A DNA stretch of 64,000 bases from Lentisphaeria bacterium (GTDB lineage: Bacteria > Verrucomicrobiota > Lentisphaeria > Victivallales > Victivallaceae). This document shows positions 1 to 64,000 of the stretch, one piece after another. Every line of letters begins with the position of its first letter. The stretch's first letter is position 1. The stretch spans positions 44,062 through 108,061 of the forward strand of contig CAAGED010000012.1 in assembly GCA_900768505.1 (NCBI GenBank). Reading direction: 5' to 3'. Below the pieces are notes generated by a model. The model saw only the letters and a program-made list of their open reading frames with translations, was not told the origin of the DNA and did no database searches. Made by a program: the position numbers and the translations under genes.

Positions 1-3000
1 CCCAAATCACGCAGGCCATAAACCAGGAAGCCGCGGGCATCGTAATTGGTGAGCGATGCACTCTGTATTGCATTAACCGCCGCAGATGCACTCTGCAACT
101 GCAAAGTATATACCCAGCCGCCATTATCACTGACCATATTCTGCGCGAACACGCTTTCTGCCGAAACACTGTTGTCGAAAGAACCGCCAGTGACCAAATT
201 AACGAAATTGGAGTTGTCGGCATCTTGAACAATTGAATTGATAATGTTGCTGTGACCATAATCAATGCCAAGCGCCTTGTTGTAGGCAATTGTAACATGC
301 TCTAAATTCATTTCAGCTTCGAAATGGAACGGAATCTTGTTGCCTTCGGCATCCAGAATATTTTCTGATACCGAATCGTAAGCCCAGTTGTTAATCGCCG
401 CATCACCGTTGTTGGCAATGGTCAAATTATAAGCATCCATTGTGCCCCAGTTGCTGATAGTGGCAACCTTGTCACCGGCTATTCCGCTGTCATGCCCGCT
501 GATTGTCACATTCTTCAACACTAAATAAGCATTGTAGTTCTGCAACTTCAACGTCGCCTTACCAGCCTCATCGGTGGATGCAACTTCAGAAATCAGCTTG
601 CCGTTGTAAATCGCACTGCCCTCTTCAACGGCCTTGTTGCCGATAAACGAAGTATCGACCGCAGTAATTGAACTGGAGTTGCCGACATTGTACAATGCAC
701 CGCCAAACGTTGCTTCGTTACCGCTGAAAATGCTCTTTTCAACCATTAAAGCAGCACCTTGGTCAACATACACTGCACCACCGTTGTCAGCGTGGGAGTC
801 GCGAATCGCCGTTTCACGCAAAATGAGCATCCCGCCCTGAGTGTAGATTGCGCCGCCATTGTCAGATTTGCCATTGGCCAGCGTCATCCCCTCGACAATC
901 ACGGTCAAATCAGAATGGAATTCCGTACTGATAACGAAAATCCTATCCGAACCGCCGCCGTCCAGCGTTAAATATTCCGCTCCAATACCTTTAAATGTAA
1001 CACTTTCGGTAATTACCAGCGCACCACTGACATTTATAACATAATTGTTACCGTAACCAAACACCGCCGGATCAAAGGTAATTACATCCGCACCCGCAAT
1101 CGCATTGGCCAAATCAAGTGCCCGGCGCAATGACCCCCAACCGAAATCCTTCGTATTGGTTACCACAAAGCCGTCCATTAATTTACCGGTCGCCGCGAAG
1201 GAGTATTGTCCGTTACCGTTCAATTCAGCCTTATACTGATGACCGTAATTGTCGCCGCTGACCCGGTCATAAACTTCCGCCATCTGCGGGTCGAACTTAT
1301 CATCCGCCGCATTGGTGTAACGCAATTCAACACCGTAAGTAGCCGCATCACCGCCGTTGGGGCCCTTAACCGTCAGCACATGCCATGCGCCAACTGAACT
1401 ACCCATCAATGACGGATCAAAGGTAATGTTAATTATGAAATTCTGCGCCTCGGTAGTCAAATTGCTCATCACAATTTCACTCCAGTAATTGTCGCCAGTG
1501 CCAAGAATTACCGAATGGCTGGTGCCGTTTGCCTTGTGAGACAAATTAATCCAACCAATATTTTCACTGCCTTCGGCCGCCTCACTCCAATTTGCACTCT
1601 CCGTTGCAACCATGAAGTAATGTCCGACACTGCCGTTCATGCCGGTAATGGCGCCGTTCAGCATCAGCTCATAGTTATCCAGCACAATCATCTTACCGGC
1701 ACTCTGAGTGAATTCAAACATTCCATTTACCGCTACACTGTCACCCAGTCGTTTGTCGCCATTGGAAATCTTCAAATTGTTATACGCAATATTGCTGCCG
1801 CCCAGTACCCGCTGCACATCCGCGCCAGTGGCCGAATAATGCATTGTACCCATTGCATTGTAACGCAATGCGCCAAGTTCAATTGTGGACTTGATTTCCA
1901 ATTCGTTATCAGCGGAGAAGAAGAGATCACCCTTTACCACCAAGCCGTTTTCAGCTACCTTGTCGCCGTTACCGCCGATTTCCAGGTGTCCATATTTCAA
2001 AGCATTTCCATCCTTGGTGGTGTCAATGTTGGAAACAATCTGCTTATTTCCAACATAGGCGACGGTACCAAATTCTCCAGTCAAATTGCCTTCGGCGTCC
2101 ACACTGTAGGAATTCAATTTCTCTACCAGCAGATTGGCATCATTACGCAATTCCAAGCGGCCATCATTAAGAACATTAAGCGTTGCCGCCTGAAGTGTGG
2201 CATCCGCATAAGCCATAGAATTGGCATCTACCGTCAACTGGTGATAATTCACCCGGTTTTCCAGCTTGCCATCGGCATCGTAACCCGGTACATTGTGATT
2301 GCCGAAAATCTGAATCTGCTGGTTGGTACCCGCATATACAATGTTACCGACATTATTGTGAATCAAATTTCCAAAAGAGAGCGGCTTCATATCACTGCCG
2401 TTCAAAATCAGCGTGACGTTCTGCTTTTCGGCAAAAGTCAAATCCGTGAAAGCATAAACCTGACCGTCAGCACTCTTACTTACCGCAGTCACCCCATCGG
2501 CGGAGGCCAGGGTCAACGCATAATATTCCACCTGGGTGTTAATTTGCTGATTCATGCCATTATAGGTGACAGTTACCTTATTGCGATCATAATAAGCAGT
2601 TTCAACAATCGGCTTATTGCAGGCAATAGAGAATTCAACCGAGGTAGCAGTAAATGCCCCTTCAATACCGAAATCTCCCTGCGCCAACTTCATCGTGCCG
2701 CCGCTCAATACCAAATTATAATAATTTAAAGCGTTAAAATACTGAGTAGAGGTGATCGGATAGCCAGCCGTCATGCCGAATTCTACCGTTCCGTGACCGG
2801 CGTCAAATTTATTAATATGAAGCGGCGCACTGATCTCTTTATACTCTGCGCCAACGCGCTCGGCATACAAACCATCGACCATCAGATAACCATTGTAATC
2901 CATCATCACATTTTGGGTGACAATGTTGCCCTTGCCGTCATAAGTAAATTCGCCGTTTTCGTCTAGGACCGGCTGTTCAACCGTTTCGGAGAACATCAAC

Positions 3001-6000
3001 GAATCAGCAATCACGCTATCGGCATTAACCCGTTCATTATTCTTAATCAACACGGTATTTTTAGCACGAATAACAGCCAACGACGAGACATCATTCAATA
3101 AATGAACATTATTCACTCCGCCATTGCCGCTGACAGTGATATTGTTGTAGGATGAATCCTTCCCCCAATCGGTAATGTACTGATCAGATGCTCCATTATA
3201 AACCACCGTTCCGGATCCACTGACAAAACTGCTGCCAACCATAACCCACCCGCTGCCGTTAAGTGTCAGCACGCCATTGGAATCAGCATAACTCTTAGTG
3301 GTGGTATTATATTCACCAAAGGCAATTTCGCCACCGGTTACGCCATCGGCCACATTGACATTCAAATTGTTGCCGATATATATGCCGACACTGGCGTTAA
3401 TCCGGTTGCTGACCGTCTTCTCAGCCATGTTGCTGCCGGAATTACTGAACGCAACGATGTAATAATTCAACCCGTTGATCACCTGATTGCCGCCATTGAA
3501 GTGAACAATACCGACTCCGGCAACGAACTCATTGGCAATAATAAAGTCACCGGCTACCTGCAAAATCGCATTACTGTCGCTTGAATCCGCCAAATTACGG
3601 AAATAAACATTGTCCGCCTGAACCGTTCCGGTTGTGGCTACTACTCCGTTTTCCAGGTAGAGATCGTTGGCAACATAAAGATTACCCAATGTGCTCTTGC
3701 CCGCCGCATCAAACAGCGCCGAACTCTTATTACCGCCGCGAAGCACCAAATTATTGTATGCCTGAGTTTCACCGAAATCAGTTACCAACTGGTCTGCGCT
3801 GCCATAATAAATCACCGTACCGTTTCCGGCAGTAAAATAAGCCGCATTCAAAGTGCCGCTAATCATCAATGTTCCGGCAGTGGCATTGCCGTCCGCATCA
3901 ACAAACACCAGGCCGCCATCTATAATCTGCGCATCATTAACCAGATAAGGAGTTACCGTCAACGCACCATCCACATCCAGTGTGGCGTCCGAAACAATAT
4001 TCACCCGATTGGCGGTAAGTGCAGCGTTGACAAAACTCTTAACACCACTGCCGTCAATGGTCAATATCGAATAAGTGAACTCCGGTGCCATAATCTGATC
4101 ACCGATACGACCGTAGATTATTTCAGAACCGCGCTCCAATATAAAGTTGGTCGCCGTCAAATCCGTGGCCCGTAAATCATCCGCACCCATAACTCCATTC
4201 AAACGTGCACTGCCGCCGGCTTTCACCGTCAACATATTGATCTGACTGCCGGCGGGATTGGCACTGTCGTATGTTCTGATGCCATCACTGAAAATAACAT
4301 GCGTATACATCAGCCGGCTAATATCGCCATCGCCGATTATCATTTCATTTGCCACGATAGCCTGATCAAACAACTTAGTGGAACCGCCAAGCAGCGTCAA
4401 ATCATAATATTTCAAATTGGCAATCTGCTGAGTTTCAGCTGCAGCATCACCGCTGTAAATAAACTTTCCGGCACCACTTTGGAAGAAACCGTTTACCTTG
4501 AAAGCATAACCATCAACACTGCCGTTTTTCCCAACTAAAGTATCATTGATTCCGGTAATTTCCACTACGCTGTTGCCGGGAGTGACGCCATCATGGTTCA
4601 AAACCAGGAACGAATCATTGACTGCCGCCGACTTTACCTTGAGATAAACATTCTCATAAACCGAAATCTTCTGCGCACTGATGTCGGAATCGCTCTGCTT
4701 TGTGACCATGCCGCTCAGTCCACTGCCGTTAATAAATTCCACATTGTAGTAATTTCCGGCAATAATCTGCTGATCCGCGCCAACATAACGGATTGTTCCC
4801 AAACCGGCGTCAAAGGTTCCACCCATCAGGAAGTCACCGCCAACCGAGAGAATCATTTCAGAATTTTTCCCGAATGTCACATCACCGTTCACGCCCAACT
4901 TGCCGGATACATCAACCCGCCCGTTGTGCTGTAAAATCAGATCCCCGCCAACTTGCAACTCACCCGGCAATGCAAATGAAAATTCATCGGTTGCCTCAGC
5001 TCCAACAACCTTCATATTGCCGTTTACCAGCAAATCCTGATCCGTAACTTCACCGCGATAATTCTTGATTACCTCAAGACTCTTGACGCCTTTGCCGGAA
5101 ATCTCCAAATTATTGTAATCAATATTAAGAATAACCCGATCTTCTGCACTGTTATAAACAATTGTGGAATTATCACCTAATTCATAACCATAATTGACAT
5201 TATAGTTAGGATCACTGATCACCGTTACTTTCGGTAATACCAAATTACCGCCAAGTTCCAGCACTGAATCGCCGCTCATTGATAACTTGCCATTTACCTG
5301 CACATCCTTGGCCGTCAACAGTTGTCCGCCGTCAATCAGCTTCAACTCATTGCTTACTGTCAAATTCTTCGTTGCACTGCCCTGCTTGATGCCGGACATT
5401 CCACCAATTGTCAAATTATAATAAGCTACATCGTATACTGTCTGATCGCCATTATAGATGTATTCCACCAGGTTTTCACCCTTGGATACCGTAAGCGAAA
5501 TAACATTGCCCTTATACTCACCCTCGCGATTGACCAATTTGTCATCGCTGGTGCTGATTGTAAGAGTAGCCCCCGTCATCTGCTTGATTGAGAGCGTATT
5601 GCTCAAACCGCCGTTAATCGTCAATGATCCATAGTTGGAAATCGAATTGCCGTAAGTATTCAACATACCATTGACCGTCAATACCGCTCCGGCATTCAGT
5701 GCGATAAAGGCCGAAACATCATTATCCGCCGGCATATCATTAACCGTCAAACTGCCGCCGGCATTCAAAACCACCCGGTGATTTTGGGAAGTTTCCCACG
5801 CCGAACTGATATTGACACCATGCGCGCCATTCTGAATTACATAACGATTATCCAAAGTATCATCGACAAACTTGTCACTGGTCAGATCATATACTTTCTG
5901 TCCGTTTTCAATCCGATACCAATTTCCTCCCACCGTCACATCAACATTATCGCCGGTTTCCAAATAATAGACCACATCGTTACGCTGATACGCACCGATC

Positions 6001-9000
6001 GTAATCGGTTTAACACGATTTCTGCCGCGCTGATCCACCAAAACTCCGGAATTTTCATCCGCTGCGCCAATCAAAATACTGTTTTCATCCACAAATACCG
6101 TCAGCGTCTTGCCGCCATTATCCTTGGCCTCAAAATCCAGCTTGAGCTGATCCAGCGTAAATTCGCTGTCAGTCGGATTAATCACCACCAGGAAGCGGTT
6201 ATGCGCCCCAAACGGAGCAAACGTGCCGTCTGCCATCTCAATGATGCCCAGAGCATTATAGTCAGAGCTATAATCGAAAGTGGCAGTTGCTCCTAAATAA
6301 AGATCATTTGAAGCAAAATATTTATCTTCCCAAGTTGCATCGTTGGCCATCGCTTTGCGGTAGTTCTGAACCAGTACCGAATTACTCATCAGCAAATTGC
6401 CGCTGTTCATAAACAAACCGCCGCCGAAACGTCCCACGTTATTGGCAATTGTAGCAAAACTCAACACCAACCGACCTCCAGCCTTGGCATAATAAATACC
6501 GCCGCCGCTGCTCACCGCCACGTTGTTGCTGATTGTAACGTTTTCCATATCCGTAACAGCATTCAAATAAAGCGCACCGCCATTGGTACCGGCTGAATTA
6601 TTCACAAACGCCGACTGATTGATCTCTAGTTTATTGGTATTTGCATACATTGCGCCGCCGCCCTTGGAGGCGTTGCTGTCAGAAACAACCACCTTATCCA
6701 ATGCCACATTGCCGCCGATCAGCATTAACGAACCGCCGCTTACCGCCACGTTGTTGGTAAAGGTTGAATTTGTGATTGTCACATTATTGGAACTCTTGGC
6801 CGATACATAAATCGCACCGCCGCCCATGTTGGTATCCTGACTGGTCTGCTCAGTGCCGCTGTTGCTGACATTCACATTTTCAAACACAAAATCAGCCACA
6901 TCGCCACGCACAAAGACCGCACCGCCCTGACCGCCGCGGGCAAACGCCGTATCAATATCCACATTTTGCAATTTAAATTCATTGGCATTGTTGACATAAA
7001 TTGCTCCGCCATTGCCTTCGGAGGAGACATTGTCAAATTTTGCATTGGTCAAAATCAATTTATTGCCGACATAAAGTGCACCGCCGTTACGTCCGGCGCT
7101 GGTATTGGTAATTAAAAGGTTGTCGACCACAAATTTACTGCTCTGTCCAGCCAAATAAATCGCACCGCCGGCGCCAAAAGCCTTGGAATTAATTATTTCC
7201 AAATTATTGATCGTCAAATCACCCTTAATGTAGATTGCACCGCCGGCACCTTCGAAATTAGCACTTCCATCAGTCATGGTGTTCTGAAGGCGAATCATTC
7301 CATCCGCCTTGCCGTCGCCATTACTGTCAAGAACCAGCAAATTCACCTTCAAATCACGGTTGCTGGCCACCTCGAACTCATTGGAATCCATAATAAAGGC
7401 ACGACTTAATCCCTTGGCGTCAATATTGAGCACCAAGCCATCCTCGGCAGTAAGATTGAAATTAAGACTGTTGAAAATACGCAATGCACCGTCAACCAGT
7501 TCAAAATTCACATTTCCATCCGCATCGGCATGCTCCCGGCTTATGGTCATATCCACCGTTGCACCCTCATCCGCTAAATACAACGCATTGCGTAAATTGG
7601 CATTCCAACCACTCTGCCGGTTGGCAAAATCAAATCCGATATCCCGGGAAGCCACACTGCCACTGCCGCTGAGAGCCACATCTGCCTGCTCGCCAGTAGT
7701 GGCAATATAAGTCAACATCTCATACGCACCGATCGTATTACGCAGCTGATTTACACCATCCACATAAATGCCACGCTGATCAAAGGTTGGTTTACCGGTG
7801 TAATCTCCGTTACCGATCGCCACACTGCCGCTGCCCAGACGATATGACTGCGTTTTACCGCCATTGTACTTAAGGTAGGTTGACATCAAAAGGTTTTCAA
7901 CAATACCGGTACCTTGCGCACCAAAAATCATATTCTGATAACGCGTATCAATCGCATCACTGCGATAATTACCAAAAATGTTGTTCTTGCCAATCAAGTT
8001 ATTCGACTGACGCAAAACCGCATCTTCAACGTAAATGTCACGCCGGACGTTGGCCGGATCATTTTCCACATAATTTTCTGCAAAAATCGAATTACTTATG
8101 GAGAGGCTGCCGCTGACAAACCATGCAGCATAACTGAATTCGTTCGGATATTCCAAATTTCTTCCGACTTCGTTGTAGGCTACCGTCACGCCATCCAAAA
8201 TAGTATTGGATAATACACCTTCCGATACAATGGCCGAACCATTGTACAATGAATATTGATAGCCTGCGTGGTTTTCTTGAAAATGGATCTGCCGGTTGTT
8301 GGTAATTGTCGAGGCAACCATTGTCAATGAACCTCTATTGTAAATACCACCGCCTAATCCACTTATAATTGAGGATACTTTTGAAGCATCGACCAGATTT
8401 CCGTCAATAGTTGAACGGTAAATCTCCATTTTGCCGTCGGCACTGTTATAAATACCGCCGCCAAGTCCTCGTGCCCGGTCATAGTTCGCCTCAAGAACAA
8501 CCTGATTATTTTTGACCGTGCTGTCGTACATGTAGAGAGTACCGCCGCCATTATAAATACCGCCACCCCAAGCGCTTCCAGTAGTTCTATCATCACTTGC
8601 CACAGAATCTTTGATCAAATTATTATTCAAGGAAACTGTCACCGCAGCAGGACAATCAATATTTAAATTATTGTCCAGATCGCGCACATTGCCACTTGAA
8701 ATGTATAAGCCGCCGCCGTTATTGGAAGTCGAACTGGTTGCCCTGCCATTAGTAATTGTGATATTGTTAATTGAAGCAACAACATCGGCATTCACTCGAT
8801 CAATACCGGATACAATCAACAGGCCGCTTTGGGCGCCATTGCCATCCAAAACAATCCGATTGGCGGAATCCTGCGCCAAATAGGTATTGTCAAACTCAAA
8901 AAAGTGATTTTTGTCATCATAACGCTCGGCTTCTGTCAAATTGCCGACGTTTCCACCACCGATTACAATATCTTTCCGGATAAAATAGCTGTTTTTATCC

Positions 9001-12000
9001 AAATCATTAGTGATCGTGGTTTTTCCGGAATCAATCATAGTATCGGAGAATTTGACATAACGGTCAACATCAAAATTGCTTTCAAGACGTTTTCCGGTTT
9101 CCAGCAAAATACCATAATCAATACCCGACATGGTGTAATTATCCAGCCAGTAAATCGCCTCCTGCAAACTTACCCCGTCAGTAAACATTCGATCTGCAAA
9201 AGTCAGTGCACTGTCGTCGCTTGTAACGTTCTGTAAAATCTTATCGCTGAACCCATTGTGATTACTGGTCACCGTCAGGTAATAATTCGGCTCAACCGCA
9301 CCTATGGAAACTCGTCCACTGAACTCGCCGGACAATTCCTTTACATTCTCCACCCGCTCGTCAATACAACCGTTGCTCTTGAAAATATATACTTCACCAT
9401 CCGCTTTGGTGAACTTGTCGCCATCCTGCAACTTGGTACGAATTCCATCGCTGTCCACCGAATACCAGAGGCGCTCGCTGAAATTATATTCCAAACTCAT
9501 TCCAGGAGAGACCACAATCCGGCCATTTTCATCCGGCTGAACATTGTCGCCTTGCGCATTCTGAATTACATCCCGGGTCACAATTTCATACCGCATTGAG
9601 CCGTCAGTCATCACCAGACCACGTAATACCTGGGCCCGACCATTATATGCCGAAATATCGCCGCCATCCAAAATCAATACATTATTATTACCGTCGACCC
9701 ACTTGGTGCCGTCGAAAGTAAATGTTTGAGTGACGCCGCTGGCGGAGTTAGTAAATTTAATTTCACTGCCGTCTGCTGATACCTGGTCAAAATTGTAATA
9801 ATTGCCATCAACATCACGGACGCTCTGATTCAATTCGTAGTGATATTCAATGCCGTTCAAATCGGTAACCGACACCTGCCCGTTAATCCAGGTTGTCGAG
9901 AAGTTGCCTTCCGCATCCATGGTAGTGTGCTGCCACTTGCCATGCACCTGATTCCACTGATAAAAATCGGTGACATTGCCGAACTCATCCACAGCAACAT
10001 CAATCTTGTTACCCTGGAACACTTTGCCGTCTTCGGTAAAGAAAAGATCCTGATTTATAATATTACGGGTGATTGTCCCATCTTCACGGGCAATGACCTC
10101 CATCCAGCATTTGGCTACATAGTCGATATTAACAACTCTGCCATCCTGGGTTTGAACCTCATAGCTCATGCCATCTTTCAAAACCTCGCCCTGACTCATC
10201 TCGTTGCCGTCAGCATCAATTTTGAAATACTCCCAGTTGCGTGTCTTGTCGTTGTACTGATACTTGCCAACCCGATCATTATTACCGGTAAGCTCGTTCA
10301 TTTCATAACGATAGAAAATATCATTTGCATTGCTGGCCACGCCATCGACATAGATTATACTCTGCTGCTCGGTGTACTTGTAAACAACAATGTATTTACC
10401 CTCAGCGGTAACTTCGGCACCCTTGACATTGACGTCACGGGAAACCTCCACCAACTCACCCTTGGTAATATTGCCGGACATGTCGCGGTCTTTAATGTCC
10501 GCGCTGTAAGTGTAAGTAACCAAATCCACCATTCCGGTAATTTCATTCCGCTCATATCGCTGGAAATACATCTCAATACCGGTACGGATGTTACCATTCT
10601 GATCATAGAAGGTGGAATCATCCATCTCTCCGGGACGAACTTCCACTCCATTCAATTTGTAATGGTAGGCAATACTGTCCTTGGAGGTCAAAGCCAAACT
10701 CTGTGTATTTTGCGCTCCATGATAAAGCGAACGGGAATCAAGATAAAGATTGGTGCGGATGAAGCCACGCGCGGTTTCGTCATAACCGACCAAGTTGCCA
10801 TTACTGGTCAACACCTTTCCCTTATTGGTAAACTCATTGCCGTTATAATATGACTGAATCTCAATATAGTTTCCGGCAACGTCACTTCCCCAAATCAAGT
10901 TATTCAACTGCTTCTGGGTGCCTTGGAAACCATTTATTGCCTGACTGCTGCTACTGAGCAGATTTTCAAACACATTGTGATGACTGCTTCGAACCGTAAC
11001 CCCGTTGACTCCGTTATTCAGCACGATCATATTATATGCCACAATACTGTTGCTGATATTGAGCGTGCCGTTGTCAAGCTGCAAACCGACACCGCCATAA
11101 ATTGTTTCAGGGTTATTCGTTCTGGTGTAGGCATAGGCAATCGTGGAAAAATTAATAGTCAAACCATTAACCGTATCCGTGAGATTTTTTACCATCAAAT
11201 TGACGTAGTTGTGACTGAATGTGGAGTTAACCACATACATGCTGGCCGCATTTTTTACATAAGCACCATAGCTCAAAAATGCAGTGCTGCTCAATGCTGA
11301 ATGCTCATTGTCAAAACTGCTGCTGTCCAATCTGATTTCCGCCTTAAGCGCATCCACATAGAGCGACGCACCGGAGTTATAGAGAAAATCAGTATTGAAA
11401 ATTTCAATCTTTGTGGTGGTGCGCCGAGCCGATTTATCGGCCAAAACAGTGATGCCGCCATGTATATATTCATCAAGTCTCACATCGCCGCCCAGCCGAT
11501 TGTCAGACACACGCATATTCGTCATGCTAATCGTTCCGACATTCAAAAAATATGCCGCTCCGCCAGTGGCTAAACCATCGTTTGACGCCTTAATATCAAT
11601 GCCTAAACTTTGACCGGCGCGGTTGTCGCCAAACCCTAACTTTTTACCGGTAAAATTATCAACCTCTTTTATGTACAACCCGCCGCCATCGCCAAAGGCG
11701 GAATTGCCATTCATACTTGCAATCGTCCCTGAACTACCGAAATTAACAGAAGAAAAAACAACATTGCGGAAATTAAAGATATATGCACCGCCACCCGAAC
11801 CCAAAGTGGCGTTTTTAATGAAATCAACAAGATTCAATGTAAGATCGGCCATGTTGACATCGTCTACCGTATTGCCATAAATATATAATCCACCGCCGTT
11901 TCCAAAGGACTGATTTTCTAAGAATGTGCTCATGATATTAGCTGAAGTTACAACATTGCCGATATAGGCTCCGCCGCCCATTCCCAAAACAGAACGATTG

Positions 12001-15000
12001 TCATCGAAATTACCTTTAAGGTCAATAACGGCTGTATTAAGCATATAAATGCCGCCGCCGTCATGGATGGCAATATTGTCAGCCACATGCAAATTACCAG
12101 CAAACTTTGCTCCGCCTATCATATTCAGCGCCGCGCCGCTTCCCAATACATAATTGTCGGTAAATGAAGCTGCTATATCAATATTAGTTGTGTCATCACC
12201 GAGAATATAGAGGCCGGCCGCATCATTAGTGGCATAATTTTTTTCAAAAACCAAACCACCACCAGTTAAATTCAAATTCTGCACATACATGCCGCCGCCA
12301 TCGTGAGCATAGTTGGCAAAGAATGTAACATCTTTCGCCGAAACACTGGTTCCGCTGGCATAAATACCGCCGCCGACATTGGCGCGGTTGTTGACAAATG
12401 ATGATCCGTTCACCGATAAATTCATGGTGCTGTAAACCGCACCTCCGGCATTTTGCGCAAATGAATTTTGACCGGTAATATTCGTTAATGTCAAATTGCC
12501 GGAACTGGCGATTAAACCGCCGCCGTCACTGCCCAATACCGAGGTTTTCATAGCCACACCATTCATCAATATCAGGTTGGTCAATGAAACCACCGCCGAT
12601 TCCGACGTAATATTAAATACACGCCCCAATCTGTTGGCATCGAAATAGGTAAGCACATTACCGGAAGTATCCACACCGCCGGTAATATTGATTTTGCCGT
12701 CCAGACGAATGTTTCGATCGGTAATTCTGGTATTGGCCAAGGTGATCTCAAATACACCATCAGTAGCCGCTTCAGGGCGCGCCAGCAACGCTGCAATGCT
12801 GGAATACCCCTTGCCGTTGGCATATGCATAATTTCCACCGGCCTCAAATGCGCCAATATCACGATAACCGTTGGCTACACCATAACCACGCTGGTCAGTG
12901 CCGGTAGTCTGGTCATATACACCATCAAACGCCGCACTGTCAAACCATGCCGCACCGCGAATTGACAAAGTCTTGGTCCAACCGCCGAAATCCGCCAATA
13001 CACCATTAAAAAACACCAATGGTTTAGCAGTGGCAAAGGATTCTCCAAGTGTCGGCATAGTAAAATAATTATACTTGGTGACCCGGGTAGTCTCTGAGAT
13101 GGATCCGTTAAAGGAATTCGTTGTCTCATATACATTGTAATCATCCAGATTGAGCTTGGTATTACCAATAACCTGATCATTCCAATTTACAGAACCAGAA
13201 GAGTAGTTTTTCCCGACTATCGACGATTTATAAATGCGTTCACCATCGGAGTCATACTTTCTCTCAACTCCTAACCCGGCTCCGCCCTCAATGACACCGC
13301 CGAAAACCTTTACAACTAAATTATCCTTCAGGGTATAAAATTCCTGATAATGTCCCAGTGCTACGTTATAGGCAATTGTCGAACCAGTCACATTATAACT
13401 CAACGCCAATGCCCCGCCGGCTCCGGCAATGTTGTAGGCCAAAGTGGAATTGCTGATTTCAGCCCCGCCGGACGACGCAATGGCACCGCCCATCCCCTTG
13501 GCATAATTCCCATAAAAAGACGAATTATTTACAACAATACTGTATGATCCTAAATCCTTTTCCGGAATCGTCTCGATTCCCATACCGCTGCCATAATCAT
13601 ATCTGGCAAATACATAATCACTTACAGCGCCACCGTCGTCATTTACTTCCATAACTCCGCCCACATGACTCATGGTCGTATCGAAGAAAGCTACCTTAAA
13701 ATTATACAGTGTCTCACCTTTTTCAGTTGTACTGACGACGGAACGAACATCTGCGCCATAGTGTACATTGCCGCCATCTTCGTCAGTTAGTTGATTATAG
13801 CCGATTTCAAGGTGATAATCTGCTCCGACAATCTTCTCGGAAATAGAATAAACATTAAGCTTGGCAGTGCCGCCTAATGCCATACTGTTAGTAACAGTAA
13901 CTTCATTCAACGAAAGTTGAGCGTTTGCAACTCCATCTGAGTAAGCATACTTCACATTCTCAAAATAGCCATGCTGGAGTGAGGATGACAGTATATATTG
14001 GTAAATGGTAGAACGATCTGCCGAAATTGCGCTGCCCAGGGAATCTCTCAGCGTCATCCGGTCAAATGAAATATTTCCGCCTTTTATCGACAAACTACCT
14101 ATGTAGTTAAGCGCTGGAATACCATCTTCACTCAATGCGGCAGAATCATTATCAACCGTCAACGTTCCTTCATATTTCACTGAACCGCTGTAGGTAAAAA
14201 TTGCATGATCCAAACCACCGGAAATGACGGTGCCGCCATCTCTCGCCCCAAAGAACGAAATCGTAATATCCTGATGTTCCCAATCACTGTTATTATTTAT
14301 GCCTTTTAAATATGAAGTTTGTATATCATAGGTGCGCTCAGTAAGAATTCTGGTGCTGTTCAGATATATATTAACCGACTTAATCCCGTCTCTGACATAT
14401 TCTTTTCCGTCGGTATAGGCAAAACCATTGGTATTTTCCGGTTTCACTCCGGTTTCCGGATTCCATTCCGGCTCCAGGATTTCAAAGCTGGAGAAATAGT
14501 TTTTGCCGGTTCCGCCGTTTACGGTGTAATACCCGATATAACCGCCGCGCTCAACTGCGCCGATATCTCTTGCAGTTCCGGCGCCGATTCGATCATAACT
14601 GGCAAGATTTTCATTATTCACGGCAACAAATTGATAACCGCGTTGATCGAATCCATCGTTACCGGTAACAATACCCCCATCCACCGCCAGACTGTTCGCC
14701 GACAACATCAATGTGTATTGATAACCGCCATTATCTTTGAGCCGTGAATCCTCAAAATTGCCGTTGAATATGTATTTATCCGTTTCCTCGTCATACAGAT
14801 AAGTGGTCTCAAATATTGAATTGAAGGTGATAAAATCGCCACTGATATTATATTTTGCAGATTGAGGTGCCTGACCGGAAACATCGTCATGATCAATCAA
14901 ATTTCCGTTTTTAAGCAAATAATTTTCTGTAATCAACGTATTGAGCAGATAGGCCGTAACATTATTGTTGTAAACTGCACCTTTTCCCACGGTCGACACG

Positions 15001-18000
15001 TTATACGCAATTGTGGAAGAAGAAATGCTGAAAGTTGCCTCACCAATTCCACTATAAATGTAAACTGCACTGCCATATTCTGCTTTATTGGATGCAATAG
15101 TAGTATTACGTATATCCAATATACCGGAATCAGAGGAGACATACACCGCACCGCCCTGAGACGCAGTATTGTAACCCATTGTCACACGGTCAAGCACCAT
15201 TGTACCGTTGCCGGTGAAATATACCGCACCGCCGTTTTGGGCGTAATTGTTATATAAAGAGGAATTTCCTATATACAAATTACCATTGTTTGATACACTA
15301 ATAGCTCCGCCGTCAACATTCTCGTTATGCAAAAACAAGCTCTCTTCAACTACTACATAACCGCCGATATTATCAATCGCCCGCTTGTTGTTGATGAAAG
15401 TAACATTATCCAGCAACAAATTGTTATTATTATTTACAATCACGCTTTCGTTACTGTTATTGGCAAACGTTACATTGCTTATTCTGACGAAAATGGAATT
15501 GGTTACATTATCCTTCAAATGAATGTAATTCAACTTCATGTCCAAATATGAACCATCGCCCTGACCGGCAATAATGATATCTTTACCGGCACCAATAATA
15601 ATATTGCCGCCAATATTGCCATCATTCAAACGGGTCTCCGCCAATTCAATAGTCTGGCCGCTTACCGCCGCGTTCACCGCCGCTGTAACTGTTGTATACC
15701 CAACACCGGTATCTGCATTGAAAGCAACGATTCCATTATACTCATACGCACCGAAATCCCGGTATCCACTGGCCATAAAACCGCGGGCATCCTGCCGCTT
15801 CAAACCGGTATCATTAAAATCCAGCCGATAGCTGATGTTATTTTGAACATTGTTAAAATATTTTTTATCAGAAGCCAATGCAAGAGAATCCCCGGAAATC
15901 GCCAAGGTCTCCACATAGCCGCCATTGTCAGAAAGAGTGTAATTTTCGCCAAATATACTCCCGTAACTAAACTCATAAATCGTGGAATTCCCCTGGAAGG
16001 CCCCCAACTTGTGGCCATCGTGGCTATACAGATACAAATTCTGGTTTTTTATGCTGTTCGTATCTGTAAAATCAATACTGCTATCTGCTTCATATTTTTG
16101 TACAATACTGTTGATGCAGATAAACTGGTCAGATCCTTCAACCGCATCAAGTGAATTATAAGAGAGATTCTTGTTGTTGACAATGGTCACATTTTCCGCG
16201 TAAATCGACCCCGGATTGCTGAAATTATTTATCGCCACACCGTAATTGTTGGCAATAGTTGTATTCAGCATGGTAAGTTTGCCGGAATTGGTTACTGCTC
16301 CGGAATGTGTACCGCTGATACTTATATTCTCCAGCACTGCGCTACCGGCGGCTATCGCCGTGTCACCGGCCTCCACATCACCGTTTCCGATGTAAAAAAT
16401 ACCGTTGTTGGAGTTAAAAATCGCAGTATCGCTTTTACCATCCGCCAAGCCGACGCTGCCTCCCTTGAACTTCACGTTCTTAAGATAAAGCGCACCAATC
16501 AACTTTCCATATTCATTGTCAACGGCAGTGTTGACCAAAGCAGCACTGTTTTTTCCGGCTATGTTATTGATAAAAGAGAGCCTTTCACCAACAAACGTGC
16601 CGACGTTGTAAACCGCCGCCCCCATGCCGTTAATTGAAAAATTGCTAAAATTGCTGTCGGTAAGCTTCACATAACCGCCGTTATTGTAAATGGCACCACC
16701 CATCTGCTGACCGGAACCAACATATCCATAATTTATTTCACCACCGTCAAAATCAATTTTAGATGCTACTAAAGCAGCGTTGCTGTTTATATTAATCATC
16801 GTTCCCTGGTACAGCTCAGTAACAACGCCTCTATCCCATTTAAAATTGATATTGTCATAAATCATATCCATATCAAATGAGATAATGCTGTTGACCATCA
16901 ATGATGACCGCAATGAAATTGTTTGGCCGTTCATCTCTTCGCCAAAAACAATTTTTCCTCCATTGTTTCTGGTGTTGGTTATATACTCCAATGCCGCCCG
17001 CAGAGAACCACGACCGGAATCATTATTATTTACCACAATGTAGTCGTCCGCTGAATAATCAACCACATTAAAGGTATAACTTTTTGAATCAAACTTGCCA
17101 TCGCTGCCGGAATTAATTATTCCATCAATATAAGTTGTACTTCGATCCGTTACTTCATACAGCACATGATTATCCAAACGAGTGTACAAATTATAGTTGC
17201 TTAGCGCAATATCACCAACCTTCAAACTGAAGGTAAAGGCCAACCCGATCGTCCCGGTCGACATCACTTTGTCCGGATCAGCCGGATCAATTATCTCGGT
17301 AGGCTCCTGTGATACATTAATGACAAGGCTCTTTCGTACCCCTGTCAATTCGCCATTAAGACTGTTATCGCCTACATACAAAGCGTAAATATTTCTGTCA
17401 GTTGCGGTGCGGTCATAATTTCCCAAATATACCAGACTATCAGTCCTGTAATTCAATTCCACACTGTTGTTGATCGCACTGATATATCCCCGGCTATTGT
17501 TGTTGCCAATGTACTGCATTACCGAATTCAAAACCAGTTTATTGCCGGAATGAAAATTATTATCCATCACAAATGCAACTTCGGAGGAAAAACGGGCATC
17601 AATAGTAAAATCACCTTTTACGGTATAAACAGTTCCGTTTGTATCAGTTATCACTGTGCGGCGCAACACAAGATTATTGTAAACATTTTCATAACTACTA
17701 ATGCCTATTTCTCCATATACTTTCAGTAAATTAGTATTGGTATAAGCAGAATTTTTCACCAGATTTTCAGAATAAATTATTGTTGAGTGGTTGTCACCAA
17801 ATTCATAGGAAACGCCGTTAAGTTCAATACTCCCAGAGGATGATGTCAAAATATACCCGGCGACCGGGGTGTTTGGATTGGCAAAACTCACCGCTGTAAC
17901 ATCGACATTATATACCAAAGATGAGTTTTCCAACAATGACAATTTACTGCCCCGGGTGATATTAACCTGAACCCCGCTGTATTCTTCATTAGTACCATAC

Positions 18001-20429
18001 TTGCCGATTAAATTATCTCCCCAGGTCAACGCGGCATTTCCGGCCATATACAAAGATGAATAATTGTCCAAACTCATAACGTTGCCGTTATTAAAGGTAT
18101 CAGACTTAAGATAATTCAGGGTAATATCCTGATAACTTACCATGTTTGAAATATTTAGGGAAAGTAAACCGAATTCGTTGGCGGTGGAATTTTCTCCATT
18201 CAAAATCAACGTGGCATACCTGCCTGAAAGTGTTCCTAAAACAACATTATCGTCAACAACAGCCCCTCCGAAAGATGAAAAACCGGTAACAGTCAACACT
18301 GTATTATATAGGTTAAAACCTCCACCGATCTGATGTCTGGCCGCATAAGCAGCAAGGTTGGAACCATTTAGATTGATTGTCGAATTATAGGCATTAAATG
18401 AGCCAACATGCTCATTGCCCTCACGCAAAATCTGCATGTAGGCGCTGTTTGTCATCGTGAACGTTGTCCCGTAATTGATAGATAACGACGCATCAATACC
18501 AATCACCAGGGAAGCTGGATTAGCAGTAGCTGAATCAGCGGACTGCCGTTTTGCATCGAAAGAAATATTACCTAAATGTTCCGACAAACCAACCGCCAGA
18601 TTCCCCTCAATCGACAAAGCTCCGGTACCGCTGAAATCCGCCTTGACGAACGTGCCGGTTCCGTCGCCCGTGACCACAAAGGTTCCACTTACGACAGTGA
18701 TATTAGCCATAACAAAGTCGGCGCCATCCGCAACGTCCATTGTGTAATTACCGCCGCCCATGAAGGTGATGTGTACTGCAGTATTGGCAAAATCTGACAG
18801 CGTAAATTTTCTTCCTTTGTCTTCTGGATCATTTACTTTATAAAAATCCAATTCCAGCAGATTTCCGCTTCCGGTGGTGTAGAAATCACCACCGGTAACC
18901 GATACGGTCATTGTAAAATCTGTACTCGGATTAAGGATAATATCGTCATAAAGCGCACCAAAGCTGCCCGGATTATTCTCCGGGTGATAAATATAAGAAT
19001 AATCTATCTGATCGACCCACGGAATCTGATTTTTATTAGCGGCATCCTTGCCGCCAACAACATCCATGGCCGCTGCTACATCACAATGGGTCAACCGGGC
19101 AATCTGATTAACCAAAGATTGATTATCAGGTGTGGAGGCAAATTTGGTACCGTAAAACATAATGTCGGCACCATCGGCCAGGCCATTACTCCACCGCTCC
19201 AAGTTTTCCCTCGTGGAGTTTCTACTTAGGTAAGCGGAATCAATCGTATCCATTCCGATACGGATTTTCCCGTCCGTGCCCTTTGCTACAATATGCAACG
19301 CATCGTAATACTTTCCCGGAGTATCGGGAAAACCATCACCATCCGTGTCAATCGTTGGGGAATTTAAAAAATTGGTTATTGAACTTACTCCACCACTGGG
19401 CAGAACTTGAATTACTCTGAAACCATTCGGAGCCTGATACTTCGGCTCGTCTTCACTTCCGGTGTTTTCCCAGCCCAAACTCTTGCAAATGGCATTCCAC
19501 TCGCTATCAGTTATCGATGCATCGCGAACCACCAACTGTTTAAGTTCGCGAATTGTGTCATTATATTCCAGGAGCGATGAATCAAAATAATCCTGCACGT
19601 CAGTAGTAAGATTTTCGTCCTCAGTGAAATTTGGATCTAAAAGTACATTACCGGCGGCGTCCACTCCATATTCCAGTGTCCAATTGGCCGGGTCATCATC
19701 ATACGCATGAGTTGCATCTGCGTCACCGGTGGAATCAGTGGAGGCAAAAACATTACTATCCGTCGCTTTGGCGATGGCTTTTATAGTTTCGATTGATTTA
19801 TCTGTCGCTGCAGCATCTGATGCAAAAATATCAATCTGCCCGTCAGCAGCCATGCTGTTTTTTATGGCATCCCAAATATTCTGATCGCCTATCGTCGAAC
19901 TGTTAGTTGGAGTTTCTTCCCATTTTTCCTGAGCCGCGGTGCCTGCATTCTTGGAAACAACGATCAACGACCCGTCACTATCATGATTGCAGATAATACC
20001 AAGACGATCAATCTCAGTTACATTCTTATCGCTTAACAAATCGGTCAGCTGCTTCACCAAGCCGGCACTGTCAGTCTTTGATGAATCGTATTCAATTACC
20101 CAAGTACCAGCTTTTTCCGCCGAATCAACCAGAAAATCATATCGCGCCACATTTTTATCTATAAACAACACATTAACCCCGCCCGCAAGCGGCGCTCTTA
20201 ATGGGCCGGCCGCGGCCAAGGTTTGAAGTAATTCGCTTTGTTCATCCCGGCCGTCTGCTGCCTCAGCGTTGGCATCAGCGGCCCGGTTTTCTTTTTGCGC
20301 ATCTTGCGCCTCATTATCTGCCTGTTGACGAGCCGCCTCTTCCGCTTCCCTGGCCTGCTGCTCGGCATTTGCGACGTCTGCTACCGCAGCACCATCGAAC
20401 AATATTCGATCTTCCAATTGATACAACAT
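1..20429 (-). CDS. Giant secreted adhesin-like protein, 3' partial (at least 6,800 codons in the window). It has an N-terminal DUF4347-like domain followed by a long array of GGAIY / parallel beta-helix (Pmp-like) repeats. It is not in the ORF track because its stop codon lies beyond position 1.
   Basis: I reverse-complemented 20429 downward by hand and got an open frame of more than 600 codons. It starts at ATG (plus-strand cat at 20427-20429) preceded by the SD AGGTGA. The N-terminus is MLYQLEDRILFDGAAVADVANAEQQAREAEEAARQQADNE. It is followed by VNVLFIDKNVARYDFLVDSAEKAGTWVIEYDSSKTDSAGLVKQLTDLLSDKNVTEIDRLGIICNHDSDGSLIVVSKNAG, which resembles DUF4347. Spot checks at about 16000, 13500, 6600 and 1-120 stay in the same minus frame (codons on plus positions 3k..3k+2) and give repeats such as GMGGAIASSGGAEISNSTLAYNIAGAGGALALSYNV and GGAMYANTNKLEINQSAFVNNSAGTNGGALY. 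All ORFs listed on the minus strand in this region are in one other frame, and none is in this frame, as expected if this frame is occupied by an unreported ORF. Plus-strand ORFs here have the skewed I/Q/N-rich composition typical of antisense artefacts. Caveat: the printed text shows an apparent -1/+1 pair near 13.32-13.50 kb. Confidence 0.75.
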   Translation of the reverse strand, partial: MLYQLEDRILFDGAAVADVANAEQQAREAEEAARQQADNEAQDAQKENRAADANAEAADGRDEQSELLQTLAAAGPLRAPLAGGVNVLFIDKNVARYDFLVDSAEKAGTWVIEYDSSKTDSAGLVKQLTDLLSDKNVTEIDRLGIICNHDSDGSLIVVSKNAGTAAQEKWEETPTNSSTIGDQNIWDAIKNSMAADGQIDIFASDAAATDKSIETIKAIAKATDSNVFASTDSTGDADATHAYDDDPANWTLEYGVDAAGNVLLDPNFTEDENLTTDVQDYFDSSLLEYNDTIRELKQLVVRDASITDSEWNAICKSLGWENTGSEDEPKYQAPNGFRVIQVLPSGGVSSITNFLNSPTIDTDGDGFPDTPGKYYDALHIVAKGTDGKIRIGMDTIDSAYLSRNSTRENLERWSNGLADGADIMFYGTKFASTPDNQSLVNQIARLTHCDVAAAMDVVGGKDAANKNQIPWVDQIDYSYIYHPENNPGSFGALYDDIILNPSTDFTMTVSVTGGDFYTTGSGNLLELDFYKVNDPEDKGRKFTLSDFANTAVHITFMGGGNYTMDVADGADFVMANITVVSGTFVVTGDGTGTFVKADFSGTGALSIEGNLAVGLSEHLGNISFDAKRQSADSATANPASLVIGIDASLSINYGTTFTMTNSAYMQILREGNEHVGSFNAYNSTINLNGSNLAAYAARHQIGGGFNLYNTVLTVTGFSSFGGAVVDDNVVLGTLSGRYATLILNGENSTANEFGLLSLNISNMVSYQDITLNYLKSDTFNNGNVMSLDNYSSLYMAGNAALTWGDNLIGKYGTNEEYSGVQVNITRGSKLSLLENSSLVYNVDVTAVSFANPNTPVAGYILTSSSGSIELNGVSYEFGDNHSTIIYSENLVKNSAYTNTNLLKVYGEIGISSYENVYNNLVLRRTVITDTNGTVYTVKGDFTIDARFSSEVAFVMDNNFHSGNKLVLNSVMQYIGNNNSRGYISAINNSVELNYRTDSLVYLGNYDRTATDRNIYALYVGDNSLNGELTGVRKSLVINVSQEPTEIIDPADPDKVMSTGTIGLAFTFSLKVGDIALSNYNLYTRLDNHVLYEVTDRSTTYIDGIINSGSDGKFDSKSYTFNVVDYSADDYIVVNNNDSGRGSLRAALEYITNTRNNGGKIVFGEEMNGQTISLRSSLMVNSIISFDMDMIYDNINFKWDRGVVTELYQGTMININSNAALVASKIDFDGGEINYGYVGSGQQMGGAIYNNGGYVKLTDSNFSNFSINGMGAAVYNVGTFVGERLSFINNIAGKNSAALVNTAVDNEYGKLIGALYLKNVKFKGGSVGLADGKSDTAIFNSNNGIFYIGNGDVEAGDTAIAAGSAVLENISISGTHSGAVTNSGKLTMLNTTIANNYGVAINNFSNPGSIYAENVTIVNNKNLSYNSLDAVEGSDQFICINSIVQKYEADSSIDFTDTNSIKNQNLYLYSHDGHKLGAFQGNSTIYEFSYGSIFGENYTLSDNGGYVETLAISGDSLALASDKKYFNNVQNNISYRLDFNDTGLKRQDARGFMASGYRDFGAYEYNGIVAFNADTGVGYTTVTAAVNAAVSGQTIELAETRLNDGNIGGNIIIGAGKDIIIAGQGDGSYLDMKLNYIHLKDNVTNSIFVRISNVTFANNSNESVIVNNNNNLLLDNVTFINNKRAIDNIGGYVVVEESLFLHNENVDGGAISVSNNGNLYIGNSSLYNNYAQNGGAVYFTGNGTMVLDRVTMGYNTASQGGAVYVSSDSGILDIRNTTIASNKAEYGSAVYIYSGIGEATFSISSSTIAYNVSTVGKGAVYNNNVTAYLLNTLITENYLLKNGNLIDHDDVSGQAPQSAKYNISGDFITFNSIFETTYLYDEETDKYIFNGNFEDSRLKDNGGYQYTLMLSANSLAVDGGIVTGNDGFDQRGYQFVAVNNENLASYDRIGAGTARDIGAVERGGYIGYYTVNGGTGKNYFSSFEILEPEWNPETGVKPENTNGFAYTDGKEYVRDGIKSVNIYLNSTRILTERTYDIQTSYLKGINNNSDWEHQDITISFFGARDGGTVISGGLDHAIFTYSGSVKYEGTLTVDNDSAALSEDGIPALNYIGSLSIKGGNISFDRMTLRDSLGSAISADRSTIYQYILSSSLQHGYFENVKYAYSDGVANAQLSLNEVTVTNSMALGGTAKLNVYSISEKIVGADYHLEIGYNQLTDEDGGNVHYGADVRSVVSTTEKGETLYNFKVAFFDTTMSHVGGVMEVNDDGGAVSDYVFARYDYGSGMGIETIPEKDLGSYSIVVNNSSFYGNYAKGMGGAIASSGGAEISNSTLAYNIAGAGGALALSYNVTGSTIAYNVALGHYQEFYTLKDNLVVKVFGGVIEGGAGLGVERKYDSDGERIYKSSIVGKNYSSGSVNWNDQVIGNTKLNLDDYNVYETTNSFNGSISETTRVTKYNYFTMPTLGESFATAKPLVFFNGVLADFGGWTKTLSIRGAAWFDSAAFDGVYDQTTGTDQRGYGVANGYRDIGAFEAGGNYAYANGKGYSSIAALLARPEAATDGVFEITLANTRITDRNIRLDGKINITGGVDTSGNVLTYFDANRLGRVFNITSESAVVSLTNLILMNGVAMKTSVLGSDGGGLIASSGNLTLTNITGQNSFAQNAGGAVYSTMNLSVNGSSFVNNRANVGGGIYASGTSVSAKDVTFFANYAHDGGGMYVQNLNLTGGGLVFEKNYATNDAAGLYILGDDTTNIDIAASFTDNYVLGSGAALNMIGGAKFAGNLHVADNIAIHDGGGIYMLNTAVIDLKGNFDDNRSVLGMGGGAYIGNVVTSANIMSTFLENQSFGNGGGLYIYGNTVDDVNMADLTLNLVDFIKNATLGSGGGAYIFNFRNVVFSSVNFGSSGTIASMNGNSAFGDGGGLYIKEVDNFTGKKLGFGDNRAGQSLGIDIKASNDGLATGGAAYFLNVGTISMTNMRVSDNRLGGDVRLDEYIHGGITVLADKSARRTTTKIEIFNTDFLYNSGASLYVDALKAEIRLDSSSFDNEHSALSSTAFLSYGAYVKNAASMYVVNSTFSHNYVNLMVKNLTDTVNGLTINFSTIAYAYTRTNNPETIYGGVGLQLDNGTLNISNSIVAYNMIVLNNGVNGVTVRSSHHNVFENLLSSSSQAINGFQGTQKQLNNLIWGSDVAGNYIEIQSYYNGNEFTNKGKVLTSNGNLVGYDETARGFIRTNLYLDSRSLYHGAQNTQSLALTSKDSIAYHYKLNGVEVRPGEMDDSTFYDQNGNIRTGIEMYFQRYERNEITGMVDLVTYTYSADIKDRDMSGNITKGELVEVSRDVNVKGAEVTAEGKYIVVYKYTEQQSIIYVDGVASNANDIFYRYEMNELTGNNDRVGKYQYNDKTRNWEYFKIDADGNEMSQGEVLKDGMSYEVQTQDGRVVNIDYVAKCWMEVIAREDGTITRNIINQDLFFTEDGKVFQGNKIDVAVDEFGNVTDFYQWNQVHGKWQHTTMDAEGNFSTTWINGQVSVTDLNGIEYHYELNQSVRDVDGNYYNFDQVSADGSEIKFTNSASGVTQTFTFDGTKWVDGNNNVLILDGGDISAYNGRAQVLRGLVMTDGSMRYEIVTRDVIQNAQGDNVQPDENGRIVVSPGMSLEYNFSERLWYSVDSDGIRTKLQDGDKFTKADGEVYIFKSNGCIDERVENVKELSGEFSGRVSIGAVEPNYYLTVTSNHNGFSDKILQNVTSDDSALTFADRMFTDGVSLQEAIYWLDNYTMSGIDYGILLETGKRLESNFDVDRYVKFSDTMIDSGKTTITNDLDKNSYFIRKDIVIGGGNVGNLTEAERYDDKNHFFEFDNTYLAQDSANRIVLDGNGAQSGLLIVSGIDRVNADVVASINNITITNGRATSSTSNNGGGLYISSGNVRDLDNNLNIDCPAAVTVSLNNNLIKDSVASDDRTTGSAWGGGIYNGGGTLYMYDSTVKNNQVVLEANYDRARGLGGGIYNSADGKMEIYRSTIDGNLVDASKVSSIISGLGGGIYNRGSLTMVASTITNNRQIHFQENHAGYQYSLYNGSAIVSEGVLSNTILDGVTVAYNEVGRNLEYPNEFSYAAWFVSGSLSISNSIFAENYVENDPANVRRDIYVEDAVLRQSNNLIGKNNIFGNYRSDAIDTRYQNMIFGAQGTGIVENLLMSTYLKYNGGKTQSYRLGSGSVAIGNGDYTGKPTFDQRGIYVDGVNQLRNTIGAYEMLTYIATTGEQADVALSGSGSVASRDIGFDFANRQSGWNANLRNALYLADEGATVDMTISREHADADGNVNFELVDGALRIFNSLNFNLTAEDGLVLNIDAKGLSRAFIMDSNEFEVASNRDLKVNLLVLDSNGDGKADGMIRLQNTMTDGSANFEGAGGAIYIKGDLTINNLEIINSKAFGAGGAIYLAGQSSKFVVDNLLITNTSAGRNGGALYVGNKLILTNAKFDNVSSEGNGGAIYVNNANEFKLQNVDIDTAFARGGQGGAVFVRGDVADFVFENVNVSNSGTEQTSQDTNMGGGAIYVSAKSSNNVTITNSTFTNNVAVSGGSLMLIGGNVALDKVVVSDSNASKGGGAMYANTNKLEINQSAFVNNSAGTNGGALYLNAVTDMENVTISNNVAVSSGGGIYYAKAGGRLVLSFATIANNVGRFGGGLFMNSGNLLMSNSVLVQNYRKAMANDATWEDKYFASNDLYLGATATFDYSSDYNALGIIEMADGTFAPFGAHNRFLVVINPTDSEFTLDQLKLDFEAKDNGGKTLTVFVDENSILIGAADENSGVLVDQRGRNRVKPITIGAYQRNDVVYYLETGDNVDVTVGGNWYRIENGQKVYDLTSDKFVDDTLDNRYVIQNGAHGVNISSAWETSQNHRVVLNAGGSLTVNDMPADNDVSAFIALNAGAVLTVNGMLNTYGNSISNYGSLTINGGLSNTLSIKQMTGATLTISTSDDKLVNREGEYKGNVISLTVSKGENLVEYIYNGDQTVYDVAYYNLTIGGMSGIKQGSATKNLTVSNELKLIDGGQLLTAKDVQVNGKLSMSGDSVLELGGNLVLPKVTVISDPNYNVNYGYELGDNSTIVYNSAEDRVILNIDYNNLEISGKGVKSLEVIKNYRGEVTDQDLLVNGNMKVVGAEATDEFSFALPGELQVGGDLILQHNGRVDVSGKLGVNGDVTFGKNSEMILSVGGDFLMGGTFDAGLGTIRYVGADQQIIAGNYYNVEFINGSGLSGMVTKQSDSDISAQKISVYENVYLKVKSAAVNDSFLVLNHDGVTPGNSVVEITGINDTLVGKNGSVDGYAFKVNGFFQSGAGKFIYSGDAAAETQQIANLKYYDLTLLGGSTKLFDQAIVANEMIIGDGDISRLMYTHVIFSDGIRTYDSANPAGSQINMLTVKAGGSARLNGVMGADDLRATDLTATNFILERGSEIIYGRIGDQIMAPEFTYSILTIDGSGVKSFVNAALTANRVNIVSDATLDVDGALTVTPYLVNDAQIIDGGLVFVDADGNATAGTLMISGTLNAAYFTAGNGTVIYYGSADQLVTDFGETQAYNNLVLRGGNKSSALFDAAGKSTLGNLYVANDLYLENGVVATTGTVQADNVYFRNLADSSDSNAILQVAGDFIIANEFVAGVGIVHFNGGNQVINGLNYYIVAFSNSGSNMAEKTVSNRINASVGIYIGNNLNVNVADGVTGGEIAFGEYNTTTKSYADSNGVLTLNGSGWVMVGSSFVSGSGTVVYNGASDQYITDWGKDSSYNNITVSGNGGVNNVHLLNDVSSLAVIRAKNTVLIKNNERVNADSVIADSLMFSETVEQPVLDENGEFTYDGKGNIVTQNVMMDYNGYLMVDGLYAERVGAEYKEISAPLHINKFDAGHGTVEFGMTAGYPITSTQYFNALNYYNLVLSGGTMKLAQGDFGIEGAFTATSVEFSIACNKPIVETAYYDRNKVTVTYNGMNQQINTQVEYYALTLASADGVTAVSKSADGQVYAFTDLTFAEKQNVTLILNGSDMKPLSFGNLIHNNVGNIVYAGTNQQIQIFGNHNVPGYDADGKLENRVNYHQLTVDANSMAYADATLQAATLNVLNDGRLELRNDANLLVEKLNSYSVDAEGNLTGEFGTVAYVGNKQIVSNIDTTKDGNALKYGHLEIGGNGDKVAENGLVVKGDLFFSADNELEIKSTIELGALRYNAMGTMHYSATGADVQRVLGGSNIAYNNLKISNGDKRLGDSVAVNGMFEFTQSAGKMIVLDNYELMLNGAITGMNGSVGHYFMVATESANWSEAAEGSENIGWINLSHKANGTSHSVILGTGDNYWSEIVMSNLTTEAQNFIINITFDPSLMGSSVGAWHVLTVKGPNGGDAATYGVELRYTNAADDKFDPQMAEVYDRVSGDNYGHQYKAELNGNGQYSFAATGKLMDGFVVTNTKDFGWGSLRRALDLANAIAGADVITFDPAVFGYGNNYVINVSGALVITESVTFKGIGAEYLTLDGGGSDRIFVISTEFHSDLTVIVEGMTLANGKSDNGGAIYTQGGMLILRETAIRDSHADNGGAVYVDQGAALMVEKSIFSGNEATFGGALYNVGNSSSITAVDTSFIGNKAVEEGSAIYNGKLISEVASTDEAGKATLKLQNYNAYLVLKNVTISGHDSGIAGDKVATISNWGTMDAYNLTIANNGDAAINNWAYDSVSENILDAEGNKIPFHFEAEMNLEHVTIAYNKALGIDYGHSNIINSIVQDADNSNFVNLVTGGSFDNSVSAESVFAQNMVSDNGGWVYTLQLQSASAAVNAIQSASLTNYDARGFLVYGLRDL
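6300..7300 (-). repeat. Example block of tandem ~84-90 nt (28-30 aa) coding repeats with a GGAI(Y) motif, of beta-helix / polymorphic-outer-membrane-protein repeat type. Similar periodicity runs through most of 1-19500.
   Basis: On the plus strand the motif gcaccgcc(g/a) recurs about every 87 nt (about 6420, 6490, 6570, 6650, 6720, 6810, 6910, 7000, 7080, 7160, 7240). This is the reverse complement of GGTGC, encoding the GGA of GGAIY. The same periodicity appears at 11.5-12.5 kb. Confidence 0.6.
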
Positions 20430-20681
20430 TTCTCACCTTCGCTTTTTTTACCGCCACTATATCCACAAAATCAACCCCGGCGGTTCTGTCGTTTAAAAAA
20501 ACACGGCGCTCTCATTTTAGAGCTTTTACTATCTGTAAAAGTCCACCTTCCGTGAACTGTTCTGAATTTTTATGAATCATCCTGCATCTCGTTTAACCGC
20601 TATTTTTCAAGCCAAGTAAAGCTGCCGGATAATTCACACATAATTTCCATTTTACCGACTACACACAGTCGATAGCAATTT

Positions 20682-22322
20682 TTAGTTGGTTTGCACCTCC
20701 CGACTCTTGATATTCTCCTGCTCAAACAGCAAATCAAGTTGATTGCGAAGTGAGGAGTTGGGGTCTATTGTGTTATTATGTATTTCAATTCCATTATACT
20801 TCATTACATTATCGCGCATCAGCGCCTGTTCGCGTTTCATACGGTCGGCATCCACTTCCACGCCAGCCAAAACACTCTCCTGCTGCTTGATTTCCTCCAA
20901 AATTTCGTTCAACGTCGCTTCGGAAATCTCTTCCAAACCTACGGTATTAAGCAACCGGTAATAAGCCACATAATAGTTGCTCATGGCCAAAGTACGGGAA
21001 ATCATCGCCTCCACAGTCTCCATTTCCATACGATCCAGCACCAGGCGAGATAGCGTTCCTGATCCTTCGCTCTTGGCACGTGCGGTTTCCAGCGATTCCT
21101 TATGGGTCAAATAAATATTTTCCTGCAACCGGTAACGATCCTCCACGTCCAAAATATTGGCGTGAGCCATACGAACCTGTGCCATGATGCCGACCGACAA
21201 GGCGAGACGACGCAATTTAATCTCTTCCGCCTCGGAATTTTTTGCCCGCAACTCAGCAACCTGCTGCGGCAACTTCATTAAATTATAAGCTGAACGCACC
21301 GCCACTTCCCACCAGGTCTGATTGTAAAGGAACGGGTTGTTGCTGTTGGTCAAATCCGCAGTGGCGCGAACTGACGGAATCATCATCAAAATAGTCTTAT
21401 AACACTCAGTGGTGGTAATATTCGATTGGGTATCCAACTGGTAAAGTTCCGGACGTTCAACCAGAGCAATCTTTTCCAAATCTTCCGGTGCCGGCAATGT
21501 TACCGACTTGAACTCTTTCAACGCCGAGGTATCCACCATAATTTTACTGCCAGGACGCAATCCCATCAAAGCCCGCAACTCAATGCATGAGTTGTTGTAA
21601 TTACGACGATATTCAGTCAAACGCTGCATCAAATTATAAAAACGTTTCCGCTCGTCCAAGACCATCATCCGGTCCACTGCGCTGGATTCGGCCAACTGCT
21701 TGAACGTATCCAACAATCCGTCGCAACGCTTGAGCAACTCCTCTGTCTGATCAATAGCATCCTGAGTAGCGGCAACCTTAAAGTAGGCGCGAACCACCTC
21801 CAATGTCAAATTCTGCTGAGCCCGGCGGCGCTGTTCCTTGGCAATCATCTGCCGGTCGTGTGCCTGTACGGTATTAAAAAAAGCCAAACCGAAATCCAGC
21901 AGACTCAAAGCAAATTCCACCTTAAAGTCGTTTTCATTCTCATCCGAACTTCTGCTGTATGCGTAGGTTTGAGAACCGGTCAAAATATTCTGACTGGAAG
22001 ATCCCGGCATGTTTGAACGCACCCGATAATCATTGCTGACAATCAAATCCGGCAACATTCCCAACGCAGAGGCGGTAACCTGTTCATTCAAGATCCGTTC
22101 CCGCAGCTCTTCAACCTGATAGTCCAAATTCCACTCCCAAGCCATTTGAATGCAATCCACCAGCGTCAAAGTGCGATTTGCATCAATATCCCGCTGGGCC
22201 GCATTCATGCGGGCAATCCACGCATCAGCGATACGGTTTTTACGAATCTCCTCACTGCTTCTGCATCCGACGAAGATCACCATCGCTATCACGCAGAGTA
22301 CGATTGAATAAACGACTTTCAT
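20682..22322 (-). CDS. TolC-like outer membrane efflux/secretion protein (OMF family), a likely lipoprotein
   Basis: 546 aa. The N-terminus MKVVYSIVLCVIAMVIFVGCRSS looks like a signal peptide followed by Cys (lipobox-like). The protein is long, coiled-coil rich, and Q/E/R/L-rich, as in outer membrane factor proteins. SD AAGGGAG lies upstream of the start. It sits 252 nt upstream of the giant gene on the same strand. Confidence 0.65.
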   Translation of the reverse strand: MKVVYSIVLCVIAMVIFVGCRSSEEIRKNRIADAWIARMNAAQRDIDANRTLTLVDCIQMAWEWNLDYQVEELRERILNEQVTASALGMLPDLIVSNDYRVRSNMPGSSSQNILTGSQTYAYSRSSDENENDFKVEFALSLLDFGLAFFNTVQAHDRQMIAKEQRRRAQQNLTLEVVRAYFKVAATQDAIDQTEELLKRCDGLLDTFKQLAESSAVDRMMVLDERKRFYNLMQRLTEYRRNYNNSCIELRALMGLRPGSKIMVDTSALKEFKSVTLPAPEDLEKIALVERPELYQLDTQSNITTTECYKTILMMIPSVRATADLTNSNNPFLYNQTWWEVAVRSAYNLMKLPQQVAELRAKNSEAEEIKLRRLALSVGIMAQVRMAHANILDVEDRYRLQENIYLTHKESLETARAKSEGSGTLSRLVLDRMEMETVEAMISRTLAMSNYYVAYYRLLNTVGLEEISEATLNEILEEIKQQESVLAGVEVDADRMKREQALMRDNVMKYNGIEIHNNTIDPNSSLRNQLDLLFEQENIKSREVQTN

Positions 22323-22696
22323 TTCCTAAAGCTCCCTTTTGAGAATATATAATATTATTATTTTTTATCCATTTTCCTTAACCATCATTTTTCATCCAAA
22401 CACAGATGGTCGCTAATTATATACAGCTTCAGAAGCAAATATTCAAATTGATTTTTATTTTTTTTTTGATTTTTCTCATTTTTTTCTATAAAACAAATGT
22501 TTGAAATCATATTTTGGCAAAATTTTGCATTCATTTTGCTTTTCCACTTGAATTTATCGCCTATTAGATATATTGTCCTTTGATTGTTGCCAACACATTA
22601 TTTTAAGGGGAAAAAGATGGCAGCGCTATTCATTAAATAATACATAAAAAATCAATCAATTCAGTATTTACTGATTTTAAACGGGGTAGTCAAAAT
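22323..22696. promoter_or_regulatory. AT-rich divergent promoter region between the OMF gene (minus) and the MFP operon (plus)
   Basis: 374 nt of noncoding DNA, with poly-T/A tracts and TTGACA/TATAAT-like hexamers on both strands. It contains a TGGCA-N-TTGCAT element at 22514-22529 (see rejected items). Confidence 0.4.
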
Positions 22697-23512
22697 ATGA
22701 ACAATTTAAAATTAGCAGCTCTTATAGCAGTTACCTGCATTGCAACTCCTTTTGTCGCGTCCGATACTCCCGTGATTCCGAACCAGATCAACCCGGACGG
22801 CATCAACGAAACACTTGATGTGAAAACTGTTTTACTGCCGTTCCGCCAGGCGGTAATCTCATCCAATGTGGAGAGCGTGGTAATTAATTATGCGTTTAAA
22901 GAGGGGGAAAAATTCAAAAAAGGCGACGTTATCGCAAAACTTGATGACCGCAGCATCCGCCAGAAGTACCAGCGGGCGCTCGCTTCAGCCAATGAATCAC
23001 TGGCGGCACTTACCTTTGCCCAACGCAACTACGAAAATACCAAGGATCTTTTGAATAAAACCATCGCCAGCGCCATGGATGTCGAACGCGCCAAACTGGA
23101 GGTTGATGTTAATACGGCAAAAAAACAATTCAACGATGCCAATTTGTACCTGGCCAAAATCGAGCAGGAGGAATGCAATATCACCGCCCCTTTTGACGGG
23201 CGTTTAAAACAAAAACTGGTGCAGGAATTTGAATATGTCCGAGTAGGTCAGCAGCTGCTTCACATCATCGATGACACCAAGCTTCTGGCAGTGATGTATA
23301 TCCCGTCCACTCAAGCTCAAAAGGTAAAACTCGGCGATAAGGTCAAACTCTTCATCGATGAAAAAAATGCCACATACACCGGCGAAATTTACGCTATTGC
23401 CAGCGACATCGATCCCGCCAGCCGAACCTTTGAAATCAGAATTCTGGTGGACAACCGCAATGGAGAACTAATCCCCGGCATGTCCGGACGCTATCAGGCT
23501 CTGCAACAGTAA
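22697..23512 (+). CDS. HlyD-family membrane fusion protein (periplasmic adaptor subunit)
   Basis: 271 aa. It has an N-terminal signal/anchor (MNNLKLAALIAVTCIATPFVAS), a biotin-lipoyl-like hairpin region (VVINYAFKEGEKFKKGDVIAKLDD) and a coiled coil, then a beta-domain with the PGMSG motif near the C-terminus typical of MFPs. Confidence 0.7.
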   Translation: MNNLKLAALIAVTCIATPFVASDTPVIPNQINPDGINETLDVKTVLLPFRQAVISSNVESVVINYAFKEGEKFKKGDVIAKLDDRSIRQKYQRALASANESLAALTFAQRNYENTKDLLNKTIASAMDVERAKLEVDVNTAKKQFNDANLYLAKIEQEECNITAPFDGRLKQKLVQEFEYVRVGQQLLHIIDDTKLLAVMYIPSTQAQKVKLGDKVKLFIDEKNATYTGEIYAIASDIDPASRTFEIRILVDNRNGELIPGMSGRYQALQQ

Positions 23513-23536
23513 CAATCGGATGGAGAACATTTTATT

Positions 23537-24952
23537 ATGCCGCAACCGCAAGATATTCAGAAAGAGTTAATCGCCGCCAAGGGCAAGCTCAACGCCATAT
23601 CCTCAATCATACGTCTTGGGCACGAAGCCTTCTCCAAGATTGACCTGATCTCCTGGGGAGAACATGTGGTAAACAATTCGATTTTAGCGATTTCATACCT
23701 GCGTTCTTCTCTTTTGGATTTCCGGGGTAAAAATCCTAAACTGCTGGCCGTCAGCGGTCAGACCAGTGTCAACGCCGATTCCGAATTCGGTTCCGAAATT
23801 ACCGCAATTGCGGCCGCACTGGGAATGCCGGAAAAGATCACTGTTTTAAACCGCAACGATTTGGAAAACCAGAATGTTTCCGAAACCGCGTTGGCCGCCT
23901 TCGACTACCTCAGCGAAAACTCCCCGGCTATCCTCGCTATTCCAATTCGTACCCCCAGCAAGGATGGCGGCGAAAGCAGTTCAATGCTATGGATCGTGGA
24001 GCTGCCGCAGATTGAACAAATTCCACTGGCCAGCGCCATGGGATCATTGCTGGCTCAACATTACGGTGAATCGCTTTTCTATATCCTTAACAACAAGACA
24101 ACCTCGGCATCGCTGAAAGCGGCCATTTCACGCAATAAATGGCTGGCGCCATCCCGAATTTTTCTCTACATTATTGTCGGATTTATTTTAGCGGCAGTTT
24201 TTGTCCGGATTCCTCAAAACGTCTCGGCTGAATTTGAGATTGTGCCTAACACGGACAACATTTATTACGCCCCATACGACGGCATTATCGCCAAATGTTT
24301 TCAAAAAGACGGCGACACCATCAATGTCGGAATGCCGATTTTGGCATTCGACACCGATGAGCGCAAATTCAACTTGGCCGCGGCACTCACCGAGTATCAG
24401 CGAGTCAGTGCCCAATTGGAAATTACTCAGCGTGAAGCCATCAGCGATGTGGCAAAACGCGCTCAGGTAAAACTGCTGGAACTCCAGAAAAACAAATGCG
24501 CCGTGGAAATCAACCGCAACAACTACTTTCTGAATCAGAGTGAGATAAAATCCACCAATCCGGGCAAACTCTCCATTGGAGAGGCAAGTAAATTGGAAGG
24601 TAAAGCCGTCCGCTCCGGCGAGAAACTTTTTGAAGTGATTGCCACTGACAATCTGGTGGCATTGGTGCAATTGGACGAACGCAATTCATCGGTTTTGAAT
24701 GCCAATCCGGCGGTGACGCTATACCTTTATACCAAACCGGAAGTGGCAATCAGCGGCGAAATAACCTTGGTCAGCCCCAAACCGGTTCTAAACGAGCGCA
24801 AACAATATTGCTACGAAATCAAAACACGGCTTAAAAATGTTAATACCGAACTTATTTGCGGCATGCGCGGCATCGCCCGTATTACCGGCGAAAAGGTCAG
24901 CCTTGGTTACTACCTCTTCCGGCAGCTGGTACTCTGGTGGCGAAAGATTTGA
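23537..24952 (+). CDS. HlyD-family membrane fusion protein with an additional ~200-aa N-terminal cytoplasmic domain and a single TM helix
   Basis: 471 aa. A TM segment IFLYIIVGFILAAVFV sits at about aa 205-220. After it come YYAPYDGIIAKCFQKDGDTINVGMPILAFD (lipoyl-like), a coiled coil, and a beta-barrel domain. The gene is 24 nt after the previous MFP gene. Confidence 0.65.
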   Translation: MPQPQDIQKELIAAKGKLNAISSIIRLGHEAFSKIDLISWGEHVVNNSILAISYLRSSLLDFRGKNPKLLAVSGQTSVNADSEFGSEITAIAAALGMPEKITVLNRNDLENQNVSETALAAFDYLSENSPAILAIPIRTPSKDGGESSSMLWIVELPQIEQIPLASAMGSLLAQHYGESLFYILNNKTTSASLKAAISRNKWLAPSRIFLYIIVGFILAAVFVRIPQNVSAEFEIVPNTDNIYYAPYDGIIAKCFQKDGDTINVGMPILAFDTDERKFNLAAALTEYQRVSAQLEITQREAISDVAKRAQVKLLELQKNKCAVEINRNNYFLNQSEIKSTNPGKLSIGEASKLEGKAVRSGEKLFEVIATDNLVALVQLDERNSSVLNANPAVTLYLYTKPEVAISGEITLVSPKPVLNERKQYCYEIKTRLKNVNTELICGMRGIARITGEKVSLGYYLFRQLVLWWRKI

Positions 24953-24954
24953 TT

Positions 24955-27291
24955 ATGGCAGAAAACAACATCTCATTACCGGCGCCGGAGTTACACGGCG
25001 ATGGTAAAAATTTCTCATTGAAGGGCAATCCTCTGCCTCAGGATGATATTTCGCCCGGCGGAACTACCAAGCCTGCCGCTGGCGAGGTAATATCCGGTTC
25101 GGACACACACTCCGGCGGGAACTCCGTTAGCGTCAACTCTCCAGCAGATTCGGCGCAAGGTGCTCCGATTCCACAACCCGCATTGCAGGAAAAAAAAATT
25201 TATGTAGGCGGATTGCGCACTGATATTGAAATTTTTCCCGGCGAAACCGATCAACAAGGGGCGCCGACTTGGATTATTTTCGATCCGGTCGCCGATACAT
25301 ATTTTAGGGTATCAGAAAAATATTACCGCATCATCAGCGCCTTGTCCGGCACCTACGAATTGGAGCAGTTCATTCGCAAAATGCAGTGTTCCGGTCTGAA
25401 TGTCAACAAAACCGACATTTTAAAAATTATTCAGTTCCTCAATATCGGCAACCTGTTGCTTCCGACTTACGGCGCATCGGCGGACAAAGCTGGTAAAATG
25501 CGGGCCAATAAAAGGAAAATGTTGTGGCACATTATTTTATCCACATACCTTTTTTTCCGGATTCCGCTTTTTAAGCCGGATAAATTTCTCAACCGCACTG
25601 CAGATGCGATACACAAAATATTCAATCACTGGCTTTTGATGACATTGAGTCTCATCGCACTGCTGGGATACGTTGGAATTATTGCCAATTTTGCAAAATT
25701 CACCGATGCTTTCATGAAATCAATTTCAGTTCAAGGATTGATGCGTTACTCAATCGCCGTGATTTTCATCAAAATCATCCATGAATTCTCCCACGCTTAT
25801 ACCGCAAAAAAATATGGCTGCCGGGTTAGGAAAATGGGTATTGCCGTGGTATTTTTCTTCCCACGGCTTTATTCAGACCTAACCGATGCCTGGCGGGTGG
25901 CCGACCGCAGAAAACGCTTTTTAATTGACGGCGCCGGAATTTTCAGTGAACTTATCATCGGCGGATTGGCCGCCGTGGTTTGGTTGAATTCCCGCCCCGG
26001 TATCACCCAAAGCATAAGTTATTATATTTTTGCAGTTTCGGCCATCAATACATTGATGATTAACGGTAACTTTTTCATAAAATATGACGGCTACTACATG
26101 CTGATGGATCTAATAAATGTAGACAATTTGCAGCGTCGAAGTGTGGAAACCATCCGCAATATATGGCGCAAATTTTTCTGGGGGATTCAGCCGCCCCCAA
26201 ATCCGGACGAGCCAACGATCATCACCCAAAATCTGCTGGTATTATATGGCATTGGTTCGTTTATCTACCGAATATTTCTTTACTCTTCAATTATTTTTCT
26301 GGTCTACTTCAGTTTCGATTTTCTCAAACCACTGGCCATCACCTTGTTGGGGTTGGAAGCATTTTTACTAATTATCAAACCATTTTATGATGAAACAAAG
26401 CAGGTATTTATGAATCGAAAAAACATTGCTCGAAAAAACCTGCTCCTTTCCGGAGCCGGTGTGGCCATTATTTTTTTATTGCTGGTGCTTCCGCTGCCCT
26501 GGACCTTGTCGCTGCCATGCGAAATACAATCAGCGCAGCAATCCGTAGTATACGCCGCATTCGATGGGTATCTTGAAGAGATAAAAGTGGCCAACAAGGA
26601 TAATGTCACCGCCGGACAACTACTCTTCAGACAACAAAACCCTTTTGTACATATGGCAATGGAGACGGCCGCAATTGATCTTGCAATTGACCAGACCATT
26701 CTTGATCAAACCGAGAGCAACAGCAAAAAAATCAGCCAGATGGAGGTTGTTGCACAATCTCTGCAGAGCAGTAAAAATAAAATAGCTGAAGCGGAACGTA
26801 AACTGGAACTTCTAAATATTTCAGCACCGCAAAATGGCATATTCAACCTTCACAATCGTCGTCTTACCACGGGAAAATGGCTGACAAAAGGCGAAGTGCT
26901 TGGCGACATTCACGATCCCGGAAAATTAATTGGCAACGCATACGTCGAGGAGCAGGATGCCAAATATATTGAAATTGGCGAAAGTGTGGAATTTTCGCTT
27001 CCGGATCAAATCCAAAGCTACAGAGGCAAGGTGGTTGAATTAAACGAACTTCCGGCCGCCCTCCCCGCCTCGCCACTGCTTAATATCAGTGGCGGCCCCA
27101 TTAACGGAACATTTAACGAGCAGGGAGAATTTATCGCCATGACCACTTATTATCAAGTAAAAATTGAATTTGAAAAAAATGCTCCACCAGCCGGGCGCAG
27201 TGGAATTGCATCTCTTACTAAATATTCATCGGTAGCTGGTAATCTCCTGCGTACCGTCTGGCATGTACTGCTCCGGGAACTTAGTTTCTGA
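24955..27291 (+). CDS. Fusion protein: multi-TM peptidase M50 (site-2 protease-like zinc metalloprotease, HExxH = HEFSH) joined to a C-terminal HlyD-like periplasmic membrane-fusion domain
   Basis: The ORF track gives 24856..27291. I prefer the ATG at 24955, 2 nt after the stop of the upstream gene (translational coupling), which gives MAENNISLP... HEFSH is encoded at 25780-25794 inside a predicted TM helix. A downstream YDGYYMLMDL segment resembles the S2P LDG motif. About 8 hydrophobic helices are present. The C-terminal ~300 aa (VVYAAFDGYLEEIKVANKDNVTAGQLLF ... coiled coil ... LNISAPQNGIF) have MFP-like architecture. Confidence 0.6.
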   Translation: MAENNISLPAPELHGDGKNFSLKGNPLPQDDISPGGTTKPAAGEVISGSDTHSGGNSVSVNSPADSAQGAPIPQPALQEKKIYVGGLRTDIEIFPGETDQQGAPTWIIFDPVADTYFRVSEKYYRIISALSGTYELEQFIRKMQCSGLNVNKTDILKIIQFLNIGNLLLPTYGASADKAGKMRANKRKMLWHIILSTYLFFRIPLFKPDKFLNRTADAIHKIFNHWLLMTLSLIALLGYVGIIANFAKFTDAFMKSISVQGLMRYSIAVIFIKIIHEFSHAYTAKKYGCRVRKMGIAVVFFFPRLYSDLTDAWRVADRRKRFLIDGAGIFSELIIGGLAAVVWLNSRPGITQSISYYIFAVSAINTLMINGNFFIKYDGYYMLMDLINVDNLQRRSVETIRNIWRKFFWGIQPPPNPDEPTIITQNLLVLYGIGSFIYRIFLYSSIIFLVYFSFDFLKPLAITLLGLEAFLLIIKPFYDETKQVFMNRKNIARKNLLLSGAGVAIIFLLLVLPLPWTLSLPCEIQSAQQSVVYAAFDGYLEEIKVANKDNVTAGQLLFRQQNPFVHMAMETAAIDLAIDQTILDQTESNSKKISQMEVVAQSLQSSKNKIAEAERKLELLNISAPQNGIFNLHNRRLTTGKWLTKGEVLGDIHDPGKLIGNAYVEEQDAKYIEIGESVEFSLPDQIQSYRGKVVELNELPAALPASPLLNISGGPINGTFNEQGEFIAMTTYYQVKIEFEKNAPPAGRSGIASLTKYSSVAGNLLRTVWHVLLRELSF

Positions 27292-28039
27292 TTTTTTTTG
27301 CAAAATATGCGGAATCTTGCACTCTTGCGGCGATATGTTGTTTCGGCCACATAGTATGCTCCCTCAGCGCCAATCTTACAAAAACGCAATCTGCTCGCCT
27401 ATTTTGCAAAAAAACATGATAATGCGATAAACCAATGTTCTTTCGCGAAGCGGAAACGGCGTGTTCCAAGGCAGTGCGCCTTGGTATGGTGGGAATAAAA
27501 AATTCCCATTCTTTATGCTGGCTGCCAGCTATGGGGTGAAAATTGTAAATCCACTTATAATCGTTATAACAACCCACAAAAGAATCACAACTCCATGTGT
27601 TTATTCTCCGAAACTGATTTGTGAGTTGCGGCTTATTTCTCCGGCGTTCTTAATTTAAATATGACCAAATAACATTCGCAACTTATAAATTTTCTAAAAA
27701 AAGAGAGGGTTTTTTATACTCTTCATTTAGAAAAAGTTGTCCGGCCAAGGAGATAGGCGCAAAATCCACTCAGCCGCATAAATTTCGGTATTCGGACTCT
27801 CTTCTACGTTGAAATCGCAATGTAAAAACTATATTTTCTTGCTAATTTACAAGTACTCCCAATAAATTTCAGCCAAAATTTAGTATCGCAAAGCATCAAT
27901 GGCGACGCAACTCTTGAATTTACGGTCATAACTCTTTTCATAAAACGGCCATTTTCTTATTAATTTAATGCTCGTTTCACACCGATTCAAGTTGGCCAGT
28001 TTCGGAGCAAACGCCGAGGCGTACAAGTCGGAAAATCAG

Positions 28040-29206
28040 TTATTTTTTCAAGCAATAATTACGAACAAACTGCAACGTCTTAAGCCCGTCAAACCAGCAA
28101 TGAAATGCCTGACGCTGCGATGGAAGTTTTCGCGGAGTATTGGGAAAAATTTTTGTCCAGGCCGCAGCAAAATTATTCTCCCTCAAAAAAAGACGGAAAT
28201 TTTCTCCCGACAATTTTAACAAATTCTCCGGAAGATGTTCAAAAAAACTAATTTCACCAGCCGACTCCACTCCTAAAAATACCTTTTTAAGCTCGTTAAA
28301 GGGTTCCAACGGGAACAATTCAATCCTCTCCTCGCCACGCACCACGCCCTCCACCTTTCGCCCGGTGCCGAACGGTACTCGATCGCTGAATCGACCGGAG
28401 GGATGAACCACCACCGAATCAATAACACCAATTACGCCGATTTTACGCAACGCCTGCAAAAAATAAAAATCCTCACCGGCCTCCCGAACCCGCATCCCTC
28501 CACTGCGGATATATTCCGCCCAAGGTGTGGCAATTGCCGATCCCAACGCCCAAAACGCATAAGGCGAATTGGCATAACAAAGTTTTTGGTAGTAATCCTT
28601 AATATATGTTTCGTAATTTATTACTGCACGGCGAGCCGCCGCCGCGTCCGGCAGTTGATGCTGAAAATTCAATACCGCCCCCGCCCAATCCGGATTTTTA
28701 CGAAATTCCGATAAAACCTCCGACACATAATTTTCCGGCACCAGCGTATCCGCATCCAGAGAAAAAAGCACTCCATCGGCTCGACGAATTGATTTGAGCA
28801 CATTATCCAAACCAATTTTTCGCGCCATGCCAACGCCACCCTTGCTCAATTCCCGCTCCGGCGAGGCACAATCCAGCCAAAAAAGATTTTTCCCCGCCCG
28901 GAGCCCATTCCCGCCGGGAAAATCACCACCGCGCAACTGCGCAAGCAACTGTAAATTTTCCTTCTTCCCACCCGGAGCCGAATTTGACATATTATTTACC
29001 ACCAGCAACACGGCGGCAGTTTCGTCGGTATAGGCAAACGCCGCCGCCAAACTTTTCAGTGTGGCAGGCAGTGCAATTAACTCGGCAAACACCGGAATAA
29101 CCACCCAAGCGGCAAAATAATTTTCCGGCGGAAGCGATGGCTCAACTAGGTAATTTTTTACCGTCGCCAGATATTTCAACTGATTACGATCAAAGCAATC
29201 ACTCAC
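28040..29206 (-). CDS. Glycosyltransferase family 2 protein
   Basis: 388 aa. A DAD motif (LDADTLVPENY), a GT-A-like N-terminal region, and overall GT2-like composition. The start overlaps the rsmA stop by 4 nt. Confidence 0.6.
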   Translation of the reverse strand: MSDCFDRNQLKYLATVKNYLVEPSLPPENYFAAWVVIPVFAELIALPATLKSLAAAFAYTDETAAVLLVVNNMSNSAPGGKKENLQLLAQLRGGDFPGGNGLRAGKNLFWLDCASPERELSKGGVGMARKIGLDNVLKSIRRADGVLFSLDADTLVPENYVSEVLSEFRKNPDWAGAVLNFQHQLPDAAAARRAVINYETYIKDYYQKLCYANSPYAFWALGSAIATPWAEYIRSGGMRVREAGEDFYFLQALRKIGVIGVIDSVVVHPSGRFSDRVPFGTGRKVEGVVRGEERIELFPLEPFNELKKVFLGVESAGEISFFEHLPENLLKLSGENFRLFLRENNFAAAWTKIFPNTPRKLPSQRQAFHCWFDGLKTLQFVRNYCLKK

Positions 29207-30024
29207 ATCAACTCCCTGGTCAATTTTACAAAATCCTCCACGGTCAGGGCCGCCGGACGAACCTCTGGCCGGATTCCCAACTTTTCAAAGGCGCTCTCCA
29301 CTCTGGTCCGGTCAAAATTACCGGAGAGCACCTTGCACATCTGTTTGCGGCGCTGCAAAAATGCCGTCTTGGTGACGGATGAAAGACGTTTACGAAATCT
29401 CATATCCATATCCACATCTTTTTTCAAATCAAACTGCACCACCGCCGATTCAACCTTGGGCTGGGGATAAAATACCGTCGGCGGCACCACACGAATGATT
29501 TTCACATCATACAAATATTGTGTTCTCACGCTCAACGCTCCGTAATCCTTGCAATCAAACGCTGCGGCCAGCCGCTCCGCCATCTCCTTTTGCAGCATGA
29601 AAATCATCTGATTTGGCACATTCTCCAACTCCAGCAGCCGCGCCACAAATATACTGCTGATTGAATAAGGTAAATTGGCCACAGCCCGAAATTTTTCATC
29701 TTTGGGCAACGATTCGCCAATATTGACCCGGCAGGCATCTCCCTCGATCAGATGGAAGTTATCCGCCGTTATCTCTTTGCGCAAATAATCACAAATCCGA
29801 CGGTCAAATTCAATGGAGTAGAGTTGCGCCCCCGCATTCAGCAGGGGTTGCGATAAAGCGCCGAAACCGGGGCCGGCTTCCAGAATGACTTCGCCGGGTT
29901 GAACATTGGCACTGCGGACGATGAAATCCAGCAAATTACTGTCAACCAAAAAATTTTGTCCCAGCATTTTGCCCGGACGCATTCCGAATTTCTCCAACAC
30001 CTGACCTAATTCAGTCTTATTCAT
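29203..30024 (-). CDS. rsmA: 16S rRNA (adenine1518-N6/adenine1519-N6)-dimethyltransferase RsmA/KsgA
   Basis: 273 aa. The N-terminus LGQNFLVDSNLLDFIV and the SAM-binding motif VLEAGPGFGALS are characteristic. Confidence 0.9.
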   Translation of the reverse strand: MNKTELGQVLEKFGMRPGKMLGQNFLVDSNLLDFIVRSANVQPGEVILEAGPGFGALSQPLLNAGAQLYSIEFDRRICDYLRKEITADNFHLIEGDACRVNIGESLPKDEKFRAVANLPYSISSIFVARLLELENVPNQMIFMLQKEMAERLAAAFDCKDYGALSVRTQYLYDVKIIRVVPPTVFYPQPKVESAVVQFDLKKDVDMDMRFRKRLSSVTKTAFLQRRKQMCKVLSGNFDRTRVESAFEKLGIRPEVRPAALTVEDFVKLTRELM

Positions 30025-30079
30025 AAGTGATTACTTTTCCAATCCAGCTTGATATTTCTCAATTTATTAGAATCTAATT

Positions 30080-30307
30080 TTATTTCCCGCAACCGCAAGC
30101 GCCGCCGTGGCAGCAGCCTCCGGAAATTGCACTTGGACACGCTTCACGCCGGGCACACGCGGAAGATATTTTGGGGGCGAAAGTGGAATTTGCCCTGACA
30201 ATTTTACCTGAACCGCATTGAGGGCAGCTAACTGCCTCCTGACGATTTTTCAGTAATTTTTCAAAAGAAGCCCCGCACTCATCGCATCTATATTCAAAAA
30301 TTGGCAT
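30080..30307 (-). CDS. FmdB-family zinc-ribbon putative regulatory protein
   Basis: 75 aa. MPIFEYRCDECGASFE...CPQCGS is the classic FmdB CxxC...CxxC N-terminus. Confidence 0.7.
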   Translation of the reverse strand: MPIFEYRCDECGASFEKLLKNRQEAVSCPQCGSGKIVRANSTFAPKISSACARREACPSAISGGCCHGGACGCGK

Positions 30308-30411
30308 TTAAATCTCCCGATTGCTTTTATTCTTCGTCAACGGCGCTATATTATACGCTGAAAATATTATCCATATATATAATATAACCAACCCAATGTA
30401 AAAAACAAACC

Positions 30412-30831
30412 ATGAAGTCATTAAATCCGATTAACGTGGCGGCGGCGGTGATTCGGCGCGACAATAAAATTTTAATCTGCAGTCGAAAAATGCCCGACCA
30501 GATCCTGGCCTGGGAATTTCCCGGCGGAAAATTGGAGCCGGGGGAAAATGCCGGCAATGCACTACGCCGGGAGTTATTGGAAGAATTGGCGCTGGAGGCA
30601 GACATTTTGGATATTCTCTGGATGGAGCTGCTGCCGGACAAGCCGATAAAGTTGATTTTCATCCGAACCGATATTGCACCGGAGTCCGCCATCACCCCCT
30701 GCGAAGGTCAGGAATTCCGCTGGCTTCCAGTTAAGGACTTGCTGAATATCAATCTGCTGCCGGGGGATTATAATTTCGCCAAATATCTGCTGCGTTGCGA
30801 AAAATATAAAAATTATTCAAAAACACCGTAA
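30412..30831 (+). CDS. NUDIX hydrolase (MutT-like nucleoside triphosphate pyrophosphohydrolase)
   Basis: 139 aa. The Nudix box is GGKLEPGENAGNALRRELLEELAL. Confidence 0.75.
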   Translation: MKSLNPINVAAAVIRRDNKILICSRKMPDQILAWEFPGGKLEPGENAGNALRRELLEELALEADILDILWMELLPDKPIKLIFIRTDIAPESAITPCEGQEFRWLPVKDLLNINLLPGDYNFAKYLLRCEKYKNYSKTP

Positions 30832-31835
30832 ATTCGGCATCGGCACGCCGGGCAGGTTCCATCAGTCAACTGATTGTCCAATATCTGAAATCCCTTCCGG
30901 CGAATCAGCACGTTGCCGCACTGCGGACAAATGGTGTCCTCCAAACCGGCAAACCTGACATTCCCCCCATAAACGTATTTCAGCCCTTGACTGACGGCGA
31001 TTTTGCTGGCGTTTACAATGGTAGAAACGGGAGTCGGAAGTACATTTTGCATTTTATATGTCGGGAAAAAAGCTGAAAAATGCAACGGAATCTCCGAACC
31101 GAGTTCTCCACCCACAAAATCCACCAATTTCCCGGTCTCGTCCGGCGAATCGTTTTTCCCCGGAATTAAAAGATTGGTAATTTCCAGATGAACATTATTG
31201 TTATATAACCGCCGAAGCGTATCCAGAACCGGAGTTAGCCTTCCACCGCAATTCTCCCGGTAAAACTCATCGCTCATAGATTTTAAATCGATATTGGCTC
31301 CGTCAAGATAAGGAATAAGTTGCTCCAGAATTTCCGGCATAACATATCCGGCGCTGACAATGACAATTTTTATGTCTCTGGATTGCAAAATTTTTGCCGA
31401 TTCCAGCACATATTCAAAGGTGACCAGCGGTTCCGAGTAGGTAAAGGCGACCATTCGACTCCCGGACTCCAACGCGAGCGCCAAGAGTTGTTCCGGAGTG
31501 ATCTCCCGCACTCCAACCTGCCCGGCATCCAGCTGGGAGATGGGAAAATTCTGACAGTTTTTACAGTGAAAATTGCAGCCAAGAGTACCGACAGAGAGAA
31601 TTTTCTCACCGGGTAAAAAATGAAACAACGGCTTTTTTTCCACCGGATCGCTGCTGAGCGAACAAATTTTGCTGAAACTCAATGGACGGATGGCTCCGTC
31701 AATATTTGCCCGGACATGACAAATTCCCTTTACACCGGGCCGCAAAACGCACTGATGAGGGCAAATATTACATTTTAATGAATTTTGCAACTTGAAATTT
31801 GGATTTTTTACACTTATATTCATAATTGATTTCAC
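30813..31835 (-). CDS. Radical SAM enzyme, AmmeMemoRadiSam-system type (AmrS-like)
   Basis: 340 aa. The N-terminus has CNICPHQCVLRPGVKGICHVRANIDG, like AmrS. The radical-SAM cluster is CNFHCKNC (Cx3Cx2C). A C-terminal CPQCG...CPACRC Cys cluster is present. Confidence 0.6.
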   Translation of the reverse strand: MKSIMNISVKNPNFKLQNSLKCNICPHQCVLRPGVKGICHVRANIDGAIRPLSFSKICSLSSDPVEKKPLFHFLPGEKILSVGTLGCNFHCKNCQNFPISQLDAGQVGVREITPEQLLALALESGSRMVAFTYSEPLVTFEYVLESAKILQSRDIKIVIVSAGYVMPEILEQLIPYLDGANIDLKSMSDEFYRENCGGRLTPVLDTLRRLYNNNVHLEITNLLIPGKNDSPDETGKLVDFVGGELGSEIPLHFSAFFPTYKMQNVLPTPVSTIVNASKIAVSQGLKYVYGGNVRFAGLEDTICPQCGNVLIRRKGFQILDNQLTDGTCPACRCRIYGVFE

Positions 31836-32020
31836 TTTATCTATAAAAAAACGCGACTAAAAACAGTTTTACAGTCCGAGCTCAAGAAAAATATAATGCC
31901 CCGGAAGTGAAAACCAACTATAAAAACATAATTTTTTTCAAAAAAAGCATAAAACAGATTTGAAAAAAATTTTTTTTATGATAATGTAATGGGGTGTTGA
32001 CAATGGATAACACGTTGCGT

Positions 32021-32096
32021 GGAATGATAGCTCAGTCGGTAGAGCATCGCCCTTTTAAGGCGGTGGTCCTGGGTTCGAATCCCAGTCATTCCACCA
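32021..32096 (+). tRNA. tRNA-Lys (anticodon UUU), 76 nt with encoded CCA
   Basis: The sequence ggaatgatagctcagtcggtagagcatcgcccttttaaggcggtggtcctgggttcgaatcccagtcattccacca folds as a cloverleaf: a 7-bp acceptor stem (GGAATGA/TCATTCC), a D-arm, the anticodon loop cTTTTaa, the T-arm GGGTTCGAATCCC, and CCA. Confidence 0.9.
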
Positions 32097-32189
32097 TTTT
32101 TTTTGTAAAGTCGTATTATTTTAAACATACTAAACATGGTGGCGTCAATCTGATGAATTCAATCAGATTAGATACCGGAGGGATAAAAA

Positions 32190-32417
32190 ATGAGTAACGT
32201 CTGCTACCTCTGCGGTAAGAAGAAGTTTGAAGGCGGTAGCATTACCCGCCGCGGTCTCGCTAAGAAGGCCGGCGGTATCGGTATGCACGTTGTCAAAAAC
32301 GTCAAGCGTACCTTCGAGCCGAATATTCAGAATGTCCGTATTATTGAGAATGGCACGGTCAAGAAGGTTAAGCTTTGCGTAGGTTGCATCCGTACTGGCA
32401 ATTTCGACAAAGCCTAA
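32190..32417 (+). CDS. rpmB: 50S ribosomal protein L28
   Basis: 75 aa: MSNVCYLCGKKKFEGGSITRRGLAKKAGGIGMHVVKNVKRTFEPNIQNVRIIENGTVKKVKLCVGCIRTG. SD GGAGGG lies upstream. Confidence 0.9.
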   Translation: MSNVCYLCGKKKFEGGSITRRGLAKKAGGIGMHVVKNVKRTFEPNIQNVRIIENGTVKKVKLCVGCIRTGNFDKA

Positions 32418-32434
32418 TGCACGGATACAATTAG

Positions 32435-32467
32435 AAAAACCGGGACAAACAATTGTTCCGGTTTTTT
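32435..32467 (+). terminator. Rho-independent terminator after rpmB
   Basis: In AAAAACCGGGACAAACAATTGTTCCGGTTTTTT, CCGG...CCGG and AACAA/TTGTT pair, and a T6 tract follows. Confidence 0.5.
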
Positions 32468-32731
32468 CGTATAATGACACTTTTATTTCACGCCTCTGGG
32501 AGGCAGACGGCGACACACCGGACAAGATCCAACGCCAATCCCAGAATTGCACTGGAAAAATTACCGATATGTGTTATCCCGTCTCCGGGTAACATATCAT
32601 ATACTTTTGTCTATTACATTGGTTAACATTATTAAATTGCGGCGAAATATCCGTTCCGGATTTGTCTTTTGCGACAACGAAGTTTATATTTATTTTAAAA
32701 TATTTTTTCAAAACCAGGCAGTATCGGAATC

Positions 32732-33247
32732 ATGAAAAACAAAATTCAAACTCTAATCACTCCCGACGCCATTGAAGAACGAATCGGCAACCTGGCCGCC
32801 GAAATATCCGCCTACTACGGAAATGAAGAAATTCTGGTTTTGACCGTTTTGAACGGCGCAATGATTTTTACTGCGGATTTAATTCGCAAAATTACTACAC
32901 CGCTACACCTGGATTCAATTGCCGTCTCCTCCTACGAAAACAATGCCAGCACCAACAAGTTAACTTTCCGTTCCCAGCTTAAACTGCCGGTAGCCAACCG
33001 TAAAATTTTGTTGATTGACGACATTTTAGATACCGGCAACACGGCAAAACACTTAATTGATTATTTATACGGACAAGGGGCCAGCGAAGTGAAATTTTGC
33101 GTGCTTTTAGACAAGCAACTGGAGCAGGAACGTCAGATTTCCTCAGCCGATTTCACCGGATTTAAGGTTCCAAACCGTTACGTCGTGGGTTACGGGCTGG
33201 ATGCGGACGAAAAATATCGCAATTTACCATTTATTGGAATTATTTGA
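32732..33247 (+). CDS. hpt: Hypoxanthine(-guanine) phosphoribosyltransferase
   Basis: 171 aa. The PRPP-binding motif is KILLIDDILDTGNT, and the length is typical for Hpt. Confidence 0.85.
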   Translation: MKNKIQTLITPDAIEERIGNLAAEISAYYGNEEILVLTVLNGAMIFTADLIRKITTPLHLDSIAVSSYENNASTNKLTFRSQLKLPVANRKILLIDDILDTGNTAKHLIDYLYGQGASEVKFCVLLDKQLEQERQISSADFTGFKVPNRYVVGYGLDADEKYRNLPFIGII

Positions 33248-33317
33248 TTTTTTTCTTGCACTGGTGATATTTCAATGCTATATTATTAGAATATAAATAT
33301 AACGGAGATTTTAGCTT

Positions 33318-34817
33318 ATGAACAAATACATTGATGAATTCATGGCCGCCTTCAAGTTTGAAGGATTAACTTTCGATGACGTATCGCTGATCACCCGTTA
33401 TGCGGATTTTCTCCCGGATCAAACCGACGTCTCGACCAATTTCTCTCGCAATGTAAAACTCAATATCCCCTTCGTCAGTGCGGCGATGGATACCGTTACC
33501 GAGAGCACCATGGCAATCGCAATGGCACGCCTTGGCGGTATTGGAGTTATTCATAAAAACTTGTCCATCGACCGTCAGGTAGAAGAGGTTCGCAAGGTAA
33601 AAACTTACCTCAACGGCATCATCCGCAACCCCGCGGCATTCAGTTGCGAGTTGACCATCGCCGAAATGCTCAAAGCCAAACGCGAAGCAAAATATTCTTT
33701 CTCCGGCTTCCCGATTGTAGATCAAAACGGCGTTCTGGTCGGGATCATAACCTCCAGAGATATTAAATTTCTCACCAATTACAATGTAAAAATTTCCGAA
33801 GTAATGAGCAAAAAACTGATTACCGCCAAGAGCAATATCTCCATGCAGCAGGCCTACCAGATCATGCTGGAAAATAAGGTCGGCAAGCTGCCGGTAATCA
33901 ATTCCAAAGGTCAATTGACCGGTCTTTACAGCTTTCAGGATGTACGCAGTCTGATCGAAAACGAACAGCCGGATTACAACCGCGACAGCCAGCACCGGCT
34001 GCGAGTCGCCGCCGGCATCGGTCCTTATGACGGCGAACGGGCGGAGGCACTGGTGGAAGCCGGCGTGGATGTAATGGTAGTTGATACCGCACATGGCGAC
34101 AGCAAAGGCGTTATCGAAACCGTGGCTATGATGAAAAATCAATATGGCGGCCGAGTTGACATCATCGGCGGCAATATTGCCACCGCCAAAGCGGCGAAAG
34201 CCTTGGCGGACGCCGGAGCGGACGGTATCAAAGTCGGTATCGGCCCCGGTTCAATCTGCACCACTCGGGTAGTCGCCGGGGTTGGAGTTCCTCAGTTGAC
34301 TGCGGTATTTGAAGTATCCCGCGCCATTCCCCGGGACATTCCGGTAATCGCCGACGGCGGAATCAAGCAGTCCGGCGATGTGGCCAAAGCCATTGCAGTA
34401 GGCGCTTCATCGGTAATGATGGGTTCCGCGCTGGCCGGAACCAGCGAAAGCACCGGCGAAATAACCCTGCACCAGGGGCGCCGCTATGTAATTTACCGCG
34501 GCATGGGCAGTGTGGAAGCAATGAAAAACGGCAAAGCCAGCCGGGAGCGTTACGGTCAGCGTGACGTTGATGATGACTCAAAGCTGGTTCCCCAGGGCAT
34601 TGAGGGATTGGTACCGTTCCGGGGGTCGGTAAACGATGTAATTTATCAATTTGTCGGCGGACTGCGTTACTCGCTGGGATATTGCGGCACCAAGACCATC
34701 AAAGCGCTGCAGGAAGAGGCAGAACTTATCCGCGTCTCCATGGCCGGTCTGCGGGAGGCTCATCCCCATGACATCACCATGCTCAAGGATGCCCCGAATT
34801 ACAGCAACAGCAATTAA
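33318..34817 (+). CDS. guaB: IMP dehydrogenase
   Basis: 499 aa. A CBS pair, the catalytic loop [11 protein letters not shown], and [17 protein letters not shown] are present. Confidence 0.95.
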
Positions 34818-35142
34818 TTTGGACATATTTCAGGTGGGATGATGCGTTTTTTTAAAGACGCCCAATCATCCCCCATTAAATTTTTTATATTGTCAAGACG
34901 CATTTTTCAAGCAGATCGGACAAAAACTTGCGTTGCAACGAGCTTGATAACATCACAAAAGATCAAGCGTTATCTGGTTATTTTACATAAACAATTACCC
35001 GGGAAATGTTATCCGGAAATATTTTTTGAGGCGTTTTCAGATTATTTTTATAATCGTTGGCCAATCACCCGGATAATTTGATTATTGCCATTTTCTGATG
35101 CAAAATTCGGGATTATCGTAAAAACAAGTTTGGGAGCAGATA

Positions 35143-35745
35143 ATGGAATCCTTAGAGCAGGCAAAAATTATCAGTCAAACCGCAATTGCCAGTAATCAGT
35201 GGCTCAACCTCTCCGTAGTGGAGTGGGTGGATGAATCCGGCCGCCGCCGCCATTGGGAGTGTGCCAACCGCAATCGTCAGCAGGGGGCGGTAATGATTAT
35301 CCCCCTTATTGAACCGCAAAATGAGCTGGTGCTGGTGCGGCAATTCCGCCCGCCGGCGCACGGCTACACCATTGAATTTCCAGCCGGCTTGATTGACCCA
35401 GGCGAGGATGCCGTCACCGCCGCAGAACGCGAACTTTACGAAGAGTGCGGATATGAGGGCAAACTTATATTCGGCGGCCTGGCGGCGTTAAGTTCCCCCG
35501 GTCTCTCAGGTGAAGAGATAACCCCGATAATGATGAAAATCGACGGGGAAAAATATCCGTTGCCGGTAAAAAATCATCAGGAGGAGACGGAACACATTGA
35601 AGTATTCCGGGTAAAAATGACGGAGATGAGGAAATTTATCGGTAAAATGCAACAGGCGGGTTGTAAAATCGATTCGAAAGTTTATTGTTTTATGTTGGCG
35701 CAAGAGCTTGCCGGAATTGGCGGCAAGTGCAATTCAGACAAATAA
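35143..35745 (+). CDS. NUDIX hydrolase (ADP-ribose pyrophosphatase-like)
   Basis: 200 aa. The Nudix box is GLIDPGEDAVTAAERELYEECGYEG. Confidence 0.7.
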   Translation: MESLEQAKIISQTAIASNQWLNLSVVEWVDESGRRRHWECANRNRQQGAVMIIPLIEPQNELVLVRQFRPPAHGYTIEFPAGLIDPGEDAVTAAERELYEECGYEGKLIFGGLAALSSPGLSGEEITPIMMKIDGEKYPLPVKNHQEETEHIEVFRVKMTEMRKFIGKMQQAGCKIDSKVYCFMLAQELAGIGGKCNSDK

Positions 35746-35775
35746 CAATCAACATTTCGGTACGGTTTGCGACAA

Positions 35776-36783
35776 ATGAAAATTCTTGAAGTCAAAAATT
35801 TATCCATTGATATCGCCCAGGACAAGCATACACTCTCCATTGTGGATAACCTCTCATTTGAAGTCAATCAAGGGGAAATCGTTGCGCTGGTGGGTGAAAG
35901 CGGCTGCGGTAAAAGTTTAAGCTGCATGGCATTGGCCGATTTATTACCTCACCCGCCAATGATTTGCCGCGGCGACAAGATTGAACTCGCCACCCGTAAC
36001 GGCAAACTGAATATACTAACCGGATCAAAAAGGGAACTCGCCGCCATTAGAGGACGGGAAATATCTTACATTTTTCAGGAACCTTCCACTTCGCTTAATC
36101 CGGTTTTTCGTGTTGGCAACCAAATTGTGGAAGCACTTCAACTCCATCAGCCGGAACTCGCCGACCCCATGTCCGAAGCAGTGCAATTACTTAAATCCGT
36201 TGGCATCCCTGACCCACAAAGCCGGGTGAAAGCCTACCCGCACGAACTATCCGGAGGCATGCAGCAGCGAGTGATGATCGCAATGGCACTGGCTTGCAAA
36301 CCAAGAATTCTGGTAGCGGACGAACCGACAACTGCATTGGACGTCACAATTCAACAACAAATTCTGCAATTGCTGCGCAAGTTGCGGCAGGAGCAAAAAC
36401 TGGCAATCATTCTGGTTACCCACAATTTAGGCGTGGTGGCCGAATTGGCGGACCGGGTACTGGTGATGTACGCCGGACAATTGGTGGAAAATATGCCGGT
36501 CAGCGAATTACCTGCGGCTCAACACCCTTACACCAAGGCATTGTTAAAGGCAGTGCCCAGACTGGGTGCGCCGGGGCGTCTGCACAACATTCCGGGAACG
36601 GTTCCGCCGCCGGCGCAATATCCGGCCGGTTGCCGTTTTTACTCGCGATGCAGTATAGCACGCCAGCTCAGTGCAGAAGAGCAGCGGAAATGCTCCATGT
36701 GCAAGGCACCGCTCCACTTGGTGAAACCGAACCATGAACTGCGTTGTCATTATTTTGAACAACTGCCTCGAGGCGAAGAATGA
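35776..36783 (+). CDS. ABC transporter ATP-binding protein, oligopeptide/dipeptide (OppD/DppD) type with C-terminal oligo_HPY-like extension
   Basis: Walker A GESGCGKS, the signature LSGGMQQR, and Walker [13 protein letters not shown]. The ORF-track start at 35767 is TTG, so I prefer the ATG at 35776. The stop overlaps the next gene by 4 nt. Confidence 0.8.
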
Positions 36784-37496
36784 AATACTTTGATTTCAGT
36801 AAATGGAAAAATCAAATTGTACTGCTAATGATGGCGTCAGTGCTGTTTACGGTGGTTTTTATTTCCTCATTTCTGGTATCCGAATTCGCCAAGTTGCGAG
36901 CCAACACCAACACCCAGACCATGCAGAATCAAAATCGTTTGACCTACTGGGCTAAACATAATAATTACCTGCAAAATATCAATCAAAGAAGTTACTCCGC
37001 AACGGAAATTTACCAGTTGCCATATCAGAACGGCGACTTTACCGAACGCGAGGAGCTGTTGGTTCTTCTGAGCAAGCAGCCGGAGCTGAAACTGAACGCG
37101 CAGAAAGCGCTTGCCATGCTGTATACTTTAAATGACCGGCACGGCGAGGCAATGAAGGTACTGCACAGCACCTTGCAGTGTTATCCAAATTACACCAACG
37201 CTTATCATCGCATGGCTCAACTGCTGAAGCGCCAAGGGAGAATGGAAGAGGCGTTTTCGCAGTTGCAGGCAGGATTGCTTTTTACCCCGAACGACATTTC
37301 ATTGCTGCTGGAGTTGCTGCAAATATCACAACAGCTGAATAATGTCGTTTGGACGGATTATTATTTAAACCTGCTAGCAATAGTATTGCTGGACAATCAG
37401 AGTTATAATATTTTTTATCCATACACCATTCGTTGCACTTTGCTCGGAGCAATCGGCAAAGATATTATTCGCACCACGCAATTGGAGTTTTACTGA
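36780..37496 (+). CDS. TPR-repeat protein with N-terminal TM helix
   Basis: 238 aa. A TM helix IVLLMMASVLFTVVFISSFLV, then TPR-like helices (AYHRMAQLLKRQGRMEEAFSQLQAGL). Start and stop overlap the flanking genes (ATGA). Confidence 0.5.
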   Translation: MKYFDFSKWKNQIVLLMMASVLFTVVFISSFLVSEFAKLRANTNTQTMQNQNRLTYWAKHNNYLQNINQRSYSATEIYQLPYQNGDFTEREELLVLLSKQPELKLNAQKALAMLYTLNDRHGEAMKVLHSTLQCYPNYTNAYHRMAQLLKRQGRMEEAFSQLQAGLLFTPNDISLLLELLQISQQLNNVVWTDYYLNLLAIVLLDNQSYNIFYPYTIRCTLLGAIGKDIIRTTQLEFY

Positions 37497-37497
37497 T

Positions 37498-39483
37498 ATG
37501 GGCAAAATCAAAGTATTATCCGAAAATCTCAGCAACCGTATCGCCGCCGGCGAAGTAATTGAACGGCCGGCCTCAGTGGTTAAGGAGCTGGTAGAAAATG
37601 CCATTGATGCTGGAGCAGGACGAATCCGGGTGGAAATTGAGCGCTTCGGCACAAAACTCATCCGGGTAATTGATGATGGCGAGGGAATGGACGCCGATGA
37701 CTTGCTGATGGCGTTGGAACCTCACGGCACCAGCAAGATTCAGAATGATCAGGATATTGAAAACATCAGCACACTTGGTTTCCGCGGTGAAGCAATTCCC
37801 AGTATCGGTTCAATCAGCAATTTTGCCATGTGCAGCCGCACCCGTTCGGCGCCCGAGGGAAACGAAATTACGGTCAAGGGGGGAAAATTTATGGCGATCA
37901 CCCCAATTGGCGCCCCTTGCGGCACTAAAATAAGCGTGCGCGACCTTTTTTTTAACATTCCGGCGCGGAAAAAATTTTTGAAAAGCGCAGCCACGGAAGA
38001 AAATCATATTCAGGAACGTTTTCTGATGATGGCGCTACCTAATCCGCAAATACATTTTGAATTGGTAATGGACAACCGGCGCGTTTACGAACTGGCGGCA
38101 GGGGAGTTGATCACCAGAATCAGCGACACTCTGGGAAAGGATTTCGCCTCACATTTGCTGAAGGTTGATTACACCGAGGGTGTTTTTCATATTTACGGTT
38201 TTTTAGCTCAGCCCGGATTCAGCCGAACCAGTCGCCGTGAGCAGCGCACCTTTGTCAACCGACGCGCCGTGGAATCCAACACTATTTTCCGGGCGATCAA
38301 AGACGGATACGAAGTGAACGAGGCTAGTCGCTTTCAACCTTGCGTTTTATTTGTGGATATGCCGCCGGATCAGGTGGATGTAAATGTGCATCCGGCCAAA
38401 CGGGAAGTGCGCTTTAAGAACGATTTTCTTTTGAGTCACGTCATTACCCGGGCTATAAAAAATGCCCTTCAGAGTTCGCCAATTCCAGGAAGCACCCTAG
38501 ACAAGCGCCTGACATTGCAATCAATTCTAAGCGGGGCGGAGATCAATTACAATCCGATGGAACATGCTACGCAGGAGAGTTTTACAGAACTGACACTCAC
38601 CAGCGGCAACGAAGCACCGGAACCTGATTCGGATTCCTGGCTGACCGACCATCATAAGAAAGATGAGTTTTATGGAGAATCGGCGTCATTCAATCATGGC
38701 GGGCAGTTGGATATTGCGCCACCGCCGTCGGGAATGAAATTAGCCGTCACCCAAAACGGCATGAGAACGGTTGCCGCGGCCGATACAAGCCCCATTCCGC
38801 CGACTGCGGCAGGTGTAACTACGCCATCGCCAACAATTCCGCCGGAAGATGTAAAAATTGCTTCATACAAGCGGGAATTTGAGCTGCCGCCAACTCAGCA
38901 GTCGCCTGAGGGGGAGAATAAATTTTTAGGTTTTCTCAACGCCACCTATATTTTGGCACAAACCGGGGAGGGTTTGGTAATCATTGACCAACACGCAGCA
39001 CATGAACGGGTAATATTTGAGCAGTTGCTGCGCCAGAGTCAAGCACTGGCGGGGGCGGCGGCACAGAAACTGCTTATTCCGCTGACCGTGGAATTGTCCC
39101 GCAACGATGCCAAATTCATTCAGGCCAATTTAGACGTTTTCAAGCAGTTGGGATTTGATTTGGATCTGCTGAGCAGCAACACGGTAATTGTGGAGGCGCT
39201 CCCCCCCTTTCTGCCAAGCGGCAATATTGAAAAATTACTGCTGGATATTTGCGATGACATTCTTACCGAAAACCAGCCGGGGAAAAAACTATCGCTGGAC
39301 AAAATCGCCATGGCCTCCTGCAAGGCGGCAGTCAAGGCCAATGACATAATTACCCAGGTCGAGGCGCAGGCGCTGTTCCGGCAGTTGCTTGAATGTCAGC
39401 GCCCGGATATTTGTCCTCACGGGCGGCCCACCATGCTGACGGTCTCGCTGAGCGAAATCGAGCGACGGATCGGGCGCAAATAA
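37498..39483 (+). CDS. mutL: DNA mismatch repair protein MutL
   Basis: 661 aa. The GHKL ATPase N-terminus is LSNRIAAGEVIERPASVVKELVENAIDAGA, and the C-terminal dimerisation domain has the endonuclease-type motif region. Confidence 0.95.
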   Translation: MGKIKVLSENLSNRIAAGEVIERPASVVKELVENAIDAGAGRIRVEIERFGTKLIRVIDDGEGMDADDLLMALEPHGTSKIQNDQDIENISTLGFRGEAIPSIGSISNFAMCSRTRSAPEGNEITVKGGKFMAITPIGAPCGTKISVRDLFFNIPARKKFLKSAATEENHIQERFLMMALPNPQIHFELVMDNRRVYELAAGELITRISDTLGKDFASHLLKVDYTEGVFHIYGFLAQPGFSRTSRREQRTFVNRRAVESNTIFRAIKDGYEVNEASRFQPCVLFVDMPPDQVDVNVHPAKREVRFKNDFLLSHVITRAIKNALQSSPIPGSTLDKRLTLQSILSGAEINYNPMEHATQESFTELTLTSGNEAPEPDSDSWLTDHHKKDEFYGESASFNHGGQLDIAPPPSGMKLAVTQNGMRTVAAADTSPIPPTAAGVTTPSPTIPPEDVKIASYKREFELPPTQQSPEGENKFLGFLNATYILAQTGEGLVIIDQHAAHERVIFEQLLRQSQALAGAAAQKLLIPLTVELSRNDAKFIQANLDVFKQLGFDLDLLSSNTVIVEALPPFLPSGNIEKLLLDICDDILTENQPGKKLSLDKIAMASCKAAVKANDIITQVEAQALFRQLLECQRPDICPHGRPTMLTVSLSEIERRIGRK

Positions 39484-39660
39484 ATAAAAAGCCAGAGGAC
39501 CGGATAGTTTTTTTCGGCCGAAACCTTCTTCCAATTATAATAATTTTTTCTGTTATTTCCGGTTTAAAATTATATTCCGCAAAATTATATTAAGAGAACG
39601 TTATGGCCGCAAAAAAAATAAACTGGAGCTTTTATTATAAGCTGCAACGATATAAAACGA

Positions 39661-39702
39661 AATAAAAAATACGGGAATGAAAAAATATTTCTCCATCCCC
39701 GT
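39661..39702 (-). terminator. Rho-independent terminator of the minus-strand 3-gene operon
   Basis: On the minus strand, ACGGGGATGGAGAAATATTTTTTCATTCCCGT (a 9-bp stem with 1 mismatch) is followed by ATTTTTTATT. Confidence 0.45.
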
Positions 39703-39734
39703 TGATGTATTTTATTTTATCTTCTCCACCAATT

Positions 39735-40223
39735 CTAATCTCCTTCAAAAATATCCGTGGAATGAACCGGCACATAACAACATACCACCGGCTGTAAACG
39801 GCGCATAATTTCATAAACATATTGCGCCGCCAAATCCAGCCGCAGGGAATATTGCTCCAAATCTGGAATCTCCCCCAGCGTTTCAGCTAAAAGTTCCGGC
39901 GTCCAGCGTTGCTCCGCCCTTGCTTCCGTCCCCGGCCACTCCTCCGGCGGCAGATCGCAGCAACAATAAGTGGTGACCAAAATCGGAGAATCCACGACGT
40001 ATGAGCAGGGAGTAAGCAATAAATCCAACATCTTCTGCAAAATATTCAAATCCAACTGCCGTCCCGGCGCAATCGGTTTGGCCAACACTCTTAGTATCTC
40101 TTCATTGGCGATATGGACCCCCTGACTTAGTACATATTGCTGGCCGTAAAGCCGTTTAATCAACTCCTGACGCAGGAATTCCATATCCTCCGCCGATCGG
40201 GATTTGATAATTTTTTCACCCAT
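39735..40223 (-). CDS. Hypothetical protein (3rd gene of the coupled operon)
   Basis: The ORF track gives 39735..40283, with a GTG start inside the upstream gene. I prefer the ATG at 40221-40223 (MGEKIIKSRSAEDMEFL), 1 nt after the upstream TAA stop. No recognisable motif. Confidence 0.5.
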   Translation of the reverse strand: MGEKIIKSRSAEDMEFLRQELIKRLYGQQYVLSQGVHIANEEILRVLAKPIAPGRQLDLNILQKMLDLLLTPCSYVVDSPILVTTYCCCDLPPEEWPGTEARAEQRWTPELLAETLGEIPDLEQYSLRLDLAAQYVYEIMRRLQPVVCCYVPVHSTDIFEGD

Positions 40224-40224
40224 A

Positions 40225-42213
40225 TTACACAAACCCCCAGGAGCGGGCGACAAAACGCATTTCCGCTGAATCATTCGCCTCACCCAAGGTAAACGTCAAC
40301 TCCTGATCACTCATTTTCACGGCTGCTGAGTCGCCGGATGAATAACTGCCGTCTGGCAGGTGTTCCGGAGTTGTTCCCCCGGATGGCGCCAGTGCCTCAA
40401 CCTGATAGAGGCCATTCGGCGGAATCAGCGCATCGTTGCCGGCCGGTCCGACATATCCATTGAAACCATATTGAATACTAACTTTTGTGTATACATTTTT
40501 AACCCATGGATTGGGATCGCCAGGTTGCCAATTATAAGTGCTCGGCGGAATCGGCGGGCCTGGATTGCGGGATAATCCCCGTGGCGTCAGCAAATCAGCC
40601 GATCCGGAATAAAAATTATCGCCGATATAATAATCGGGATAAGTCACCGTGCCGGGGACGAAAATCTCCTCGATACCGCTGCCAAGAGCATTGGATAAGA
40701 ACCACTTGCCACTACCGGAATCATACCACAAATAATTGTTTCCGGAATGATAATAATATTCGCCGTTACAGCCGTTACGCACAATGGGCAGCCGCAAAAT
40801 CTTCCACTGGGTTATTTCATTTACAACGCGGGAAAATTTCAGGTGCGCCACGCCAAAATTACGATCGATTCGCCAAACATTGTCAATACGGTAAAGGTAG
40901 AGGTTTTCGAGGGCATTAACGTAAATAGCCTCCGGTCCGTTATCCTTGCAGTCATTGACAATTTTACCCCGATAATACCAGACACGCCCCAATGAATCAG
41001 TCAATACCGGCTGACGATCGCTGGCCGCGACAAACATGGAGCCGGGCTTGGGCGAATCGCCCGGCAATGAATCCAGCAGCACTAAACTGCCTTCAACCCC
41101 GAATTCATTTCGTTCGTATGCCGTTAAATTCGGCCAGGCCTGACACTTCGGGAAGCTGCTTACCCTGACAATCCAATTCCAGCCGGGAGCAATATGCATA
41201 AAGTCGAAATTGCTGATTTTCAGCTTATTGTTTTCGTTTAGCACCTCAATATTGTTTCCAGGTACAATTTTATCGGCCAAAAACCCCGGCGTCGGGTCGA
41301 TGGAATCAACTTTCACCTGATATGAATCAGAAAATGTATTGTCCACAATATCTCCGAAGTGAAGGCGGCGGCAACTAAAATTTTTTCCGTCAATTACAAT
41401 CAGCGGTATCTGGCGCCGCCGTGAATCATTCCTTTCCCCTAATTCCGTCGTTATGCCGGCATTATTTACATTGCCGGAGTCGGTGTAGAGGTATTCACAA
41501 AAAATTTCCAGTTGCGCGGTCTCGTCCAAGGCGAAACTTTTTCCAGTCACGGCATATTCCCGCCCCGGAAGCAAAATTTTGCCACCCCTAAGTTGAACGG
41601 AGGCAATTTTTACCTTACTCATATCCAAAACATGAGTTGTATCTCCCAGCTCCACCTGGCAAATGGGAGCAAAAGGGGAATCCACGTCGTTTTCACTGGA
41701 GTAAATATCCCCCTTCTGCCGCTGCGTAAGTACCTTATAACTGAACCCGGTGTCCCGGGCTGCGACCCGCACCTCCCCCAGTTGAAAGGCTTGAAAACCA
41801 TTTACCCGGGGCATTTGCAAAAGCGTACTACCGGTATCGGCGGCGTAAAAGCTCCCAGTCCACACCTCCTGCTCCGGCTCAAACTGACAAGCCAACCCGA
41901 TGGTGTAATCTCCGGCGGCGGTGAAGGCTACCGGCAAGACCAGATAATCCGTCTCCGGTTCAAACATATCCACGAAGCGGTTGGTTGTTCCGGAGAAATA
42001 AACCCTCCCCCAGCGAACCGCCAGTTGTGAATTGATGACTTCCAGTTTAAATTGTGACCTCTCACTGCCCCTCCCCGGTGGCAGCGGCATACTGATTCTG
42101 GCGCCGCATCCGGTATATTCCACGGCGATATTCTCCCCGGCCAGCGGCTTGTTGCGACGAATTAATTCCACCAAATGTGCGGCGGCCTCCTGCCATAAGT
42201 AGCAAAATTTCAT
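40225..42213 (-). CDS. Hypothetical protein, 662 aa, with a Gly/Tyr/Trp/Pro-rich C-terminal region
   Basis: A long ORF with no Walker motif. The C-terminus (YYYHSGNNYLWYDSGSGKWF...PGDPNPWVKNVYTKV...) resembles carbohydrate/surface-binding beta-rich domains. The start is 1 nt after the stop of the 440-aa ORF. Confidence 0.55.
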   Translation of the reverse strand: MKFCYLWQEAAAHLVELIRRNKPLAGENIAVEYTGCGARISMPLPPGRGSERSQFKLEVINSQLAVRWGRVYFSGTTNRFVDMFEPETDYLVLPVAFTAAGDYTIGLACQFEPEQEVWTGSFYAADTGSTLLQMPRVNGFQAFQLGEVRVAARDTGFSYKVLTQRQKGDIYSSENDVDSPFAPICQVELGDTTHVLDMSKVKIASVQLRGGKILLPGREYAVTGKSFALDETAQLEIFCEYLYTDSGNVNNAGITTELGERNDSRRRQIPLIVIDGKNFSCRRLHFGDIVDNTFSDSYQVKVDSIDPTPGFLADKIVPGNNIEVLNENNKLKISNFDFMHIAPGWNWIVRVSSFPKCQAWPNLTAYERNEFGVEGSLVLLDSLPGDSPKPGSMFVAASDRQPVLTDSLGRVWYYRGKIVNDCKDNGPEAIYVNALENLYLYRIDNVWRIDRNFGVAHLKFSRVVNEITQWKILRLPIVRNGCNGEYYYHSGNNYLWYDSGSGKWFLSNALGSGIEEIFVPGTVTYPDYYIGDNFYSGSADLLTPRGLSRNPGPPIPPSTYNWQPGDPNPWVKNVYTKVSIQYGFNGYVGPAGNDALIPPNGLYQVEALAPSGGTTPEHLPDGSYSSGDSAAVKMSDQELTFTLGEANDSAEMRFVARSWGFV

Positions 42214-42214
42214 A

Positions 42215-43471
42215 TTATTGCTCCTCCCAGAAAACCGAATTCCAACTCAAATTATCCGGCGCCACCCGGTAGTGTCTTATAACCCGGGTGTAAACCTCCC
42301 CTTCGTTATCCAAAACATCTTCCGCCTGCTGCTCCTCCCGGAGAAAACTGCCGGACAAATCTCCTACCTTTCCCTCAAAAACCCGGCTTCTCCACCAGGA
42401 AGCAATTTCGTTCAGATGAGTGGCGACGGAGTTTTTCCAGAAAATGGTTTCGACAATAAGCATGGTTTTCAACGGGTTTTCAATCAGATGCGCCGCCAGT
42501 GGTTCCGCGGTAATAAACGGACACTGAAGATCCGGATCCCAGGGCGACAACACGGCGAAATTTTCTCCGTCAAAAAAATATCCGCACTGAGAGGCGGTGG
42601 GGCGAAATTCTCCAGCTCGCACAGCGAAGTCATGCCGTCCGGCCAAATTAGAACGGTCATCCAATGTGGAAAACTTGCGATTAACGGGCCAATATCCAGC
42701 CTTGGCCTCCAAGGTATATTCAAATTCATACGGTGAAATCAGCCGGTATTTCTGCGTGACAATATGTGCCAAACTCTCCGCCCACCCGGTACGAGCCTCG
42801 CCCCGCACCCAAGCGGTAAATTCGGTAATTTTATTTTGATGCACCCGCCATATTCCAGTGTAAAGTCGACTGCTGCGCACTGAACCATCGGGATTGTAGC
42901 CCAGGAACTGCTCATCACAACGCTTTTCCAGTAGCTTGATCCCGCATTGCTGCGCCTGAAGCGTGACAATCCATTCTCCGCCCCGACGCCCGGCATCAAT
43001 CCGGCGGCAAAAATAATTCTCGCCACCCCAGGTCAATGGATCGCCGATATCCGGAAAAAAAACTTCCGGATTTTCGCCGGAGAAACGGAATTGCGCCGTT
43101 TTAAGTTGTTCTCCGTCGGGAGAAATGGTGATTTTCTGATTTAGCAGCTCCTGCAAGGCGTTTCCGGCGGCGGGGATGCCGGTGATGTTCACCTCATAAA
43201 TATGACGGCTGAGGGAATTTGCCGTCACCTGCCCGATGATATAGTTGTCATCCAGCGTGTATCCAATGGAATCCGCTGTGGGCAATTTAAAAGGGTCGCC
43301 GATTTGTCCGGCCCAGTTCAGCGCCTCGGCATGGAAATCCTGCCAATTTGCCGGAGTTGATTCACTGTCAACTGCGGGGGGGTCAAAAATCAACTGCCAC
43401 TTGGCGCTTTTAGTCAAATCACCGGAATCCGAGAGGGTAAAATCAATATTTCCCAGGTGCAAAAGACGCAT
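42215..43471 (-). CDS. Hypothetical protein (1st gene of the coupled operon)
   Basis: The ORF track gives 42215..43537 (TTG start). I prefer the internal ATG at 43471 (MRLLHLGNIDF), which has a perfect SD AAGGAG 7 nt upstream. No recognisable motif. Confidence 0.55.
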   Translation of the reverse strand: MRLLHLGNIDFTLSDSGDLTKSAKWQLIFDPPAVDSESTPANWQDFHAEALNWAGQIGDPFKLPTADSIGYTLDDNYIIGQVTANSLSRHIYEVNITGIPAAGNALQELLNQKITISPDGEQLKTAQFRFSGENPEVFFPDIGDPLTWGGENYFCRRIDAGRRGGEWIVTLQAQQCGIKLLEKRCDEQFLGYNPDGSVRSSRLYTGIWRVHQNKITEFTAWVRGEARTGWAESLAHIVTQKYRLISPYEFEYTLEAKAGYWPVNRKFSTLDDRSNLAGRHDFAVRAGEFRPTASQCGYFFDGENFAVLSPWDPDLQCPFITAEPLAAHLIENPLKTMLIVETIFWKNSVATHLNEIASWWRSRVFEGKVGDLSGSFLREEQQAEDVLDNEGEVYTRVIRHYRVAPDNLSWNSVFWEEQ

Positions 43472-43663
43472 AATAATCTCCTTGAAAATGTTTAAAAGGT
43501 TAATCGAAAACTTTTTGCAACGCCAAGAAAATGCCAAATGTCAACCGTTTGATGGTTAAAATAAGAGTAAATAAATGATGTCTTAGATTGAAATTTACAA
43601 AAGCGGCGGTATATTATTAAAAACTTGAGTATTAAAATATCCAACTATTAAGGAGTTTTACAG

Positions 43664-44746
43664 ATGGCTACATATAATTTCAGCGCAGGCCCGGCCATGT
43701 TGCCGCCGGAAGTCATGAAGATTGCTCAGGAAGAATTTTGCAATTACCGCAATTCTGGTAGCGGCATCATGGAATTGTCCCACCGCGGCGCTCTTTTTGA
43801 CGAAGTTATCAAGCGCGCCGAGCAGAATGTTCGCGATATTCTTGGGGTCAGCGACGAGTATGCCGTATGTTTCGTTCAGGGCGGTGCAAGCATGCAGTTC
43901 GCCATGTTGGCCATGAATTTGCTCAAGGCCGATCAGACGGCCGATTATGCTGACACCGGCGTATGGTCTGCCAAAGCGGCCAAAGAGGCCAAGCTTTTCG
44001 GTAAAGTAAATATGGTTTGCTCCAGCAAAGAGACCAAATACGACCACATTCCGGCGTTTGACACATGGAATACCACCGACAATGCGGCATATTTGCACAT
44101 CACCAGCAACAACACCGTTGCCGGCACCCAGTACCGCAGTTTCCCGCAGATGAAGCCGGGCGTAACTTTGATTGCCGATATGTCCAGCGATATTATGTCC
44201 CGTGAGTTTGACGTTAATCAGTTTGGTTTGATTTACGCCGGTGCCCAGAAGAATTTGGGTCCCAGCGGCGTGGCATTGGTAATCATCCGTAAGGATTTGC
44301 TTGAACGCACTCCGGAAACGGTTCCGACCATGTTGCGTTACGCCACCTACGCCAACGAAGGCTCGCTCTACAACACTCCGCCGACCTACTCCATCTACAT
44401 GTTGGCGTTGGTAACCGACTGGGTCAAGAATTTGGGCGGCATCAAGGCGATCGAAAAATTGAATAACGCCAAGGCGGCCAAACTTTACGCTTACTTGGAT
44501 TCCAGCGACTTCTACCGCACCCCGGTACAAGTTGATAGCCGTTCACGGATGAACGTGGTATGGCGTTTGCCCAGCGAGGAATTGGAAGCCCAATTCGTCA
44601 AAGAGGCCTCCAAGCTGGGCTTGACCGGTTTGAAGGGGCACCGTCTGGTTGGCGGTATCCGTGCCAGCATCTACAATGCGATGCCGATGGCCGGAGTCGA
44701 CACTTTGATTGATTTCATGACCGAATTTGCCCGCAAAAACGGCTAA
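43664..44746 (+). CDS. serC: 3-phosphoserine/phosphohydroxythreonine aminotransferase
   Basis: 360 aa. The N-terminus MATYNFSAGPAMLPPEVMK and the length are typical of SerC (a PLP enzyme). SD AAGGAG lies upstream. Confidence 0.9.
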   Translation: MATYNFSAGPAMLPPEVMKIAQEEFCNYRNSGSGIMELSHRGALFDEVIKRAEQNVRDILGVSDEYAVCFVQGGASMQFAMLAMNLLKADQTADYADTGVWSAKAAKEAKLFGKVNMVCSSKETKYDHIPAFDTWNTTDNAAYLHITSNNTVAGTQYRSFPQMKPGVTLIADMSSDIMSREFDVNQFGLIYAGAQKNLGPSGVALVIIRKDLLERTPETVPTMLRYATYANEGSLYNTPPTYSIYMLALVTDWVKNLGGIKAIEKLNNAKAAKLYAYLDSSDFYRTPVQVDSRSRMNVVWRLPSEELEAQFVKEASKLGLTGLKGHRLVGGIRASIYNAMPMAGVDTLIDFMTEFARKNG

Positions 44747-44975
44747 ATAAATTCAAAGATTTCGCCATACGGAGTCAGAGCCGGATGGCGGAATTATAAA
44801 AACAAGAGATTGCCGGTAACTTGGTGATGGCGAGGATGGAATATCCTTCCCATTTGCCGGATTGGAAACAATCCGGTGAATAACTGAGTCCGGCATCTTG
44901 TTTTTTAGAGAAAACGAATTATTTTATAATTTATGTAAGAAGAAAATTTAAACTATTATTCAAAGGAAAAATGAT

Positions 44976-45611
44976 ATGTATTTAGGACGCATTGTGGCGA
45001 TTGCCATGAATAAAGAGGGTAACGTTTCGGCACTCTACCGGGTAAGCTCCCGTTCATTTCCCAATCGCGAAACCGTGCGCAAGGACGACATTGTTTCAGT
45101 GATGCCCCGGGCTGGCTTTGAAGATGACCTGAAGAAGAATCCGTATATCACCTACAACTGCGTCCGTTTTGCCGGCAGCTGGGCAGTAGTTTCCAACGGG
45201 GCTCAAACCGACCCGATTGCGGAAAAAATTGCCATGGGATACCCAGTGCGGGATGCCATGACAATTGGCTTACTGGCCATGGATTATGAAAAAGATTCCT
45301 ACAACACACCGCGGATTGTGGCAGCGGTGGATTCCAAGAGCAATGTGGGGTATTTGGGGATTGTGCGCCACGATGCAGTGGCGGTTCGCCCCTTTGAATT
45401 AACGCCGGGCAAGTTGTTTTACCTCTCAACTTATGAGAAAAATTTCCCTTGTCAGCACAATTTCGACGGAAATTTTGATGCGGAAACCGCTGAAGCGGCC
45501 TGCCGTTATTCAATTGACGGCGGCGTATTTGCCGACTTTTCAAATCCGGTTACGGCGGCGGCAGTGCTGCTGAACGGAGAGAAATTTGAATTGGCAACCA
45601 TGAACGCCTGA
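44976..45611 (+). CDS. purO: IMP cyclohydrolase, archaeal PurO type
   Basis: 211 aa. MYLGRIVAIAMNKEGNVSALYRVSSRSFPNRE...NPYITYNC...LLAMDYEKD...TPRIVAAVD...HPVTAAAVL closely follows the PurO family pattern. Confidence 0.75.
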   Translation: MYLGRIVAIAMNKEGNVSALYRVSSRSFPNRETVRKDDIVSVMPRAGFEDDLKKNPYITYNCVRFAGSWAVVSNGAQTDPIAEKIAMGYPVRDAMTIGLLAMDYEKDSYNTPRIVAAVDSKSNVGYLGIVRHDAVAVRPFELTPGKLFYLSTYEKNFPCQHNFDGNFDAETAEAACRYSIDGGVFADFSNPVTAAAVLLNGEKFELATMNA

Positions 45612-45773
45612 TAAACATTTAATTATCGCCAATGACCGTCGATTGAGTTTTTACTCAAAACAAGGTGCCGGGGAGAGAATATTTTCCAAAAAAATTTAAT
45701 CTCCGGCAATTTTAGTGTCTAATTACAAGAATTAAAATTCTCATTTTCCAAAACAAATTCCGGAGCTAAAAAT

Positions 45774-47804
45774 ATGGAAGCACTGCTAAATCAATTGAAT
45801 CCGCCGCAACAGCAGGCCGTTCGCACCATTGAAGGACCGGTATTGGTTTTAGCCGGTGCCGGAACCGGCAAGACCAGAGTAATCACCTACCGGATCGCCT
45901 ACATGATTTCTCAGGGAATAAACCCCAGGAGCATTTTGGGCATGACCTTTACCAACAAGGCGGCCCGGGAGATGCGGGAGCGTCTGGCGGAATTGGTTCC
46001 AACTAAACAGGCGGAGCAGGTGACCTTGGGTACGTTCCACTCTTTCTGCGTCAAATTGCTGCGCCATGAAATAAAACTGCTCAACTTTTTGCCCAGCTTC
46101 ACCATCGCCGACGAAACCGATATGCAGGGATTAATGAAGCAGGCCATGGCGGCCAAGGGTTTCACCAAAGATGACATCTCCATGACTGATGTGGCCTCCT
46201 ACATCGGGAAACAAAAAAACCAGCTGATTTTCCCTCCAGAAAGCAAAAAACAGGCGGAAAACGATTATGTTTACGACATGGCGCAGATTTACGAAGAGTA
46301 TCAAAATCTGCTGGAATTGCAGAACATGATTGATTTTGACGACATGCTGATGTTGAGTTACAAAATACTCACCCAATTTCCGGAGGTGCTGGAAAAATAC
46401 CGGGCGCACTACCAGTATTTGCTAGTGGACGAGTACCAGGACACCAACGATGCACAGTTTGAACTTATTCGCCTGCTTTCCGAACCTCGCTGCAATCTTT
46501 GCGTAGTCGGCGACGATGACCAGAGTATTTACGGCTGGCGTGGAGCCAATGTGGGTAACATTCTGGATTTTCCAAATCGTTTTCCCGGAGCGGCGGAGAT
46601 TCGTCTGGAGCAGAATTACCGTTCCACCAACAATATTCTTATGGCGGCCAACCGGGTGATTTCCCGCAATACCAACCGCTTCAACAAGAGTTTGTGGTCG
46701 AATGGCGGTGAAGGCGATAAAATTACGCTGGTTCGCACCAGCAATGCGGAGGAGGAGGCCGATATGATTGCCAATTACATTGCCGGCACTCATGGAGAAA
46801 ACCCGGCGGTAAAATACTCCTCTTTTGCTATTCTCTACCGTTCCAACCATCTCTCCCGGCAGTTGGAACAAAGTCTGCGCAGTGCCGGAGTTCCCTACCG
46901 GTTAGTGGGGGGGCAGGAGTTTTTCAAACGCAAAGAGATCAAAGATGCCGCCGCATATTTGAAATTATTGGCCAATCCGCGGGATGATCAGAGCTTATTG
47001 CGAATATTGCCGATACCGCCCCGGGGGCTGGCGGAAAAGGCGGTAAATTTAATGAAAGAACGCAAGTTTGCCAGCCGCGCCCCAATGTGCGAAATTCTCA
47101 GCGACGAAGAATTTCATAAAACACTTGGCACACGCGGCGCCACTTCAGCCCGAGAGTTAACCGGTTGCATGACCCACTACCGCAAAGTATTTGAAGAGGC
47201 GGGAGAATTAGCCTGCAAGGTACGCAATTTTTTGAAGGACGTGGGATACTTGGACGGCTTGCAAAAAATCTACAAGGATTTGGACGACTCGCTGAAACGC
47301 CGTGAGAACGTGGATGAATTTATCAACGCCATCGCCCAATTCGAAAAGAAAAATTCCAAACCGGTCACATTGGGTGACTTTTTGGAGAGTTTTGCACTGC
47401 TGGAGGAGAACGACCGTACCGAGGATAAAAGTCAAGATGGTGATGCCGTGACCTTGAGTACAATTCATGCGGCCAAAGGGTTGGAATACCCAACCGTATT
47501 CCTGCCGGCACTGGAACGGGATATTTTTCCGCATGAACGCGCCATCATGGAGGGATCCACTGACGAGGAACTGCGCCTTTTTTATGTAGCCATCACCCGT
47601 GCCAAGAAGCAACTTTTCATAACTTACAGCCGCTACCGGATGCAGCGGGGGCGGGAGAGTCAGCAGTCGCCATCGCCATTTCTGCGTTTGTTGCCGGAGG
47701 AGTTAATTGAGGTAACACCGGCGGAAAATTTGATGAAAAAACTTAGTGCCGGTGATCTGAAAAACGCCTTCGAAAATATTTTTTCCATCTTGAACCGCAA
47801 ATAA
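45774..47804 (+). CDS. uvrD: ATP-dependent DNA helicase UvrD/PcrA family
   Basis: 676 aa. Walker A GAGTGKT and helicase motifs (DEYQDTN, VVGDDDQSIYGWRGA, TIHAAKGLE). Confidence 0.9.
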   Translation: MEALLNQLNPPQQQAVRTIEGPVLVLAGAGTGKTRVITYRIAYMISQGINPRSILGMTFTNKAAREMRERLAELVPTKQAEQVTLGTFHSFCVKLLRHEIKLLNFLPSFTIADETDMQGLMKQAMAAKGFTKDDISMTDVASYIGKQKNQLIFPPESKKQAENDYVYDMAQIYEEYQNLLELQNMIDFDDMLMLSYKILTQFPEVLEKYRAHYQYLLVDEYQDTNDAQFELIRLLSEPRCNLCVVGDDDQSIYGWRGANVGNILDFPNRFPGAAEIRLEQNYRSTNNILMAANRVISRNTNRFNKSLWSNGGEGDKITLVRTSNAEEEADMIANYIAGTHGENPAVKYSSFAILYRSNHLSRQLEQSLRSAGVPYRLVGGQEFFKRKEIKDAAAYLKLLANPRDDQSLLRILPIPPRGLAEKAVNLMKERKFASRAPMCEILSDEEFHKTLGTRGATSARELTGCMTHYRKVFEEAGELACKVRNFLKDVGYLDGLQKIYKDLDDSLKRRENVDEFINAIAQFEKKNSKPVTLGDFLESFALLEENDRTEDKSQDGDAVTLSTIHAAKGLEYPTVFLPALERDIFPHERAIMEGSTDEELRLFYVAITRAKKQLFITYSRYRMQRGRESQQSPSPFLRLLPEELIEVTPAENLMKKLSAGDLKNAFENIFSILNRK

Positions 47805-47949
47805 TTAGTCAAATTGCTTATGCAAAAGTCGTTTTTTTGTTCAGATAAGGCGGAAGATGTCATCTGTAGAGATGAGATCAAGGTTGAAAGCAACTAAATG
47901 TCCCACCAAGCGATTGTTTTTTTAAAATTTCCTGACAAACTGCCGAGAA

Positions 47950-48110
47950 AAATGGACAAAAACTTTGGGCAAATTATTAGTTTGAGTAAAAATCATGCTG
48001 ACAGGGGAAATTGGCAAAAAAACTTAGTCAAATTATAAGTTTGAGTAAAATCACGCTGACGGGGGAAAATGGGCAAAAAAAAACACCTGGGTCAAATTCT
48101 GAATTTGATG
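47950..48110. repeat. About 58-nt imperfect tandem direct repeat, ~2.7 copies, in the convergent intergenic region after uvrD
   Basis: Unit A is aaatggacaaaaactttgggcaaattattagtttgagtaaaaatcatgctgacaggggaa. Unit B is attggcaaaaaaacttagtcaaattataagtttgagtaaaatcacgctgacgggggaa. Unit C (partial) is aatgggcaaaaaaaaacacctgggtcaaattctgaatttgatg. Confidence 0.55.
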
Positions 48111-48195
48111 CGGCGAAAAAACAATGAAAATATAAAAAATTCAGTAAGCATAAAAATCCCGGAAGTTCTCCGAAAAAAACTTTATGCTTACCATA

Positions 48196-48756
48196 TCATA
48201 ATCTGAACTGGAGTTGCTTAATACACAAAAGACGGCCGGAAGCAGCGATATTCTTGCAAAAATCAACTGCTCCGTAGCCATATTTGCGCGCAGGATCCAG
48301 AATATAACTCAATTTCATAGTACGCTTTGCACCCCAAACGGCACTGCAAATTGTAATGTGCTGCAAATACTCCACCACGGCGGTCGAAACCGTCAAAGAA
48401 ATGTTTTCGGAATATCTGCCCGCGTCAAGCCACCCGAAAATTTTGCCGTCACTCAAAATACCGCTGATTGCGAAATGCAAATTACTGCACTCAAAATCAA
48501 GCAGCAATGAACTGAATGAGGTTATATCCAAGGGCCTCGTGGCTGAGAAATAAAATGTGGATACATCTTCGCTGAAAGAAAAAATTTCATCATTCAAGAT
48601 TGCCCGTTCGGCAACCGTCAAATCAAAATCATCCCCAATTAGGAGCTTTTCACAAGTTGCGGCAAAATCCAAGTCATCCGCTCCGGCGTCAGTCAGGCTA
48701 ACCGATGCCGGAACGATTTCTGAATCAGAATATTTGACTTGTTTTATGCTTAACAC
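48196..48756 (-). CDS. Hypothetical protein (186 aa)
   Basis: An ORF with no recognisable motif. It lies downstream of the small 84-aa gene on the same strand. Confidence 0.4.
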   Translation of the reverse strand: MLSIKQVKYSDSEIVPASVSLTDAGADDLDFAATCEKLLIGDDFDLTVAERAILNDEIFSFSEDVSTFYFSATRPLDITSFSSLLLDFECSNLHFAISGILSDGKIFGWLDAGRYSENISLTVSTAVVEYLQHITICSAVWGAKRTMKLSYILDPARKYGYGAVDFCKNIAASGRLLCIKQLQFRL

Positions 48757-48813
48757 TTGCTAAATTCCCAACTTGGAAAAGATCTTAATTATGCTGATAA
48801 CACTAAGAAGTTA

Positions 48814-49068
48814 TTACTTGGTAGCCTTGGCAGCATTTTCGTTTTTCTGGAGTACACCGGCTTCCAAGAGCTTGTCAATGAGCTGCTGCATGGAATTGAA
48901 GGCACCCAAAAAACCCTGGGGCGGCATAATAATGCGCTCGTTGACAACCGGAGTCGGAGCACTGCCGTCTTCGTTCGGCTGGAGGGTTACGAAATCAAAA
49001 CGAACCATCGCGCCTGCAAAGTGAATCTGACCAATACCGTCTGCGTAAATTTCTTTCTTGTCTGCCAT
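48814..49068 (-). CDS. Small hypothetical protein (84 aa) with a very strong RBS
   Basis: MADKKEIYADGIGQIHFAGAMVRFDFVTLQP... The SD AAAGGAAAGG lies 6-7 nt upstream, with an AT-rich promoter region above it. Confidence 0.5.
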   Translation of the reverse strand: MADKKEIYADGIGQIHFAGAMVRFDFVTLQPNEDGSAPTPVVNERIIMPPQGFLGAFNSMQQLIDKLLEAGVLQKNENAAKATK

Positions 49069-49421
49069 TTTAGAAGACCTTTCCTTTAAGTGTTTTTAGT
49101 CGGTCAACCCGATGCTCCAATATTTTTCAGGAGCAGCCTGAGGGGGTTAAACCAGTTGTTGTTTCTACCTTGCACGTTGTGCTTTTATAAGCTAATCAAC
49201 GTCTCAATATTGGCTAACTTAACACTTCAAAATCAAAATTCAACCCCGTCAAATACAAAAATTCACTTTTTTTCATTTTTTTTTACGCATTACTTTTTTT
49301 TCATATGAATTACCGGCTTTTTGCCTCAATTTATCACTTGTTTAGTCAAGTTAATGTGTTATTGTTATACCACAAGTTCTTTTCCGACTGTTTTGTAAAT
49401 ATTTTCATTCAGGAGCGATAT

Positions 49422-50381
49422 ATGAGCAAAATTCAGCACAACTACGACTTCGACCCCACTCACGGCTTCACTCTGGAACAATTGCTGCAAGTTGCCGCAC
49501 CGCCGGAACCGGACGATTTCGCCGATTTCTGGCAACAGGTCTACGAACAATCCCTTGCCGGCAGTAAAAATTATCAGATCCGTGAAATCTGGAGCCGTCT
49601 GCCGGAGGTGAAGCTTTTTGAAGTCCGTTTCTTAAGCCTTGATGAAAAAATAATCACAATGTGGCTCAGCCGACCGAAAGTATCTTACGGCGCAATTGTT
49701 TACGGTCAGGGCTACGGCAACGGCGTGTGGCCGATTCAGGACGAATATTTCACCGTCTGCACCGTCGCCTCCCGCGGTTTGGGGCCGTCAACCCAGCTGG
49801 AAATCCCTTGGGAGGTCCGTCAACACGTCGTCCACGGCATTCAATCCAGGGATACCTACGTCTGGCGCGGAGTAATCGGCGACCACTTCGCCGCCACCAC
49901 CTTGCTACTGCGGATTTTTCCAGACTGCATTGAGAATTTAAACTACCGCGGCGGCAGTATGGGCGGCGCGATCGGAGTTATGACACTGGCCTGGGACAAA
50001 CGCTTCCAATCCGGCGCCATCGACATTCCCACCTTCGGCAACCACCCGCTGCGAGTCACCCTCAAATGTATTGGTTCCGGCGCCGGAATCAGCGAGTATT
50101 ACGCCCGTCACCCGGAGTGTTTGGCGGTATTGCAATATTTTGACGCCGCCATCGCTGCGAAATATGTCAATATGCCAATAATTTGTTCTCCCGCCAAATT
50201 CGACCCGATGGTTCCTCCGGCAGGACAATTTGCCATTGCCAATTCGCTGCCTGAGGCGTCGAGGCAGATTTTCATCACAGAAGCCGGACACTTCAACTAC
50301 CCGGCGGATTACGAAATGCGAGTGAAAATTGACCAGGCGATTCATAAATTGTTTCAATATCCGGAGGAACTGAATTATTGA
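49422..50381 (+). CDS. Acetyl-xylan esterase / cephalosporin-C deacetylase (AXE1) family alpha/beta hydrolase
   Basis: The ORF track gives 49305..50381. I prefer ATG 49422 with SD AGGAG. The nucleophile motif is GGSMGG, a C-terminal TEAGHF supplies the His region, and the N-terminal domain is AXE1-like. Confidence 0.55.
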   Translation: MSKIQHNYDFDPTHGFTLEQLLQVAAPPEPDDFADFWQQVYEQSLAGSKNYQIREIWSRLPEVKLFEVRFLSLDEKIITMWLSRPKVSYGAIVYGQGYGNGVWPIQDEYFTVCTVASRGLGPSTQLEIPWEVRQHVVHGIQSRDTYVWRGVIGDHFAATTLLLRIFPDCIENLNYRGGSMGGAIGVMTLAWDKRFQSGAIDIPTFGNHPLRVTLKCIGSGAGISEYYARHPECLAVLQYFDAAIAAKYVNMPIICSPAKFDPMVPPAGQFAIANSLPEASRQIFITEAGHFNYPADYEMRVKIDQAIHKLFQYPEELNY

Positions 50382-50512
50382 GGTAAAAATCATATTATTT
50401 GTCAATTATAATCCTTAAAAATTGGAATTTTTATTTTTCCGGTGTATATATAATAGGTTGGTTTTCATCGAAATTATAAAAACATCTATCTTTTAAGGAT
50501 TTCAGACGTATC

Positions 50513-51328
50513 ATGGATTTGCTCTACATCAAAGCGATTATTTTGGGTATTGTTCAAGGAGTAACCGAATTTCTGCCCATCAGCAGTACCGGCCACCTGA
50601 TTATTGTTGAAAAATTAATCAATGTCGCCTCCTCCGACAATTTCATCCAAATGTTTGATGTAGTTGTGCAACTGGGTTCGATTTTTGCCGTAGTGGTCTA
50701 CTTCTGGCATCAATTACTGCCCAAGGCCATGTTTACCGACGTCACGGTACGCAAAACCACACTGGATATTTGGTTTAAAACCCTTGCAGGTGTCATCCCG
50801 GCCGTTATTATCGGCGCACTGCTGAACGACTGGATGGAGGAGCATCTTTTTAATCCGGCGGTGGTGGCCGGAGCACTGATCGTCGGAGGCATATTGCTCT
50901 TTTTCTTCGACCGGGAACGGGGTGGCGCAAAAATGGCAACCATTGCTGAATTAACCTACCCCAAGGCGATCGCCATTGGTTTTATCCAATGTCTGGCCAT
51001 GATTCCGGGGACATCCCGCTCCGCCTCCACCATCATTGGCGGTTTGAGTCTGAGGGCATCCCGCACCATGGCGGCTGAATACTCATTTTTCCTGGCGATT
51101 CCAACCATGTTCGGCGCCTCCGCTTACAAGATCATGAAGCACGGATTAAAACTCTCACAAACCGAGTGGATTGCCGTTTTGATCGGTTCGGCAGTATCGT
51201 TTTTTGTCGCCTGGGGAGTAATTGCATTTTTCATGTCTTATATCCGCAAGCATAATTTCCGCCTTTTCGCCTGGTATCGAATCGCCTTGGGAGTTGTGGT
51301 GCTGGCATACTTCTACATTATTAAATAA
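50513..51328 (+). CDS. uppP: Undecaprenyl-diphosphatase UppP/BacA
   Basis: 271 aa. VTEFLPISSTGHL and PGTSRSASTI are hallmark UppP motifs, and the protein has multiple TM helices. Confidence 0.9.
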   Translation: MDLLYIKAIILGIVQGVTEFLPISSTGHLIIVEKLINVASSDNFIQMFDVVVQLGSIFAVVVYFWHQLLPKAMFTDVTVRKTTLDIWFKTLAGVIPAVIIGALLNDWMEEHLFNPAVVAGALIVGGILLFFFDRERGGAKMATIAELTYPKAIAIGFIQCLAMIPGTSRSASTIIGGLSLRASRTMAAEYSFFLAIPTMFGASAYKIMKHGLKLSQTEWIAVLIGSAVSFFVAWGVIAFFMSYIRKHNFRLFAWYRIALGVVVLAYFYIIK

Positions 51329-51630
51329 AATCAAGCGAGCTCCGGCGTTGATAAAAATCAGCAGTGACGAGCCAAAATTTATCAACGTCCTCCCGCAATA
51401 ATGCATTTCCCGTCTCTTTGGAGTTTAAAGGACATTGTTTTGCCCCCCCGAAACACAAGGTCAAAATCACCTTTTCCGGCGATGAATTGAATCGCAATGG
51501 GAATAAACCGCAACCAATTCCACGTTTTCGAACTCCATTTTTGCCTCTCCATTATGCTATTTTATTTTTATGCAATATTTAGACTACTAATCCTCCAACT
51601 ATAACTTGAACTAATTAATTTTACAAATAC

Positions 51631-51671
51631 AAAAAATAAAAAACCGCCCGAAGATTTTACTCTCCGGACGG
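51631..51671 (-). terminator. Rho-independent terminator downstream of PFOR
   Basis: On the minus strand, CCGTCCGGAGAG...CTTCGGGCGG (about 8/10 bp stem) is followed by TTTTTTATTTTTT. Confidence 0.5.
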
Positions 51672-51718
51672 TCAAATATACAATCAATTTTCAAATGCCG
51701 TCTCCGGCAATTGAGTGA

Positions 51719-54700
51719 TTACATAATTTCGCCCAACTTCTTCAGGAAGGTCATGCGGCGTTCGCAATCCTTCTCCGCCAAAGCCAATACGTTTTCGTAA
51801 TCGGCCGGGGCAGTCTTCTGCAAGCTGGTGTAACGACGCTCGCTGCGGATGAAATCCTGGAAGCTGGCAGTCGCATCTTTGGTTTCCCAAACAAACGGAT
51901 TTTCCATGTTCGGGTTGTAACGGTACAACGGCCAGTAACCGGCGTCGACCGCGCGTTTGGCCTCAACCTGGCTCATGCGCATATCACCCTTGATTCCGTG
52001 CGCAATACACGGAGCATAAGCGATGATAATTGACGGACCATTGTGGGCTTCCGCTTCCTGAATCGCTTTCAAAGTCTGCTGACGGTTAGCACCCATACAG
52101 ATTGAAGCGACATATACATTGCCGTAACTCATGCACATAAAACCAAGGTTTTTCTTGGTCATGCGCTTGCCGGCATTGGCGAACAATGCAACTGCGCCAA
52201 TCGGGGTGGCTTTGGAAGCCTGACCGCCGGTATTGGAATATACTTCAGTATCCATTACCAGAATATTGACGTTACGGTTCTGGGCAACTACATGATCCAA
52301 GCCGCCGAAACCAATATCATACGCCCAACCGTCACCACCGAAAATCCAGACTGACTTGTCAACAAAGTAATCTTTCAATTCGTTGATCTTGGTCAACACG
52401 CTCTTGAGTTCGCCTTCGCTCTTGGCAATCGCCTTCGGGAGAATTGCACCGATCTTATCCTGCAACTCAACCGCGGCAGCGTCCTTGGCACCGAAATTCT
52501 CCAACGCCTGGTTCAACATACCCTTGAATTCGTCACAGCATACACCCAATTCCAAGGCGCGCTTAACGTTATTCTTGAGCTGCTCACGATTCTTGTCCAC
52601 GGCCAAGCGCATACCGTAACCATATTCGGCGTTATCCTCAAAGAGAGAGTTTGCCCACGCCGGACCACGACCCTGCTTGTCTTTGCAGTAGGGCAGTGAG
52701 GGGAATGAACCGCCATAAATGGAGGAGCATCCAGTGGCATTCGCTACTACCATGCGGCTGCCGAAGAGCTGGGAAACCAACTTGACATACGGAGTTTCAC
52801 CGCAACCGGCGCAAGCGCCGCTGAATTCGAAGTACGGCATCAGGAACTGCGAGCCCTTGACCGTATCAACTGAAACACCGCCGGTAACATTGTCCGGGAG
52901 AGCTTCGAAAAATTCTTCATTGGCATCTTCGCCCGCGGCGCGCTCGGCTTCCAGCGGAGAGAATTCCAACGCCTTCTGCTTGGCCGGGCAAGTCTCAACG
53001 CAAACGCCGCAACCGGTGCAGTCTTCGATGTAAACCTGCATTCTGTACTTCAATCCCGGCTCTTTCACGCCCTTGGCGTCAACCGTCTTGAAGGAGGCCG
53101 GAGCATTGGCCAAATCAGCTTCTTTTACCAGCTTGGCGCGAATTGCAGCGTGAGGGCAGGCCATTACGCACTGATTGCACTGAATACAGTTTGCGCTGTT
53201 CCACTTGGGAACGGAGGGAGCAATACCGCGCTTCTCGAACTTGCTGGTGGCGGTGGGCATTGAACCGTCAATAGTCATGGCCGATACCGGAATCTTGTCC
53301 CCCTGCAATTTAACGATCGGAGTCATCAACTTGTCGGTGAACTCCTCACCGTTTTCGCAGGCGAGCTTGGTCGGAACAAAGCTCTCAGTAATCTTGGCAG
53401 GAATCTCAACCGCGTACAAACCAGCCAAAGCGGTATCCACGCACTTGATGTTCTGAGCAACAATCTCATCACCCTTTTTCTTGAACTTCTTCTCAATCGC
53501 CTTCTTAATCTGAGCAATTGCTTCGTCGGCCGGAATAATGGCAGCCAACTTGAAGAAGCAGGTCTGCATGATGGTGGAAACATATTTCGGGCTGCCAACC
53601 TGCAACGCAATCTTCAACGCATCAATGGCATATACCTTGATCTTCTTGGCAATAATGGTTTCCTGCATATCACGGGTAAAGCTGGCGAATACCTTGTCAG
53701 CCTCAACCGGGGTGTTTACCAAAAATACGCCGCCATCCTTGATACCGGCAAGCAAATCAAAACGGCCGATATAAGCCGGATTGTGGCAGGCAACGAAGTT
53801 CGGAGAGGTAATCAGATAAGGAGAGCAGATCGGAGTGTCTCCGAAACGCAAGTGAGAGATGGTTACGCCGCCGGACTTCTTGGAGTCGTAGGAGAAGTAA
53901 GCCTGAACATACTTGTCGGTGTTGTCGCCGATAATTTTAATGGAATTCTTATTGGATCCGACGGTACCGTCTGAACCCAAACCCCAGAACATGCAGGCAG
54001 TGGTGCCCGCTGGCTCGGTAACGATATTTTCGCTGTAATCCAATGAGAGGAATGACTTGTCATCGTTGATGCCGACGGTGAAGTTGTGAGTGCATTTGCC
54101 GTCCAAATGCTTGTAGATCGCCAAAACCATGGACGGAGTGAACTCTTTGCTGGCCAAGCCGTAACGGCCGCCGATAATGGTGATTCCGCTATTTTCGAAC
54201 GCGGCCTTGACATCCAGGAACAACGGTTCGCCCAGGGCGCCCGGCTCTTTGCAGCGGTCGAGAACGGCAATCTTCTTGACGGTCTTCGGCAAAGCGGCAA
54301 CCAGGCTCTTGGCATCGAATGGACGATAAAGGTGAACCTTTACCATACCGAGCTTCTGGCCCTTGGCATTGAGATAATTGATGGTCTCTTCGATGGTATC
54401 GCAACCGGAACCCATGGCAACGATTACTTTATCTGCATCGGCGGCACCGACGTAGTCAAAGAGGTGCATCTGACGGCCGGTCAACTTGGCAACCTGATCC
54501 ATGTATTTCTGAACCATGGCCGGCAGAGCGGCATATTCGTTATTGGTGCTTTCACGGCCCTGGAAGTAAACATCCGGGTTCTGAGCGGCCATCTTGGCAT
54601 ACGGAGCTTCCGGGCGGAGACCGCGATTACGGAAACGCTCGATATAATCCATATTAACCAGGGACTTCATGTCGGCATAATCCAAAACTTCGATTTTCTG

Positions 54701-55240
54701 GATTTCGTGAGAAGTACGGAAGCCGTCGAAGAAACTCAGGAATGGGATTTCGCTCTCCAGAGTGGCCAGGTGAGCAACCAATGCCAAATCGTGAGTCTCC
54801 TGAATTGAAGCAGCGGAGGTCATGGCATAACCGGTTGAACGGCAGCTCATAACGTCGGAATGGTCACCGAAGATAGAGAGAGACTGCGCAGCCAGGGCAC
54901 GGGCTGAAACGTGGAAAACAGTCGGGAGCATTTCGCCGGCGATCTTGTACATATTCGGGATCATCAGCAACAAGCCCTGGGAAGCAGTGAAGGTGGTGGT
55001 CAACGCACCGGCGCTCAAAGAACCGTGAACGGCACCGGCAGCGCCGGCTTCGGACTGCATTTCAGCGACTTCGACTTTTTCGCCGAACATGTTTTTGAGA
55101 CCGCCGCTGGCCCAAATGTCAGCGTACTCACCCATGGTTGACGACGGGGTAATCGGGTAGATTGCCGCCACTTCACTGAAGGCATACGCCACATAAGCTG
55201 CCGCGTAATTACCGTCAATGGTAATCATTTTCTTGCCCAT
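51719..55240 (-). CDS. por: Pyruvate:ferredoxin (flavodoxin) oxidoreductase, single-chain
   Basis: 1173 aa. The N-terminus MGKKMITIDGNYAAAYVAYAFSEVAAIYPITPSS, two 4Fe-4S ferredoxin CxxCxxCxxxCP motifs, and a TPP-binding domain (GGDGW...). Confidence 0.95.
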   Translation of the reverse strand: MGKKMITIDGNYAAAYVAYAFSEVAAIYPITPSSTMGEYADIWASGGLKNMFGEKVEVAEMQSEAGAAGAVHGSLSAGALTTTFTASQGLLLMIPNMYKIAGEMLPTVFHVSARALAAQSLSIFGDHSDVMSCRSTGYAMTSAASIQETHDLALVAHLATLESEIPFLSFFDGFRTSHEIQKIEVLDYADMKSLVNMDYIERFRNRGLRPEAPYAKMAAQNPDVYFQGRESTNNEYAALPAMVQKYMDQVAKLTGRQMHLFDYVGAADADKVIVAMGSGCDTIEETINYLNAKGQKLGMVKVHLYRPFDAKSLVAALPKTVKKIAVLDRCKEPGALGEPLFLDVKAAFENSGITIIGGRYGLASKEFTPSMVLAIYKHLDGKCTHNFTVGINDDKSFLSLDYSENIVTEPAGTTACMFWGLGSDGTVGSNKNSIKIIGDNTDKYVQAYFSYDSKKSGGVTISHLRFGDTPICSPYLITSPNFVACHNPAYIGRFDLLAGIKDGGVFLVNTPVEADKVFASFTRDMQETIIAKKIKVYAIDALKIALQVGSPKYVSTIMQTCFFKLAAIIPADEAIAQIKKAIEKKFKKKGDEIVAQNIKCVDTALAGLYAVEIPAKITESFVPTKLACENGEEFTDKLMTPIVKLQGDKIPVSAMTIDGSMPTATSKFEKRGIAPSVPKWNSANCIQCNQCVMACPHAAIRAKLVKEADLANAPASFKTVDAKGVKEPGLKYRMQVYIEDCTGCGVCVETCPAKQKALEFSPLEAERAAGEDANEEFFEALPDNVTGGVSVDTVKGSQFLMPYFEFSGACAGCGETPYVKLVSQLFGSRMVVANATGCSSIYGGSFPSLPYCKDKQGRGPAWANSLFEDNAEYGYGMRLAVDKNREQLKNNVKRALELGVCCDEFKGMLNQALENFGAKDAAAVELQDKIGAILPKAIAKSEGELKSVLTKINELKDYFVDKSVWIFGGDGWAYDIGFGGLDHVVAQNRNVNILVMDTEVYSNTGGQASKATPIGAVALFANAGKRMTKKNLGFMCMSYGNVYVASICMGANRQQTLKAIQEAEAHNGPSIIIAYAPCIAHGIKGDMRMSQVEAKRAVDAGYWPLYRYNPNMENPFVWETKDATASFQDFIRSERRYTSLQKTAPADYENVLALAEKDCERRMTFLKKLGEIM

Positions 55241-55770
55241 TTGAAAAACCTCCTGATTAGTAATGTTTTATAAAGGACTAAAGCAATAATAAAAATAATA
55301 AATTGCGGATACTGCGGGTTTTCAATAAAAAATTCAGCATAGACAAAAAGATGTCTTCCGCCGGCTGCCGGCTTTTTTCCGATCCATGAAAAGGCATCGA
55401 AAAAAAAATCGGTCACAAACAAAAACACACAATATACAAAAGTACATTAAGTAAATTTACATCGTTTTTAAGATTTGTCAATGCTAAATAAATATTTTTT
55501 TACTCAATAGACATCCGGAGTGACTTTTGTGAAAAAAAACAAAAAAATTTGATTTTTTTTAGATTTCGGGTGAGCATTTTTGCAAAAGTGATGATAAGTT
55601 ACCGATTATATAGTTTTTTGATGTTATATTGTGACTTTTCGCTTTATTTTTTTGCATTGCAAGGTATATTATACGGAAAGTAACTTTAATTCAACGTTGA
55701 AAAAAAGTTTTTTGATTTTAGAACGTAAAAGCATAACGCTGAAAAACAATAACAACAAGGTGCATAAAAA

Positions 55771-55860
55771 ATGGGAAGTCTCAAGAAAAAGCGCCGCAAA
55801 AAGATTGCCAAGCATAAGCGCAAGAAGCAGCTCAAGGCACTGCGGCACAAGAACAAGTAA
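55771..55860 (+). CDS. 29-aa Lys/Arg-rich micro-protein (MGSLKKKRRKKIAKHKRKKQLKALRHKNK), resembling bacterial AURKAIP1/COX24-like small basic proteins. It is below the 60-aa cutoff of the ORF track.
   Basis: ATG at 55771 with SD AAGGTG 8 nt upstream. The stop TAA is at 55858-60. The gene has its own AT-rich upstream region and a perfect terminator 60 nt downstream. Confidence 0.55.
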   Translation: MGSLKKKRRKKIAKHKRKKQLKALRHKNK

Positions 55861-55918
55861 GGTTATATAAGTTTTTCGTGTCTCAGGATGCGATTTACCA
55901 ACTTTACTGAATCTTATG

Positions 55919-55959
55919 CCCTTCGCCTCAGAGTCAAATCAAAAGGCGAAGGGTTTTTT
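55919..55959 (+). terminator. Rho-independent terminator after the micro-ORF
   Basis: CCCTTCGCC-(17 nt loop)-GGCGAAGGG is a perfect 9-bp stem followed by TTTTTT. Confidence 0.7.
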
Positions 55960-56026
55960 ATTATATTCAATCACAACCGTCCGGGTATGGCGTTGCCGCT
56001 GCAGCCGGAAGTAATTTGTTAAAAAT

Positions 56027-56371
56027 ATGAAAAAATTTGTTTGCGCCCGCTGCGGCAATTGCTGCAAATGGTCCGGATATGTCCGGCTTCAAAACTTCGA
56101 AGCCGAAACCATCGCCGCCTACCTGAAATTGCCGGAAACAGAATTTTTCGACCGCTACACCCGGCTGACCGCCGACCGGCGCGGCCTCTCTCTGGTGGAA
56201 AATCCGGATGGCAGTTGCTGCTTTTATACCGAAACCGCCGGTGCTCCCCTGTGTCGCATCAATCCGGTCAAGCCCAGACAATGTCGGGATTTTCCCCTAA
56301 AATGGAATTTCCCCGGCTACGAGCAGGAGTGTAAAGGAGTGGTATGGGACTCAGAGGAACAAAATCAGTAA
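56027..56371 (+). CDS. YkgJ-family Cys-cluster protein (UPF0153, putative Fe-S/zinc protein)
   Basis: 114 aa. CARCGNCCKWSGYV and the later CCFY...C...C motifs are typical of the YkgJ family. Confidence 0.7.
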   Translation: MKKFVCARCGNCCKWSGYVRLQNFEAETIAAYLKLPETEFFDRYTRLTADRRGLSLVENPDGSCCFYTETAGAPLCRINPVKPRQCRDFPLKWNFPGYEQECKGVVWDSEEQNQ

Positions 56372-56557
56372 AAATTACTGTTTTGAGTTAATTTGCCATT
56401 ACCTGCATTATTAAACGTTAATTTTTCTACATTTTTACGCTTTTGCTATCGCATTTTCCACCTGGTATGTTGTATATTAATAAGAAGTGTTTTTACCGGC
56501 GAGGCGAAGTAAATAAAAATTTTTAATTTTTTCTACCCCACAAGCCACAGTTAGGAG

Positions 56558-57466
56558 TTGTCCATTATGAATGAGCAAGGGAAAAAATCCGATTGTCTGA
56601 TTCGCGGCACGGTTTCGCCGCTTAATATACGTTTTATATATGTTGATGTCACAAAATGCGCCAATTCCATCGCCAGAGTACATCATTGCGACCCGGCGGC
56701 GGCCGACCTGATTGCCCAGGGAGTAGTGGCGGGAGCATTGACCATCGCATTGCTGGACGGCGACGAACGATACAGCATCCGCTGGAATTATCACGGAGCC
56801 CTGAAAAATATGATTTGTGATGTTCAGGCCAATGGAAAATTACGCTGCGTGATGAACAGCTATCAAATGTTGGACGCCATTCAGAAATATTCCGATTTGC
56901 TAGGAGAGGATGACGGCGGTATTTCGCTGGTGAAATCCACCACCGGGAAGGTATTGAATTCGGGGGAGACCAAGGCAGGGCTGCTCTCGATTGTGGATGA
57001 TTTGAGCTTATTTTTCTCGATCAGCGATCAAATTGAGAGCGAGGCAATTTTCAGTGTAAAGATTTCCGATTCTCCCGGCGAGGCAATTCATTTTGCTCAG
57101 GGAATGCTTATTCAGGCTCTTCCGGGGTGTGATTTGGAAAAATTTGCGCAAATTCGCGACTCACTGCATCAGGCACCGCTGGAGATTCTTCGGGACGAAG
57201 TGGTAGGTCTGGAGACCAAAATCAAATTGATTGTCAATGAATTAACCGGAATCGACAGCGTCGGAACGCCTGATACCGTGAAATACGAATTCGGCGTCAC
57301 GCCGGAATTTGCCTGCGACTGCAGTTACGAGAAGATGAGAGAAGCGTTGAGTACGCTGGGAGAAGCGGAATTGAAGAAATTGTTTCAGGAGAATCCGCAT
57401 CCGAAAATCAGATGCAATTTTTGCGAAAAAGAGTATGTTTTTAAATCGGAAGATTTTTTTTCATAA
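56558..57466 (+). CDS. hslO: Redox-regulated chaperone Hsp33
   Basis: 302 aa. The C-terminal zinc-switch is CDCSYEKMREAL...IRCNFCEKEY (CxC...CxxC). SD TAGGAG lies upstream. Confidence 0.85.
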   Translation: MSIMNEQGKKSDCLIRGTVSPLNIRFIYVDVTKCANSIARVHHCDPAAADLIAQGVVAGALTIALLDGDERYSIRWNYHGALKNMICDVQANGKLRCVMNSYQMLDAIQKYSDLLGEDDGGISLVKSTTGKVLNSGETKAGLLSIVDDLSLFFSISDQIESEAIFSVKISDSPGEAIHFAQGMLIQALPGCDLEKFAQIRDSLHQAPLEILRDEVVGLETKIKLIVNELTGIDSVGTPDTVKYEFGVTPEFACDCSYEKMREALSTLGEAELKKLFQENPHPKIRCNFCEKEYVFKSEDFFS

Positions 57467-57536
57467 ACCTGCCGAGCCGCATTACGGGAAACAATTCTGG
57501 AAAATGCCAACATCGGCCGGGGAGAGAATTTTGATA

Positions 57537-58154
57537 ATGAGCGAACAGGAAAATATAGACCGTCACCTTGAAGACGAGCAATTAATCAGCCGCTTCAAAT
57601 CCGGTGACGAGAGTGCATTTGACCAACTGATCGACCGGCACGGCCAGCGGATGTATCAGGCGGCATTTGCATTGCTCAACAATCACCACGATGCCGAAGA
57701 GGTGGTTCAGGATGCGTGGACGCGCGCCTACCGGGCCTTGAAGGAGTTTCGCGGCGACTCCTCCATTGATACCTGGTTGCATCGGATTGTCTGCAATCTC
57801 TCCCGCAACAAATATCACTGGAAACGCCGCCGGGGATCCGAGAGCGAAATCAGCCTGAACGCACCGATTGACGGCCATGAAAATAATTTAGATGAATTTA
57901 TTGTACTGCCGGAAAAAGAGGGTTCCCCCGAAGAATTGATGAATGAAAACGATACCCGGAACATGTTGCTGGCCGGAATCAATCAACTGCCGGATTCAGT
58001 GCGTGAAACCATGATGCTGCGCCATGTCCAGGAGTTAGCTTACGAGGAAATAGCCGCCATTCAAGAGTGTAACATCGGGACGGTGAAATCCCGTATTGCC
58101 AGAGGTCGGGAATTGTTGAAGAAATTTTTGATAGAAAACGGCATTGGCGAGTAG
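57537..58154 (+). CDS. ECF (sigma-70 family, RpoE-like) RNA polymerase sigma factor
   Basis: The ORF track starts at 57435, overlapping hslO. I prefer ATG 57537 with SD GGGGAGAG (MSEQENIDRHLED...). Region 2 (DAEEVVQDAWTRAYRAL) and region 4 (YEEIAAIQECNIGTVKSRIARGRELL) are present. Confidence 0.85.
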   Translation: MSEQENIDRHLEDEQLISRFKSGDESAFDQLIDRHGQRMYQAAFALLNNHHDAEEVVQDAWTRAYRALKEFRGDSSIDTWLHRIVCNLSRNKYHWKRRRGSESEISLNAPIDGHENNLDEFIVLPEKEGSPEELMNENDTRNMLLAGINQLPDSVRETMMLRHVQELAYEEIAAIQECNIGTVKSRIARGRELLKKFLIENGIGE

Positions 58155-58473
58155 ATGGGAAAAAACTTTTCCGATTGCCGGCGGCGATTTTGAGCTCAGA
58201 AAGATTTTCATATTGGATTAGACGCTAGTGTTTTGTGTTTTTTATTACAAAAAAAAAATTTTTTACGAACTTTTTACAATTGGCGGTTGTCAGTTTAGGA
58301 CGGAACATGAAATTTTGAATCGGCGGCGTTGTGTTCAGAGGTTTATTTTTTTCATTTGGTGATGGATTGACAGATGATTAATGGCTTGTCATCTATTCCA
58401 GATTATTCGGTAAAAAATAAATCGCAGAAATTAAATAACACTGCTACAACTAAAAAATGCGAAGCACAAAAAT

Positions 58474-59199
58474 ATGAATAATTCAACTCAGAAAGATTGC
58501 CTTGACATCGATATGATGCTGGAGCAGTGGAAAAACCGTTCACAAGAAGCGGCGGCAACCCACTTTGATCCTCAAAGTATCAAGCGCTCGGTAAGGGCAA
58601 GATTAAGCGAGCCGGAACAGATTCAGCGCAAGAGTTTCTCCCGCGGACACTTCAGGTTTTCGATTCCAAAGGTGGTCAGCACGGCGGCGGCAATGTTCTT
58701 TATAGTTTCCGGAATTGTGGGAATCAGTTCCGGCAACCTGCGGAAGCCGGTGGAATTTCCTTATTATACCGGCAGTGACGGCAGCAGTGTAATGGTCAGC
58801 AATAGTTCAAAACACAACATTGATTCAGCCAAATTAAACACTGTTTCGCATAATGTTACGGAATTTACAGAGGTAAAGGCGCCATTTAATTTGGAAGGAT
58901 TGCATTTCTCGGCAGCGATTGAGAGTAAAGTTGAACATGTTTGGCTAAGCAACGGGGAATTTTCTCCTGCGGGATTGGATAAGTTGAGTGCCAATTTAGG
59001 GGCGCCGGTAAAAGTGGCGAACAACCAGATTGACTTGAAATTAAATATTTCAAAGCGCAATCTCTCCAGCTTGGTGGATTCCTTGTCCGAAAGCGGCTTG
59101 GAGTTGCTTTCTTCTGCTCAGCCCCAGCCGTTGCAACGTAAATTCGTAGGTAATCCGGACGAAATGGTGGAATACACGGTAAAAATAATTCGTCCGTAA
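58474..59199 (+). CDS. Single-pass membrane protein, a possible anti-sigma factor
   Basis: 241 aa. A cytoplasmic N-terminal ~65 aa is followed by the TM helix VVSTAAAMFFIVSGIVGISSG and then an extracytoplasmic domain. It lies 320 nt downstream of the ECF sigma gene with no clear SD, so the assignment is tentative. Confidence 0.4.
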   Translation: MNNSTQKDCLDIDMMLEQWKNRSQEAAATHFDPQSIKRSVRARLSEPEQIQRKSFSRGHFRFSIPKVVSTAAAMFFIVSGIVGISSGNLRKPVEFPYYTGSDGSSVMVSNSSKHNIDSAKLNTVSHNVTEFTEVKAPFNLEGLHFSAAIESKVEHVWLSNGEFSPAGLDKLSANLGAPVKVANNQIDLKLNISKRNLSSLVDSLSESGLELLSSAQPQPLQRKFVGNPDEMVEYTVKIIRP

Positions 59200-59226
59200 A
59201 AAAAAATATTTCATTGTAAAACAGCA

Positions 59227-59264
59227 AGAGTGTCAACTTATTAAAAGTTGGCACTCTTTTTTTT
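59227..59264 (+). terminator. Strong rho-independent terminator. A second perfect 10-bp hairpin at 59268-59297 may make it bidirectional.
   Basis: AGAGTGTCAACTT-ATTAA-AAGTTGGCACTCT (13-bp stem with one G:U) is followed by TTTTTTTT. Then CAGAGCAAAT-(10 nt)-ATTTGCTCTG follows. Confidence 0.7.
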
Positions 59265-59317
59265 GGTCAGAGCAAATCTTCTCACCAATTTGCTCTGCCA
59301 ATAATCGTTTGACTTTC

Positions 59318-61768
59318 TTATATCAAATCAACTTCCCAATTCATAAACGCCCGATCCGGCTCAATCAAATTGTCGAATTCCAGACGATATGCCTGAGGAT
59401 CATTCGTCTTTGCACTGGGCGATAAAGTAATATACATAAACGAATAAAACGGAACGCCCTGATAATATAAATCGCCCAAGTGCAGACTGCGCAAGGCCAA
59501 TTTATGATGTCCGGCTCCTAATACATCCCGTAAATTAGTCGGCTTGGACTCCTCTCCCGGCCAAATAAAATCGGGACGCTTCGTGGGTTCGGTTTGGAAA
59601 CCATTCTTGCCAATCCAGCCCACATGAACAAATTCGCCATCCACATACTTGCCCAATTCAAACTGGTTATCGTACAAATCCCATACCATCGACTCTTCGT
59701 AATTATAAACCAATTCCGGCACGCTGGCAGAGAGATAAAGCTCCTTCCACTGCGGCGGATTCTTACGCAAACGCAGCTGCTCACTGGTATTTTTTTCCCA
59801 AGCTACCCCCTCGGCTCCGGTGACAGGATAAGCCTTTTCGAAGGCGGCGATTTTTTCGTTAAACTTATCATCTTCCGTCGGATCTGACACAAAGTAGAAC
59901 CCGCCTACACCATACCCCTCAACGTCCAGCTTCAACTCCTCAAGTTTAGCGGCAACCGCCTTACCGGGACTCTTCACCCGAGGTTGCAACGCCACACCGC
60001 TGACATCCCCATTGCAACGAAAATTAGCCTTAACCCAATCAACCTTAACCTGCAGCGACTTATTTTCCGCCGAGAAATTTGCCAACACCAGCAATGCCTT
60101 CCGGCCGTCCGGCGAAATCATCAGATAATGGCCGGTCTCCCGATCACTGCCGGAAAAAATACTGCATGAATTGTAATCATTATATACCGATACATCCCGC
60201 TCATCCTTGAAAAACTTCCACAATTTCCACAACGGGCGGAAGTTTACATCATTCACCCCCGGTTCCGGCGGATGCGACAATGAGGAGGTGGGAAACTGCA
60301 CCCCCAAGGTGGAGTGCGGAGTCTGCCCTGCCGCGGCCAAAAACGGAATCATCTGCGGACTGCTGTATTCAGGAAAAGCCGCCGTCCACATTGATCCAGG
60401 ACAAACTGACGCCATTGAAAAGTAGAGATGTTCCCGCCGTCCCTTGATCAATAACCCACGCTCCCCTTCGCCGGAGACGTAACCGTCCAAATTATCCCCG
60501 ACCATCCCCAATGCCGAAAACATCGGTCCGGTATGTCCGTAAAATACTCCGTCACGACCTACCGTCTCCCGCAATTTTTTCAGGCACTGATAATGGCGGC
60601 GGAAGCAGATACGCCCGGAGTGATAATATTCATCCGGTGGCGTCGCATGGTGAAACGGGCCGCCGTAATCCATGTAAAGCCCGTCAAAATTCTGCTTCAA
60701 TTCATTGTAAAACCATTCGCAGGCGTAATGAACGGCGGAGTCTTCATTGCCCCGCATATAAGTGGCAACCCGAATCCCGTTATTCCGAGCCTGGGCAACA
60801 AAATCGGCGAAGCGCTTCTGATCATAAGGTACACCGCCATTCTGAATATCCATCCGCCAGTTTTCGTGAATAATCACCAAATCTGCTCCGGCATCCGCAA
60901 TTCCCTGCATGGCCTGACAACTGGGATAATGTTTGGCATTGTCAAAATAATGATACATGGTCAATGGCGGCAGATGGCGACGCCGGGCGGCCGGCACAAT
61001 GCACCAGCCAAAATAATTACGCCACTGCCAAGGACGATTGCGGCAACTGCGCTGAATTTTTTGAAAATTCCAGGACAAATCAACATTCTCCCCGTTCCAC
61101 TTGACACTGCTGCAATTATCATCCTTGCAATTGGATAAGACGTTGTCGCCCTCAACAAAAAATTCCGCATAAAGCGACGGACCGTCAGCCGTGGCGCAAT
61201 TGAATCCGACCAAGGGGAAAATTCCACATTCGATTTCACGGTTTTCCCCCCTGTTGAGAAAACGCTCCGGCGCGGACGTCTGAATAATGGTGCCGTCAAT
61301 CGCCCGCGGCCGGTAGCACAAACTCCAATTAACCTGGTCAAACTGCTGAAGCTGCAACGGCATTTTCAATTCAAAACGTTTAATTTCCGGGCAAATACTC
61401 TTTACCGCCTCAAAAATAACGTACGTGAAAAGTGTTCCGTCGGAAAATATTTCATACTGCAGTGAGATGAAAAAATCCTCCATCACTTTGCCATCTTGAT
61501 CCTTGAACCCCATCCGGTCAAAATTCAGGTAAGTAGCCCCCTTGCGGTCATTCAAATGAATGTAACTTGCCGCCACCTGAGTTGTCGTAAGCGTGCGACC
61601 GTCAGCCAAATCAATCTCCAGAAAACTTTTTTCACCTTTAAAAAGTTCCGGAGTTACACCATCAAAATCATTTACCCTCACCAAAGTCGGAAATCCGCCG
61701 CCAGCCTCGGAAAATTCAATGCTCAATGGCCCCTTGACCAACTTCACCGGGAAACTAAGCTCCGCCAT
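59318..61768 (-). CDS. Hypothetical 816-aa protein with a putative TIM-barrel glycoside-hydrolase-like central region
   Basis: A long ORF with no signal peptide. The central segment DLVIIHENWRMDIQNGGVPYDQKRFADFVAQARNNGIRVATYMRGNEDSAVHYACEWFY...GLYMDYG resembles glycosidase-like (beta/alpha)8 families. The assignment is weak. Confidence 0.45.
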   Translation of the reverse strand: MAELSFPVKLVKGPLSIEFSEAGGGFPTLVRVNDFDGVTPELFKGEKSFLEIDLADGRTLTTTQVAASYIHLNDRKGATYLNFDRMGFKDQDGKVMEDFFISLQYEIFSDGTLFTYVIFEAVKSICPEIKRFELKMPLQLQQFDQVNWSLCYRPRAIDGTIIQTSAPERFLNRGENREIECGIFPLVGFNCATADGPSLYAEFFVEGDNVLSNCKDDNCSSVKWNGENVDLSWNFQKIQRSCRNRPWQWRNYFGWCIVPAARRRHLPPLTMYHYFDNAKHYPSCQAMQGIADAGADLVIIHENWRMDIQNGGVPYDQKRFADFVAQARNNGIRVATYMRGNEDSAVHYACEWFYNELKQNFDGLYMDYGGPFHHATPPDEYYHSGRICFRRHYQCLKKLRETVGRDGVFYGHTGPMFSALGMVGDNLDGYVSGEGERGLLIKGRREHLYFSMASVCPGSMWTAAFPEYSSPQMIPFLAAAGQTPHSTLGVQFPTSSLSHPPEPGVNDVNFRPLWKLWKFFKDERDVSVYNDYNSCSIFSGSDRETGHYLMISPDGRKALLVLANFSAENKSLQVKVDWVKANFRCNGDVSGVALQPRVKSPGKAVAAKLEELKLDVEGYGVGGFYFVSDPTEDDKFNEKIAAFEKAYPVTGAEGVAWEKNTSEQLRLRKNPPQWKELYLSASVPELVYNYEESMVWDLYDNQFELGKYVDGEFVHVGWIGKNGFQTEPTKRPDFIWPGEESKPTNLRDVLGAGHHKLALRSLHLGDLYYQGVPFYSFMYITLSPSAKTNDPQAYRLEFDNLIEPDRAFMNWEVDLI

Positions 61769-61818
61769 TTATTCACCTTTTCCTTTGTTTATCTTAATAC
61801 TACTCAGTATACCAATTT

Positions 61819-62364
61819 TCACTTCTGAATCAAAATCCAAATTCCGCCATACAACAAAACCGCTGCAAAAAATATAAAATACCCCAGCGTCAGATATTTC
61901 AAATAACCATGTGATGCCATACCCCGCAATAACTCCCTGCTCCAGCAGGGTTTACCGCCAATGCAAACACCGACTATCCCCATAATATAACAGCAAAGCG
62001 TCAGTATTCCCAGCAACGGAAAATGCGTTACAAATCCCCAATGCGGCCAATGGCAAGCCAGCAGAATAAACCATCCTGCCAAAGCTCGGCCGAAGAGAAA
62101 ATCAATGTAGTAAAAGCTCAAAATTGCAATCAACGCCGCCGCCGGCCACAAATACGGCACCATCCAGTCAAAAACCACTACTTCGGCCAGCGGCACACAC
62201 CAAATCAGTGCGCCGGCTCCTAAAATCATCCCCCAGAAACGGTTGCGCATAATTTTTTCATATTTGGGCAGTCGGGTCGGATTAAGTCGCAGCAGAAAAA
62301 ATATTCCGGCCGCCAGCACACAAACGCCTGCCAACATTGAACTTGCGTAAATTTTTAAATCCAT
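61819..62364 (-). CDS. Hypothetical integral membrane protein (about 5 TM helices)
   Basis: 181 aa, very hydrophobic (MDLKIYASSMLAGVCVLAAGIFFLL...). Confidence 0.45.
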   Translation of the reverse strand: MDLKIYASSMLAGVCVLAAGIFFLLRLNPTRLPKYEKIMRNRFWGMILGAGALIWCVPLAEVVVFDWMVPYLWPAAALIAILSFYYIDFLFGRALAGWFILLACHWPHWGFVTHFPLLGILTLCCYIMGIVGVCIGGKPCWSRELLRGMASHGYLKYLTLGYFIFFAAVLLYGGIWILIQK

Positions 62365-62383
62365 AAGGTTATCCGCCGCTCCA

Positions 62384-63262
62384 TCATTTTGTATTTATTT
62401 GCGTGCGTTCCCGCACAAATTCATCAATTATCCGCCTGGCAATACTGCCGACCTTGGGAATAAGCGGCAGATTGTCATAACGGTAAAATTTTGCATCGGA
62501 AATCTCCACCTTATCCGGTGCGACCACGCCGTCATCATAATCAGCCCAAAATCCAGCCATCAACACACTGGGGTACGGCCAGCATTGACTGCTGAAATAA
62601 CGGATGTTTTTTACCGACACGCCAATCTCCTCCTTGATTTCCCGACTCACCGCCTGCTCCATATTTTCGCCAATTTCCACAAACCCCGAAATCAAACCAT
62701 ACATGTCAGCGACAAAATTATTATTGTGAGCCAGCAGAATTTCATCCCCCCGGACAATGGCAGTGATTACTGCGATGGAAATTTCCGGGTAAAATACTTC
62801 TCCACAATTCGGACAAATCATGGCAATTTCATTCTCAGAAAGCTGATTTTTGCCGCCGCAAACGCCGCAGTACTGACGCCTTCTCCACCAATGCTGCAAC
62901 TCATGACCGCGAATCAGTGCCGCCATTTCATCCAAACTCAGCTTCGCCATAAACGAGCGCATTTCCAACCAGTCCGCCTGACAACCGTCCACAATTTCCT
63001 CCCGGAAATTCTGCTGCCGCGCTCCGTCAATCAAATAACACCGCCTCCCGGACAATTCACCCACCCGGAAAATCCGCTGATTAATCAATTTTGACCAGTT
63101 CAACGCCTTAAGTTCCGGCAAGCGCACCTCGCCATTCGGAGAGCGAACCGCCAAAAAACTGCGGCCGTCAAAAATCATCACCGCACCGTCAATCTTCCCC
63201 AATTCACTGGGATCGTCAATCTCCATATTATAAACTTTTCCCGCCGGAACAAATTTATTCAT
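62384..63262 (-). CDS. nudC: NAD+ diphosphatase (NADH pyrophosphatase) NudC
   Basis: 292 aa. The zinc ribbon is CGVCGGKNQLSENEIAMICPNCGEVFYP, and the Nudix box is GFVEIGENMEQAVSREIKEEIGV. Confidence 0.8.
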   Translation of the reverse strand: MNKFVPAGKVYNMEIDDPSELGKIDGAVMIFDGRSFLAVRSPNGEVRLPELKALNWSKLINQRIFRVGELSGRRCYLIDGARQQNFREEIVDGCQADWLEMRSFMAKLSLDEMAALIRGHELQHWWRRRQYCGVCGGKNQLSENEIAMICPNCGEVFYPEISIAVITAIVRGDEILLAHNNNFVADMYGLISGFVEIGENMEQAVSREIKEEIGVSVKNIRYFSSQCWPYPSVLMAGFWADYDDGVVAPDKVEISDAKFYRYDNLPLIPKVGSIARRIIDEFVRERTQINTK

Positions 63263-64000
63263 TTACCAGCTACCTCCCGGAAGTTATAAAATTTCATGGC
63301 GTTGGCAGTAGTTTGCGCCGCCACCGAATCCAGAGATTTGCCCAATTCGAAAGCCACCCGCACCGCCGTTTTAATGGTGTAACTAGGATGATTTGGCTTA
63401 CCGCGAAACGGTACCGGCGACAAATATGGTGAATCACTCTCCAGCAGCAGACGGTCGAATGGAATGATTTTCAAATTATCCCGCACATTGCCCGCCTTGT
63501 TGAAAGTCACAATTCCAGTTACCCCCAGGTAGCCGCCCAACTCCAAAAATTTTTCACCCCACGCCGCCGTGCCAGTGAAACAATGCACCACGAAGCGGCC
63601 GCCCGCCGCAGAAAAATCCTTCAGCATTGCATAACAATCTTCGTAGGCGTCAAATTTTTCATCCTTATCTCGACAATGTACAATTGCCGGCAAATTCCAC
63701 TCCAGAGCCAGTGCCAGAAAGGATTCAAAAACCTCCCGCTGCACCTTGCGCTCCCCTGCCTCATAATAATAATCCAATCCCAGCTCACCCACCGCTGCCA
63801 GCTTGGGAGCATGACGGAATATCTCAAACTCCCGTACCTGCTCCCGGCCGATCGCCGATTGGGGGTGAACTCCGGCGGCAAAAACAGAATTCTCAATGGC
63901 CTGCGCGAACGTCTGGGCTTTTAAACTTTCTTCAAAATTGCCGCCAACCGCCATCATATACAAATTAAAATCGCTCTTAACCAAGGCGCAAAATGCTTCC
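63259..64000 (-). CDS. TatD-family metal-dependent hydrolase (DNase). Only the C-terminal part is in the window; the N-terminus lies beyond 64000.
   Basis: VHCRDKDEKFDAYEDCYAML, LGGYLGVTGIVTF and LLESDSPYLSPVPFRGKPNHP are typical of the TatD C-terminal half. No HxH N-terminal motif is present before the window end. The stop overlaps the nudC start by 4 nt. Confidence 0.8.
   Translation of the reverse strand, partial: EAFCALVKSDFNLYMMAVGGNFEESLKAQTFAQAIENSVFAAGVHPQSAIGREQVREFEIFRHAPKLAAVGELGLDYYYEAGERKVQREVFESFLALALEWNLPAIVHCRDKDEKFDAYEDCYAMLKDFSAAGGRFVVHCFTGTAAWGEKFLELGGYLGVTGIVTFNKAGNVRDNLKIIPFDRLLLESDSPYLSPVPFRGKPNHPSYTIKTAVRVAFELGKSLDSVAAQTTANAMKFYNFREVAGK

Follow-up and report, generated by a model that had tools for sequence, protein, structure and literature searches.

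Gene organization of the locus

The window analyzed here is a stretch of 64,000 nucleotides from a Lentisphaeria bacterium. An earlier note on this DNA had described in it a cluster of an outer-membrane factor (OMF), two HlyD-type adaptors and an M50::HlyD fusion, and we recovered all four open reading frames where it had placed them. The OMF gene (20682-22322, minus strand) encodes a 546-aa probable lipoprotein (…FVGC) of the TolC family, as judged from its match to PF02321 (OEP, E 3e-27), and in the profile search it matched TIGR01844 below the cut-off of that model (E 1.7e-16). Three genes run divergently from it on the plus strand, separated by gaps of 24 nt and 2 nt, as had been claimed: MFP1 (22697-23512), encoding a short periplasmic adaptor of 271 aa with an N-terminal signal sequence, MFP2 (23537-24952, 471 aa) and the fusion (24955-27291, 778 aa), hereafter together the trio. 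The region between OMF and MFP1 (22323-22696) is indeed AT-rich, with 26% GC against 46% for the window; promoter-like matches are not commoner there than in shuffled sequence, and it holds no conserved small ORF. A radical-SAM gene downstream in the window is not syntenic in other genomes.

MFP1, MFP2 and the fusion all pass HlyD_3 and HlyD_D23 in Pfam and belong to the lipoyl/alpha-hairpin/beta-barrel adaptors (MFP/HlyD), MFP1 also scoring 162 bits against TIGR01730 (RND_mfp; cut-off 94.9). MFP2, annotated with Pfam and NCBIfam, begins with a cytoplasmic N-domain of ~205 aa (23537-24151, plus strand) that has no Pfam match, followed by one TM helix and a periplasmic HlyD-type adaptor (residues ~245-452, with HlyD_3 and HlyD_D23 in residues 245-443); in a profile search against PDB the adaptor half alone was matched.

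The giant gene that had been reported downstream of the OMF lies on the same strand, 252 nt away (1-20429, minus strand), with an open frame of more than 6,809 aa whose 3' end is beyond the window. It begins at an ATG with a GAAGGTGAG ribosome-binding site, and its product opens with MLYQLEDRILFDGAA, residues 5-15 being LEDRILFDGAA (20385-20417, minus strand), a variant of the LEPR-XLL motif that we call the tag. An acidic/Q-rich linker and two DUF4347 domains follow (approximately 19035-20180, minus strand; PF14252 in two stretches, E 1e-30, and an alignment). The protein is G/N/S/A-rich, with beta-helix-like repeats and choice-of-anchor Q repeats. GGxGxD (RTX) repeats were found neither in its 6,809 visible residues, which exclude the C-terminus, nor in a complete 3,102-aa ortholog.

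As the earlier note had claimed, the cluster contains no inner-membrane transporter, here or in over 100 related loci, and none recurs at a fixed position across more than 110 of them. The flank from 27.3 to 64 kb of the window, where a partner might have been encoded, has neither an ABC exporter nor an RND or MFS pump, its only ABC ATPase being an Opp-type importer subunit (35767-36783). ABC, RND and MFS transporters are likewise lacking in the clusters of E. coli, Azospirillum and Cupriavidus, no ABC gene occurs in the E. coli island or in its entire 69-kb plasmid, and C39 or ABC domains were found neither in the cluster (Pfam/NCBIfam) nor among its neighbors. The co-encoded transporter of tripartite efflux systems and T1SS is thus missing from the window at 27-64 kb and from the related loci; every characterized TolC-dependent system has a transporter (PMC8277102). 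PGAP names all three adaptor proteins efflux adaptor subunits, which would suit a conventional efflux pump with a relic protease domain and an inner-membrane transporter gene at another site. This reading is, in our view, very improbable: adaptor genes of real pumps normally adjoin their transporter gene, the catalytic HExxH and Asp of the protease domain are invariant across phyla, and the module is linked to tagged giants. MacAB-TolC and EmrAB-TolC differ from the present cluster, which has no MacB or EmrB equivalent and three different adaptors in place of one.

An RRE-M50-adaptor fusion protein

The M50 and HlyD parts of the fusion lie in one uninterrupted 778-aa frame (plus strand) and are not ORFs split by a stop. 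Although the longest ORF would begin at TTG 24856, homologs and the structure model (AF2; pLDDT 86.4, pTM 0.72) favor ATG 24955 as the start. Judged by fold and profile searches, the protein is an RRE/PqqD domain, followed by an M50 site-2 protease and then by a MacA/EmrA-like adaptor. The first domain, predicted to be cytoplasmic and to bind leader peptides, spans residues 84-170 (25204-25464, plus strand) and has the RRE fold, a three-stranded sheet followed by a three-helix winged-helix; it is the part of the fusion that was overlooked in the first reading. In the M50 membrane domain (25552-26454, plus strand), PF02163 is matched with 29.4 bits, above its gathering threshold of 27.2, and both Pfam and the fold search place the HExxH segment in an S2P core fold. 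HEFSH, in a transmembrane helix, occupies residues 276-280 at 25780-25794, where it had been reported, and YDGYY residues 377-381, with N370..D378-G379-Y380 at 26062-26094; in 94 homologs and four proteobacterial orthologs, neither H276-E277-xx-H280 nor N370..D378-G379 varies. The periplasmic adaptor domain (lipoyl, alpha-hairpin, beta-barrel; 26494-27288, plus strand) matches the MFP fold, and the domain search suggested by the earlier note returned HlyD_D23 and HlyD_3 across residues 524-697. The fusion also matches PDB by profile, and its family comprises 5,294 representative clusters at E<=1e-30.

Among NCBIfam profiles, the fusion matches daptide_HExxH (E 5.6e-44, residues 110-451) and YydH/LiaK. 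The former describes MpaP (NF041824), an 'RRE-dependent intramembrane peptidase' that removes the leader of daptides (PMC10028931). Both proteins have an N-terminal RRE and an M50 membrane protease, homologous over the matched residues, and for both the predicted role is to recognize and remove an N-terminal leader. The score of 150.8 bits, however, is half of the NF041824 cut-off of 300, and by sequence the fusion is a homolog of MpaP, not an equivalog. It adds a C-terminal periplasmic adaptor domain, its diderm host has an OMF and two further adaptors as well, and its candidate substrate is a giant with the tag LExRxLFDGAA rather than ELExMEAP. Neither the daptide enzymes (DUF-RRE, dehydrogenase, aminotransferase, methyltransferase) nor short Thr-ending precursors were found adjacent to it in the window or in the related loci. 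EpeP, an M50 protease to which both cleavage and export of its peptide are attributed (PMC10885120), is likewise a membrane protease maturing a leader-bearing product, but its similarity to the fusion is weak (EpeP/YydH, NF058609; E 3.6e-8), it is Gram-positive and without an adaptor domain, and its partners, a radical-SAM epimerase and an ABC transporter, are both absent here.

The earlier note had offered two candidate roles. For processing and export of a leader-bearing substrate, the processing part is strongly supported by the RRE domain and the daptide_HExxH match. The other, regulated intramembrane proteolysis, in which the M50 domain would cleave a membrane regulator according to envelope status sensed via the adaptor domain, corresponds to the classical role of S2P/M50 proteases, and the M50 fold does resemble RseP and SpoIVFB. 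We regard it as improbable nevertheless, as no sigma, anti-sigma or other regulator genes are conserved nearby, leaving it without support from genomic context, the RRE is a leader-peptide receptor domain, and the profile matched is that of RiPP leader peptidases and not of RseP.

A conserved tag on neighboring giant proteins

In an alignment of the N-termini of neighboring giants, the tag is the sole invariant block. Its general form, LExRx[LIMF][FY]D[GA]A, had 49 matches in 3.54 M six-frame positions; an in-frame Met lies at most 26 residues upstream in all 49, and exactly three residues before the tag in 32. No GG cleavage motif occurs in the tag. Against NF012209 (LEPR-8K, LEPR-XLL), the tag of the window scores 11.9 bits (E 0.13, residues 4-16), under the cut-off of 17, although its placement, at the very start of a giant protein, fits the context of that model. 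Like the LEPR-XLL/DUF4347 giants, proteins of thousands of residues, the present one has an N-terminal LExR..L and then DUF4347. The canonical LEPR is carried by the clusters of Cupriavidus metallidurans CH34 (LEPRLLYDAAA) and Azospirillum brasilense (LEPRFMFDAAG), and LESRQLFDGAA by that of E. coli IncF plasmids.

The neighborhood check proposed for this locus shows conservation of the module all the way from Lentisphaerota to plasmids of E. coli. Of the 63 loci with enough flank, 59 have MFP1 and MFP2 upstream of the fusion, and the tag opens giants adjoining the same adaptor genes in Lentisphaerota and in one Planctomycetota MAG (locus L083), where the fusion alone adjoins the giant. The full five-gene cluster (giant, OMF, two adaptors, fusion), with the tag at its head, recurs in Azospirillum, in C. 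metallidurans CH34 and on E. coli IncF plasmids, in the last case as IS-flanked islands, and OMF orthologs adjoin the trio or a giant gene in many loci. The position of the tagged giant varies, being downstream of the OMF or downstream of the fusion (loci L009 and L041), and in a minimal form, in Lentisphaerota strain zth2, the OMF is followed by a 277-aa protein of tag plus one DUF4347 and then by the fusion. When the scan was reversed, starting from the tag, the OMF, the trio and/or a small conserved protein were found in 17 of the 21 metagenome loci that offered 2 kb or more of upstream sequence. In both search directions, the fusion is linked across phyla to TolC-family OMFs and tagged giants. 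For about two thirds of the fusion loci with full flanks, there is no OMF and no tagged giant up to 10 kb away, so other or unlinked substrates must exist.

A putative machine for processing tagged giants

Because its N-terminal tag is conserved, the adjacent giant is the likely substrate, and the tag is the proposed ligand of the RRE domain. Taken together, the conserved module, the tagged giants nearby and the lack of a transporter suggest what looks like an uncharacterized machine for processing tagged giants and probably also for secreting them. The reading we favor, with a probability of roughly 0.55, is that the tag is bound by the RRE and cleaved by the M50 domain, both acting within an adaptor/OMF complex that serves the giants specifically. 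The trio and the OMF would form an envelope-spanning complex for giants with the LExRxLFDGAA tag and DUF4347. The RRE would bind the tag-bearing peptide MLYQLEDRILFDGAAVADV, perhaps capturing it as an added beta-strand, by analogy with RREs and RiPP leaders, and the M50 active site might then cut in the Ala-rich stretch directly after the tag. The three adaptors could form a mixed ring under the OMF, which would couple tag recognition and cleavage to the passage of the giant through the OMF, or to its retention or release there; translocation across the inner membrane could be provided by an ABC transporter encoded elsewhere or by the complex itself. Several points weigh against this reading: the module lacks an energy source as well as a transporter, many fusion loci have no OMF or tagged giant nearby, MpaP and EpeP have small peptides as substrates, the tag stays under the NF012209 cut-off, and a Vibrio LEPR-XLL giant has an RTX region. 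That the five genes constitute a self-sufficient secretion pathway, in which the RRE reads the leader, the M50 domain cuts it and the TolC-like protein serves as the duct, without ABC, RND or MFS, is a more tentative proposition. If true, TolC-dependent protein secretion would gain a new type, and LEPR-XLL/DUF4347 N-termini, for which we found no published function, would have their first. The link of LEPR-XLL/DUF4347 giants to an RRE-M50 adaptor operon appears not to have been described before, and in agreement with the earlier claim that no characterized system has this form, our literature search found no paper describing one.

Parallels with secretion systems in which a protease acts at the envelope are partial. 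In the colicin V system CvaAB-TolC (a PCAT T1SS), an N-terminal leader is, as proposed here, recognized and cut by a protease built into a TolC-dependent, envelope-spanning machine, but there the ABC transporter bears the protease, a C39 cysteine peptidase, whereas here an adaptor bears an RRE-M50 metalloprotease, and both an ATPase and a double-glycine leader are lacking. The Lap system (LapA, LapB-C-E, LapG/LapD) is similarly arranged: a giant repeat protein adjoins an OMF, and there is a distinctive N-terminal module together with a protease reserved for it that acts close to an Ala-Ala site. It differs in having an ABC transporter and in that LapG is a soluble periplasmic cysteine protease and LapD a receptor for c-di-GMP; neither a LapG-type (BTLCP) protease nor a LapD-type receptor occurs among the cluster proteins or neighbors. 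It would be tempting to infer a functional analog of LapG/LapD acting on LapA, such that an unlinked classical ABC T1SS exports the giant via the adjacent OMF, its C-terminus leading, while the trio only retains the N-terminus and releases it by M50 cleavage. A Vibrio LEPR-XLL giant has a C-terminal RTX region (PMC10868602), which implies classical T1SS export there, in T1SS the N-terminus, where the tag sits, leaves the cell last, and the cytoplasmic domain of MFP2 could sense a signal. However, no ABC gene was seen in any of more than 110 loci, including the IS-flanked E. coli island and its whole plasmid, the complete ortholog is without RTX repeats, and three dedicated adaptors exceed the needs of a tether, all of which makes this scenario rather unlikely.

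A slightly better but still unlikely alternative to cleavage of tagged giants is that the RRE-M50 protein trims a small RiPP- or bacteriocin-like peptide encoded elsewhere, which leaves via the adaptors and the OMF, the giant being merely a neighbor that shares the OMF. The closest characterized relatives, MpaP and EpeP, act on small peptides, whereas the candidate substrates here are of 3,000-7,000 aa; many trio loci have no OMF or giant neighbor; and a conserved protein of 78-107 aa accompanies the system. On the other hand, no small ORF with a conserved leader was found in intergenic regions or flanks, no modifying enzymes are conserved nearby, the downstream radical-SAM gene included, and the link between tag and giant is seen whichever way the search is run, and across phyla. 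The small protein itself, at ~75% identity across genomes, lies far above the usual conservation of precursor peptides. In the window it is an 84-aa cytoplasmic protein (48814-49068, minus strand), 74% identical to the Victivallis copy and with no Pfam or PDB match; elsewhere its gene separates OMF from MFP1 or directly precedes the giant. Present in ~20 system loci and in nine giant-anchored loci, it is a possible unlinked component of the system.

Architecture of the cluster and its surroundings

A secretion-like cluster of an outer-membrane factor, two adaptors and a protease-adaptor fusion had been described in the earlier note from the sequence alone, and all four genes were recovered at that place by ORF listing and translation, with domains assigned from Pfam and NCBIfam. 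The outer-membrane factor gene (OMF; 20682-22322, minus strand) encodes a 546-aa protein of the TolC family (Pfam OEP, E 3e-27). Divergent from it lie the genes for the periplasmic adaptors MFP1 (22697-23512, plus strand; 271 aa; RND_mfp, 162 bits) and MFP2 (23537-24952, plus strand; 471 aa; HlyD_3 and HlyD_D23), followed by the fusion gene (24955-27291, plus strand), whose product has 778 aa when counted from its ATG, the longest ORF starting at a TTG at 24856. Gaps of 24 and 2 nt among the plus-strand genes were reproduced, and the shared divergent region between OMF and MFP1 is indeed AT-rich (26% GC versus 46% in the window). Promoter and terminator scans of this region gave matches at or below the shuffled expectation, and no conserved small precursor ORF was found in it or 3' of the fusion gene. 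A giant ORF, in the same orientation as OMF and 252 nt downstream, runs from an ATG at 20429 past the window edge (more than 6,809 aa).

The reported lack of an inner-membrane pump held in the 27-64 kb part of the window, which encodes neither an ABC exporter nor an RND or MFS pump and carries housekeeping genes (KsgA, HPRT, IMPDH, MutL, UvrD, PFOR and Hsp33) together with an Opp-type ATPase. A radical-SAM gene (30813-31835), KsgA and GT2-like genes were considered as YydG-like partners and rejected: they are not syntenic in other loci, except for the GT gene in two close relatives, and are therefore regarded as mere neighbors.

The fusion protein

Peptidase_M50 (residues 266-442; 29.4 bits, threshold 27.2) and, after it, HlyD_D23 and HlyD_3 (residues 524-697) co-occur in the fusion ORF, as the proposed Pfam search was meant to establish, and the HEFSH at 25780-25794 corresponds to residues 276-280. 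Residues 110-451 match the NCBIfam model of the daptide intramembrane metalloprotease (NF041824; E 5.6e-44) at 150.8 bits, below its cut-off of 300, and the YydH/LiaK epipeptide protease is matched more weakly. An AlphaFold2 model built with 94 homologs reached a pLDDT of 86.4 and a pTM of 0.72, with residues 1-69 disordered. When residues 84-196 were modeled alone (pLDDT 85.5), the ten best Foldseek matches were all PqqD-like RiPP-recognition elements (RREs; TbiB1, TfuB1, PqqD, TigE and CteB), with probabilities of 0.94-1.0 and target TM scores of 0.60-0.66 for stand-alone RRE entries. The catalytic site is intact, HExxH and the N370...D378-G379-Y380 motif being unchanged in the 94 homologs and in proteobacterial orthologs. 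From the family matches, the models, the Foldseek results and these invariant motifs, the protein is predicted to run from a cytoplasmic RRE through an M50 intramembrane protease and a transmembrane helix to a periplasmic, TolC-docking adaptor. Its RRE-protease half is an already known kind of protein; a literature search found no published description of an RRE-M50 protein fused to an adaptor.

Residues 1-83 of the fusion (24955-25203, plus strand) form an unusually long, disordered G/S/P/A-rich low-complexity extension that most homologs lack. Residues 1-205 of MFP2 (23537-24151, plus strand) form a conserved cytoplasmic N-terminal domain of ~200 aa, unusual in a periplasmic adaptor, for which Pfam and PDB sequence searches gave no match; it may serve in regulation or in the handling of substrates, and we suspect a GAF-like fold.

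Conservation of the operon

In a profile search that covered 1.84 billion representative proteins, the fusion family numbered no fewer than 5,294 clusters (50% identity; E<=1e-30), and the best 150 of these are all full-length, at ~700 aa. A protein identical at 100% was confined to a short Logan contig; all other matches share 50% identity or less. Hosts include Lentisphaerota/Victivallales (evidently the group of the window itself), Desulfobacterales, Verrucomicrobia, Planctomycetota, Magnetococcales, and Alpha-, Beta- and Gammaproteobacteria. The operon is conserved: among 81 loci anchored on the fusion, MFP1 and MFP2 orthologs lie directly upstream of it in 59 of 63 whose upstream flank exceeds 3 kb, and an OMF ortholog is present in 26 of the 81. 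The trio of MFP1, MFP2 and fusion was also found in four further contexts, Magnetococcales among them.

The giant protein and its N-terminal tag

The giant of the window opens with MLYQLEDRILFDGAAVADV, followed by an acidic Q-rich linker and two DUF4347 domains (PF14252, E 1e-30), and continues in G/N/S-rich beta-helix-like repeats with choice-of-anchor Q units (NF041518). Repeated 'GGA[IV]Y...' units occur in 1-19000 (minus strand), and Cys is virtually absent from the giant body. Since the visible residues contain no Pfam domain besides DUF4347, and no RTX repeats, the label 'adhesin' given to this protein is an assumption.

Giants adjoining the system in other genomes open with M.YQLE[DE]R[IV]LF[DE][GA]AA, and this block is the sole invariant part of their N-terminal regions. 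In NCBIfam, the N-terminus of the window giant matched nothing except the LEPR-XLL model (LEPR-8K, NF012209), at a sub-threshold 11.9 bits (cut-off 17). A homolog search with this N-terminus gave one protein, low-complexity words swamping the candidates, and relatives were sought by a motif-based metagenome scan. A relaxed regular expression for the tag was run over 3.54 million six-frame positions. Only ORF N-termini, mostly of long ORFs, were matched: none of the 49 matches is more than 26 residues from an in-frame Met upstream, the tag begins exactly three residues after the Met in 32, and an open frame of at least 500 aa follows in 39.

The linkage of the tagged DUF4347 giants to OMF and the rest of the system holds in both directions and across phyla. 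The metagenome scan, begun from the tag instead of the fusion, gave 30 loci, 21 of which extend 2 kb or more upstream; 17 of these 21 contain OMF, the trio, a small conserved protein or some combination of them. By tblastn of plasmid records, full-length fusion orthologs (24-32% identity) were found in cultured Proteobacteria, where five genes stand in one order: giant, TolC-family protein, adaptor, adaptor, fusion. This cluster is present in annotated regions of Azospirillum brasilense plasmid p2 and of an Escherichia coli IncFIA/FIB plasmid, there as an island (NZ_CP081687.1, 44829-64580) between IS5-like and IS1 elements, and in our own scan of the Cupriavidus metallidurans CH34 megaplasmid; the E. 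coli fusion gene occurs in 24 of 5,426 complete genomes, mostly plasmid-borne. The E. coli giant, of 4,459 aa, opens ...HRFALESRQLFDGAALAE, before a DUF4347 region with ILSHG...LLYGCDV, the Cupriavidus giant ...TLALEPRLLYDAAAGAA, and the Azospirillum giant, annotated as a DUF4347 protein, ...AMALEPRFMFDAAGAI. The consensus LExRx[LIMF][FY]D[GA]A[AG] is thus common to several phyla, alongside the operon.

The position of the tagged giant varies: it lies downstream of OMF in the window and, in the related loci L009 and L041, follows the fusion on its strand; in L083, from a Planctomycetota MAG, the fusion alone is followed by a tagged giant amid housekeeping genes. In Lentisphaerota strain zth2 (L030, 9178-10011 of the locus; CP071032.1), which lacks MFP1 and MFP2 at this locus, a 277-aa 'mini-substrate' between OMF and fusion comprises a single DUF4347 joined to the tag by an acidic linker, and nothing else.

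A small cytoplasmic protein of 78-107 aa (EIFADGIGQIHFAGGMVRFDFVTLQP...RIIMPPQGFL...MQQLIDKLLEAGVL; ~75% identity among Lentisphaerota) is encoded in ~30 loci, between OMF and MFP1 in ~20, whereas in others it precedes the tagged giant by ~1.2 kb. The window copy (48814-49068, minus strand; 84 aa) stands apart from the cluster, at a distance of 22 kb, and is 74% identical to a gene placed between OMF and MFP1; Pfam and PDB sequence searches with it gave no match. Its N-terminal KEIYADGIGQ loosely resembles the RILFDGAAV of the giant tag.

Discussion

We propose, with a probability of roughly 0.55, that the system recognizes and processes the giants through their tag. The RRE would bind the N-terminal tag much as RREs bind RiPP leaders, and the M50 site would cut the Ala-rich stretch after it; M50 enzymes such as RseP and SpoIVFB prefer small, helix-breaking residues. 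The three adaptors might form a mixed ring beneath OMF, which would couple tag processing to the passage of the giant through OMF, or to its retention or release there.

To our knowledge, all characterized TolC-dependent machines rely on an inner-membrane transporter to drive them. An ABC ATPase of any kind was present in 10 of 32 fully flanked fusion loci, by our estimate roughly the background rate in 20 kb of bacterial DNA. These matches, some to UvrA-sized proteins, were sporadic and inconsistent in position. No ABC exporter is among the CDS listed for the 69-kb E. coli plasmid in the incomplete PLSDB gene table; a complete 3,102-aa giant ortholog has neither RTX repeats nor an ABC neighbor on either flank; and no Sec-like signal was found in the giants. 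A Vibrio LEPR-XLL giant reportedly bears an RTX region at its C-terminus (PMC10868602), so the giants, of 3,000-7,000 residues, may be carried across the inner membrane by an unlinked ABC-driven type I secretion system (T1SS). The stronger reading, in which the five genes by themselves make up a new secretion route, seems rather unlikely to us.

In its presumed way of working the system resembles peptidase-coupled T1SS of the colicin V type and the daptide/epipeptide leader peptidases, and it is best filed as a combination of two known kinds. It falls outside the colicin V-type T1SS because it has no ABC transporter and no C39 domain, and outside the daptide/epipeptide group because its score is below the MpaP equivalog cut-off and modifying enzymes are absent. 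It is not Lap-type, as both LapG and LapD are absent from the cluster and its neighbors. A full-text search, with most subscription journals outside its coverage, found no literature on the operon or on the function of DUF4347 or LEPR-XLL.

In this widespread operon, TolC-type channels go together with three adaptors and with an intramembrane protease guided by an RRE, but not with a transporter. If the proposed link is true, a function would be at hand for the unexplained LEPR-XLL/DUF4347 N-termini found on many giant surface proteins of bacteria, the 'leader peptide' logic of RiPP RREs would reach proteins of thousands of residues, and the system might define a new way of secreting proteins or of maturing those at the surface. 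The IS-flanked copy on E. coli IncF plasmids opens the system to direct genetics.

Several minor observations concern the giants and the loci. In the giant of the E. coli plasmid NZ_CP081687.1 (L120, 14830-15429 of the locus), DUF4347 carries paired ILSHG ... LLYGC motifs that, judged by sequence, resemble a His/Cys catalytic dyad; the SHG motif is retained in the giants of loci L066, L068 and L083, and the Cys position is replaced (…IFASD/N…) in the window copy and most Lentisphaerota copies. Two paralogous adaptor-fusion operons occur in single genomes, on one contig in one case (L035 and L059; CAXXSX010000002.1) and likewise in Victivallis vadensis DSM 14823 (L066 and L078). One copy of each pair lies beside OMF and a giant and the other lacks both. 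This points to several substrates or systems in one cell. The orthologous operon of Victivallis sp. Marseille-Q1083 is followed, after 4-5 kb, by a type II CRISPR-Cas9 locus (Cas9, Cas1, Cas2; 16557-20840 of L001/L002), which is probably unrelated to it.
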